DNA of 64,000 bases from Raillietiella orientalis (Eukaryota), in the NCBI GenBank assembly GCA_036172245.1, contig JAYWIR010000042.1, positions 1,674,001 through 1,738,000 of the forward strand. Reading direction: 5' to 3'. Position 1 is the first letter of the stretch; every line of letters starts with the position of its first letter. Shown here piece after piece: positions 1 to 64,000 of the stretch. A model generated the notes under the pieces. The model worked only from the letters and a program-made list of their open reading frames with translations, was not told the DNA's origin and made no database searches. Both the position numbers and the translations under genes were made by a program.

Positions 1-1500
1 TTAGCAGAAGCCTCGTCTGACCGTCTTCAAAAACCAGAGTTGGCACTCGGCCTGCCTTAGGATGGCAAGTTGCTCCTACAGGAACGGGCTGCGGTGGGAA
101 ACGCGTTTGCGACTCCCCTCTTCCGTCCCTTGCTGTTTGCCTGCTCCCCTCCCAGAGAAGTGAAAAGCGGACCGAAGACCTTTTGAGGAAGGCCTTTTGG
201 GGAACTCGCCGGTGCCAGGTCCGCTTGAATGACTTGCGCGCTTTGCGTCAGGGAGGTGTTCTTGTCCCCCTCACGCCGGAGCGGATGGAACGCAGCCGCG
301 GTCCAGAAGACTGGCACCAGTTTCAGAATATGGGACCACTCTTTGGTGCGTGCCGGCAACATTCCTGGCCAAGAGAGCAGCCGGACTCAGAGGGATTCAG
401 TTCGTTCCTCGTGTGCGGCTACCAAAGACTTCCCCGATGCTTCGAGAGATGGTTGCCTCGGCTCAGGACTCCGCATGGATCTCCTGCTCGCCCGCAAACT
501 GCAGTGCCTGGATACAGGAAACAGTTGAGTTGTAGACCAAGAAGAATGGCACAGCACGAGCCTGGAGGAAACGCAATGTCTGCGGCATTCGAGTAACGGT
601 CGCTGCTCATTGAAGGAGATGATGGAATGCCCCAAGAAGACCTCATAAGTCCAAAAAATCCCGCTTGCTGCAGCGCTGTCGTCCCTACGGGAGAAACACG
701 AAGGAGATAAACCCGCAAGATGAAAAATGAAACCGGTAAATCTAGGAAAGAAGAAGGAATGGGGAGAATTCGTGTCAACTTGCTGATATTTGCACCCCCG
801 CTGCTATCCCCAAAGGACCTCCCCGCTGGACGGAACTCCTGGGAATCCCTTCGGTTGGATTGGAGATCCTTCCGATTTCCACGGATAGCTTTGTGCTTTC
901 CCTGAAGTGCCAGGAGCTGCAACTGCTGCATCGGGCTATCCCATGCGATAAGCCCTCCACCGCTGAACCAGAAGGATGGCTCCAGGCTGTGACAGACGCT
1001 GTGAAGGGGAAATCATCCTGCACCTGCTATTCGAGTGCGTTTCCCTCCAGAGTGTTTGGTAACGTTTGTCTGCTTTCCTGAACTCACTGAGAGGCAACGC
1101 GGTGAACCTGCTGAGACGCCTCTTCACTAGCGGCGGAATGTCGTCTGCAGCATCCATAGAAGCCCATTCATGCACGGTATCGTGGAGACTAAAAGCTATG
1201 ATGATGATGGCAGAGCCAGACGAACAGAGACGCCACCCCACTGGTGGCCTCGTTTTCGAGGACGACCCTATGATGGCCGCCGCATCTCACTCATCACAAA
1301 GAGGAACTTGCCGACATCCTGCAATGGAATAAAACTCCAGGGTTGTATCTGTGATCCCTACTCCTGCTCCCCAAACTTTTTGAAGCACTTTTTTTTGTTT
1401 CCTTTTATTTGTTTTTTGTGTCGACAGTCTTCCCCTTTTCTTTTATTTTATCATCCGAATTTTCCAAGGCATTTATTATTAAAATTTTATAATAAATTCG
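1..1500 (+). mobile_element. Decayed L1/Tx1-like non-LTR retrotransposon, 3' part of ORF2 (post-RT region and zf-RVT-like domain) with T-rich 3' UTR
   Basis: AFWGTRR...GGVLVP (~190-270); LLHRAIPC...CDRRCEGEIILHLLFECVSLQSVW* (~920-1060); stops and frameshifts; T-rich tail and AATAAA at 1491. Confidence 0.65.
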
Positions 1501-1589
1501 TCAGAATGTTTGAGGTATAACACTTGGCCGCACTGCGAAACACTCGTCTTAACCGGTGCGCAGACCGATGAGGTCCTCTCCATTGGCGG

Positions 1590-2330
1590 TGAAGAGGGAA
1601 TACCACATAAAAAAATTAACAAAAGAAACCAACAAAAAGAGAGGGAAATGTTTTTTCTGGGAGCGGGGGACACGGAAGGGATCACCGGTCGCCTGGAGTG
1701 GTCCTCTGCATCCTGTTCCGGATGCTGACAAGTGCTGAGTGAATGTTCCGGAATCGGGAGGCGTTCTTCATGAAGATTGTCGCCCAGTGGGTGGCATCCT
1801 TGCTGTTGTGGCCTCTTATTGGTGCGTTCCGTTTTGCCAGGATTCCGCGTACGCAGCAGAAAACTGCTACAGACGCAGCTGCACGCAGGGTGTCATTCAT
1901 CAAGAGGATCCAGAAAATGCTCTTCGGGTTGCCTACCGGGACTTGGAGGATCAAAGAAAGCCAATCCCAAACGACACAGAGGGCAGCACAGTCAATTAGC
2001 AGGTGCGGGAAGGTTTCTCTTTCACCACACTCTGCACAACGGGCATCCACACTCTCAAATGTCCAGTGAGAAAGGCGTGCTTTGCATGGGATTTCCCAAT
2101 GCAACAATAGCAACGCCATCTCTTGTCATTTTAGGGGAAGGATGCCACTGTCCCAACACTCTGGGGGCCACTTCATCTCCTCCGGAGCGATTCCGAGCAG
2201 CTCGCCCCAGCGGCTCAGCCCAGCTTCCTTTTCCTGTGTGGAACTCTGACGGCAAGCTGCTCGTGAGCAGCACAGCTTCCATATCTATTTCGAAGTCGAG
2301 GGGTGTCAATCCCACTACGGAGAACGGATT
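1590..2330 (-). mobile_element. Decayed L1/Tx1-like LINE 3' fragment (zf-RVT)
   Basis: ORF 1682..2119: LLHWEIPCKARL...CAECGERETFPHLLIDCAALCVVW, a CxxC...ETxxHLLxxC zinc-binding motif typical of the L1/Tx1 ORF2 C-terminus. Confidence 0.75.
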
Positions 2331-2544
2331 TTTTTTTGTTGTTGACTGAAACTAAGGAAACCGTTTTACAATGAACTCCCAAGAGTGACCGAGTGTTAAA
2401 AACAAACAAACGGTGAGGGTCTCAACGCGGCCTTCTTGCCAGCGGCGGCGGCGGAGCTGGCATCCACGCTGAGTCAACCGGAGAAGGCCGCGAAGAAGGC
2501 GTTGAGTGGCCTGACGACCAGAGGTCGTCAGGAGCATCTCTTCT

Positions 2545-3250
2545 CACCCGGTTGCGCCGGGGCGTTTATTACAATAAATAAAGTGACAAAAGCGGTGGCA
2601 GGACCGAGCGTCCTGCCACTGCTTTTGTCTGTCCATTGATCAGTGAACCTACTGAGAGACCGGTACGCCTACCGGCGAGGATCACCTCGACAGCGGAGGG
2701 GAGAGAACCAAACAAAAAAGAAACAAAATTAAATGACAAATAAAATAAACAGGAAAAAACTCTCTGGGGAGGAGGATGGGCTTCGGAAGGGATCACTGTC
2801 TGCTTAGGGAATTCCTCTGAATCCTTACAAGGATGCTGGCAAGTTCAGACCGCCTATTCCTCAGATGGGGCCAAGAAGAAGAGCGAACGCAAAAGAACGA
2901 AAGAAGAGGAACGCAAAATGAAGAGCACCCCTGTCTTTCTCGCCTCTCTCGACGGCACTCCAGGCAGCCACAATCCCTCATAGGCGACAGAGAGGTTAGA
3001 GATGCGGCTGGGACGGTATGGCATCTCGTAAGAAGGGGAGTCTCAAAACGCCTCTAGCGTTGTTTCCGGGGGGTTTGTAGGGTAGCGGCAAAGAATCCCA
3101 TAGGAGTCGGAGGGTACACAATCCACAAGCATGTGCGGACAAGACCCTTGTTCGCCGCATCTTCGACAGTTCGGGTCCACACACTCCCGCGTCCAGTGAC
3201 TCTGGTGGGTGTTTCATTGGAGACTTCAATGCAACAGCACGACTCCCCAA
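2545..3250 (-). mobile_element. Second minus-strand copy of the same LINE family, including its 3' terminus
   Basis: The nucleotide block gaacttgccagcatccttgtaaggattcagagg...gtgatcccttcc resembles 35925-35980 and 1675-1735; the copy ends in AATAAA plus a stem-loop at 2545..2570. Confidence 0.65.
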
Positions 3251-3299
3251 TCAACCCACCCGCACAGGGGGGCGGGAGTCGTCACTTTCTTAGCATTAA

Positions 3300-3500
3300 C
3301 GCAGGACTTTCCTCCTACCGTCTCCTGCACGTGGCCTGCTGGAACGTGGGCGGGATGCTCGATGACGGCAAGAGACGAGATGCAGTCGCCACCTTGCCTT
3401 CCCTCGTCCTGGTGCGCCTTCAGGAAGATTCACGTGATTTCTGGGGACGAAGACCAGGAAGTCTATCGCCTCCGGCCACGCCGGAAAGTTTGCTTGTGAA
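3300..3500 (+). mobile_element. Fragment of a LINE APE endonuclease N-terminus
   Basis: LHVACWNVGGMLDDGKRRDAVATL...VRLQE matches the xWNVxG...KR...LQE pattern of L1/Tx1 endonucleases. Confidence 0.6.
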
Positions 3501-3519
3501 GGAGTGGATATGCTGGGAA

Positions 3520-3790
3520 CGCGGTCGCAGCCCATGTACAGTGCTAAACTGAGGGGGTTGACTTGCCATTTCATCATTCTCAACACAATGCCGGTAAGGT
3601 GGACCACGATCAAGCAATGTACTGTACCAGGAAGAGCTTACGGTTTCGATAATAAGGGGATTTCAGTGCATGCTGAGAGAGATCTACGTTCTTGTAGTTG
3701 AGATCAATGGTTTCATCCCCACTAAGGATCATGAGTCCGTAGAGCTCCTCCTTCTTGAAATCCAGTCTTTTCAATTCTGGCACGGGTGAA
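3520..3790 (-). mobile_element. Possible Tx1-type ORF1 (gag-like) fragment
   Basis: Manual translation ELKRLDFKKEELYGLMILSGDETIDLNYKN...(frameshift)...IVVHLTGIVLRM...LALYMG resembles the Tx1/ZCCHC3-like ORF1 N-terminus; weak. Confidence 0.3.
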
Positions 3791-5094
3791 GGAAATTCAT
3801 CCTACCTGCCTTAAATTGATGTCCCGGCATGTGCCTCTGGGCCAAGTAAGCCCTGCTCCACAGGGACTGCCGGGGATTATGTAACCACAACATGACTTCG
3901 CACTGAGAGAAGCCGCATGCTTGATGGTCGACCCTTCCGCTTTCATTCCTTCAGACAAGGAAAGAAGAGAAGAAATCCTTTAGAGAGAGAAGCTTCTGGT
4001 TCTCTCTTTGAGGTATCTTAGTAGTGTTCTCTGCATTGCTGTCGTCACCATATCACTTCCTTACACACCATCAAATCAGATAAAAAATTCTACCACCAGA
4101 AGACTCAATTTCTCAGCAAGCACGTAAGGGACAGTGCTCTCTTATCCAACTGGCTCTCCGAGATATCAAAACGGGAAGCAAAACGGAAAAATACTTGAAC
4201 ACAAACCCATCATATGCGAAAGTGCTTTATGTCTTCGTGGTGCCTTCTGATGCGAAAACGGTTCACTTTCTTCCAGCTGTTAGACCATTCAGCTGGCAGG
4301 CAATCTTCGCATGCCATAGCCAGTTCCAAGCTTGCTCTGGAACTCAAAGCCACCAAGGCACGGAATGAAAGAGTTGGAAAAGACTAGGAGAGATAATAGT
4401 AAGTGCGTGACATGCAATCAGGTTGACGAGTGTGCGCAGTTACTTGCAGTTACGCATATTGAGGGGATGCTGACTGGAGCCCTGCGTAAAGCGGTGGAAC
4501 AAAAGTGGAAAGCCAATAACCATGGTGATATCATCAGCAAAGTACTCAATCACGCAATGCATGATCTCTGTCCACAAGGGGACCCAGCTAGCATTCAGTA
4601 ATGCAAGCTGACAGCAGCAATGTCGAAACTCCACGTGTGCGAAGTGACTGCTGCGTTGGCCAGATGTCTGCAACGAATTCCAGGAACATGAACGCCGTAT
4701 ACACGCCATGCTGCGTACGGAACGAGAAACGCTGGTATTTCGGATATGGACTGATTTTGACTGTTGACTCTCAACCCAGCAAGAAGTATGGGCTCCCGAA
4801 GCAGTATTTTTTCCATCTCCAGCACGACGCTTGTGGAGGACGAGGGAGCGTTGAGCACATGGAAACACGAACAAGATGAACCCGAAATAAGAACGTCGTT
4901 TGACACTTAAGAGAGTGTCTCTTGAAAAAAATCATCGCCTCCGGGCAACCGGCGCCCGTCCGCTTTGCAGCATCGTGGGTGGATGCAGTGCAGAGATGCT
5001 GCTGTACCACGGATTCAGCGTCCAATGGCAGGGCTACTGCAACAGACATTCAAGAACGCTCGACGCGGGAGGAGAGCAACATCATGATTTGATG

Positions 5095-5362
5095 GATTCT
5101 GAGGAGCAGTCCACTCTGCACCAGCAACTAAGGTTTCGGTCACAGAAGTCTCCATTGAAGTCCATACTCAGTTTCCCAATCCTTTGGCAGTAGACACTTC
5201 TATTAGTGTCTATGCATGTCCAAGGTATTCACTATAAGTTTTGCTGATCTTTCTGTGCGGGTCGACCGTTTACTCACATTGTGGTCGTGATCCTTCTCTC
5301 CTTACTGTAATGTTCTTCTTAACACAACGTGGAATTGTCTATATCGATTCAAACTCCCCTCA
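5095..5362 (+). repeat. Direct repeat, left copy (268 bp), flanking the Rab21 island
   Basis: Aligns to 8448..8716 with 10 substitutions and 1 indel by manual comparison. Confidence 0.95.
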
Positions 5363-6206
5363 ACAGTTACGTCCTAGGTTTTGTTTTTATCTGGTCATTT
5401 ACCAACCTACTCCAATGATAAAACGACGAAGATCGGTTCATAATTATCTGCTCATGCATTTTCTGACCCTATTTCACGAAATTTGAATACTCCGAAGATG
5501 CAGCCAAATCCGTTATACGTTTTTCATTAGCGCATTAAAATTAGTGTCATTAAAATCAAAAGGAAAGTTTCGTATGTGATGTATTGTTTTGTATTTCACT
5601 TCAGCCCTGCCAAGAAACTGCAGGTTGTTTAGCTTGCACAGAGCAGATCCTGGGTTACACCTTTTCAGAAATATGTGATGCTCAAGGGTGTTTTTTCCGT
5701 TCCAAGCATTCCCCGAGTGTAGGGTGTTCAAACTCGTTACTTCGTGATTCCATTAAGAGCTGCCTTCCTGTACGATTGATACAGGAAACGTGAATTCAAA
5801 TTTTGGCTTATTCCTCTTCATTTCATTTGCCCAGTAATTTTGGGTTCTGTCTTGAATGTTAGATCTTATTAAACTTACCTTCGGACTTGCACTGCTTTGT
5901 GTGCGCCATCATGTACATAAGAATTTATGGAATGCACTCTTGTACTTGAGGTTGAGGATAATGTAGTTTGGTTTTTGTTTGGGTACACAATTGAGTATGG
6001 TAATTTGTTTAAGCATTGTCTTTTTCGTTTTAGGCAAGTGTTTGGCGAAAAAAAAAAAAAAGTACTCAGGCGTCTACAGCTAGAACTTCCACATTTCGTT
6101 TGATGAAACCCAAGATTCACGTAGAATTTTTCTTAATTTTCACAAATACGTGCGCTTTAAACGATAAATCCATTGTGAATAACAAATAAGTTGGAATTCA
6201 GTACAA

Positions 6207-7311
6207 ATGCAAGGAGACTCCCCCTCTTCATATGTGGATTTGAAAGTTGTTCTACTGGGAGAAGGATGTGTAGGAAAAACATCTGTTATGAGGAGATTTG
6301 TGGAAGATAAATTTCATGATAAGCAACAATCAACTATACAAGTAATCAATGATTCAGATTAATTAATTAATTAATTCGCTTAGCTGTGACAAATTGAAAT
6401 TCTATTTTTCTCATGAAATGTGCCAAAAATTGGAGGAATACATGTTGTCATTGTTTTCCCATCTTCAAAGCCAGGCATTTTAGTTATTATGAATTTGATT
6501 CATGTGTATTTTATTTGAATACATGCTGTTAAATATTCGGGTATTAACATATCTAGGCCAAGGCCTTGCTTTCTAAATTGAATTGTCAGGAATTTTTTTT
6601 CATGACTTATTGCATTCAAAATAATCTGAATATTAGATAAATTAGTTTTTTATTAGGCATCTTTCTTATGTAAGAAAATAAATTTGGGTGACAAAAAACT
6701 TAATCTAATGATTTGGGATACTGCAGGCCAAGAAAGATTCCATGCTTTGGCACCTATATATTATCGTGACTCCCATGGAGCAATAATAGTTTTCGATGTC
6801 ACTGATGATAACTCATATTTGAAGGTGAGCTCAAAGTTGTTAATTTCCTGAAAGACATTAATTGCATGTGCCATTTTAATATGTTGTTTGCTAGTATTCT
6901 CTAAGGCACCAGTAAAATAATTTAATACATTTCTAGATGAAATGTTGGGTAAAAGAATTGCACAAGATGTTAGGCAATGATGTCATTTTATGTATAGCAG
7001 GAAATAAAAAAGACTTAGAAAAATACAGAACTGTTGATACTAATGATGCCATCAAGTAAGAAAAACGAAAATATGGTCTTGGATAAATCTCTTTACTTAG
7101 CTATGCAACTTCAGTGGGTGCAAGTTATCATGAAACCTCTGCCAAAGAATTCATAGGAATCAGGGAACTTTTTTCTGACCTTATTACAAAGTTGATTGAA
7201 AAACATAAATTGTGTGATAGAGAAGAAAAAACTGCCAATAATTCAAAAAGCCTGCGCATAATTCCAGATGAGAAATTTGAATCAAATATCAAACTAAAAT
7301 GCTGCAGATAA
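6207..7311 (+). CDS. Rab21: Rab21 small GTPase, 4 exons: join(6207..6341,6657..6824,6937..7055,7101..7311), 210 aa
   Basis: The spliced translation contains KVVLLGEGCVGKTS (G1), STIQ|ASF, IWDTAGQERFHALAPIYYRDS (G3), CIAGNKKD (G4), ETSAK (G5) and a C-terminal CCR prenylation motif. All introns are GT-AG, phases are consistent and the CDS is 633 nt. GEGCVGKTS and QASF are typical of Rab21. Confidence 0.95.
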
Positions 7312-8447
7312 ATCATGATAGCTACAATCATGAGTAATTGTGATGACAAATGTGGAATGAATTTAAGAGCAAGTACTGCCTTGAAGTAAATTCAAAGTAA
7401 ACACATACAGAAGTAATCTTGACTTGGAATTCAAACATATTTAAAATACACTTGAATTCATTATAGCCAGATTTCTTTCATAGTTTGTAGTGGAAAATAG
7501 AAACCAATAAGATTTTGAAGTACTTGGAATTGTAAATCCTTGTCTTGCATTGTACCCTGATTTCTAGGTGCCATGCATCCATTCTCTTATCTTATGTGAA
7601 ATAATAGTGACAGGTGTTTTTATCTGTTTCTTTACAGTTGGGAACTATAATGTTGCATTCATTGAAAAAATCACATTAGGTAATTTTCAAATCTTCAAGA
7701 TACTGTGTACCTTAGGGTTTTGAGAAAGTCTATATATATATTGATATCATGTTGCTTTTTCAAAGCTTTTCTTTACAACCAATACGTCAAAATCCGATCG
7801 AATTTTCCTTGATTTGTACGTATTTTGGGGGCATAATTTAATTTACCAATGAAATGAAAACCCACAGATGACTGTGAAACAACGGTTTAAATCATACTTT
7901 TAGTTGCTGTAACATAAACGAATGTTATTTGTGACACAATACTACCTCTAGGATATTCCTAATCAGTATACTAACAAATATGTTATATTGTCCCAAGCAT
8001 TAATTTGCGTGGTGTGTAGCCCTTGAATTGTACCACCCTGTAATGTTCATGGCACGTTATTCCCACGCTCCAATATCGTACAATAGCAGAATTTCGACGT
8101 AAAATCACATCAGTAAGATCACAAGTTTCAGTACAATGGCAATTCATCGTCGATCCTGTTTCATTGTAACACTACAGCTATGAAGATGATTTTCTGATCT
8201 GTTTACATTCATGTTTTCAGGAAATTTCATTTTCACTCCTTTCGTGATTACTGCTCAAGGCACTCTTGTGGAAGGTTCATATAATCAAATTTGGCATTTC
8301 CGTTGACGATTTTCCTCTTGAGGCCGACATGGTGTGCTCCACTGAATCTCGAGCCCTAATCAAATCTTGGCAATGTGGTGCATTTTTTGCTTTTTGACAG
8401 TCTTCTGCAAGCTTTCTGGGGAAGATGTCTGTTCCATGCATTAGCTA

Positions 8448-8716
8448 GATTCTGAGAAGCAGTCCACTCTGCACCAGCAACTAAGGTTTCGGTTACAGAA
8501 GTCTCCATTGAAGTCCATACTCAGTTTCCCAATCCTTTGGCAGTAGACACTTCTATTAGTGTCTATGCATGTCCAAGGTATTCACCCATAAGTTTTGCTG
8601 ATCTTTCTGTGCGGGTCGACCGTTTACTCACATTGCGATCGTGATCCTTCTCTCCTTACTGTAATGTTCTTCTTGACACAACGTGGAATCGTCTGTATCG
8701 ATTCGAACTCCCTTCA
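8448..8716 (+). repeat. Direct repeat, right copy (269 bp), flanking the Rab21 island
   Basis: Same orientation as 5095..5362 and about 96% identical to it. Confidence 0.95.
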
Positions 8717-10371
8717 GAAGAAGCGTTTCTTCACCAGAAAGCGGGGTGCCAGCCCCCTTCCGCAGCTCTCCGTTTGGGATATTCCCCGACGATACGTGTA
8801 CCGTATACTGTTGCGCGTACACGTTCGTTGCGAGCGTGCACCTTTTTACGTGTTGCCTAAAGCTCTCGAGGCATGAAAGATTCCACGCGTGCTGCCCGGG
8901 ACGTCTGTTGGCAGCTGTGCATACGGTGGTGGGATCCGAAGACGAGAAAAAAGACGAGGAAACCGGTCCCCTGAAGCACACGCGGAAGTCCGATCCACGC
9001 GGTGGTACAGTTGCTGCGATTTTCTGAAACTGAGATCATCTTGGCCAACATGCGAGGACGCATGCATAGAACAGCGTGGAGGAAAAATCTCGATGCGCCT
9101 TGGCAGTCGGATGTCGATTTTCCGTCACAAGGAAGGCCAAGGTAATGTGCGAAGGTAAAATCGGAAAAAGGTTCGTGTCGAAACTGATGGAAAAGTCTTC
9201 TCAATCAGTAGACGGATTCGTTTCGTGCACCGATGAAATTATTCCTAAAGGTGTCGAAGTAAATGCAGTTCACGTACCGATCTATAAATTTTGCGGATTA
9301 GAATATTCCGGTGCTCCGTTCAACGATTTTCCCCATCTTGTGGCTCCGATTATTTATCCTAAACAAAAGCGTTGTTTCCTGCATCTCTTACCTTAAATCA
9401 AGGTTTGCTGTTTCTTTTTCATCGGGGAGCATTCGCTCACTTAATTGATAGCGCTGTGAATTCCTTCTCCCCTCTTGCAAGCACATCGAGCATCTAAGCA
9501 TCCCTTATAACACCCTTGGGGAGTTTGCTGTCTCAGCTTAGTGGCTGGAAACAAGTATCATGGCAGTATTTGGTTCCCGGAAGGGACCGGTGTCTCCAAT
9601 CAGATTAAAATCTGCGTTTTATACGTAAAGTCTGTACAGATCAAAACCCACTTCCGTACACGCTCTTGTAGAGAACGTACAAGTTTTCATCCTTACCTAC
9701 CAGGTTTTAGCCGTACAGATGAATACATCTCATAGTTCGGCCTTTCATTTTGATGGGGTAAATCCAAACGTAAGACAGGAAATGTTCCTTGAAGTTTTCT
9801 AAGCGGCGGCTGAGTTGAGGACGTCCTTCCCAAGGATCAAAGCGTCTTCTTTGAGGGCAAAGAAGACGCTGCGTTCTTTACGGAGTCCATCTGCCTCCTA
9901 AAGTTGTTTTGCGTGTGAATATGAAATCCGTTTCTGAGAAATCTTTTAGTTTCCACATCCTGAAAATGCCTCTGAATGTGAAAAGTTCCATTTTGCTCGA
10001 GCAGTATCTAGTCTGATGTTCCTTAAGCAATTTCAAGTTCAAATCTTTTGAGTGCAGTGCCTTGCAGTTTGAAGAGTTTGGTTTCGAAACCTTTGAAATC
10101 ACCTCGGAGACGAGAGATGCTTGTTCATCTGCTGTTTGTTTCCCGTAGTGAAGAGATGGCGATGAACACCTAACTAGTCTAGTATTAAACTCAGAGTTAA
10201 TTTAGAAGACAAAGTATATGTGAAAAGAACAGTGCGATCGATGGTCTTGGTAAAGAGAGCGAATGCAGTTCCAGGGAGGGGGTAGAACCCCATACGTTGG
10301 CCCATTAAGTGCAGTTTACTTATTAAGAAACTTGCAGGTAAATTAAAAGTTTCGAAAAAGACAGGACTTTA

Positions 10372-10530
10372 TTGGATCCCCAAGAATGCACGCTATCTCA
10401 CATACTGAACAGATGCAAAAAGCACGTTCCTCTAACGATGCAACGCCATGATTCGATCCAAGAGATCATCAAGAAGGCCGCAGCGGAGGAGGCAAAGTGG
10501 AGTCTTATCTCGAGCAGCCAGAGAGTACCA
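10372..10530 (+). mobile_element. RLE-type (R2/NeSL/Utopia-like) non-LTR retrotransposon fragment: zinc knuckle plus RHD motif
   Basis: ECTLSHILNRCKKHVPLTMQRHDSIQEII matches the ETLxHILxxC...RH(D/N)xI motif that precedes the restriction-like endonuclease. Confidence 0.65.
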
Positions 10531-11485
10531 GGAACCACTTCCAGCGTCTTCTTAGCAAAATCCACTTTCAACTGGTTGCATCATGATGTAGAAATAAGTG
10601 GGATGGGAACTACGAAAGGACAGGATTCGTGTTTTCCTACTGCTTCTTCCTTTTTCGCGAAGCACATAAAGTTCTTCCATGCTCCAAAAATGCAGTGAAG
10701 CTGTTCAGGGGACGATCTGTTCATTTCGATCACATATGCGCGTATCCACGGTCATGATTTTCAGCCATCTCACTGTTTTCATGGCAACCACGCTACGTTT
10801 CCAGGCATCCGATTTTTGCAGTCCAGAGATGCAAACGGTTAGCAGAGGCAGTCTCACGTGTTTCTAAAAAACAAAAATTTAGGGGACACCGAGTGTGGAG
10901 GAAGCCTATTCCTGAGAGGTTTAGCAAATACTATGCGGCTGCCGCTGCAGTACCCATGAGGCCCTATTTCTGAGAAATCCCCTCAGTCTACTTCCGAAAG
11001 ATCCGAATGAAGGAATTTTGAATGTTTCTTTTCTCCTTCTCATGCTTGTAAGATTCTATGAAAACATATTTTCCAAATCTTTAATGACTTAAAGTGACCG
11101 ATGTTGATGATCCATGAAAATTTCCGTTGCAACTTCTGCGGATCTTCGTGCTCAGAATCCCGAAATTCGAACGGAAATTTCCAAACGACCGTCGAATTCC
11201 AGCGAGTTGTTTCTGATTATTTGATGGAACTTTTTTTTGGAAAAAACAAAAACAAAACATGCTGCGAACGTTTCCTGTTTTGTTCAACAAATACCAAGAT
11301 TTAATACGGACAGAGCTATCAGGGAAGGATACTTTGAATGCACCCACGCTTAGAAAGGAAAAATCCGTGCTTCGGATTCGTTCGAAGAATTTTAAAAATT
11401 TATTCTCTATAATCTATATTGTAAGCTTGATATATATTTGTACGTCTCATTCCAGGCTAAATAGAGATGCACATGACCAGTAACT

Positions 11486-11828
11486 TCATGTAGCTTTTGG
11501 AACCTGCAGAACGTTATCACTACAGGGGTCACTACTCCGTGGTGGTTTGGGGTCGAGATTCATATCGGATTTGTGCAGAATCGTCTTTTCAGAGCACGGC
11601 GTGGAGACAGGAATGAGGAAAAAGTTGTTGTCCGACTTCGGTCGGGGGAGGATCTTTCTTAGCTTTTTGTTCATGTGGTTATCCGAAAGCTTCGCGTCCA
11701 TCATCAGAGATTCTGCGCTGTCGGATAGAGATGGATCTCTCTGAGCCAACGCTGTCACAATCTCGTTGACCTCCTTGCATTCTTCTCTGTTGGAGACGAT
11801 GGAAGGATTCTTACCGATTTTGTGCAAC
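11486..11828 (-). CDS. Ih: Ih exon 10 (C-terminus, stop)
   Basis: [12 protein letters not shown]...[11 protein letters not shown]...KAT*; follows a 53-nt GT-AG intron (11829..11881). Confidence 0.9.
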
Positions 11829-14800
11829 CTGGAAATTCAAGGCGCGTCGTGAGCTGAGAATCGTGAGCCGATTCGACTCACCTCTCTGCTGCAACAGATT
11901 CCATGGTTCTTCTCATCAGGGGATACTGGTTGAGTACGGAATTGAAGTGGTCTACCGAGAGGCTGAAGAGATTGCAGTACGTCTCTGCCCTCACGGATGC
12001 CACCCTCCTGGCATTTGTCAGCAAGCATATCTCTCCGAAGTACGATCCGTCGCTGAGGCTGGTCGCCACTTCTCCGTTGCTCATTACAATGTCGACGACG
12101 CCCTCTTGGATGAAGTACATCTTCGTGCCCAGTGTTCCCTCTTTGATGATGATGTCACCTGAAGCAGTTCCATTTTGTGGACAATGACGCATTATTCCTG
12201 CACATTTCGCAGCGACTTAAAATGCGAAACACACACGCTGTAATCCGCAGCAAGAAGGGACAGACAGGGGCGGTCGTCTCCTTCTTCAGGCTCAGAGAAG
12301 GAACAGGAAAAAAGACTCTTAACGCACGGACATAGGATGTTTTTCGAAACGGATTTCGGCACAGAGTTCTTGTCTCTGGACTCAAGGGCATGGGAGCGCC
12401 AATCCATCTTTTACAGGCTTTGCTTTAGAGGAGGCAGTCATTGCTGCCTGAAAGGGTTTCGAGTTTTTCCCGAAGTGCGCAACTCGTTCTGCCCGCCTTC
12501 GCCGAGTCGAGCGAAGTAACTTCATTTTTGTGTTGGTCCTCGAAGGCAGGGAAGGCTTCTCTGTTTGCGTGATGTCTTGCGATCTCTTATGAGATGCCCC
12601 CCCTCCCCACATGTAGAAAGTAAACAAATGAAAGGGTCCTCTATTAACCAGAGAATTGCTTCGAAAGGCAAGGGATAGAATAGGAAAGCATTCCAGCGCC
12701 GATAGCGCACTTCCTTTTGCCAAAGTCGGAACTTTTTCAAGAACAAAACGTTTGTTGAAACAAAATGTTCGGAACATCTTGGGGATCGAGGCTGAAGGAC
12801 CTCCTGCCTTGGTGTGATCCCCAAAGGGGGTAGGGAGGACTTTCAGCTGCCCGCTTTGGTGCACGGATAGAAACAAACAAAAAAACAAAAATCACAAAAG
12901 TCGATTTTCCGTTTTCATTTTCTCTCTCTCTCTCTCTCTCTCCCTCAAAAACCTCAGAAGACTTCCCACAGTAGGAGGATACAAGCGCAGCATATAGACG
13001 ACAGAGCCATCTCATATGGAACAGCGCAGGTTGAATTTCGAGGAAGCATCCCTGCGAAAAATAAACATCGAAAGAAAAGGAAAAAAAAGCAAAGCAAAGC
13101 AAAGAAAGTTAGCCAATCTTTCACTACTTTCTGTCTTTTTTCATCGGCGAAGGCAGAAAGACAGCCATTGCTTGCTTTCCTGGCTGCACGAATACCGTCC
13201 TTTGAGAACCCGCTTTCGTTTGTTTGCCTGCTTTTTGACCGTAAACTATTTTCCAACAAGTCCCATAAAACGGCGAGACTTCAGGGAAAAGGAATAACAA
13301 GAAAAAAAAGAAAAAAAGAAAAAAAGGCCAATCGATGCAATAACAGATTAGTTGTTAAATCAATCAAAAGTATCGATCGACCGAGTGTTTTCGCATCTTA
13401 CGCGTTGTATCTTTTACCCTTGTCGAACGTGTCGGTAAAGATAAGAACGCGTAAAAGATCAGCGAAGAAGTCTTGTCGTGAATCCTGTGCTGAGGAAAAT
13501 GCCGTTGCTGGACTTATGTACTAAGCAATTTGATTCCGAGAGGTACTGCTCGAGATTTATTGCTGCTCACAGGAGCAAACAACACTGTTGCTACGGGAGC
13601 GACCACAGCGACCTACGATTCTGTTCCCGTCTTGTGGGAGGGGAGGGGGGGGGGGGGAGAGAACCTTTGGCTGGTTTCATTCTGCGCGCTAAGAAGGACA
13701 CAAGGCAATGATGCCGTGTGCCAATCCATTGGCAGGTTTTCGTGTTTACTGTGTCAACAACTGCTTTCTTTGGCTCTCGCATGTGTTTTTCATGTCTTTT
13801 TGGTTTGTGCAGTGCAGTCAGCTCACCTGGGATCGTTGTTTCCCGTAATGACAGCAGCAGCAGCAGCAACAACAACAACGACGACGACGACGACGACGAC
13901 GACGACAAAAAAAGTAAACTTCGGGCCGTGGAACAAATATTTGAGAAGTTCTATAATGAGAAAGGAAGGCGAAAAGAAAAGAAAAAAAAAGGAGAAGGAA
14001 GCGTTTCTTCAACCGCATGAATTTAAGACAGAATTAAATTATCCCGTTGGCGAGTGGGGTAACTGAGTCCTTGACGAACTCAGTTACCCCACCCTCCCTT
14101 CTTTTGCGCCTTCCTCGAGCGAGTTCCGATCAAAATGCAGAACAGAAAATCTGCTTTCTCGGTGTAACGCGGCTTCGAGTCGACACCAGTCGGTCTCCAC
14201 AGACGGAGAACTCTTCCCCGCAAGGCGGAAGTCAATCGCAGCCGCGTTACAGAAATTTGGGTCGAGGAGTGACTCTCCGAGAAGCGGAGCAACAGATAGC
14301 TTGCAGCTGAGGTCAACCCGGCAAACGTTTCGCGCCACTATGGGAACGGAATCGAAGACCGGAGTTCTTGGGCCAAGCCCGAGATGGGTCAGGCACGCTC
14401 TTCGCACGGATGCTGGGTCGGCTGAACAGGAACGCGAGAGACGAAGCAGGTTGGATGCTTGAAACTCGCCACGGCCCATCGAACGCCAACGATCTGAGCC
14501 GTGTCCAAGTCGAGGCGGCGTACAGTATGAACGAGGGCCCATCACACGACCCACAAAACACATTAGTTGCGAACAAAGGAGCACGCCATCGCTCTCACCG
14601 GGAACAAAAGGGCGTCTCGTTGTCCCATTCAGGTGGAGAAATGTGTCGGAGATAAGGCTGAATCGTGCACATTCCTACACGTGAATTACGAGTGCATTTA
14701 GACCGTGGTGGTTCTACCGTTTAGACGACAGGAGGCATTTAGACGGGAAAAGTACAACTACCGTTTGATCAACTAGATCTGGAAGATTTTTCTTGATCGG

Positions 14801-17800
14801 GAGAATAAGAGAGAAATTCTGCACTTGCAGAGGGGGAAAGAAAAGAAAAAAATAAAAGAAGAAATAATCAACAGATATTTAACATCTCGGAGATGCAAAT
14901 CTCTACTGCGGTGCTTCCGCAGAGTCGAACCGAAAGTGTGAAGAGGTGGCGCCTACAGGCCTTTCGTTTTGAAACACACCTACTGAATTGATAGGAAATA
15001 GTTGCCTGTTCAGTTATGATGAGTAAACAAATTCAGTAGAAGTAGGGCGAGTTTGCAAACGAGCGCATTTTTCGTGCTGCTTCGATGCACCTTTGCATTG
15101 GCTATGACATTTTGACGATGCTCTATTTATGGCGTTTTCCTGCTTCTTGGAACAGATCTTTCGAATGATTCTCTAAAACTCTGATGATGAATGAATTCGG
15201 TTATCCTGCTATTTTCATGGGTCATTAGTTTGTGAGGAATGATGGACGCATTCAACACGTAAGTTACGGCATGAGTGAAGGGATGTGTAACATGACGGTC
15301 GCTAACATCGCCTTTTGGAAATGGCTTTAGACGAGGACTGCAAAAAAAGCCATGCAATAAATGACAAATGATTCCAACTGACATTTCCTCACCGTCCATC
15401 CTGCTTTGATGACTGACGGTTAGAGGATTTTGCGCCGACCGTGATTTTCCTGTGACCTGTTGCGTCGCTGCTAATACGAGATCCAGCAGATTGATCTCAA
15501 TACGAGTGGTTACTCTCATTCGCGCTCATGAAACACGATCTGTTCGACCAGAGGGGACACACACTACACGCCAAAGACACCTAATTCAGCTTTGGAATAG
15601 ATGGGTGTTCAGGTTCCAAATGAAACATTTAAAAGTTGCAGGAAAACATGGAGAGGAGAGAAAAGAAAGACCGTATGGAGCTTCCTTTTGGGTTCGACGA
15701 GGATGTGAGAATGGCTGGAGAGCAAAAAAACTCCACGCGATTCATCAATGAAGGACAACGCGCTGAAGAAGACTGCCTTCTGTTTAATGAACTAAAAGAG
15801 TTCAGAAAAAAAAAAAAAAACGGAATAACATTTGATACTCCGGAATATTTCATCTTTGGACCGACTTTCTTTCTTTCCTCGCATGCTTCGCTCTTGTTCT
15901 TCCCTGATGAAATAAAAGATGATTATGACCACTCAGTTCACCATATGAACTTTTGCAAGCTATAGTGATCGATGAAAACGTCAGGATGAGGAAAACCCAT
16001 GTGAGTCCAGAAATTTCCTTTTGCGTGCGTACATAAGACATGGAATTAGAAAATAAGCATGGAAACTAATAAGTCAAGGAAACATTCGATGAGCGCACAG
16101 ATCCATACATCTTGAAAGAAGAGGAAAAAAAATCCTATCATAAATCGAGTTTTATTTATACGTCGGCTCGCATGCATAAAAAGGCCAAGTCAGATCCAAT
16201 GAAACCAAGAACAGTTTCTTATTGAAATAACTTCCCCTTCGTACTCCCTTGATGACCGCGCAGTGCGCAAGTTATCTCTCTACATTCTGGAGTAATGACT
16301 ACTAAAGAGCGAGAAACTTCCGGTGACAAGCATGGAAGGAATGGTGTTTGAGAGCCTTGCGGATAGGGGAGTTTGTTAAATATTAAAGTTCGTTAAATAC
16401 TCCTTGAATCATGCATATGGGGCGAAGATGCTGCAGGAGTTTATGGATGCTTTCTGTTAGTGCTGCGGGAAGCCGGATACGTGAGGATTTCGGGAACACG
16501 GGCATCGCTCCCAGGATGTGGACTAAGCAGTGCACTTTGTAGTTAGAAGGGCAACACAAGCAGGACGAAAGAACACCAATGGTGTAAGCACGTCAACGGG
16601 AAGAGAACCAACTGTGATTCCGGAGATGCAAAATCAAATTCAGATTCGTGCCGAAGGCTGCGCATCATTAAATCGCGGCTGAGAGGACCTTCTTCAGGGG
16701 CAAAATCGGTCAACTATGAGCTGATCATAAGAATATAAAGGTCATAAGTAAGAATACTAAGAATTTTAAATCAAGAAAGAACTGAGCTGAATACCACGTT
16801 TCACAGATCTGGGAGGCTGCACGTAACGACGTGCCTTCCAGTGGAAGGGTGTGTTCTCGAATGATTGCAACATCCATGTTTCTAACACACAGGGGGAGAT
16901 TAATGTATCGCCATTTTACACTCTGAAATAGTAAGAGGAAATTACTGAAATGCGAACTGAAATACAAATGTGATTGGGAATGGTTGCTTAAATTCTGAAC
17001 TTGCAAAGTCCACGAAACACTACTAAAATATATATATATATATATTTATACATCGGATCTATTACAATATATATATATATATATATATATTGTAATAGAT
17101 CCGATGAATCAGCGCATCCTGATGACACACAATGTTTAGCCATAATGTATAATAACATAGTATGCTGCATAAATGCAAATGAATAGCATCAAGTAATTAT
17201 TTATTCTCCTCGTTATGTGTTTGTATCAAGTGAACCGAAAATCGACTCTCCCTCGAAAGAGAGTTGGGTGCGGCTAAGTACGACTGGCACCACTGTATTC
17301 CTACGATTCTCACTTTCCCGCGTATGCAATTGCAGCAAAAATTAGGGGTCGATCGTGGTGACCTGTTTGCTTCGGGAACGCCTGCAAGGAGGAGGAGGCA
17401 TCCCTCACTTCCAGCATCACGAACGCAAGGGGGAAGCCGGCGTCTTTTTTTTTTTTTTTTTTTTGCGGTTCATGCAAGACAGCAGTACCGAAAATTTGGA
17501 AGGACGAGCAGAGAGAGAGAGAGATCTCCGATTCAAGAGAATGAGAATGGTCTAGTCATTTGTTCGGTTCTCCCCTCCGCAAATGGCAACCATGAAGCGG
17601 CGGCCATTTTAGAAACGAAAGAGTTGCTTGGCCGATGCCTTCGTCAGCACGCTTCCGGCGTAGAAAATCTGGAAGTTCTCTACGACACGGCGGTCGCACT
17701 CGCTCGAGCATTCAATTAACTTTACTCTGTTTAATTCATGGAAACTTTCATTGTATCTCGCGATCGAAATCCTCATCAGCTGCCGCGCCAAAAGTGTCCG

Positions 17801-18769
17801 ATCCGTCCTCCCAGCTGCAGATGCTAAAATTAATTTGAAAAGTTTCGAACCCCCCCAAATCCAATTCCCAGACACAGGCAAACGCGGTCTCTCCCTGTGC
17901 TCTTTTTCGAATAGCCCTCGCCGTCCAACATTTCTTCAGCTACTTTGCAATCATGTTCTGCGCGTTGTTTCTCTTCACCGAGAAGCACCGAAATTTGAAG
18001 CTACGTCTGGACATTCCCAAAATCGAACGCACTTTCACACATTTGGTGTTCCCCCCTCCCTCCCTCTCTCCCCGCTTTTCACAGTTTGCTTAGAGATCGG
18101 GAACTGCCGTGATCGTGAGGACAGGGATTGTGCCCGCAATAAAAAAAAAAAAAAAGCTGCAGCAGTCATTACGTGTTTCAAACATAGCGTGTTGATCTCG
18201 TGAATGGAAAGCGACGGAAAAGAAGAGTGTCGACTTCAGTTCAGGAGAATGAAACCGAACAGAAGAAAGTTCTTGTGGAGGAGGGCAACACGTCGAGGAG
18301 CGCGCTGCCCTTCCTTCTTTTCGTTTCCTTTTTTTTAAGGTAAAAGTAAGGTCAGAGAGTAGGAAAAACTAAGGAGAAGCGCGGGACGGCACTTCGGTTT
18401 CAGCATAGTAAACGGTAAGGATCGCCCTTCTGTCCCTTCCCTCTTCTTCTTCGATTCGCCTGTCTCCTCGAGCGACAGGAGCCGAGCATCCTCCGACTCC
18501 TCGCAAACGTGGTCACAAGCCAGAAGCTGAGCAGCGAGTTCTTTGAAAGATGTCAGGACCACGAGCATAAATAACCTCGGAATAAGATTGTGAGCGTCGA
18601 ATCGGGAGCATACGTCCCGTCCTTTTGCATTCGACCCCAACCAGCAACATAAATAGCGTGATTGGGGATAGAGAAGCAAGATTGCTTTCATTTATCTTGC
18701 GGATGTTAGGACCGAGAACCTGAAGGCCAGAGCAGCTTGGAAAGCATCGGTCCTGGAAGATCTGAGCAA

Positions 18770-18802
<33 letters not shown>

Positions 18803-21800
18803 ACTCTTACGATCTAGTGCCCTTAGTCGATCGCCTTTGATTAACGAATCGTGAATTACGTCGGGTTTTAGCGGTTGCCGATTCGCTCGAGCCCGAGAGC
18901 GCGGGAAACAGTTAAATCGTCTTCCAGAGAGTATCGCCATCTTCCACCGCACCGAGACGGGTTCTGGTTCAGAAGGCCCGCTTGTGTAGGGAGAGCTCAC
19001 CTGGCTGAAAGACTTCGTATTCTAACTTGGTGACGACATCAGAGACGAAGTTGGGATCGGCGTTTGCAAAAAAGGGAACCGACGCCACGAGGGACCTGCA
19101 GTTGTAATTGATCACATCCTAAAATGCAGTGAATTGAGAGCAACTGCGAAAGCGAAAGCGCGCACTTTCGGATGAGCTGAATGGGAACCGAACGTCTTAC
19201 CTCCCTCAGCTTCTCGTTGAGTTCTCCCAGGATGGCCTCCTCGTTGAAAAATGTGCCTTGGTACCGATGTTCGAAATATTCCGTTATCCTCTGCCTCATT
19301 TCCCTTGGCAGTTTCCTGTATGCCATGTATTCTTCCACCTGCTTAACCTGCGATAGAAAAAGAAGGGAAGGGTAAAAAGGGGGAGGGGGAAAAAAAAAAA
19401 AAAAAAAAAAAAACACAGGAACTTGGAAAAGTGCTAAAATTTGGCCAAATGAATTTGGACGGATCAAAAGTCCAGGCAAATTCATAAGAGTCGAGGAAGT
19501 AAAAACATGCTACTCCCACAGGTGACTATTACCAAAGATACTTCATTTTCTTTCTTAACTTTCCCTGAATTATTCTTTAGCAAAATGACTGTTTCAAGTA
19601 CACTGAATAAAGATGGACTCTCCTGCGTCAGAGTTGAACCCTTCGAACTTTTTTCAGCACGCTCTTAAGATGTCAGTCTGTCGCATGCAATCATCTCAAC
19701 TGTCACAATTACTCTGATGATGCGATTTAATAGACGCTCGGTAGATGGCTAATACGATGCGTTTTTTCCTTCTCCTTTATTCCATGGAGGAACAGGCAAA
19801 TACCCACTAGATTGATATGCATCTTTCAATTTGCACCTTCACTTGAAATTTTTTGCACGTTCCCCGGGTTCAACTTTCATTTGCCTTATTTTCCTCGTTC
19901 ATATAGATTCAACAGACTCTCAAAGCTCTTGAAAGGAGGGGTCAGTATAATCCTTATGGGTCCTTCCAGAAATCACGGCGTGCGAGCTCCCCTCCGGTTG
20001 CGAAGGAGCGGACCCCCGTTCCGGGGGGACCCTCCAAGTCGTACTGACGGAGTAGGTGTGTCGCCACCACCACCTCTGCAGAGAGTGCAGGGAAGCGAGC
20101 CGCTCCCTTCGGGGGAAAGCAGCGCCCTCCTGAATTTCGGAGGCGTCCCTTCTGGGTTCTCTTCAGAAGAGGAAACAGGAGCGGATCATTTGCGGATGAT
20201 CCCTCCGGAGAAGAAATTCCAGGAGCGGATCCTTTCCGGGTTCCCTCCAGAGAAGATGAAATGGAGCGGACCCCCCCCCTCCCGGGGGTACTCCGGAGAG
20301 AATCAGGAAGGAGATTTCCTTCGGAAGGGTCAACATAAGGAATCTTTTTGCTACTACTACATTTGTCTGTTTTCAAACGGACGCTTTGATTCTGGCATTT
20401 TACCGTTCTTTCGGTCATACTGCGCCAGATCTTCTCCTCCGAATTCCCGGCCTCCCGTTAAGAGTAAACTCCCCTCCAGCTGTTTGCAACGTTTTTCGGT
20501 TCGTAGGGAGCAGACTAAACAAACTTGTTTCTTTGGCTCTTCTGGAGCCGAAAGGATTTATCCTTCAAAAGGAGCAGACCACACGATAAACAGCGGACCA
20601 GGGAGCCTCCAGGAAAACACGAAATCGGAGTCCTTGTTTTGCGGAGCAAAACTTTCGTTGGCGACTTGCATGATTGGCCAGCCGATCGTGCATGTCGCCA
20701 ACTGAAACTGCCATTTCAAAGATTCGAACCCACATCACTACCTTTTCTCTGTACTGCCTTCTGGAAGAATCGAGACTCTGTATGAGGTTGGTGGCGTGCC
20801 CCAAAAACAGAGCATAGCACGTGGCTCCGCTGATCATGGACAGCATGGTCAGCCACATGTCGGTGAGGTTTTGCGGTGGGAATCTCCCGTATCCGATGCA
20901 CAACATGTGAGACATAGCCTTGAAGAGAGCCCAAGAATATTGTTCCAGCCAATAGGAATCCTAAAAAGGAAGAGTTCAGCGGGTAAAGTCATATGCTGGA
21001 GTCACCCCAATTATTCAGTCTCGCAGGATTAAGAGGTACATTAAGACTTAAGAGTATTTCTGTTTTCTCTGCCCTGGTTTTTGGATGCGAACATCCGTCT
21101 TCTCTTCTGGCTGAAGGAAGAAAGCTCTCGTTTTTGCGCTGCTTGTCAGGGCGAGATGACTTTTTCACGGTCATCGCGTTCACAAGGAAACCACGGAAGA
21201 CTGACTGAATGAATGCTGCCGAACTTTATTCGCGGAAGCCAAGCAGATATCCGCTTCCTCAGCGCGTTCGCCATTCGACGAACTGAACATTGCCCGCACG
21301 TGATGAAAAATTACCAAAACATTCTAAAACGAACGTCATTTTTCTTGCATTATCCAGAAGTATTACACAAAGTACATAATTAACGTGAATAAAGGGACTG
21401 AAATTAGTTTCGGCTCTTGGCACAAAGCTCGGCACATAACTGGCAGAAAGATCTCACAAGGATAATCTTGTTATCGATTAAGCTATTAGCAGAGTACAAT
21501 CCTGCTAAGAGTTGTGAATACTTCCGAGTCCCATTCCGGTTTTGTTGAGGGAGCGATGCAACTTATCGTCAGCTCGGGAGATGTTGCCTTCCCGAAGGCA
21601 GCGCTCTGAAGATCTCGGGTTGCCTATTTCGTGCATGGGGGGGGGGACTGGGGAACTATCATCCAAAGGATCGATGGGAAAAATCCGACACCAGCTTTCA
21701 AGAGATCTGCTCCTTTCGGATAACTTTCAGATAAAATTTCATTCTTTCAACCCTTCCTTTTGCAAGGGGAATGAGGAAAGGGGATAGGACAGGGCTGCGG

Positions 21801-24800
21801 TCCGGCAATCGACAAAAGTGATCTTAATTTACAACGGGCGTCGTAAAACATTACACACAAAGAAACGAACACGAAATTACATGCGAGAACACTCGTGTCT
21901 ACGAGCATTCATACGTACGTACAGATACAGAGGATGTCATCTCATCTTTCCTCCACGTCTCGATCACGAAACGCTCCCTCCCCACTAAAATTTTGTAGAA
22001 ATGGAAAAGGGAATGCTCTAAAACACGAGTTTCCAGCCGTGGGATGGCTTGAGCACTACTGGGAAGGAAGGGGGGGGGGAGGAAAAAAAAAAATAAAAGA
22101 AAATGCAAGATGGCTTGTTTTTGATTATGATGTCAAGAATTGAATTTCTTGACCGTGCTCCATTTCTGACGGATCTGTTTACCGAAGTGGTTTCCGACGG
22201 TGGGATGGGTGGAACGTTTCCTCCCATCCGTGAGCCACAACTCCATCGCATAAGCTGGAAGGCGGCTGAACTTGTGCACGCACTAAAACACGGTTGACTC
22301 TGTGTGCAGACCTTTGCACGCACTGGTTAGAATGGACCACGTGTCTCACTAACCACTTTGGCGTGTGGCTCGTTGCGAGGTTTTCTCTCCGGCCATGGCA
22401 CGGCACCGAGCACATACGACTTGCATTTTGCAGAAAGATGCGATTTCATCTTGGGAGGATTCAACCAACCTCTCGCTCCTCGCATCCCATCTGTTGTCAG
22501 CATCGTTTTCTCTCGGTTGCCAGGACGCACATTCTTCCTGGGGAGACTCGAACCAAAAGCGGCAGTGGGAAACGAATCGAGGAAGAAGGGAGAAGGAACA
22601 ATGCATTCGCGAATTATCGGAAGGAACGGACGAACTCTGAATGACGCCTACGTAATCTGGAGGAGCCGGGCGTTCGGGAAAAATCCGTTTCCCCCTTCCC
22701 TCCCCCTTCCACATCTCATCTTTGGAGTCTCTGAGAAATGGGGGCTGTTGCCGTGCTCCAGGGGTCCGCGAGTCGAAGCCAGAGGGATTTTAGGCCGCGA
22801 CGATCATGTCAGAGTAAGGGGCATGCCTTTCCCCTGCTGAAGCAGTCTCCCTGCCCTTTTCCTCTGACGGGTTTCTTTGAAGTCGGCTGTCTCGAATAAT
22901 TGCTAGAGCCATCTGACAGGAAGAGGAGGTGGGAGAGAGAAAAAGCAAAGCGGATAGACGGGAATGAAGAGGAAGGGACGAAGTGGGGGTGGGAAAAGAT
23001 ATAAAGATGTACCTGGTACGGGACAACTTCAGTAACAGGGGGGGATCGTTTCTGGGAAGATGTAACCAACGGGAATAAATCCGGATGTGCTTCCTTTTCT
23101 TTCTTTCTTTCTTTTTTTCTTTTCTTTTACGGGAGGAGATGGTGTCATCTGCTGTACAAGAAAAGTGGGAGAGAGATCCGCATTGGTTCTCGTGATGAAG
23201 CGCTTGGTCTAGGGGAGGACGGCCATAGTTCGCGAGACGAAGCAGTCAGGAAGAAAGCAGGGAAAGAGTGGGATCGTTGACGGTAACCACCGCAGAGAAC
23301 CCTACGTAAAGTTTCTCTTTCTTGCTGGTCGAATAAAACTGTAGCTTCCGAAGTCTGAGCTTCCCCTCGTCCTGTCCAAGAAGAGATGTTTCTACTTTTC
23401 TTCCGCTCTAGGAGACATGGGCTCTTCGCTGGAAGTGTTCTCCAAAGCTTGCCAGGAGTTGCTTGCTTTCTTCTTGCTTCTCTCGTTTTTCTTTCCGCTC
23501 GACCTTCATCTTCCTGGGGAACCCGGTGATCCCTCGTCCGTCGTCGAGGCAACCAAAGAAAAAACACAACAAAGAAGCGGCGAACGTAGCCTTCTTTTCC
23601 GCTAAACCTCAGCCTTCCCTGAGGAACCGGACCTCAGTGCAAGCAGGGGGGTGGAGTTTTTCTTGCCCTCTCTCCTGCCAGAAAAGCCCGATTTTCTCCC
23701 TCCCAACGTCTTTCAGGACAGCCCGTCGTCTCGAGGCGCCTCGCTCTCCTCAGTCCTCGATACGACCACGGAGCCTCAAGGTCCCCGAACTTTGGAACAG
23801 GCGATGACTCGTTCCCAAGAGGGGGAGAAGAGTGTAGGGGAGTGGAGTACCGGTACAGACACCGCCATGTCTCTCTGTTGTGGGGGAAAAGGAGGAGGTT
23901 CAGGGGTCTACCCAGGTAGGAGGAGAGACGCAGCAGCAGATCCCAAATCCTCCTTTCCTGGGAGCTGCCGGCCCTTCGCGCGTCGCGAGCAGAGTCGGGA
24001 TCGCACATCCGCCTGGAGACGACGCCTTTGGACGAACGATTCAGGAAGCAGCGCTTTCCCGAAAGCAGCAGCGGTGGCGGAGGGACCGATCCCCAAGTAA
24101 ACCTGGAATGCCACTCCGCGCGAGAGACGGGAATCTCAGGAGGGAGCCTTGCTGCGGCAGCGACCGCCGATGCCTCCAGCCGAGCCGGAGGGGACGTGGG
24201 ACGTGGCAGGCGCGCCGCGGTTTGCCCTGAATGGTGGACCGGATGAGGCTTGTCTGGACAGCCTCAGGGCTCTCCATTCGAAGAAGGAGGGAGGATCAGG
24301 AGGAGAAAGGGAAGGAAGAGAGGGGAGCCTTCGAGGCCATACGCCCCTCACTGGATGCGGAATAAGATGCGGAGTCCTCTTCTGAACGGCGACTCCAAGA
24401 AGCGAGTCGGGTCGAGCATCCTGGAGAGGAGGGACACCCCTCAGGTGGCAACGGCGGCAAAAACATCGCGGGTGACGAGGAAGTTGAGTGAAGTTCTCTT
24501 CCCCCTGCTTTGCTGCCTATTGCGCCTTTCTAGCTCCGCCCCCTTACGCCCCTCACGTGCACGAGCCCTCTCCCTCGTCGCCGTAGCCTCAAGTTGGGAG
24601 GATAAGGGGAAGGAGAGGATTTCATCCCTCCTCGAAGTGCCCTGTCGAGCGGGTGACTTCCCGAGGTCTCTGGGAGACATTTCCTGTTTCTGCGCCCCAC
24701 CCAGAAGGAGGCGGAGGAAACAGGGGATCCTAAAGAGCAGACTGAAGGAACTGCTCTTCAGAAAGAGAATTTCCAGGGAGGGTCAGGGTTTGGCTACCGG

Positions 24801-27800
24801 GTCGTGAGAGGGAAGGACTGGTGCAGGGACTGAAGACGAGGGGCGAAGCCATCACGCCTTTCCCCTCCAAGAAAGAGAGAAGGTTACGAGAGGAGCCAGG
24901 AAGGGATGCTGCACGTGTCCTCCGGAAAGTTGACAGCAGTGGGGCGTCTTTCCTTGGGGATGCGGGCTCCAGTCTGATCCCCTTCTTCCCATGAGGTACG
25001 AAGCGCCGCTTTCTTCTTTCTAGATCAACTCTTTTCCACTGCTCAAACAAAAAAAAAAAAATAAACTGATTGATGTTGTTCCTGTTGGGTATCTGCGATC
25101 TGCATCTGCATGACTCGCTAGGCGCGCGTAATGTTCATGACGAAGACAGAAATATCAACTGCTGCTCCTACACCGTGCGTAATCCTTCGAACTCTGAACG
25201 AACGACCGCTTCATTCACGTACATTCATCGCAGGATCGATGGAGTCTCCATGAAGGTGCTGCGGGTTCCAGGTATCGGCCTGCTCGGCTCTGCCTGGTAA
25301 CTTACAGGGGTGGTCCGCAGACGCGACTCGGAGCTGCTGCTTTCGAAGCGTCGCACAAGCATCAGTGAGAGAGAGGAAAAAAAACTTCCACGATTACCTT
25401 ATCAGTCACTGTTATCGGACCCAGGCTGCTGGACCTCTGCAGCGCATCAATCTCAAGACGAACAGGAAAACGAAGCTGAGAATACTCTTCGCGGTGATCT
25501 CAACTTTTTCCCATCGCGGAGAACGAAATACGATGAGTCCTCTGGCAGCTCCTGCTCGATACAGAGGCTTAACCACAGGCAACATTCTGATTTCCCATTT
25601 CTAATTAGCCCGCGATCCTCCGGAACCCTTCTCCACCGATCCCGAAAGTTTCGGAACTGAAAGACGGGAGCTGGAGGAACAGGGCGCGGGGCAAGGCAGA
25701 CCGGGGTACGGAAGAGTTCGAGAAAAGCGCTCTGATTCCTGTGCTGCAGCAGCAAGAGATGCAAAACTCGGAGCTTTCGTCGCCTCGTCGAGTTCTGTAA
25801 GCAGCTCCAGACTGGAGGCGGATCGGGCTCCATTTCAGGGAGATGTTTAAAGTTTCTGGCAACTCGCCGGGATCGGCACGAACAAGCACCGAGACTCTGA
25901 CCACACAAGAGGAGTCGACATGCAGAAGGACGCTCCCGACGTTCGCGAACGAGGGAAGCGTGCACGCAACGGAAGCTGGCATCCCGGCTGAGCCCGGTAG
26001 CTCGGCAGAAGACAACGGGCATCATTCCTCTCTTGGATCCCCATCAGACAAAAACAGACGCCACGGTGCAGTTTCCCGTTGCCTGCACCTCAGACAGTCA
26101 GCTGATTGAGACAGGAAGGAGAGGAATATCGTTCCTTCCTACGTCCGGAGATGGCCGAACGGCTTATGAGGGAAGCACCAAATGTCCCTTGGCGCATCTT
26201 CCGTCGAGTAGCTCCTCCTCAGCGAATGACGAGCTTTGGTTCGCACTGGTTCCCCGTTCAGCATCTTAATTCATGACGATCGTGCCAGCTGGATGTTTCG
26301 GGAAACCGGGGGGATTCTCGCAGAGAAACAAGCAAGCAAACAAAAAATGAACGGCGGCAACGGAAAGAGAAAGATAGGCACGTTGCGACTACCTGCCGCC
26401 GATTCGCCCCCCCCTCTGGATCTCGCAAAGTCCGCGAGATAAACCTTCAGTTCGAGAATCACTGACCTGACAGAATCTTCCCGCCAAAGATCAATAAGGA
26501 TTTTTCCCCGTCTGACGCCTTCAGCTTCGTTATTCTTTGAGAGAAGGGTTTTTCGAGTTTTCCGCGTTCTGAAACGGCTTTCAGTTCTGGTCACTCTTCC
26601 TTCCGCTACCTCCCCCTCCTCCGGTCCTCCTTCTTTCTTGGTTTCCATCCATCCTTGGAGTTCCTCGAGAACCGTTTCTTCTCCTTTATGCCTCCTACTG
26701 GAAAGACGGCCTCTCTGGTTTAGCGCTCTCGTGGGCACTCGCAGCGAGTTTGGCTGCGAAGCCTCGCGAAACCCAGCCGACCAAGTAGCTCACAACGCGT
26801 CGACGGAGCATTCAGAAGGCGAAGACGTCCTCAAACTTCCCGCTCTCCACGAATGAAAGTGATCCACTTTCCACAGTCGGTTCCTCGGACGACGCAGACA
26901 CGCAGAAATCTGGCCGGCCTTGCACAGTGTGAAAATCCTCCCAGGGCGAAATTTGCGAGGATGGCAGGGTTCGTCGTGTTCGGGGAGGCTTCGAAGAAGG
27001 CAAAGCTGCACCCGAGCTGGTTCCAGACGTGATTCCTTTTCCTTTTTTGTCTTTCTTTCCTTCTTTCTTTTTTTTTTCTTCACGGATTACTTGAAGGATC
27101 AATATTTGATCAGGGAAGAACAGGAAGCGAAGCGGGGGGAGGAGAGATTTTTTGAAGATAAAAATAAGTTGCATCAGAATTTGGCAGTAACTCCCGACGA
27201 TATCGGCAACGGAAGCACAGGGATGTTTGTTATTCTGAATCTTAAACACATGGGAACCGGGGAAAGAAAGGAGGAAAAATTGGGCCACCCGGAAGGACTC
27301 TGGAATCCAGGAGAGGTTGCTCTACGTCATTCGATCACGCACAGCAGCCGAACTGAGGGACTTCCGGCGAGCAAGTCAGCTCTCTCAGAAACATTCAGAA
27401 AAGGCACTCAGAAACATTCGCGCTGTCGGGAAGCGCAGCGCTCAATGGCTGCGAGCGTTATTGTGACAGACAAACGGTCCTGAGTTTCTGCTTGCACTTC
27501 TTGAACCGCACCTGGAGGATAAATCTTCGGCGGAAGGAGGAAATTCTTCGTACAGCTTGGCAGGTGCAGTGAGGTGAGATAGGTGTCCGATCCCCTGATG
27601 AGTTTGGGTTCCAGGAATATATATCGATCGGATAGAGGATTCTGCTCGTTTCATGGGTGGCCAAGTTTCAGCTTGCTGCAAGAACTGTAATTCCATGCAG
27701 AAGAAACGAAAGAGGAGGAGGAGGGGGGAAGGGAAACGGAAGAAGAAAAGACATGCATCTGCCAGAAGCTATTCATACCCTCGAATGTTGTGACCTAGTG

Positions 27801-30405
27801 CTTCTAGGGCCTAGTTCCAATCGGAAGAAAAAAAAAAAAAAAAAAGAAAATCAGCCAAACCGTTCTCATGGACACTTGGCTTCTGGAAACGCGACTGTTT
27901 CTTCTATTTCTCCATGTGGAGGCATTCTTTTCGCTCACAAATTTCATGCCTGCCGCACTCGAGAAAGGAAAACTCGAAGGGACATTCTTTCCTTTTCGAT
28001 TCAAAATGCAACATAATCGCTACAAGATCTCCTTTTGTCACGTCGTGTGTTTAACGTCCACGATCTTTCGAGATCCTGAAGTAACCGTGGCTGTTCTCCT
28101 GCACAGGAAAAGAGAGTTCTTCTTTCGTACAGGCACCAACCATTCCTCTTCGACGTCCCAGTCTCAGAAGTAGGATCAGAACATTGCAACGTCGTCGAAG
28201 AACGCCATAAAAAAAAAAAAAAAAAAGGGAAAAAGAAATCATTGATTGAGCTTTGTGTGCGGAAATTCGAATGACCGATCGAGATTGATTCAGGGACGTC
28301 CACAAGCAAGCAAACAACCTCGTTCGAGGCGAAGCTGGCTGATAAAAACAGGAATGTTTGAACACCGACAGATCGATACTGGAATCTGACAGGAATGCGG
28401 TCCTATTTCGCGGATCTTTGGGATTACGGCTGCATTTCACATGGAGTACTCCAGCTTTGGGAACCAACCACCATCACCACCCAGAGGACTGCCCGTCGAA
28501 CTTTCAGGTTTGCACGACCCCTGCTGATCCCCTGTCACTTCAAGCAGGACGGAGGCTCCCGAGTACCTCCCGGTTCCTCACATGGAAACGCCAAGTTTCA
28601 AGGGTGCGACTGGGAGAGATGCAGAACTTTTCCTTTTTTCAAAGTTGCGGAAGCGCAGCAGCGATGGACTCTGCTCATTCGTGGAACGCATTCCACCGGT
28701 CGTTCCGTTACGATCTGTCATCTTTTTACGCCATCTACCCGTTTCATCGCTACGAGAATCCACTATCCGCGTCCATTGAAGAAGGAGAATTGCCCATGAG
28801 ACAGCGGATGAACGATTTCGGACACTCAGCGATTAGGTAACAGAGCTTGAGCCGATCGGCTTGTTGGTCTCATTGGCACTCAACGCCATGACTTCCCTCC
28901 TTCCTCAGAGTGTTCGTCATTCAGGACTGACGGGATGAAACCCTCAGCGGATGGGATCCGATCTGCCTCGGCTGCCATCAGACAGGGCTTCTTATACTCA
29001 GCTTCTATCTTCACGTCCTCGCCCTCATCCACCTGACAGGTCAACCACGGATCGCTTCAAGACCTGTGAGTGAAAGAAAGGTAAGCGAGGGGTTATTTCC
29101 CAGAGAATGCGATCTGAAGACGGACGAATGGGGCTTGAAGGATCCAACAGCGAGAAGCACGTGGGAAACTTGTTCTGATGGGGCCGCCATGAAGGCGGGA
29201 ACGGAAGAAAAGAAAGGTGGACGAAGCTTCATGAGACGATGAGTCGGGACCGGCTCAAACGGTTCCTGGAATATTGAGGAGACCCTGACCACTAAGAGGA
29301 AACGAGGATGAAAAAATCTGCAGGACCTCCTGCTGTTTCTAGAAAATGCTGAATACTGACTACAGGGTGAGTAGAGAAGGAGAGGAGGGACGCTTCATTT
29401 CCCACTACGCTTTGGATTTGGGCGAGGAGGTCAGGGGCTAGGCCAAGACTGCCTGAGAGATGAAATGATGCTTCATTTGGCTACTCTTAGAAACCGTTCT
29501 ACGCCCTTCAAGAAAACATTGGCATCGTTCTATTGATAGAATTTTTCTTTTTAAGGCCTCCCGATTCATTGCTGCTCCTCCACTCTGGTGTCCCGCACGT
29601 TTTTGCAAGTTGCAAAAAGCATGATACAAACCTTTGAGTCATGCATAATTCATGCACTTCATCCAGCTGTGGCCATTTCACCACCTACTGCTAACGACTA
29701 CACTCTTTTACTCACGGATGAGAAGTCCTACTCCTAATCACAAGACCAGTTCCCCGAAACTCCCAATTCCACTGCACTGAATAAGAGATACGTGTAGTTC
29801 CCAGATGACTACAAGAGGTCATGCTCACTCAGTCTGAACATCATCCTCTCAACAGACATAAATGCATAAGGATGGAAAGGAAGCTTCTCGACGCCAGCGT
29901 TCTCTCGACACTTATCTCATGTGGCATCATTGAGTCCCTCGCCGGTGCGCGCGTCCACCCAAACCTCCCAAAGCTTCTCACGGGAGTCCATTCTCTACCT
30001 TTCTACGCTGCTTCTAGAGTGTGCGCGACTTAGAGTACGAACGCGGAGTCGCCTGGTGACCTTCGTCAGCCCACCGGTGTGATAGGAGCCACCGATCGCT
30101 CACGTTGGGAGACCACGCGTTGATGTGACTACCTGGGTGTTTTCGCGATGCCTTTTCCTCGACGAATACACGTTTCCGAAACGACACAATCAATGTACGC
30201 TCTTACAATGCGTCCTTGGACTACGTACACATGTCAGAGTGCCTACGTGCCACCACCCCACGCGCTCACGTACTTTCTTTCACTGTGCCGATCTCGAATC
30301 TCGCCGTGTCAGTTTCGTAGGTACGCAACAACTCTCGTCTTCCGAGTACGCGTGTGCTCAGCATCCACATTCCTTGGAAGCGATTCGCGATTTTTTTTGT
30401 TTTTG

Positions 30406-30440
<35 letters not shown>

Positions 30441-33400
30441 GAGTTCGTTTCTTATTGAGGAAACTTGGCAAGAGGGCAAAGGAAAGCACGGCGGACGGAT
30501 GTCACTATCTGGTTGTCTCATTCAGGTCTTTCTCACCAGCTTTCAGTTTCCTCCGTCCAGTCATCTCACTCTAGCGAATTCCGTTCCTTAATGGTGTTTG
30601 TTGTTTTCTTCGTGTTTGAGAGTTTGTTTTGATCATGCGCATTCGGCAAACTCCATCGAAAAATTCTTATGGGAATTTTTTTTCCCCTACCGTACCTTTA
30701 ACTCATTGATTGTTACCCATGATGTCGTCGGGAATCCTTGAAGCATGGGAACTAAAAACTGAAGGCAACCAGTCCAGTGGCCAATCAACAGCATCATCGA
30801 TATGAGATTAAAAATGCGCATGAACACGCTCGCCATGTTAAGAAACTGAAAGAGAAAGTCAGCTGTTATTGAAGCACTGAAGTAAGCAAGGCATCTTAAA
30901 TGCTGCCTCATGAGTTCATCACTTGCAAAGATGAGAAGAAACCTGTGTATATTTGCTTTCGAATCTGAAACCTGCAGCTGAGACTGCTTCTCTCTAGACA
31001 AGAACCCCTTTCCTCTCCAAATGACACCGAGACTGTTACGGCCGAAAACCAGTGATCTGTACTCCGGGTGCGTGGAGTACAGATCCCCTTGGAGTACTCT
31101 TGAAGTGAGTAAGAAGGGCAGAGGTACCTCTGTTTCCGGATATTAGTGATAGGGATCGCTGGACCGAAAAACAACATATCGATTGATCGTACGATCCCTA
31201 AATCTGCTTCGTATCGTCGTCGTCGCTGCCGCTATCGTCGACCGTAGTCGGAACTGACACCTTCACACAAAGATCACTCCCGGCAGTCCGCTTTCTGTGA
31301 GGGAACGTGGTACAGAAAAGAAAAGGAGAGAGCAAAGACGAAGAAATACGAGCAGAAGATCTGCTCCGCGCGTTTCCCCCTTCATCCCTGAGGCACTCGG
31401 GAGTGTTCCTGATAGGTATTCAGAAACACCTAGTGTTCGGAGTCTGCTTTTCTCATACAGTTCGAGCTCTTTGCTTATTCTTTCCTCTGAGCTGCAGATG
31501 CCGAGGCACGCAAGTTAGATCCAGCCAGAGTCCTATTCCGCTGCCTTGAAATCGGGTTGATACATTTCAGTTCGAGGGCCACGCTATCCATCACTGGTAA
31601 ACTGAAAGGGGCCCCCCAAAAAAAGGTGGAAAAAAGGAGCAACTATCCATTTCTCGAGAACGATAAAGAAGAAACACCCTTCAAGAACAGCTCATGGGAA
31701 ATTTTGTTACAGACGGGGAAACCAGATCGAGGGGGAGCGATCCCGATGGGAACTCGTACCTCCCATGATTCAGGCACAGGGACCCAGAGCACTTGCACGT
31801 CTGGGAACGGATTCCGATCAATCAATCCGTCATTCATTCAAGAAACGGTGAAGATCCCGTGCCTCTTTCGAAGATGATGAGCGAGCAGCACACAAGCCGA
31901 GCGGATGAGCGCCATCTACGAGCAGGCGTTTGTTTCAGAAATGTGCGCTTTACGCACCGCTGAACTTCCTCATCCCCCTGGCCTGGAACCTACAAGAGCG
32001 CAGAAAGGTTCATCTGTCAAGTTCAAGTCTGTCGAAAAGATCCGCGTCTGGAGCAGGAGAAAGGATGCGTGAAGAGCCCCATATTTCCCGAGGGAAAGTG
32101 CTACACGTGCAGGCAACTGAGCCGAAGAATGGATCCCAGATCAATCAGCCAAACCTGATACGAGGTCATGATCTGCCTAGCTTACCCTGGTCACACGTGC
32201 AGAGAGAGATGCGGGACGCCGTGCAGGGGGAGAGGGAGGGGATATTAGGGTGGTGTATCGAAGAACGCGCGCACTGTCCCTCCCGCTGCGTTCCGACATT
32301 GGCTCATTCAATCTCGGTCCTGGGATGTTTCCACGCTACCAGATCTTGCTGCCAACGAGTCGTGCTCTTACAGAGGCAATCAGGGGTGGTGGCAAGGGAG
32401 AAAACTTGCAGCAGCACCTCTTTGTGCGACACAGCCCTGTTCTCCTTGTGGCCGCTTAACGACTCCTCCCAGCCTCGTAGGCAGTTTGGTGAAACCATCT
32501 CGATGAAGTTTCCACACCTCGAGTCGAGCAGAGAGATTCCGTGACGGCGTCGCCCAGCTCGCATGATTGGTTGCCGAGGAGGAAGTTTGAAAAAAAAATC
32601 ATGAGCGATAAGGATCCAGTGGACCACAATGAAGGGATGTGAGCTGGCCAAAGGGACGCATCTCGGTTTCAGGTTCCTCGATTTTTTTTCCTGCGCTTTG
32701 AGCACACCTCTTTGCGACGGAGGACCAACCAGCTGCTTTCCGATCCTCCAGCTGAAGAGCGCACGAGTTCACTTTGCTCCAGCTGGCGGCAGCATTCACG
32801 AATCGGAACAGCTCATGATGCACAAGCTCCCAGTGATCTCACTGAAGGAGAAAAGCGCCAGGTTCAGGGGAGAGCAGGGTGGCTCACCCGGCCAGGGCTC
32901 TTTCCCGTCTTCATCGTCGCAAAGATCCCATCTCCCGTTTCCCATCCGCCATTCCCGAAAAAACGTCTCACCTTTTTTTTTTCTCTTTGCTTTTTCCTTT
33001 GCAGCCGACCGGGGAAACACGGCAGCCCGTTCCTTACTGAGGGCAGATGCGACCTCGGCGATTTTACATGCCGACCACACCCTTCTTTCTCGACGGGTCA
33101 GGAACGCTTTGTTCCAATGACTCCTGAACTCCTGCAGCCTCCATCGAATTCCCTCCAAAAATTCTCGATTGCCCCCAATCCCGAATCTGATCTTCGCACA
33201 TCTTAGAAAGAACGTCCGGGGAGCACGCCATCCTCCTCCAATGGCAAATTCGCCCTTCTGCGGCGTGCGTCTTCCTCTTCTCTCCACTTCCCTTTCCGTG
33301 CGAGCCGACCGACCCCTGCGTTGCTCCAGTAGTGTTTCGCCTTGTGCCGCAACCCCTCTAGAACTCTCGAGTCCGGCAGATGCCAGAAAGCACGAGCGGC

Positions 33401-36400
33401 GGGGGGCAGAAGGAAGCTCGGAGACATCGAGCAGCGGCCGTCGAAGACGTTCCGAAGGACTTGGCGGCGGAGAAGAACTGGCGGGAGGATCAGCGGGCAA
33501 TGGTAAGAAGGCGCTAGAAGTCTTGAGACAGAGCCTCGGAGGGAAGGCACGACCCTTTTTTTTTCGCGAGGACTTTTTTTTTTGTTTTTTGCCCCTCGCG
33601 TCTTTCCAGGAGGAGAGGAACCGTACCTAATCCGCAAGCTGAAAAGCGGTGAAGAAGGAAGAGAAAGGAGAAGACAGCGTGCAAGAAGCCGCCTGAAGGC
33701 GAGTAGAGGGGAGGGTTCTCCCTCTTCCCCCATCTCCTCCTATTCCTGCCTTCGCCAAGCAGGATGATGAGGAGGAGAAGGAGGAAGAGGAGGGAGGTCG
33801 AATGCTGCTGCGCTCCTGGGAGAGCGTTGTCCGTAGGAAAGGAACGGAGAGGAGGGAAAGGTCCGGAAAAGGAGGAAAGGATGCGATCTGCTGCTTACGT
33901 AAATCTCCTCGTACTGGCTGATGTACCTCACGAGGCGCGACAGGCGGAGGAGCCTGACCAGGCTGAGCAGCTTGACCAGGCGGAGGATCTTCAGAGCCCT
34001 GCCCGCGTGCAGGATCTGGAAGCTCTCCTCTTTGAAGTCCTGAGGGAACATGGGAAGCAGGGAGAGAGACATGGGGGTCCAGGAGAGGGGGAGAAAGTCT
34101 CTCTCTCCCCGTCCGGAATTCCTTACGTTGTGGAAGAACAGGAACAGGTAGTCCAGGGGGATGGAGCTCACGAGGTCGAGGAGGAACCAGGACTTCAGGT
34201 ACTTCCTGGCGATGAGCTTCGGGTCTAGGATGACCTGCTCGGAGTTGTCTTGCTTCATGATACCTGGAAGAAGCAACACGGTCCGATGTGTGGTCGTCCT
34301 TGTTGTCAAACTTCCCCTCTCTCCTACCCTCCCTCTCCTCCTCGCAACCAAAGCGGGTGCGCTGAAAGGGAGGAATTACGGGAGGGAGAAGAACCCTTGT
34401 TGTTGCGCCTAAATGGCGCGGACCCATTCCGTCTCTGGGAACCCAAAAGGGACCTTGTCGGCCCGAAGCACCAGGTCACACGACGGAGGACTCAACTCCT
34501 TCTGGGAACGGACGGAGGTGCGGAACAAATGCCTCTGCATTGGTCAGGTGACCTTTACAAGTGGAACGACGCGGGGGAGAGGGGAGCTGCTGTCTTGTGT
34601 GGCAAAAGAGGCATAGGGAGATCTCGGAACCTAGGGAAGGGTATCAGGAGAGACAAAGTCAATAGGACGGAGGACGTGCAGCAACAAGAGGAAACTGTTA
34701 CGCAGAGGGACACCAAAAGGACGCACTCCTTCCCGCGGCGTCCGGGAAACGAAAGTCCGAGAATCCCGTCTTTCCCGCCGTGGCATCCGGGTGGGAAGAA
34801 AGCTATTTCGCTTTCCTCCTCCGAGCGGGAGAATCTAATCTCGCGCGAGAGGCGCCAAGCGCGTCCCTAAGGGGGGAGCGGGGGAGCTCCGGCAGAGAAC
34901 GCGCTTTCAAGCTCGGGGGACAGGAAAGGAGGGGGGGGGGATCCGCCCTCGAATCGACAACGCCTTCCCGCTCTTGTGTCTGCCGGAAACCCCGGCGATC
35001 GCCCCGCCGCCCGCCGCGCTCGCGGAGGCGACCCGCTGTTTTTGCCCCTTTTTGAAGTTCTTTCGCCTTTGTGCAGAAGAACCCCTGGATTTCCGTCCTC
35101 CCCGCGAAGTGGACGGCCTGGCCGCAGGAGTCCCGTTTTCGCTTGGGAAAAAAATCAATGTCACGGGCGAGGCAGAGTTCATCTGTTCCTGGAACAGCAG
35201 ATACGCTGGTCAGCCGTTGGAAGAGATCCTGGGAGAACACCAGGAATCTGTTGTGGGCCTCGTTTGCCCCCCTCGCCTCGGTGCTGCACTCCCTAAGGGA
35301 AGTAATGGACAGTCAACGGCCAGCGAGGTGGGAAGTGACCTATGTGATAGGGAGCAGGAAAATACATCTGGGTGCATGGACAACCCGGGAGCTGGCGGAC
35401 GCCGCGAACCCGAGTGCCCATCAAAAGGACTGCTACGCTGGGGAGAACTCTGGGAAAAAGTTTCCTCTGGAGGAGGAACAGTGGCCTTCAGAGTGTTGGA
35501 ACAGTGCTACCCTCCCCCTAAAGTGGCAGGAATTGACGACCCTGCTGTTGCACTGGGGCTTCTCGTGCAACGTCCGCTGACACCATTGGACCCGGGGGAT
35601 GAGGTGAGTCCAAACTGTGGCAGGTGCGGCGGGAGACAGTTCCTCCAGCACCTGCTCAATTGTGTTGCCCTTTGCCCCCTATGGGAACGCCTTGCAGCGT
35701 CCTTGTGAGTCCCCGAGGGCAAACCCAGAGGCGTTTTGAAGCGCCTCTTCCTGAGAGACTCCCTCACGCTGGCCGCATCCCTAGCAGCACTTTGCTGCCT
35801 ATGTGGAGTCCTGGCTGCATGGAGCAACGCCAGGGAAGACCAGAACGAGAGAGACGCCATCTATTTTGCCATCCTCTTCATGAGGATAGGGTCAAGATGA
35901 TCCCATCTGGGAACAGTGAAACAGCAACTTGCTAGCATCCTTACAAGGATGCAGAGGACACCTTCGAGTGATCCCTTCCTGAACTCCCTCTCCATTTTTT
36001 TGGATTTTTTGTTTCTTTTTTCTTTTTGTTTGTCTCCCCTTCTCCTATGCTGCAGGGGCGAACCTGCCTCACGCCGGCCTGCGTGCCGGTTCTCGGCAAG
36101 TTCTTTTTGTTCTTTTTGAGGCCACGCGTCGGTTACTAACCTGTGTGTTTATTTTTCTATAATAAACTCCCCGGAGTGACCGGGTGTCAAGCCGTCTTTC
36201 GCCCTGCCCACCTCTTCCGCTGGCGGCCTCATCGTCAGAAGAGAGTCGGAAGGAGTGAGGTCTCGCCGTCTTTCCGGTGCAGGCTCACCCCTTCCGGTGA
36301 CCCCGCAAGAGCGGATGCAATGCTCGGAGCGCGCCGCGTGTCTTGCGCCTCGAGCCCTGGGCTGCCCGCAGCGCAGCGGAGGGCCTGGTGACGGATCCAG

Positions 36401-39400
36401 CGCGTCCGCGCGATCTTCCCGGAGCTCCGGGGCTCGAGGCTTGCTGTTCCGGATCAAGCGCCGCGCTCAGGAAAGGAACTCCCCTTCCCGTGCATTGGGA
36501 CAGAGCATCGGGAGGGCCTCCGGGAACGGCTCGCTCCCTCTCCTCTCCCTTGTTCCTGCGGGAAGGTCAAGGCCGCGGCGTGACGAGCGAATTCAGCATG
36601 TGGAGAGAGGTCAGTCGCAATCGCGGAAGGGCAAGGGCGGCGGGAGGAAGGGGATTCGCCCAGATGCGGGAGCATCGGGCCCATCCGACTGCGCAGCACC
36701 TGCCCCGAACCCGTCGAAGGCGAACTCTTCGGGATCCAGGGAGAGCCAGCCAGAACAAGATTGCTCCTCCCTCTGCCTCTCCTCTTCGTTCCCCTCCGGA
36801 TGCCACGAAGAGTGAAACGACCAAACTGCGTTCGGTTGTTACGCCCCGCAGTTTTTCGCATTTCCGAAAAGTTCGATCAGGCGCAAAGCTGATCGATCCT
36901 CGTGTTCCGGGAGAAAAGAGGAGCACACGGACGCACACATCCGAAAGAAGGAAAAGACGCAGAGCACAGCAAATCTAACGTTTCCACATTACTGTCAAGG
37001 AGCGGCAGGGAACCGAGTTATCTTCGTGATGATGACGAGTTTCCCTGGCAAACTGCTCTCGTTTTAAAATTTGGCAATCCTGATTTACTCCCTTTTTTGC
37101 CCCTCTCCTCCCGGTCTTCGGTTCCCACAATTCTGTTCCGCCGACACTTGCCGTCCATCAATCCAAAAGAATCAAAAACAGGGTGAAACAAAAAAAAAAA
37201 AAGGGGGGGGGGGAAAAAAAACTCCACGTGAAAATAAAAAGATAAAAAGCAGAGGTTCTTTCTAAGTACATCCATTAAGTAAAGACATCCGAGACAAATG
37301 GTGCCCACGTAATCCGCGGAGTACGAACCAGAAATCACATGCGCGGGATGGCGAGTCCCGAGATTTCGCTGGGAAAAGCTTTCAAAGCATATCTAAGAAT
37401 GAAATCTCCCCATGCATGGTCAAGCCCGAGAGCGGCAGCACCTACGATAAAAGATTCATCTTGAAAATAATCCCGCTGCATCCATCACGTTCCCGAGACG
37501 ACAGATAATACGACGAGCTCCTTTCGTCGTACATTATACACGTATGGAAGTACACGAGCGGCGAATCAGAATGAAAAAAAATAAAAAGTAAAACTGCACA
37601 TAAAAGTGCACTCTTCCAGCCCAGCGGACATAAAGATACAATTTGGATGCGGAAAGTGGATTGACTTTACGTGAGGACGGCGAATTACGGCAAGCAGGAA
37701 GGAAGGAATCCAACTTGGAAGGGAAGGAAAGGGAGGGAGGGGGACTTTGGAACATCTCGGCACCTCGGCGCAAGGCCTCCTCTTCTTCCTTCCTCTTCGG
37801 ACTGCCCCTCAGGAACTGTTGCAAGAATATATCATTTTGCGATGCGTAATGCCTTCGGACTGGGCGAAGACGGGAGGAATCTCGCGAGGGGGGAAAGGGG
37901 GAGGGGAACGGAATCAAACAAAACAAAAAATAAAAAGCAAAAGGCAAGTGCGCGAGGCTTTTTGCATGGCAACCAACCGTATGTGCATGCAGATGCAAGC
38001 CGCAAGGGGTCGCGGGCGGTGCACAAGGAAGAGCACATCATGCTGAGAGAGAGTTCAGGAAGCAGTGAGAATCAAGGAAAAAATTCATTCCCGCCTCATC
38101 CCGCAAGCAGCCCCGCCCCTTCCCTTAAAGAACGGAGAAATCCTTTTTTTTTTTTTTTTTTTTTTCCTCCTTTTTCCTTTCGAGCAGAATTAGGTTTTGA
38201 GGGAAACTTCTTCTTGGCTTGAAAATCGTCCAGAGGGCACGAGCTACAAGGGCGGCAGGGATGAGACCATAAGGAAGGGAGAAGGGGGAGAAGGGAAGAA
38301 AGAAATCCACGGAAGAAGGGGGGAAAAACGGAAATCCCGAAAGGCTTCGTAGGTGCTTTGTGTGCTTACAGGGACTCCGCGTTCCCTCGCACCGCGCACA
38401 CGCAATAGCCACTGGGAGGAGTTCGTGGAAAATTCTCATCCCTGCAACCCCGATCGCTCGGGGGTGGAGGGATGACCGCGCACCTCTATACGTGGGGCGA
38501 GGGCAAAGTACCGACCTCTCCGGAGCCTCGTACCGCGGTGGACGCACCCGCTCAGCTCGTATCTGAGTGGATCGGCGGCCTCACCCGCGAACGCTTTCAC
38601 GGGACGAACTTACCGAACTTCCCCATTCGGCGATTCAACCAGCAAGGGTGGCGGAGGCGGCGTGACCTGGACCTTCTCCCCCCTAGAGGGGTAACTGGGG
38701 GTCGCGGGGCAAGCCGCTTCCGTTGCCGCGAGCTCTCGATGGAATGGGATGACTCCGCCATCGAGTGGGGGAAGGGGAGGGGGCGAGGGAGGAAGTCTCA
38801 GCACTCGATTCCCAAGAACTAGTTGAGTCGAAAAAGAGGGCGTGAGAAACCGACCTTCCAGGAGTACGGGGGCGAAAGAACGGGCGGTAGCAGCGGTGTC
38901 TCCTCCTCCCCCACTCCCCTCCCGGTCTCTTCTTACCAGTACCAGTGCACACCCCTACGCTGCCCGACTGCGTAGTGGGGAGAGTGCAGCACCACACGTA
39001 CCGGTCCGGAATTTCACGAAGATGTCGATGATGAAGATGGCATCGGTAATTGTGTTGAAGATGATCCAGTGGGTGCTCAGATCGTCGTTGAAGAAGGATA
39101 TGGCCACCGGCAGGATGACCAGATTGACTACCAGCAGTATCAGCATGCACACGTCCCAGTAAAATCTGGAACGACAAAGCCAGTGATTTGGGAACGGGGA
39201 GAAAAGGGATGGGACGACGAGGAGGATCGGTCCCACGCAACCGAACCCGCTCTCTCTCCCGCTGTCCCATCAGAGAGGAAAGCCGAGGGAAACAAGAAGG
39301 CCCGTGGAAGCTGTCGGAAACTCCAAGGGAACGTGGACTACCGCCTTCAGGGCTGCCAGTCCGTCGGTTCCAGAGCAATTTTTGAAGACTGTGCCGCTCT

Positions 39401-42400
39401 ACGCGAGGCCGGAAGCTGCCTCGGACCCCTTCTCTAATGCGTAACATCCAGCAGAAGCGAGGAAGGAAGAGGGAGATCTGGATCTCATACTCCTGTACGA
39501 GCTCGCCTGGCTCGTTTTCGTCGCCAGGTAACCGGAAAGGCATCACAGGTAAACATTCTAAATTTTTCGGGATACAGCCCCGTCGTCTTTCCTTCACTTC
39601 GCCCGTGCTTCAAGCATTCCAGGCGCCGACAAAAGTGGGGAGTCCCGTTTGTGAGTGTTGGATTGGTGGGCACCGATTAGCTAGTGGGGACGAAGATCTA
39701 TAAATAGACAAGGTGCAGCCGGTAGAGGGAACGCATGTGCGTTGCAACAGAAGGGACAGGCGCGCTTGCTTGCTGTCGATCGCCCGGAAGTCATTGCCCA
39801 GGGAGGTGTACCGCCCCCTCGCGACCACTGGCGCGGAAGCGAAGGGCGACGCTTGCGAGGTGCTCGTGGAGGGGTTTCCAGGGGGTTGACGGTCAGGCGC
39901 GAGAGAGACGAACCCTGTGGGCAGTAGCAACCGTCCTGTTTCTTGCGGGGTCGCTCGATGCACGGGCGAGGGGCGGAAGAAGAAGCACCTGTTTCCAGGA
40001 AGCCGCGTTCCCTCCCCCCCCCCTTCCCCGTTTTCAGAAAACAGCTGGAGAGAGGGGTGCGATCTCCAAATACACCGCCCAGGAAACATCCCCAAGCGGG
40101 GGCTGAGCCGACGGGTTCAGAGAGCCACTGTTGTCGCCCCCTCCGCCCCCTTCCCCCGTCACACACATACACACACGAAGATGCGAAGAGGAACCCGGAA
40201 GTGGCCTCTCTCGACGGTTCCCTATCCGGGAAGCTCCCTCCTGGGGAGATCCGGAAAGCAGGGTGTCCCTCGACGTCCTCTTGGTCTTCACGCTCGCGTG
40301 CGTCCTCGAGTGCGAGACGGCGAGGGCACAGCCCGCGCGTCCTCCTCCCCAGTGAGCGCTTCCGGGACAAGTGCGCTTAACCAGTGAGCGCCGCAGGCGG
40401 CCTTTGAGATGAGGTCCTTTGCAACCGGCCCAAAGGAAGGAAGGCACTTCGGCTGGAGACGTGAGAGGCAGCAGCACGGTTGCAAGGGTGACGAGGTGGG
40501 ACGAGAGCAGAAAGCTTCTCCAGGCGGAGGGAATGGGCGGGGCGATGGTCACCTGAGCGCCGTAGTATCGGGCGGGGCACCCTCGGAGGGCGTTTCTCCC
40601 TCCTTCCTCTTCCCGGAGACGTTCCGCTGGAGCGTGCATCGCCGCACCGGGAAGGACGGGAAGCCGAAGCGTTTGTGGAACCGGCGCCTCCCGGGCGGGG
40701 TCGAAAACACGAGTAACAGAGATAGTAGGGTGACTGAGGAGTCTTCCCGTTCGGGGATCCTTTCGGGGAATACGGCCGGCCGACTTCCCGCGGTTGCTCT
40801 CTGCGGGGGGAACGAAACCGACGTTTGCAGGCTTCGGGAGAGCCGAGGAAAGTGGGTTGGGAGCGTGGAGGGATCGGTTCGCATCTTCTCCAGGCGGATC
40901 AAGCGGGTCGGAATCTCCCCCACAGCTTCCCCAGGTGGTGCGAGAAGAGGGCGCGAGAGCCACCTCACGAGGGATCTTCCTCCTGTTGCCGCAGCGCCTC
41001 TTCCGTTCCCTCCGTTCCCTCCCTGCTCTCGAAGCACCGCGCCCGTGGACTCCCCCCGGGTGTCACGAGGCGAAGCAAGGTGGAAGAAAACGACAGAGGG
41101 GCTCGCACGTCGCCATGTCAACGGTGATGGCACGGGGGGACGTCCCTCTTCCTCTTCCACTTCCCGCAACTCCCCTCGAGCGGCGTGCGGTCCACTCCCC
41201 GGATCTGGAGGAAAAGGCGTGGGGGAAAAGGAACCGACGGGGAAAGGCAGCCCCGCCCACCTGCAGGAGAGACCCCGGTTCCCGGAGGGTTTCCAGGAGG
41301 GCAAAAAAAGGGAAGGGGAGGAAGGGAAAAAGACTCACACGAAGCTCTCGCACGTGCAAACAGCCGCGCGCTCTCCGGAGCGCCTCGCGCATCCAGGGAG
41401 CCGCCTAACTGACCTTCCCTCCGGCGGTAATCCCACCAGGCCCTCAGAAATTCCCGCGCGCGGCGGCGGCAAAGCGGGGCGGTCCCTTTCGTTCCTGCAG
41501 TGGCGCACCCGCCGGGCTGCTCAATGATCCTCTCCTCGGGAACAGGACCAGCGTGCGGTCCTACCGTACTGGACGCCCTCTCTGGAGGTCCCGGCGAGAT
41601 GAGGTGGGGAGAGGAAGGGGTCTCTTCGCGGTTTCCGGAGATCACAGAGAAGAGAAGCGGGGAAAGAGGAGAGGGCAGGGAAGGACGGACTGGAATCCCC
41701 CGCGCGGAACGGGGATCTCCTAGGAGACCCCGGCCGGGAAGAGAGCAGCTCCCGAAAAATCTGCCGAGGATAAACACGATTTGTAGGGTACGTTCCCCCA
41801 GCAGTAGAGAATCGCAAGCACCCTTCGGAGAGTGGAGCACCCCTCTTCCCGTGAGGGCTTTCCCGTGTCGCCTCGCCCTGAGCAACCGCCTGCTCCCGCC
41901 TTCACGGATCGCACGAGAGAGATCGCTTCGGTCTTCAAGGCGACAGCAGAGCTTCCTTCTTCCCGTGCGTGCGCCTTTCCTAACGACGGAAAGGAACGGA
42001 AGAGGGAACGACTCCCCTCTTGGAATAGAATACCAGGAGAGAGATGAAAGAGAAAGAGGCTCCAGGAAGTAGCAGCACCCCACCGCAAGCTCCTCTCTCC
42101 ATCCTTCCTTTTCCCCTTCTCCCGTAATGTAGCCAGCTGCCCGCCACCGAGTGAGGGGACCAGGGGTTCATCGCGTCATCCAGAATCGAGAGGAGACAAG
42201 CGATGACGGCGGCGGTTCGGCGAGAGGAAAGGGAAGAGGGGAGGATTGGGGAGGAAGAGGAGGAGAAGGGAAGAAAACGCCAGCAAGGAATGGACGGCGA
42301 CGGGAGCAGCTCGGTTCTCGTAGACCGCCATCAACACCCAGGGAGTCGTCCCCCTCTACTTCCCTCCTTCCGACCAACAACCCTTGTTCCTCGGATCACG

Positions 42401-45400
42401 CGTGACGAAGCAGGGCGGGCCGCCGGAGGTGCCTCGGGAATACCTCCAGGGAAGGAAAGGGAAACTTCACAACTTCAAAGGGGAGAAGGGGAGTTCCCAA
42501 ACGCTCGCCGGCGACCGGAAGCTACGCCTGATTAAGCTGCCCGGGGCAACTCCCTCTCACTTCCGCCATCAGTCAGGCGCGCGGCGGGCCCGCAGAGCAC
42601 TTTCGTGGACCCCCTCTCCTTCCCCCTACTCCCTTGCATCCTGCAGACTCTGGCTACAGGCGCGCCCGCTTCCGTCCCGAAGGAGTAGCAGGAGTGGCGG
42701 ATACTTCCGCCTGGTGCTGCCGCTCCCGTCCTCAGTTCTCCCCATGCCTTTCCTGTCCCTGCCCCATCCGAATAGGGCGCATGGGGCGGGTTTCCCCCAG
42801 AAAAGTCCCGAGACAGGGCGTTCTGCCTGGGTTGTCGACGCGCCCACATCCCCCTCCGCGTCTCTCTCGGGAACGAGCGTGTTCCTTGCGCTTCAAACGG
42901 TCTCCACGACGACTGCGCAGTGGGATCGGATGGGATGATGACCAAAGCAGTTCTTCTCCTACCCTCCTCTCATCCCCTCTCCCCGCAAGCTACGAGGAAC
43001 GCCCCTCCGTGAAGCGCGCGGCTCACTCCTTGGATCGGGAGGAGAGGGAGTGGCGAAAAGGAACGATGGTGATGGGCAGCTCCACCCGCATATGAGACCC
43101 GGTCCCCGGGAGAAGGTACCTCCTCATAATTGGCGGTTTCTGGGAAGGTGAAGGGGTAAAGAGGGGGCGGAAAAGCATCCCAGACCTCCCTCCAGCTTCC
43201 CTCGAAACGTTCATCAAAGAGTTCATCAATTTCGAGAACGAAGGGATCCAAAGCAGAAGATGAAAGGGACCACCCCTTCCTGCGACCGGAGAGGACCGAG
43301 CCGCTCGGCGGTGGAGTTTTGGACGGAGGAAGGACCCGGAGTCAGGATGCCACTCCTCTGGGGAAGGAGGCAGGAGCGCTTCCCGACAGGGGGGTGAGTC
43401 GGCGGCGTGCGCGCGTCCCATGCGCGACCCCGGAGAAGGGTCAACGAGAGGATGATACGGTCCCGGCGAGCCCTCGCCACCGAAAGAAAGAACGCGCCTT
43501 GCCCCGGGATCCCGACTACGGATCGCGGTCATGCTGGATGAGGAGTTGCAGGCCGGGAGAAGACGCAAGGGCAGCGCTTCGTCGGGCAGACCCTGTTCTC
43601 TCCCCTCCCCTCACGGGACTCACGGGCGTCGCCGTGGCCAGCAGCCACGGCTCCCTCAGGCAGAGATATCTCCCCTCTCTCTCATGGGACGCGCGCACGC
43701 GTTCCCGGTCGGTCGGCGGCAGTTGCGTTCTGGATACCTCCCTCCCCGGATCCCGGTGGCGCTTCCTCCCGCCAGCGTCAAGAAGCAACGGAAACCGGCG
43801 GCTCCGTGGGGAGGGCGGAGGCCTGGGGAGCTCCACAGGGGCGGGTCCTCCGCTCGAGCGAAGGGAAGGAAAGGGTGACTGGGGAGCCGTGACGGAAAGG
43901 GACTCACCTGGAGAGCCCTGGGGTGGGGATGGGGGACTTCGGCTTCGAAGGAGAGGGAGCAAAGCGCCCTCACCACCTCGGCTAGAAAACGGAGGGGGAG
44001 GGAAGCTGGAGAGGGCATGGAAAGGGAAACAGGAAGCTAGGGGAGATGGGCGAAGTGAAGGACCGCTCGTCTTTTTGGGAAAGGAGGAAATTAGGGCGAA
44101 AGGGAGAGGGAGGAAATCGCCTGTTCTCAGGGGGGCTGCGGAGCCGGAAAGGAAGCGGAGGCGTGGGCGAGAGGAAAGGAAGGAAAGGGGGGGGGGAGAG
44201 GAGGGAAGGCGCTCACACGAGGGGAGGATGCAGTGAGGACTGCGTGATCCTGGGGGAAAAGGCGAACGTGGGAGGAGCAAGGACAGGGAGGAGTTTTCCT
44301 CCCTGGATTGCGGTAGCGAACCCAAGGGAGAGTTCCCGTTATCCTCTCCGCTCTTTCGCTAGCGAGGAGGGAGAACGTCGTTCCCGAAGGGTGCGACACG
44401 CCTCGACGGCGGAACTCCTTCCTGCCAAAGTCCTTCTTCGCCCGTTCTTCCTGCCGGAGGGGCGTCACGACGTGCGATTTCCCTCCCAGGGTTGCGAGCA
44501 GAACCCAGGTCTCCTGGAACACGAGGGGGATGCACCACCTCTCCCTCATCCCGTGCTCCTCCTCCGGGTAGAGGAGCGGAGAACCCTCGTGCCAACAGGG
44601 AACGCTCGTGGGCGAGCGAGGGATGGGAAACGCTCCCTTGCTCGCGGCAGCGGCTGAACGGCCACCGGAAACGCTCGAAGGTGGGGGCGGGCGGAAGAGG
44701 AGGGCACTTCCCTCTAGGATGAGGGTGCGAGGGTGCCTCTGCGTTCCCGACTGCTTCTCCTCCTCCGGTTCTTAGGACTCGAGGAGCCAACGCTCCGCAG
44801 GGGAGGACGGGGAAGACTCGAAGGGCAGAGCGCGGTCCGCTGGGAGAGGTGCACCCTGCTTTCTCCCCCGTCACGCCCCTCTCCTCCCGTGCCCTGGTCC
44901 TGGAGGCGACGAGGGAAAGCGGAGGACGGCCCACCCAGAGCGTACCTGAAGTTAGAGCAAGGATGGATGATCCAGTGGCCGGCGGCCTTCTGCCTGATCC
45001 TCTCCTTCATGACGGCCTTCTTGGACCCGAAGAGCTTCATAGCCAGCTTGTTGTCGGTGGGCTGGAAGAGGGCCAGGATCTGGTTGCGGAAGAAGCCCTG
45101 CTTCCCGTAGTCCGGATCTTCCTCCCCGCAGGCCTGAACCGCAACGCTGCCGGCGAAGGGGACGGGGACAAACTCTTCCTTGGGGGTGCCGTACAGGCTG
45201 TCCTCCGTGGCCACCCTCCCGACGGCGTCCTCCCCCGCAGCATTGGAGCCTGCGGAGGGAATCGGGGCCGCGGCCGCAGCCGCCGCCGATGCTGCTGCTG
45301 CTGCGGCGGCCGCCGCCGCCGCGGCGAGGTCGTCCATGGCGGTCACCAGGGAATCGCTGCAGGCCCGCACCGTGAAGGACGGGTCCCCCTTGAGGTCGCT

Positions 45401-45604
45401 GCTGGCACTCCTGCGCGCCGACCTGCGCAGGGACTGCGTCCGCGGGATGACCTCCTCGATAAGGACCGTGGCGCCGGTGGCGCCGTTCGGCAGGCCAAGA
45501 CTCAGGTTCCGCTGCAGTTTGCCGAGCTTGGGGCGTCTCAGGGGTGGAGGAAGGGTGCCGATGACGCCGGGAGGTTCACCCTCCCTGGACAGACCTCGAC
45601 GCAT
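11486..45604 (-). CDS. Ih: Hyperpolarization-activated cyclic nucleotide-gated channel (HCN/Ih), 10 coding exons: complement(join(11486..11828,11882..12158,19001..19118,19201..19347,20742..20960,30696..30845,33899..34039,34127..34263,39002..39165,44946..45604)), about 784 aa
   Basis: Exons join in frame (2355 nt) with GT-AG introns. Motifs include the HCN domain ([15 protein letters not shown]...[13 protein letters not shown]), S4 ([23 protein letters not shown]), pore (SHMLCIGYG), C-linker ([18 protein letters not shown]) and CNBD ([10 protein letters not shown]...RRVASVRA). Very similar to insect/crustacean Ih as recalled. The start codon is uncertain because the frame stays open to an acceptor at 45668. 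Confidence 0.95.
11882..12158 (-). CDS. Ih: Ih exon 9 (cyclic-nucleotide-binding domain)
   Basis: [93 protein letters not shown]; acceptor cttcag, donor gtgagt. Confidence 0.95.
13852..13906. repeat. Compound trinucleotide microsatellite (CAG)n(CAA)n(CGA)n
   Basis: Directly visible in the sequence. Confidence 0.95.
16210..16560 (-). mobile_element. Highly decayed LINE reverse-transcriptase remnant
   Basis: Broken motifs PVFPK...[19 protein letters not shown] and VIKGVRRGS occur in RT order; many stops. Confidence 0.25.
17028..17090. repeat. Interrupted (TA)n microsatellite
   Basis: Directly visible in the sequence. Confidence 0.9.
18772..18802. repeat. (CTG)n microsatellite
   Basis: Directly visible, about 10 units. 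Confidence 0.9.
19001..19118 (-). CDS. Ih: Ih exon 8 (C-linker end, CNBD start)
   Basis: Manual translation [39 protein letters not shown]; acceptor ttttag, donor gtgagc. Confidence 0.94.
19201..19347 (-). CDS. Ih: Ih exon 7 (C-linker)
   Basis: [49 protein letters not shown]; acceptor tcgcag, donor gtaaga. Confidence 0.94.
20742..20960 (-). CDS. Ih: Ih exon 6 (pore, S6)
   Basis: [73 protein letters not shown]; acceptor ttttag, donor gtagtg. Confidence 0.95.
23100..25050 (-). mobile_element. Decayed L1/Tx1-like ORF2 (RT region) within Ih intron 5
   Basis: Ordered degenerate motifs LGKSPARQG (cf. GKSPGPDG), STIQGK...VPRPLRLG (cf. INGxxxxxFxVxRGVRQG) and FLWLPRRR; frameshifted. Confidence 0.4.
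25070..26270 (+). mobile_element. Decayed LINE endonuclease/RT fragment
   Basis: [11 protein letters not shown] (cf. APE FT...SRID), KSALIPV and PDWRRIGL...MFKV (cf. LIPK...NWRPISL...K). Confidence 0.3.
28860..29440 (+). mobile_element. Decayed LINE RT fragment
   Basis: [13 protein letters not shown] (cf. GIRQGxPLSPxLF) followed by degenerate YADD-like and LGI-like segments. Confidence 0.4.
30409..30438. repeat. (TC)n microsatellite
   Basis: Directly visible in the sequence. Confidence 0.9.
30696..30845 (-). CDS. Ih: Ih exon 5 (S5)
   Basis: [50 protein letters not shown]; acceptor tttcag, donor gtacgg. Confidence 0.93.
33899..34039 (-). CDS. Ih: Ih exon 4 (S4 voltage sensor)
   Basis: [47 protein letters not shown]; acceptor cctcag, donor gtaagc. 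Confidence 0.93.
34127..34263 (-). CDS. Ih: Ih exon 3 (S2-S3 linker, S3)
   Basis: [46 protein letters not shown]; acceptor ttccag, donor gtaagg. Confidence 0.93.
35100..36186 (+). mobile_element. L1/Tx1-like LINE 3' fragment (same family as 1590-3250) in Ih intron 2, with intact 3' terminus
   Basis: [22 protein letters not shown] and [26 protein letters not shown] (zf-RVT); T-rich UTR; AATAAA plus stem-loop at 36161..36186. Confidence 0.75.
39002..39165 (-). CDS. Ih: Ih exon 2 (S1-S2)
   Basis: [54 protein letters not shown]; acceptor tccag, donor gtacgt. Confidence 0.93.
42400..44300 (-). mobile_element. Possible very decayed GC-rich LINE ORF2 remnant in Ih intron 1
   Basis: Only fragmentary RT-like segments (e.g. 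ERGDISA*GSR, cf. KKGD...NWRP); boundaries are approximate. Confidence 0.2.
44946..45604 (-). CDS. Ih: Ih exon 1 (N-terminus, poly-Ala tract, HCN domain)
   Basis: Encodes [11 protein letters not shown]...[41 protein letters not shown]. Donor GTACG at 44945; pyrimidine-rich acceptor (ccttttcctcag) just upstream of 45668. Confidence 0.9.
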
Positions 45605-48603
45605 CGCTTCTTCTCGAGACTTCCTCCGCGGCGCGGGGGCGACCCCCGAGAAGCTTCGAGGTTTCGCACTGAGGAAAAGGGGGGGAAGGGGAAAAGGAAG
45701 TTCCTAAGGAGAGCTCATCCTTTTAGGGTGGAGGGGTAGGGGGAAATGCACCCAGTGAGCCTCCCCGGGTCTTCTCTTTATCGACTGGCCCGCAGCGAAC
45801 AGGAGGTTCCCGGAATAGGAATAGGAGGGGGGAACGAGGAAGAGTGGTGGTGGGAGGAAATGGAGGACTCTCTCTCTCTGGAGGCGGCGCAAGGCGGGAA
45901 GGGGAGGGAGTGCGGCACCGAAATCGTCTCGGATGGGTAGCGACAGAGAACGAGAGGGGCAGGAGAAAAAGGGGAAGGGGGGAAAGAAAAAAAAAAAAAA
46001 GGGGAGGGGGGGAGATCGCGGGAGACACAGCAGACGGGCAGCTTCCACCTCCTGGGAACGGGGAACGTCGAAGGAGCACTGGCGGACCACAGCGAGCGGG
46101 AAGCCAGACAGCGTCTCGGCGGACGCGCCTGCGTCGCCTACGGGACACTCCCGCAAAGGCGCGCCTGCGCGCCCCTCTGTCCTTCTATCCCTTCCTCCGC
46201 AGGGATTCGCCGAGTCGATCCTCCGTCTCGTGGAGGGGAGGAGGAGGTGGAAGGGTTCGAGCGAAATGAGAGATGAAGGAGGACCATCCCACTCTTAACT
46301 GGCCCCTGCTTCCCGCGAAAGGGACGGACCCCGTAGTGACCGAAGCTGCGGTCTCCTACCGCCAAGGGACGAAGAGGGGGGAAGGGAGAGAGAGAGAAGG
46401 TGCACATCGCTCCCTCATAGTCTTTCCTCCCACCCTGACCGACCGACTCGAAAAACCGTCCCTCCCTCCCTTCCACCCGCCCCTGGAAGGTGCGGGGAGA
46501 ATCTGGCTGCTGAAGGCGTGAGGAACAGGAGTTCCCCGCCTGCAGCAGATGGCCGTCGAAGTAAGCACATACGTGGAGGAAGCATTTTTTTTTTTTCGAA
46601 AACGTGGTTTCCTGGAAGTAACGCGAGAAGATGTGCCTTCGGTTGCTGTGGCTTCAGCTGAACCTCGAAAAGGGGTGTGTGTCTTGTCGGCGGGTCAGAG
46701 AAATGCACCCGGAGCGGAAAGAGAGACCACCCCAAACGCCCCTTCCGGTGCCTGGCGGTGGCAGCACCCATCTTCAGTTGCCCTGTGCGTGCGTGCGGGA
46801 CGGTCTTGGCGTGCTGCGGAGTCGCGACGGGCGAACGTCCAGCCGAGCCGCCGTCTCCCGAGAGATACAGACGAAGCGCGGATCCGACAGTCGGACCTCC
46901 GACTCGGCGGTCCGGCGGACGAGACGTCCTCAAGCAGGATGGCATGCAAGCCAAATGAATGGGCACACACACTTCTCTCCCGGAGGAACGAGTCCGAGCT
47001 GAATTTTCCTGTCTGGATCCGGAAGGAAGGTCTGGACACGAGAAGCACGGAGGGGGAGGGGAAACGCACACACAGAAAGTCGGGAAGAGTGCATCCTCCG
47101 GGGCTGCGCATTGAAATTCGTGGACCAGCTTCCGACGCGGAAACAAGAAAAGATTGCGTCACCGGGAAGGCGTCCGTTGCGTGCTTCCGCCCCCCTCTCC
47201 CACTTCCCTCCCGTCGTGCACCTGGTGGCGGGCGGAGCGATGGTGCGCGCATGAGGGTGGAACGACCGCTGAGCGATGCTCCCCGAAGGCCAACTGGGGC
47301 CGGGAAGCAAGAGGGTGGCATGCGTGGCGCAGCAGCGGCGCTGACCCAAGAGCCCCAGTTACTCCATGAAAGTCGGCGGATGTCCCCAGGGTGTGGCGCC
47401 TGCGAAAAACGCCGAAAAACGGCGCGCTTCCATCTACCTCCCTCTTGCTTCTCCTCGAGATGGAACTCCCATTCGAACACTCTCCGCGCTGCTGCTGGTG
47501 GTGGTGCCAATTTTTTCTCCTACCTCGTCTCCTCTTCCACGAAAACGAGTTCTCTCTCCCCTTTCTTTCCTTCCTCTCTTCCTTCCTCCGAGAAAGTCGG
47601 GAGCACTCGGGAGCCAGACAAAGGTCCCCCGAAGTTTCGGCATGATCTCCATCCTTCGCGGGATGCCGTGGATCGAAGCAGCCGCGTCAACCGGAACTTC
47701 GGCCTGGAGGAACTTTGGAGGGGTTTTACTCCCCCTCCGCAGTCCTCAACTCCACGGTGCCTCCAGGATGCTGATCAGGTATCCTGAAAAGGGAAAGGTA
47801 GGATCCCGCCTCCGCTCTTCTCGCGTACGCGTGCGCACGAGGGAGCCGATGCGATCGCACGATGATGCTGAGCGTACCGTGAATCCTGCCTCCTTGCCGG
47901 CAAAGAGTGCCCTGAGGCAGCCACCGGATTCTCTGCTCAGGATTGCATGAGCGCTCCTCGGTGCCTCGTCGCTACGCGTGAGCCACCCTGCTTGGTCCGG
48001 CGGTCCACAGTCGCTGACAAGCGGCCAAGTGCATGGTCAGACGTGTTTTCCCGGAAGGAGGAACGTCCACTGGATCGTGCTGTCTTCGTGAACGTCGGTC
48101 TGGCTCATCTTCGGAACGGGAAGCATCCAAGAAACGGTAAGAGTATCTCGTTCTTCAAAGGGCGTGGCGGGGAAGAGCTGGCTTTGGGCTACCCCTGTTA
48201 CTTCAAGCGAAAGGCGGGAGGATGCGGGAGAAGGTTCAAGGCGTCGAACGGAAGCGTCCGTTTTCGGTTTCCTAGAAACAGGAGTCCTCTCCCGACTTAC
48301 CCTTGACTCCGCCTTCAGAAAGCAATAGCTCGAATTGCCGATCTCGTGGGTAGCGGCCGTGCGGTTCCAAGGAGACCGCTTTCCTACCGCGCATTCCCAC
48401 CATTGAGGTTCTTGGGGGATCCATTCTCCCGGTTCCCAAGCATCGATTCATCTCCTCCCCTGCCGACGGGAAGGCATTGGGAGTCAGGAGGGCGAGGCGG
48501 GAGAGAAAGCGAAGGAGGAGGAGGAAGAGCAGAACGCACCAGGAGAAGAAGGAAACAAGAAACCGGGAAGGGTGGGATGGAGACATCTCCCGCCTACACG
48601 GGA

Positions 48604-48644
48604 GAAGCGTCGATCCTCGCGCCTGGACACTGCCGGCCTCAGAA
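48604..48644. repeat. Inverted repeat, left arm (pairs with 50038..50078)
   Basis: 35-bp perfect match (48610..48644 vs 50038..50072), extending to 41 bp with one mismatch. Confidence 0.9.
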
Positions 48645-49729
48645 ACCACATCCACGCTTCCTCCTCCCCTTCCCTTCCTCCTCCCCTTCCCTTCCTCCTC
48701 CCCTTCCTTCCTTCCTCTTCCTCTTTATCATCATCATCATCTCGCCCATCATATCGCCCATCTCGCCCCATTTTCTTCCTTCCCAGCTCCATGAGCTCCC
48801 CGTCTCCACTCTCTCTAGTCGAATGGATGGAGCTGGTCCACGGGGTTACGAGGTGGAGTGTACGGGAGTTCCCAGAACGTCCTTCTCTCCCCATGGTGTG
48901 AGGGTCCTCTTCCTCTTCCGCCTTCCTTCGTTCCATGTCCAGGAGGATCCAGCGAGCTTCGCACGGAGGAAGCGCTCGGAGAAAAGAGGGAGGGGAGCCT
49001 GAGGCGATGGACTGTGCTGAGTAGAGGACGCTCCCAGCTTCCGCGCTGCTTTCCCACCCTAGTTTGGTTCCCCAGACTCCGAGATCCCCATTCCTCCACT
49101 CACCTTTCTTCCTCCGCTTAGCCTCCTCCTCACGGGACTTCAGCCTACCCCAGAGGCACCCCCTTAACCTAGCTACGCGTCCTCCCGATTCCTACTTTCC
49201 TTTCTGTCTTCTCTAGAGCCTCCGTCCCCCCGCTTACCCCAACCCCACCCGTCTCGTCATTTCGACTCCCTCCTCCTCCCGCCAACCCTAAACTTCCACC
49301 TTCCCGTGCTCCTTCCAGAAACCCACCCACACCTCTGCATCGCTCGATCGTAGGGCCCATCCGATTCCCTATCTCACCCTCCCTTTCCCACGTCCTTGTT
49401 GCGCCGTGTCGCCGTTCCATCTGCCGAAGCTTTCGCCTTTCCGGGAGCTCCAGGAGGATCTGCAAGACCAGCTCAGGGCGAGAAGATTCGGAAGGGAGAG
49501 GGGAGGGGAATGCAACCCCTGGCGATCTTCCTGCCTGGAACTGAGAAGACAAGAGTTTCGGTCCTTCGGCTGCGCGCGATCTACCGCCACGACGACTCCG
49601 GCTTGCGGAATTCATCAAGGAAGAGGGAGGTCCGCAGGAATCATCTCGGCTCATTCGGAGGTGGTCACCCAATGCCAGTCGGTCAGTGGGGAGTCGCACT
49701 GCGCTCGAGTCGACGGGCTTCGGGAAGAT

Positions 49730-49810
49730 AACGGAAGCTACAAGTGAGTGTATCGGCTTTATTGTGGCTACAACTTTTAAATTGGATGAATAGGCATTAT
49801 TATAGTATAG
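49730..49810 (-). other. znuA: Bacterial (Wolbachia/Rickettsiales-like) znuA 5' fragment inserted in host DNA
   Basis: Translates LYYNNAYSSNLKVVATIKPIHSLVASV: end of a signal peptide plus the V(V/A)(A/T)(S/T)IKPxHSLV motif at the start of mature ZnuA. About 35% GC (28/80) against about 60% in the flanks. Confidence 0.7.
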
Positions 49811-50037
49811 TGCAGAGGAGGCACCACTGGGAGGCGAGCGAATGAGTGGAAGGGATGTCCCCGGCTTCCTTCGTCTCAAGGGCGTCGGAGTGAGGACTGC
49901 TGACTCCTCTTTCCCACTCGATCTCTATCCCCATCCCTTCACCGGCATCGTCTCTTCCGCCCGCCGCTGAAGTATCTCCTCGTTTTTGATTGGCTGCTCC
50001 TTCCGTAAATCTAGGATCGACCTCTACCAGTAGGTGA

Positions 50038-50078
50038 TTCTGAGGCCGGCAGTGTCCAGGCGCGAGGATCGAGGCTTC
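50038..50078. repeat. Inverted repeat, right arm (pairs with 48604..48644)
   Basis: ttctgaggccggcagtgtccaggcgcgaggatcgaggcttc is the reverse complement of the left arm. Confidence 0.9.
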
Positions 50079-53000
50079 CCCTCCCATCCCTTCTGGTTCC
50101 TCCTCCTCTCCCGCTTTCTATCCCTCCATCCCGACTTTCTCTGCCTTCCCGTCGTCAGGGGAGGAGAGGAAGCGATGCTTGGAAACTGGAGGCAGGAATT
50201 CCTTGCTGGCGGGAAAGGCGCACCAGTCCGACCCTACGCTCCCGCCTCAGCAGGTGCGCCGCGGGCGCCTCCAGAATAACTGGACATTTATTTCGGGAGG
50301 CTATCTCGGTTCTCCAGAGTAGCTGCCACGCTTCCTCTGCCATCCCCTCTCCCGGATTCACAATGCGTGCCGAAAATCCGCTGCTTGGGAGCACCGCCAC
50401 GCCGCCGTCCCTTTTTCCCCTAGCAGCAGCGACCCGAACCCGCCAGTCCCGGTCGGTGTCGGGCTCGGCGAGGTGAAACCGCGACTAGCGGGGAACTTTC
50501 TCCTGCAGGTCACCCAGCAGTTCGCGAAGGGAGCGACTCCCCTAGAGGTGCGTCAGAGGTTCGCTGCCGTGCGTGCGCGCGCATTCCCAAAGGGGAACGA
50601 TTCCCTCCTCCCCCTTGCTTGTGCCGCGCCGGTCTACCTTTCGCTCTCGCTCCGGGAGGCTGGAGCGTACGTGAGCAAGGGACCAAACGGTCTACGGGCG
50701 CCGGTCTGGCGGGCGACTCCAGGCGCGCAGACGGGAGGGACTCGTCGTCGAACCAAGAACGACCAAGTCGATTCCTGCCCATTGCATTCCTGCTCCTCTC
50801 CCCCTCCCCCTTTTTTTTCCTTTATTGGAGTTTCCACACTTCCGATCCTGGGGTTTGGCTCCTCAACACCCTGATTTGCCCGTGGACAACGGCGTCATAG
50901 ATGGCACCTGGAGGGTGTCGGTTCGCGCTTTCCCGGAAAATGGGGTGGATCCTCTCGTTGCCCTTCCTCCTCATGGAGAGGGAGCTCCTTGCAGTCGCTC
51001 CTCGGTGGTCTCTCTCCACGCCATGGAGTCGGGATCAGGGGCAGCAAGCTCTCGCACCCCCCATCTCCGCCGGGATTTACCTCGTTCGGATGAAAAATTC
51101 ATCCCGTCTTTGCCAGCACCACACCAACCGTGCACCTCGTGACCTTCTCCCCCACCTCCCTCCCGGAATGAAGCGGGGCGCGCGGCCTGAATCCCTATCA
51201 GGGACCTTGCAGCCCCGAAGGGAGATAGGGAACGAAGGGGCAGGCATCAGCAGATGCGGCGGGAAGAAAAGGATCCCCGGGGTGGACTCGAGCGAGGAGA
51301 AACGAGAGCGCGGAATCTGTGCTCGTGGACCGCGCACGAGGCAACCCCCTAGGCCGAAGGATGCAGTGGGCCCAGAAGGCATGGCAGTGGAGCCAGGGAT
51401 CGCCACTCTCCCTCACTCCACTCTGCTCCGTGCGATTCTCCACGTGCGCTCCTCCCCTCCCTCCCGCGCCTTCGGGAAGGCGGTGTCGGGAGGGGGATGT
51501 TCGACGCAGCTTCCGGAGGCATCCGGGAGAGGAGCGTTCCTGCGGTTTTCCTCCTCCTCTTTCAAGGCATAAGAATGGTAACCCTGGCAGCGGCAGAAGC
51601 TAAGAAGCTTCCGGGAATCCTCGCTTTCGGTTCGATGAAGCTGCGATCCGTCACAGTATCTCGCTGAGCTGCTTTGCACCTGACCCCGACTTCCGCATCA
51701 TCATCATCGCCATCGTTATCGTGACATGGTGTGTTTTACTGCCTCTTTCACCGCCTCTTCCGAGGTTACGACAACCTCACCACTTTTCCTCCGATCTTCA
51801 TCTTCACCACCACCGCCGCCGCGGCCAATATCCTCGTCCTCATCGTCGCCATCATTGTCTCCTTCACTTTCGTCATTGTCTCGATCAGCATCATCACCCA
51901 CTCCACTGTTTTCTTGTTGCTGTCTGTCATGGTTGCCATCGTCCACTCCTCCAGAAAGGAACGGCATCGAGCTTCCTTAGATGGCGTGGTTCGTCATGGC
52001 GGGAGAGCGACGAGGGAAGCGAGGGATTGTAGGATGGCTGGTTTCCCTTTCGAGTACCTGACTGAGGCGGCGGACGACAGGAGTGTGAAGGACGCCTCCA
52101 TCTTGCGTCACGGGCCGGGACGCAACGCTCTCCTACGTTTCCTGTGGCTTTCCTTCGCCTGCCCGTGCTGTTGTCAGGCGCACTTGGTCGGGCGACCCGC
52201 CTGAAGTTTCCGCCAGGTGGCTCCAGTGCCGGTCGCGCGGACAGAACGGAGGAAACGAGGGAGGACGAAGTGGAACGGACGAGGTCCGACGTGGGGAGAG
52301 AAGGGACCTCGGGCGTGACGTTGGACGGAGGGAAGTGACGATCGGGAAAGAGGGTGGTTTCCAGGAAGATGTCGAGGGAGGGAAGGAAGGTGAAAGGACA
52401 CGGGCTGGGGACCAACGGCGGGGTGAAAGTTTGCCGCCAGAGGGTGATGTCTTCGTTCTCAAGCTAGCAGGAAAAAAACACGGCAGCGGAGTGGGGAGGG
52501 AGGGAACAGGGGAGATGCCAAGGAAACGCAGAATGACGAAGGGAGGCTTAAGAGGAGCGTAGGTGGGGTCGTGAGGAAGCCGCCGCTGCCAAGACGACGA
52601 TGATGGTTACTCCACCTGAAACGTTCAGTGCTCTCCTTCGATCGCTTCCACTCGCAGTCGCGTCAGCGCGAGATGATCATTTCATGTTTTCTGCTTTTTT
52701 TTTTCTTTTTTCCCACGTTCGCGTGACGACCTCCGAAGCTTCTCTTCTTTCTCCCCCTCCCCAAGAGTTCCGAGTCCCTCCCTAGAGCGCCTACTTCTGC
52801 TGATCGATCTGAAGAAGAACCTGAGCATTCCTAGATGCTGGAAGGAGGAGCAGAGTTTGTCGAAAATGGGATCCTCGCGAACCAAACCTAGCCAGAGTGT
52901 AGGATCCAAAGGCGGCGGCGGCATGCCTCCTGTGTTTTCGTTCGAAAACAGGGATGATTCCCCTTCCCCCCTTCCGTCACGGACCTTTCCAGCATCGCCT

Positions 53001-54392
53001 CCTTTCAAACTTTGCATACCCTCCCTTCCACACCCTTGCGAGACTGCTGATGCACACTCGGACCTTCTTATTCTTGAACATGCGGAGGGTAACAGAAACT
53101 TCTCCTCCTTGTTTTTTCTTATCTCTCGGGAAGAATCTTGACCTCCCTCATTTGTGATCCGGCCATCTGGCGCTCTGGAGAGAAGCGACAATTTCGAGGA
53201 CGGAGCGAACGGATGCTGCTGCAGCGACTGCAGGTCTTCCCGCTCAGCGACCTCGCCGAGGACGAATTCTTTCTCGGACGATCTTCCTCGAGTACCCACC
53301 CTCCTGTCCACCGTATCAGGAGATCGGCTCGCATCGAGGCTCTTCTTCTCCAGGACGGCTGGCATCCCTCTGAACGCAGCCGAGCTCTCGGCAACCAGTC
53401 AGGTTGCTGATGCTCTTCGTAATTCCGAGACTCTCCCTATCTGCGGAGCTCACGCTCCTGTGTGGAGCTGTGGTTCTCTACAGGAGAGAGAGGGGGGGGG
53501 GAAGAGCGTGCTGGCGATGAAGATGCGATCACTGGGCATGGAAGAGGGCCAAAAAAGTACTGACGAGGCAAAGAGTCGACATGAACCTGCTCAGCCCACC
53601 TGTCTTCACTCACACGTTGGGGCCCCCTGTGCCGACAAAGAGAGACTTTGCCGAAATGCTCCTCATCTTTGACTGTACACTTTTACTCCAAACCACTAGT
53701 CCCAGTTGGATGCTTTCTTCATCGAAGCTCATGCAAGCTACTGGCACCTCGTCCCTCTGATTTCCTTACTCTACAGATCAGTTCCCTTCCCAAGCACTCC
53801 TTGTTTACCCCTACACCTCGGCGCAGTCACCCGAGACCGCAGGGTAACCCTCGTAGAGTTTCCCCTCTTCTCCCACTCGGTTTCCTCGAGACAGACAGTT
53901 GAACGCATGTGAATGAGTAAATCTGTTCGCCGTCTTCACCAGGAGGAGGCTTTTTCCTGCAAAAAGGAAGAAGAAAATCCCTTCTGGAACTTGGTAACGC
54001 TGCAAGACCCTCATCCATGAACCAACAACCAGAAACCAGGTTAAATACGCAAGGTAACAGGCAAACATCGACGGTGCACTCTGTGTCCTGCGTACTTGGG
54101 GAGGAAAGGGACAAGTGAGGGTTCCGAGTTTCCGATCCTCCAGGAGGAACTCTCAAACAAGAACCACAGCAATTCTTGTGCGCTCTCGCCGCCTTGCTTT
54201 CGCGCGGAGCAACAGGGAATCGAAAACAAGTGCTGAGGATAATCTTCCCCTACACCAAGGATGGAGTGTTCCCGCAGGCGGCATTCGCTCCCGAGTCTGC
54301 AACCTGGACCTTGGTGATGAAGGCGGGAGCTGCAGGGACAGATGCGACAGACCAGCAGAGTTGTTCCACACCACGGCCCGTTCCGGCAAGAA

Positions 54393-54399
<7 letters not shown>

Positions 54400-54428
<29 letters not shown>

Positions 54429-54504
54429 GACGCTGTAGGGGCAATAGCCCTACACTTGCTTGTTTGTTTTTACTAAAAAATAAACGCCCCGGCGCACCCG
54501 GGTG
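54400..54504 (+). mobile_element. Isolated 3' terminus of the same LINE family
   Basis: A poly-T/T-rich tract is followed by aataaacgccccggcgcacccgggtg, which differs by one base from the reverse complement of 2545..2570. Confidence 0.6.
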
Positions 54505-56342
54505 TAAAAGCAGAGTTGTTGACAAACGAACGGACTGAATGCCAGGATGAAAGCCGCCTTCGGCCAGATGGCCAGGTCCACCAGGCTTTTCAAAATGCAC
54601 AACCATTTTGAAGTAACAAGCAGCAGTCGAGCTGGTTGATCCCAGCTTTCCTGATCATTTAGACAGACAAGACAGACAGACCTTGCCTCGTATGCCAGAC
54701 GAGCTAGGAGGACGGGTGAGTCCTCCGCCCTCCTTCGAATCCGGTCCAAATGCCAGATGGCCGTCAGAAGCAGGCGTACGACGGAAGTGACAGTGCTGCC
54801 TTTTGTTTTGTTTTATTTTCTTTTTGCCCACTTTTTTTCCTGGCTGTGTTGCCTCTCTTTGGCTAGCTTTGCTCCAAACGCTCCTGGGGTTTCGGGATGC
54901 AAAGGATTGATAGATGACCTCAGGTCACTCGAATCTTCCCCGGTGCGCCCAGTGCAGATGGAGGTTTTCTCGAGGAGCGCATCCTCGGAGGGATGCTATG
55001 CCTGTGAAGATGAAGTGCGAGGCCCGCTCTCTCTTTTCAAGCATCGAGTCTGCAAGCTTGTGGCCCCGTCCGTAACCAACGGTGCTCGTGCGCCTGAACG
55101 GAGGCCGCGGGCTCATCCGTGGAAGCTCCGCCAACAAACCGAGCCCGCCGTAGCTTGCGTTGCCTGGTTACGAACGGTCGCACGAGGGGGGGGGGAGCAG
55201 GCCCCCCCCAAAAGCATGCGAGAGTCTGTCCGCCAGCTATTAAGGAACGCCCTCCCCCACCCCCCCTCGCTGACAGCCCAAGCACCGACCAAGATGTCAA
55301 GCTCGATGTCCTTCCCACTAGCAGACTACCCTGTAGTAAGTCCCCTTTCCCTCTCCCCGCATCAGTGCTTCCTTTTCCTCTCCGAAGACCGCCTTGAGCG
55401 GTCGAGCACGAGATACCTCTGCATAATAGTGAGCAAGCACGACAGATACGGAAAGCGAGCTCCCTGACTCTTCGTGAACCTGAGAAAGAACAAGTGGGGA
55501 GCTTCCCGTGCCGCCGCTCGTCTCTGCGACGTTTTTGTTCCTTCCTGTGTTTCCGCTGCACACTCTGAACGAATGCCAAACGATGAGCGGCTTGGGAATT
55601 CGCAGAACGCGGGATGTCTTGTTTCTCTCCTGGATCTACCATTCTGGCCAACCGGTAAAGGCAGCTATCAGCTGCCCTTCTCCTCCGCAAAATCCTCCAG
55701 ATGGATGGCATCATTAGATTAGGTAACAAGCGGAAGAGGAAAAAGAGGAAGGAAGAGGAGAGAACAGCAAGAAGGAACGGAAACGTTAAATCCAAAAATG
55801 AAAAGGGGAGCAAAGGAAAAAGAAATTTCTTCTGTTCCTTTTTTTTCTTCTTCGCATCCAGAGCGAGACGTAGAAAACAATCCCGCGAGATGCGGACGAA
55901 TCGTAAAAGTCCACAGGAGCAAATCAGCACACACGGACAGAAAAAATGGTTGTAGGCGAATTATCGCGAGGCAGCAGCGTCCAGGCTGACTGCGCAACCA
56001 GAACCGAGATCGATTGACCTGTGTCCAGTTTGAAGGGCGAAATTGCGGGGTAAATTCGTTAGTGTGCGAACCCACAGGAAAACAATCATCAACCAAAAAT
56101 GAAAGAGGAAAAAGAAAAAAGAAAAAAAAAAAAAAAAAAAAATGGCCTTTACTCGTGCAAGTGAAAGTGTACATTGGACGGGCAGAACAGAAGACAAGTG
56201 CACGGCTTCCTGCAGCGACGCAGCACAAAGGCGTTTCGACCCTTGGAATGCTGCCGCCTGACTTCCGGGGAAGATGGGAAAGGAGTGGATTTCCCAACAA
56301 AGCCGCCGGACCATCCGGGAGGGTGGTCCAGTGAGCGTGGGA

Positions 56343-59300
56343 TTATGAGTAAGACAACGGGCGGGTGAACATGAACAGCTGGAAGATGCAATCTTTAAAC
56401 ATGGCATGGGCAGTGAACGGCAGGGCTGCTGCTGCTTCCGCCTCGCTGGTAGGTGAGATCCGTGAACCCCTCTTCTGCTCGGCGAAATTCAGCAGATCGG
56501 CTGCATACTGGGAGAGAATGGATGGATGCATAGAGACGGATTGCACGGCATTTTGCATACCTCCGTGCCATCGCCCTCTTCTTCAGTGAACATCTGACTA
56601 CTCTCCGAGCAATTAAGCGGTACGGTTTTATGGGGAGTAACAAGCATGAGAGAGAAGGAGCCCTAGAGAGAGAGAGAGAGGGGGGGGGGGAATGTTATCA
56701 GCAAATGACAGCTTGCAAACTTTTTTTTTTTTTTTTTGCACAAATTCAACGATTTAACACTTCTCGCTCGGTTGTCTCCCGATGACAGAAGAATCCACCG
56801 CCAGCCTATTGATTTCCGACTCGAATGGGGAATCGCAATCTCATCTGCGAGTGCCAAGAAAGCACGACTACTCGCTGTTACGCTCGAAGTGAAGAACCAG
56901 GAGGCGGAAGAGATGTCTTTCGATAGCATCGCGCGCAACGGCCGATTCAGGTTTGGGTTGTGTTTGGCGTCTTGGAACAGCCCCAAGCGGTGTATATTGC
57001 GGCACTCCGCATCCCCGAGAATGGTAGTGGGGCATTTTCTTTTTTTTGCTGCTTTCTGTAATCTGTCAGCTTACTCCTTCGTGATGCTCGTTTTGAGGAG
57101 AGACGCGTCTCGCTTATAGCTCGATTGCTTTTTTCATTTCCTCAGGAAAGCGAGAGTGACTCTCTACTGCCTTTGCACGGAGCACCCGTCCAAAACAGCC
57201 GTTGCGACGGAAATGCAAATGGGAAGGAGGATCGATCAGTTATTGGATGAAGACCATTCCTTCGTGATAATGACACTCTGTCTGTCTGTCTCAGACAAAA
57301 GTTCACAACAAATTGTGCCGATGTATCCAACCTCCGGGATTTCCGCAGAGGCCCAGATAGAGCGCTCGCCGCAGCAGAAACCATTATCCGCAGATTCATG
57401 TATCCACGGTCTCGCGGACGAAAGTGCACGGGTGCCAAGCAACGTGCAGAATTCAAAAGCAGAGCGGAAACGTCCGTTTCTCGTGATCAGGATGCTTCCC
57501 TATTCGGTGGGGCCCAGAGTGGGGCGCATCCTCCTGCCGCAAACACTGGGCATCCGGATCGCACCTTCGGCATATCTGCGTAAGAGCGGCTTTTAAAACG
57601 GCCTTTCGGCATTCCCAATCAAGCAGAGTTGCTCCGGCTAACAGAGCAAGCCAGGAGCAAAATGCACCAAAATAACCGTCGCCCATGGGAAAAGGGTGAA
57701 AAGTGACGGCTTCCGTGAAAACCCGGTGGCGAAGGGGGGGTGGGGAGAGAGAGTCAGAGAGAGAAAAGAAAACAAAAGGCTCAAATGCGAGTTCGTTCTG
57801 TCAGCCCACAAACTCAGCCCTGTTGCTTTCCTGCGATGATGACTGAACGCGGTCACATTGGGAGGGCGTGCACCCTGGTAGCTGTCCTGTCGGCATGCCC
57901 AGCCCAAGAAAATAACGAGGGCAGCTCAACGTGAACGGATCGCGATTTTTCAAAGGCGCCGCGGCTCCAGAATCGATTTCGGGAATATCTCGCCCCTTCC
58001 CTCTCTTCTTTGGAATCTTCATTCATTATCATCATCTTCCAACATTAATAACCGGACGATCTGGTAAATCTTGGTAACAGATTACATTCATTACTGGAAG
58101 CTACTTAAATGGATGAAGAGAGAAAAACGCCGTGGGCTCGCAAACACTCCCAATTACCGCGTCCGATAACGAGCATTTTCATGGGCTCCTGCCTGATCGC
58201 ACATCTACCCGACGAGCCTCTGCGGGAAGGTTTCCCACATCGCAGTCGGAGTTATCTTCACGTCAGTTTGTGCCGTAAAGATAACTCTATTGCCAACTTC
58301 TCCCTGATTAAGCCAATGTCAGAGCAGTATGGAATGTCATTAAACTTTACACCACGCCGGCTTCAGTTTTAACGTGCGTTCAGGAATGCTGGGAAACTCG
58401 GTGCCACTGAGTCGCAGGCACGAGGCAGGAGCGTTGCTGATGGGAGGGGCAACCCCGCAACCGCACCACGGCACTCGGGCCAGACTGCCCTGCAGGCGGG
58501 ATCCCAGCATGACCGACGGCGCGGCTGGCCGCGCCACCTACTCGGAGGAGCAAAAGCGTGGCTTGTTTACCAGAGCGCTTCACGAGGGTTGCACGGAAAT
58601 GGTGCGGGAGACGCATCGTCAGGAGACGAAGGTCATCTTGCAAGGCTTCCTTCAAATACTCTGCACGATGAAATTCCATGCGAGGAGCTGCGCTTCGGTG
58701 CTTCGGGGGTCTTTACGACGAGCGGCACTGTCGACAGTCGCCGAAACGGACGGAACGGCAGGAAACTTTCGAGCGGAACTGTCGCTCGGACGGCCACCGT
58801 TTTCGGACGGGGAAGAGGCCGAAAAGAGCGGACCGAGAGCAACCTGCGAAAACACTTTCTACCTACTCCGGCACGGGGGGACCCGCGATTGCTTTGGCCA
58901 GTCGGCGAGGTTACGCGTGACTCTCCGCCAAACAAGAGCCAAACTTCCTCACATGGAAACAGCTTTCACGGGTTTCGCAACGTGGCTGGCGGTCGTCGCC
59001 AGAGAATCCAGCTGGAGGGGAACATAGGAATACAGAACACACAAATATACGGTTTTCATATCATGAACCAGCAATGAAAGGGTTCGATTGGTCCGTCTGC
59101 CACCACGAGTGGAGAGATGACGCCTGCACGGCCATCCTGGGGAGAACGGGAGCCATCCGGAAGTACGAAGTAGAAGAATAAAAGAGACCGACGACGCACA
59201 GGCGCGCGCAGGACGGTCAAAGAGTTTTTTCCACCTGCTGCGAGATCACGAAACGGATACACTGGATCCCTTCTACTCCCATGGGCTCGAGTGAAAATGA

Positions 59301-60392
59301 TCGCAAATGAGGAACGAAGGACACTCGAGGCAACCAAGCAAAGGAACACGAAAGCCGTTAAAACGTTTCGCCTTAATTGCGAGTCTGGGAAACGCCATCC
59401 CGGTGCGGAGTCATGCAACCGGTAAACGAATGGAGCAGGCAGATGTGGCGCAGAAATCCGTTTCGGTTAACCTCGAATCCCCTTTTCGCGGTGAGCAGCC
59501 TGCGGTCGGTGTGCACACCGCACAGACACACGCCGAAACGGACCAGCCGAAGAGAAGACCACCAAGTGAAGCAGTCGGAAGCGGAGTACGGCGAGCGGAG
59601 TCTTATCGGAGAGGGAGCTGGAGGGCAAAAACACAAGGATTACTTTGGAATTAGCCGGCTTCATCTGAAATACGAGTTTCTCTGGACCTGCAAGAAGATT
59701 CCAACGACTCCCAGCAAAGTGGTAATCATGGCAAAGCAGAGACACGCAGTGATACAGGTGCTCTTCTACATCGGCTTGCTTTATGGGTAACCCGTCGATG
59801 TATTTGCTGGTTTGGGGACTGGGAAACAAATTAATCCCAGAGGAGCGCAAAATCTGAAAGCATAACATCACCATCAAAGCACCACCAGTTCAGAAGCCGT
59901 TTGCTTCCTTTTCTTTTTTAGATTCTAATTAAAGTGTGTTTGGAACTTGGAACCAATTTCGAATCATCCGGATACCTCGATCTGTTTGGCAGGAGAATCG
60001 TATCTTCCACATATGTGCTCGAGTACATTCTTCGATTCGGACTGTATCTTCGATATGCACGTCTCTTTGTCCTGAAATCAGGCATAAAGGGTTAGACCTG
60101 CGTTAGACCCAATCACACTTTGATCCTGAATTCCACAATCAGGGATGTGGTGGTGACGATGTAAAGGCCTTCCGATGCGCTTGATGTGACCAGCTCCCAA
60201 GACTGGAAGGGAAAGTTCGAGAACAACCTCTGAGCAAAACTGATGGCTCCGAAATGCTCGCTTCTGAATGTAATCTCCATGCTGTCTTCTTGGCATGCTA
60301 CCTCGTGAAAGCAATTCGTGAGCCACTTCTTGTTGCCGTGGTCCCACATGACCGGAATGGGAGGTTCCAGCCAGAGAACGGCATTGGACAGC
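56343..60392 (-). CDS. CASC1: CASC1/DNAI7 (Las1; dynein axonemal intermediate chain 7) homolog, 3' part: complement(join(56343..56507,56561..56662,59644..59853,59976..60071,60119..60392)); 5' exons not identified
   Basis: Five exons join in frame with GT-AG introns: LSNAVLWLEPPIPVMWD...NFPFQSWEL...IVEFRIK|DKETCISKIQ...|ILRSSGINLFP...FAGSRWN...|GSFSLMLVTP...|YAADL...MFTRPLSYS*. Matches the recalled Casc1 C-terminal pattern (PYQSWEL, GLNIFP, SKWN, terminal TRLLSYS). Confidence 0.88.
58500..59100 (+). mobile_element. Decayed RLE/R2-like reverse-transcriptase fragment in a CASC1 intron
   Basis: QKRGL...EGCTE (cf. QRGF...GCxE), HLARLPSNTLHDEI...LRFG (cf. DLxKAFxxxxHxxI...FG) and PPNKSQT occur in RT order. 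Confidence 0.4.
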
Positions 60393-61699
60393 CTACGGAA
60401 ACGAAATGACCTAATGAGAACACGGTTTCCCGATGGAGCAGCAACTCCAACGGGAATTCACCGTTGAGAAAAGAATCTTGTGAAGCACAAAAATCCTGTC
60501 AAGCATTTCCACGTGACCAACGGCGGCCCAACGATAAGACACCGCATGATCATGCGAGGGAGAAACCGCCCACGCAGTTTTGATGAGGATGCACGCGTCC
60601 ACGGGGTTTTTAAATGCACGCAAGTTTTCAGCGAGAGAATCGGCGCGCATTTTTGCTACGGATTTTTCCTGCTCTCAGATGATAAAAGCCACACAGAAGC
60701 AAGGCTGGAAAATGAGGAGGTCTGCATGCGTGAAATTTCTCTTCGCCAGCCGGGCCAAGTTATCGCGCGTTTGCACAGCATCGAAAGCTGCATTTGCGCC
60801 ATGTCGCTCGCATGTCCATGGGTCAGAAGGCTTCGGGAGATGTGAAAATGCACGAAACTTGGCAAACCCGGAGGAGCAAAAATTTCACGCTTCGTCCTTC
60901 CTCATTTTGCAATCTCACCGATTCACTTGAGGTTTTGATTGAGGTTCGTACCCGTTCCAGTCTGTGGATTCAGGACGAAGCAGCATTGCTATGGTTCCGG
61001 CCACACACCAGTTTTTTTCGAACGAGAATCCCATGATCTTGGTTTCCCCTGATTCCCAGCTTAGCATCCTCATTCAAAGCCCTAATTTCGCCGATTAATG
61101 CTACTCTCCCTGTCTTCTTCCGTGTTCTTGTGGGTTTCAATCGTACGGGTTTCAAAAAGACGTTCAGAGGGCACAAATCTGACCGAAGCTTCAATATTCA
61201 GTTTTGACACGAGATTTCAGAACTCGACAAAAAATAGGGGCTGAACCTTTATTTCAAAGATAAAACCAGCTGAATCTGTGCTATATTTCAAAAAAGGAAG
61301 AGCATCCTCTCACACCGAGTCGGGCAACTTCAGGAGAGATCAAGGACGTCACAGGAGAGAGATCTCTTTCCGATAAATTAAAGAATACTTACGAATGCTT
61401 CGAGAACGAATCTGAGATTTCACATTTTCCAGCTTCCTTGGCTGATCCTTTCCGCCGATTGCCCTCGGTTCTTTCGCACAGGGGTTGCGAATGTTGTTAA
61501 ACCGTTCACAGAAAAGAGCGCTTTCTGAGAACATCAGGAGAGGACGACGAAGACTGAGCACACAAACACATTCTATGCTTGCATGCCGAAATGGAAGAGT
61601 GGTGCATGCTGACTCGCAATGCGTCCACGGAATTTCACCACTCGCTCCCATCTTTGCGCCAATCAGAATGAAAAACACCACTCCAAAATAAATAAATAA

Positions 61700-61736
<37 letters not shown>

Positions 61737-61899
61737 ATCACAAGACACGTGCGATAAAACTCTTGAGCTTTCGCAAGGAAAGTCCCAAAAGAAGCCACAT
61801 CGAAATCCCCTGAGGAATCACTTGCTGCTGCTCCTCTGCTTTTGCTTCTCGTGACGGAATCGCTCTCCAAACAACGCCAGTTTACATACTGGTCACCTC

Positions 61900-62480
61900 A
61901 GTATCACTCCAGTATATGCCTGGGTTCGGGATGAGGTATTGGTTTGGTACGTAAATCCACATAACCAAACAAAACCTCGCAGTTCCCACCTTCTACACAT
62001 TAATTTGTGTTCGTTTCCTAAAATGGAAAGGATAATTTTTCCGAGGGTCCTGTCTCCACCATGTTATCTTTCGGAACCATACATCAGACTATCCGGATAT
62101 GCCCTGGCAACATTAATGGTACCGATACGAGACCCAATCGCTCCCAACATATAACCAATTGAAAAAGTTCCGGGTAATTGAAAGGGAAATGCAGGTCATC
62201 GTCACGGTCATGCCTGCAGCATGCGTACACTACTCATCCACGACTCGGGACGCAGAAAACTCGAGAGCATCTTTTTTCTGGACGCTAATTCCCTTGTCGC
62301 ATCTCCCATAAACGAAATATTGGACGTCTGGAGTTGGGCAATGGTTAAACAAGGAGCGACAAGTTTATGGAGTTGTCAAACAGAAACAGGGAGCACGAAA
62401 GAATATGTGAGGTCCTCAGCTCGTTGGAACCACTACTTCCACCATTTTGTCCACACGAGATCTACAGCGAAACTCGTCTA
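61900..62480 (+). mobile_element. Possible decayed Tc1/mariner-superfamily transposase remnant
   Basis: Weak ordered motifs WVRDE...PHN, PGNINGxRY and NSLVASPINEILDVWSWAMVK (cf. SPDLNPxExxW); no terminal inverted repeats found. Confidence 0.25.
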
Positions 62481-62738
62481 GACGCACCGCTATTACTATT
62501 GGTACCAAGTGCAATTTATAATCCATTCCTTAGCCTTTTTGCCCCAGCTTCAGGGAAGTACGACCGCAATGACGAGGCACTGTATTTTCCGCACGAACGT
62601 TTCCGATAGAGGAAAGCATCCAAAAGACAGCTATCTATCAAACCCTGGCGTGGAAACGTGCGCCCATTCTACTAGTCCTTACTGCGCTTTTGTTTTCCGC
62701 ATTGCGTTTTTTGAGCCACGGGGGGGGGGGGGGGTCAA

Positions 62739-62786
62739 CGGGTCTGCTGGCATGGCTCGGGTCTGCTGGCATGGCTCGGGTCTGCT
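62739..62786. repeat. 19-bp tandem repeat (cgggtctgctggcatggct, about 2.5 copies) next to a poly-G run
   Basis: Directly visible in the sequence. Confidence 0.9.
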
Positions 62787-64000
62787 TCAGGGAAACAACT
62801 CGTTGGGAAACAACCCGTCCTCACAAGCGTCGTTCTTCCCCTCTTCCTGGTTTCCCCAACTACTCCACTGTCTCAGGAAGACACTTAGCGATATATTTAC
62901 GGAAAGTTTTCATCACCAAGTGGGAAGGTCGAATCGACAAGATGATTAGGCAACAACACGAACTTCTTCTTACGGCTTCCAGCACTTGGGTATCTGGATG
63001 AGGGATACATTTATGGAAGGAAGAGTTCCGCTGGAGAAAGTTCGATCAGTGCAGTTTTTCAAGGCTCCCGGGATGACGATTGCCGCGCTCGTATCAGAAG
63101 ACGAATGCTCGGCCGTTCTCCTGCATCAGCAACACTCGAAGAGAGACGAAGGAGTTACAGGTTTTACATTTCGAAAACACCTTCCACGCAACTCTGGGGA
63201 AGGAGGGAGCGGAGAGATCCTTCGCAATCCATGCGCTTTTTTGAGATTGATGCCTGTTCCGTCCTTCTTTCCTCATCATCATTGTAAGAAAGAGAAAATC
63301 CTAATTTGCCTGGAACCGGAAAAGTATGCAGCGAAACATGCACCATCCAAGAAGTCTGGCAACACAGCAACCTCCACTGAGGTCCCCACTCTTGTAGAAA
63401 GGAGTTAATGTGGTTCTGCAGCCTCTTTCCACTGCAATGCTGCTTCTCCGAAATCAACCCGAAAAGCATGGGCATTCCAACTCGTTTCCAAAAGTGCGGA
63501 GATTACTAAAGATGCAAAAGACGAACACACCGACTTCGAGGGATGCTAGAAAGCAGGTGACATGATTTCTGCTGATTTGCAACTTACATGCTGGAAAAAA
63601 AAAAAAAAAAAAAAAAAAACAAAAAAAAACATTCTGCAAAAGTCACGTCCGATGCATTCTTCCCAAATATCTTGTCAGTTCAAAGTGAACGTGAAAGTAA
63701 GTAAATCAAAAGGACTGTACGAGTCAGCTCCAAAACAATCTGATTCGTCCGCAACACTACTGGTTTGCACGACGATTGATGATCCCTCTCTATTTTCATG
63801 TATCCACAAATAGCCAATTTTCGGTATTTAATCGGCAGAATCTCCTTTTTTGCCCAGCTTTAAAAGCTGTTGTTGAGAGAGACTCACTCACACGTTTCTT
63901 TCGTACACCGTCAAACGTGTTGCACACTGCACTAGAAGGAGTGCTTGCCCTTCCAGCATCGAGCATTCCACCGCCTTCTTCTGAATTCTTTCGAAAGAAG

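Follow-up and report, generated by a model that had tools for sequence, protein, structure and literature searches.

An 84-nt Wolbachia znuA fragment, probably integrated, upstream of an arthropod Ih channel gene

A short minus-strand patch of 84 nt, at positions 49729-49812 of the stretch of arthropod DNA analysed here (64,000 nt in all, hereafter the window), was recognised as a fragment of the Wolbachia gene znuA, a derivation confirmed by sequence comparison at both the DNA and the protein level. As assembled, the patch is flanked on both sides by host sequence in one N-free molecule, with the exons of an Ih channel gene at 11.5-45.4 kb and Casc1_C-like sequence at 59.5-60.5 kb, and its putative integration in the host chromosome is likely. 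In 49729-49812 we see, with good probability, a genuine micro nuclear Wolbachia transfer (NUWT) that was joined in at the repair of a chromosomal break and has no function.

Homology of the patch to Wolbachia znuA

The GC content of the patch is 34.5%, whereas the adjoining 500 nt have 60.8% on one side and 59.6% on the other, and 57 of the 15,916 84-nt segments of the region 40001-56000 are as AT-rich as the patch. One of the six reading frames is open, namely the znuA frame, and the minus-strand translation of 49729-49812 is LYYNNAYSSNLKVVATIKPIHSLVASV. A preliminary description of this DNA had reported a patch of about 35% GC in DNA of about 60% GC, translating without stops and spanning 49730-49810. 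The composition and the stop-free translation were both recovered, the open frame being that of znuA alone; the location stands as well, with a homology that reaches slightly further on either side. The 84 nt occur in a single copy in the 64-kb window, 0 copies being expected by chance.

At the DNA level, all 7 Wolbachia znuA loci taken from species-representative genomes aligned to the patch without gaps, with 72 to 76 identical nucleotides out of 84. Among the GTDB species representatives, identity amounts to 86-93% within the patch and drops abruptly in both flanks, where the 20 nt outside each edge agree with the 7 loci at chance level (1 to 5 of 20). These are the sharp ends of homology that had been predicted for both edges. 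Within the genus Wolbachia, 56 of 60 genomes matched the patch, the best of them at 78 of 84 positions, and E-values per genome ranged from 2e-30 to 3e-16 in 54 of the 60. The match reached both ends of 49729-49812 in 46 of the 56 matching genomes, fell 2 to 16 nt short in 8 and overran by 1 to 8 nt in the remaining 2. The 8-nt overrun, found in genome G034, was rejected as a chance run in CT-rich DNA.

In an order-level sample of Rickettsiales, 20 of the 400 scored genomes matched the patch (one further genome was not scored). All 20 belong to the Wolbachia-genus set, and no match was obtained with the non-Wolbachia genomes of the 400. This restriction to Wolbachia within the order sample implies that the donor was Wolbachia specifically and not the Rickettsiales generally. 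The patch had been called Wolbachia/Rickettsiales-like; the Wolbachia part of this label is retained and the wider part is dropped.

Five Wolbachia genomes, complete or draft, were compared with the entire 64-kb window, which was divided into four pieces for the search. The segment 49729-49812 was the sole significant match in the window and was found with each of the 5 genomes, at E-values of 3e-25 to 2e-21. For the remainder of the window, the next best hits to the five whole genomes had E-values of 0.009 to 0.04, which is chance level. The patch is thus isolated: the sequence on either side of it does not derive from Wolbachia by decay, and no larger insert is present in the window.

At the protein level, a 41-residue in-frame query was searched against 5.8 billion proteins and 53 candidates were scored. 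Six of them matched, with a best E-value of 9.8e-7, and all six carry the ZnuA family PF01297, the best being of Wolbachia type. The top match, P0002, is a 177-residue fragment named 'zinc transport system substrate-binding protein' by its JGI source; it is identical to the patch at 25 of 26 residues (96%), or at 26 of 27 with the Leu just before it, added by visual inspection. The second match, P0003, identical at 26 of 30 residues (87%), is a cluster of 196 sequences bearing the NCBI name of zinc ABC transporter substrate-binding protein of a Wolbachia endosymbiont. The stretch SSNLKVVATIKPIHSLVASV is present unchanged in P0003, in agreement with the Wolbachia ZnuA motif given in the preliminary description. 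With six out of six protein matches being ZnuA and 56 of 60 Wolbachia-genus genomes matching, the origin from a znuA of Wolbachia type that had been proposed is fully supported.

The matching region runs from the last part of the signal peptide into the beginning of mature ZnuA, 28 codons corresponding approximately to residues 14-41 of a 293-residue protein. Compared with Wolbachia ZnuA (PF01297), its source gene, the patch has the nucleotide and amino acid identities given above, and unlike this gene it has no start codon, no metal-binding domain and no score with Pfam. The full periplasmic solute-binding domain described by the PF01297 model is absent from the patch, in which the N-terminal 28 of about 293 codons are represented. 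Judged from its sequence, the patch is a gene fragment and not a functional member of the ZnuA family, and it is predicted to have no function of its own. Neither the 27-residue peptide nor the 236-residue open reading frame (ORF) that contains it hit any Pfam or NCBIfam family at E-values up to 10, and a phmmer search of the PDB with the same two queries gave 0 matches. These empty searches say nothing against the homology and were expected for the peptide, 27 residues being too short for such tools.

A lineage close to the donor was found in public sequencing data. Three runs from three studies, one of them labelled as a termite gut metagenome, carry about 4% of the words sampled. Contigs of 216, 1757 and 1085 nt from these runs span 49729-49809 only, at 79 of 81 identical positions with 2 letters differing, and beyond the patch they continue in both directions into sequence unlike the window. 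Visual reading of the contig ends in the frame of znuA gave ...LFFLLLSLT-L upstream and T-DGILKPDFL downstream, which are the residues flanking the segment in P0002. The contigs of the three runs are therefore genuine bacterial znuA and, at 79 of 81 positions, testify that a lineage close to the donor exists. Once 3 edge bases are counted by eye, the window copy and this lineage agree at about 81 of 84 positions, that is, they are about 3.6% apart. Two metagenome scans, one with a degenerate pattern specific to the lineage and one with P0002 as query, returned no match.

At 2 positions the window copy differs from all 12 species-representative Wolbachia genomes compared. One difference is non-synonymous, TAT standing for TTT and hence Tyr for Phe, at a residue where P0002 has His; the other is synonymous, CCG standing for CCT or CCC. 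Truncation to 28 of about 293 codons, these 2 differences and the 79 of 81 identical positions with the closest contigs set the patch apart from the live bacterial gene, as is expected of a NUWT.

Genomic surroundings and the open frame through the patch

The nearest recognisable host gene encodes an Ih/HCN channel on the same strand as the patch. Its first recognisable coding exon, at 44942-45373 on the minus strand, was located by tblastn with arthropod HCN proteins and contains Ion_trans_N (PF08412, 86 bits for a cutoff of 27). The exon at 39221-39000, recovered by the same search, is followed on the minus strand by exons at 34267-33896, 30914-30696, 20960-20739, 19350-19201, 19118-18993, 12162-11881 and 11830-11564. 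The patch lies approximately 4.0-4.4 kb upstream of the first recognisable exon, 44942-45373. Conserved Ih exons are 93-97% identical to those of many insects and 75-94% identical to the compared tick, crab, copepod and millipede proteins, so by sequence the Ih exons of the host arthropod are hexapod-like. The top Ixodes match to Ih was set aside as an artefact of a duplicated N-terminus in the Ixodes record. The exon beginning at 34267, when taken as 34267-33872, aligns to other arthropod HCN proteins with about 30 residues in excess (95-101 query residues are spread over alignments of 120-131), a surplus due either to an insertion specific to the lineage or to a small intron that escaped recognition.

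Upstream of Ih, two minus-strand ORFs at 59470-59889 and 60116-60457 resemble Casc1_C (PF12366), with scores of 24-25 bits (24.1 and 24.7 for the two ORFs) that are below the cutoff of 26.2. They are probably 3' exons of a Casc1/DNAI7-like gene. Among the 98 ORFs of at least 100 residues that reach beyond 45.3 kb, the Ih exon alone passes a Pfam cutoff. On this gene layout, the patch is predicted to be intergenic between the Casc1-like and Ih/HCN genes, or to lie between them in an unrecognised 5' UTR or intron. A search of Rfam over 48000-51000 found nothing at the patch and yielded 4 sub-threshold matches, all within a low-complexity tract at 48467-48786.

Two other features of the window were recorded. 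A block at 6001-8000, within the Ih region, is also AT-rich (31% GC), and no ORF of at least 110 residues is present between about 4.9 and 8.6 kb. As this block has no match to the five Wolbachia genomes, it is not a second transfer. The translation of the minus-strand ORF 1685-2125 presumably resembles the cysteine-rich C-terminal part of the reverse transcriptase of a non-LTR retrotransposon (...CAECGERETFPHLLIDC...).

The patch had been described as embedded in frame in a 236-codon chimeric ORF at 49169-49879, with the remark that this might be due to chance; the embedding is real and the remark proved well founded. From stop to stop, the open frame through the patch extends over 251 residues at 49172-49924 on the minus strand, of which 49169-49879 is the version of the ORF list, with 236 residues and a TTG start. 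In the region 40001-52000, 12 ORFs of at least 236 residues, measured from stop to stop, overlap one another on both strands, while mononucleotide shuffles of the region give a mean of 0.6. Moreover, neither the 251-residue nor the 236-residue version has any Pfam or NCBIfam family. Since long ORFs are the local norm (12 in 12 kb) and no family match accompanies this one, we judged the 236-codon chimeric ORF to be a product of chance and not a gene. The patch would simply retain its native open frame and be in phase, by chance, with flanks that are themselves open, stop-poor and GC-rich.

The region 40001-52000 as a whole is a GC-rich (58-64%), stop-poor block around and upstream of the first Ih exon. 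Its ORFs contain no Pfam family other than that of the Ih exon, and the block constitutes a trap for ORF-based annotation.

Mechanism of entry and rival explanations

Short insertions of organelle DNA in the nucleus, known as NUMTs and NUPTs, are captured as filler at double-strand-break repair, and the capture of filler by end joining at breaks is the accepted route for short mitochondrial and plastid insertions. For filler DNA in plants, PMC6544945 cites Gorbunova and Levy 1997. By a comparable route, DNA from Wolbachia lysed in a germ-line cell would have reached the nucleus, where end joining would have sealed a double-strand break in a chromosome with a short piece of znuA; capture as filler was also the mechanism that the preliminary description held probable. 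In PMC11532726, non-homologous end joining is named for bacterial and viral integrations and is stated to be an alternative route for the integration of bacterial DNA. The filler-DNA model cited in PMC6544945 parallels the capture proposed here for the znuA fragment.

The patch has the features of filler DNA: the insert is short, its borders are sharp, and neither terminal repeats nor a target-site duplication were seen. A search of 46500-53000 for direct repeat families was negative. Where the patch ends, as far as the junctions are visible, the adjoining host bases have nothing in common with the continuation of the donor, an arrangement that fits blunt end joining without being diagnostic of it. 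We also considered an inversion breakpoint at the patch and rejected it, the purine/pyrimidine profile having no clean switch at the patch edges.

The main rival to a true NUWT is an assembly artefact, in which a Wolbachia read or k-mer path, originating from a live infection or from contamination, was written into the host contig at gap closing, local reassembly or polishing. Among the public sequencing runs in the index, none contains the host flanks, none carries more than 4% of the sampled words and no RNA run is among the matches; the junctions rest on the assembly. With its 84 nt, the patch is also of the size of a read. In addition, the small distance to the lineage of the three runs (about 3.6%, or 3 of 84 nt) and the mere 2 positions at which the patch departs from every one of the 12 genomes compared would equally suit a contaminant read from a live infection. 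On the other hand, the window is free of N over 64 kb and across many low-complexity tracts, which mildly favours a long-read assembly, where a foreign internal insert of 84 nt is unlikely. Host DNA continues for kilobases on both sides of the patch, and the rest of the window has no likeness to Wolbachia. Short NUWTs are, furthermore, common in real genomes according to PMC12693587. Weighing these points, we hold an artefact to be unlikely, while granting it a real share of the probability.

A less probable alternative, to which we give little credit, is that the fragment entered the genome elsewhere, either as cargo of a repeated host element, such as a foldback or Helitron-like transposon, that picked up Wolbachia DNA and has since spread, or as the last remnant of a larger and older NUWT that was mostly deleted. 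The one observation on this DNA in its favour concerns an inverted repeat that brackets the patch. The left arm, at 48416-48644 on the plus strand, is 78-95% complementary, with indels, to the right arm at 50038-50202 on the minus strand, whose inner edge is 225 nt from the patch. The arms measure approximately 165-230 nt, are about 1.4 kb apart and have no second pair of their kind in the 64-kb window. They could be two copies of a dispersed host repeat or a foldback structure, and are given here as context of the patch. Helitrons are, in addition, reported in PMC6544945 to capture short foreign pieces via the filler-DNA route. However, the patch is single and the arms are represented by one pair in the window, and among the ORFs of at least 100 residues that overlap 48-51 kb no transposase or other Pfam family scored above its curated cutoff. 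As for the remnant of a larger NUWT, the flanks have no residual similarity to any part of the 5 Wolbachia genomes.

It is hardly credible that the patch or the ORF through it is functional, be it as the ZnuA-derived part of a host protein or as an AT-rich element recruited for regulation in the region preceding Ih. In favour of this reading are the znuA frame, which has stayed open and in phase with the 251-residue open stretch, and the position of the patch some 4 kb upstream of Ih. Against it, the ORF belongs to no Pfam or NCBIfam family, comparable overlapping ORFs are the rule on both strands here, Rfam has no match at the patch, and the segment, made up of the end of a signal peptide and the first strand of mature ZnuA, is not a domain.

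Comparison with known insertions and meaning

In kind, the patch is a NUWT, and its size (84 nt) and isolation are the only features that stand out. Like NUMTs and NUPTs, it is a short piece of foreign DNA that comes from an intracellular resident, has sharp borders and ends without transposon hallmarks; it differs from them in having a bacterial and not an organellar donor, and in that its origin by break repair is inferred. With the NUWTs of arthropods and filarial nematodes (PMC3849323, PMC12693587, PMC4299567) it shares the condition of a truncated, non-functional Wolbachia gene fragment within host sequence, close to living Wolbachia. Unlike those NUWTs, it is very small, isolated in 64 kb and known here from the assembly.

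Filarial nematodes contain hundreds of short NUWTs per genome, according to PMC12693587. In a survey of B. malayi, the section 'Detection of nuwts' of PMC3849323 defines nuwts only above 100 bp. Pieces like the 84-nt patch consequently fall under common thresholds.

A stepwise acquisition of filler DNA during repair, in pieces of less than 100 bp, is described for Helitrons and other transposons in PMC6544945. The patch resembles such captures in being shorter than 100 bp; it also lies between the arms of an inverted repeat. It differs from them in that no Helitron or transposase feature was found, and the repeat pair, single in the window, is not demonstrably mobile. A search of the open-access literature for 'Wolbachia' together with 'filler DNA' returned this Helitron paper only and no such case, which is not proof that the phenomenon is unpublished.

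As a speculative extension, which we put forward as doubtful, endosymbiont pieces of less than 100 bp may be a pervasive and largely uncounted break-repair filler in Wolbachia-bearing arthropods, missed by standard NUWT screens whose cutoffs are lengths near 100 bp or hits to protein HMMs; the present host would then carry many such micro-NUWTs, and their nearest donor lineage, here that of the three unrelated public runs, would record a present or past infection.

Micro-insertions of this kind can give false 'Wolbachia-positive' calls in PCR, k-mer and metagenomic screens, and can lead annotation to false 'chimeric' ORFs. On the present evidence, the patch has no bearing on the function of the Ih channel. 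If it is truly integrated, it would demonstrate the capture of endosymbiont DNA in fragments far smaller than the usual size thresholds of screens for lateral gene transfer (LGT), and it would be a small genomic fossil of an infection, present or past, of this arthropod lineage by a Wolbachia similar to one that still circulates, as found in the three public runs.
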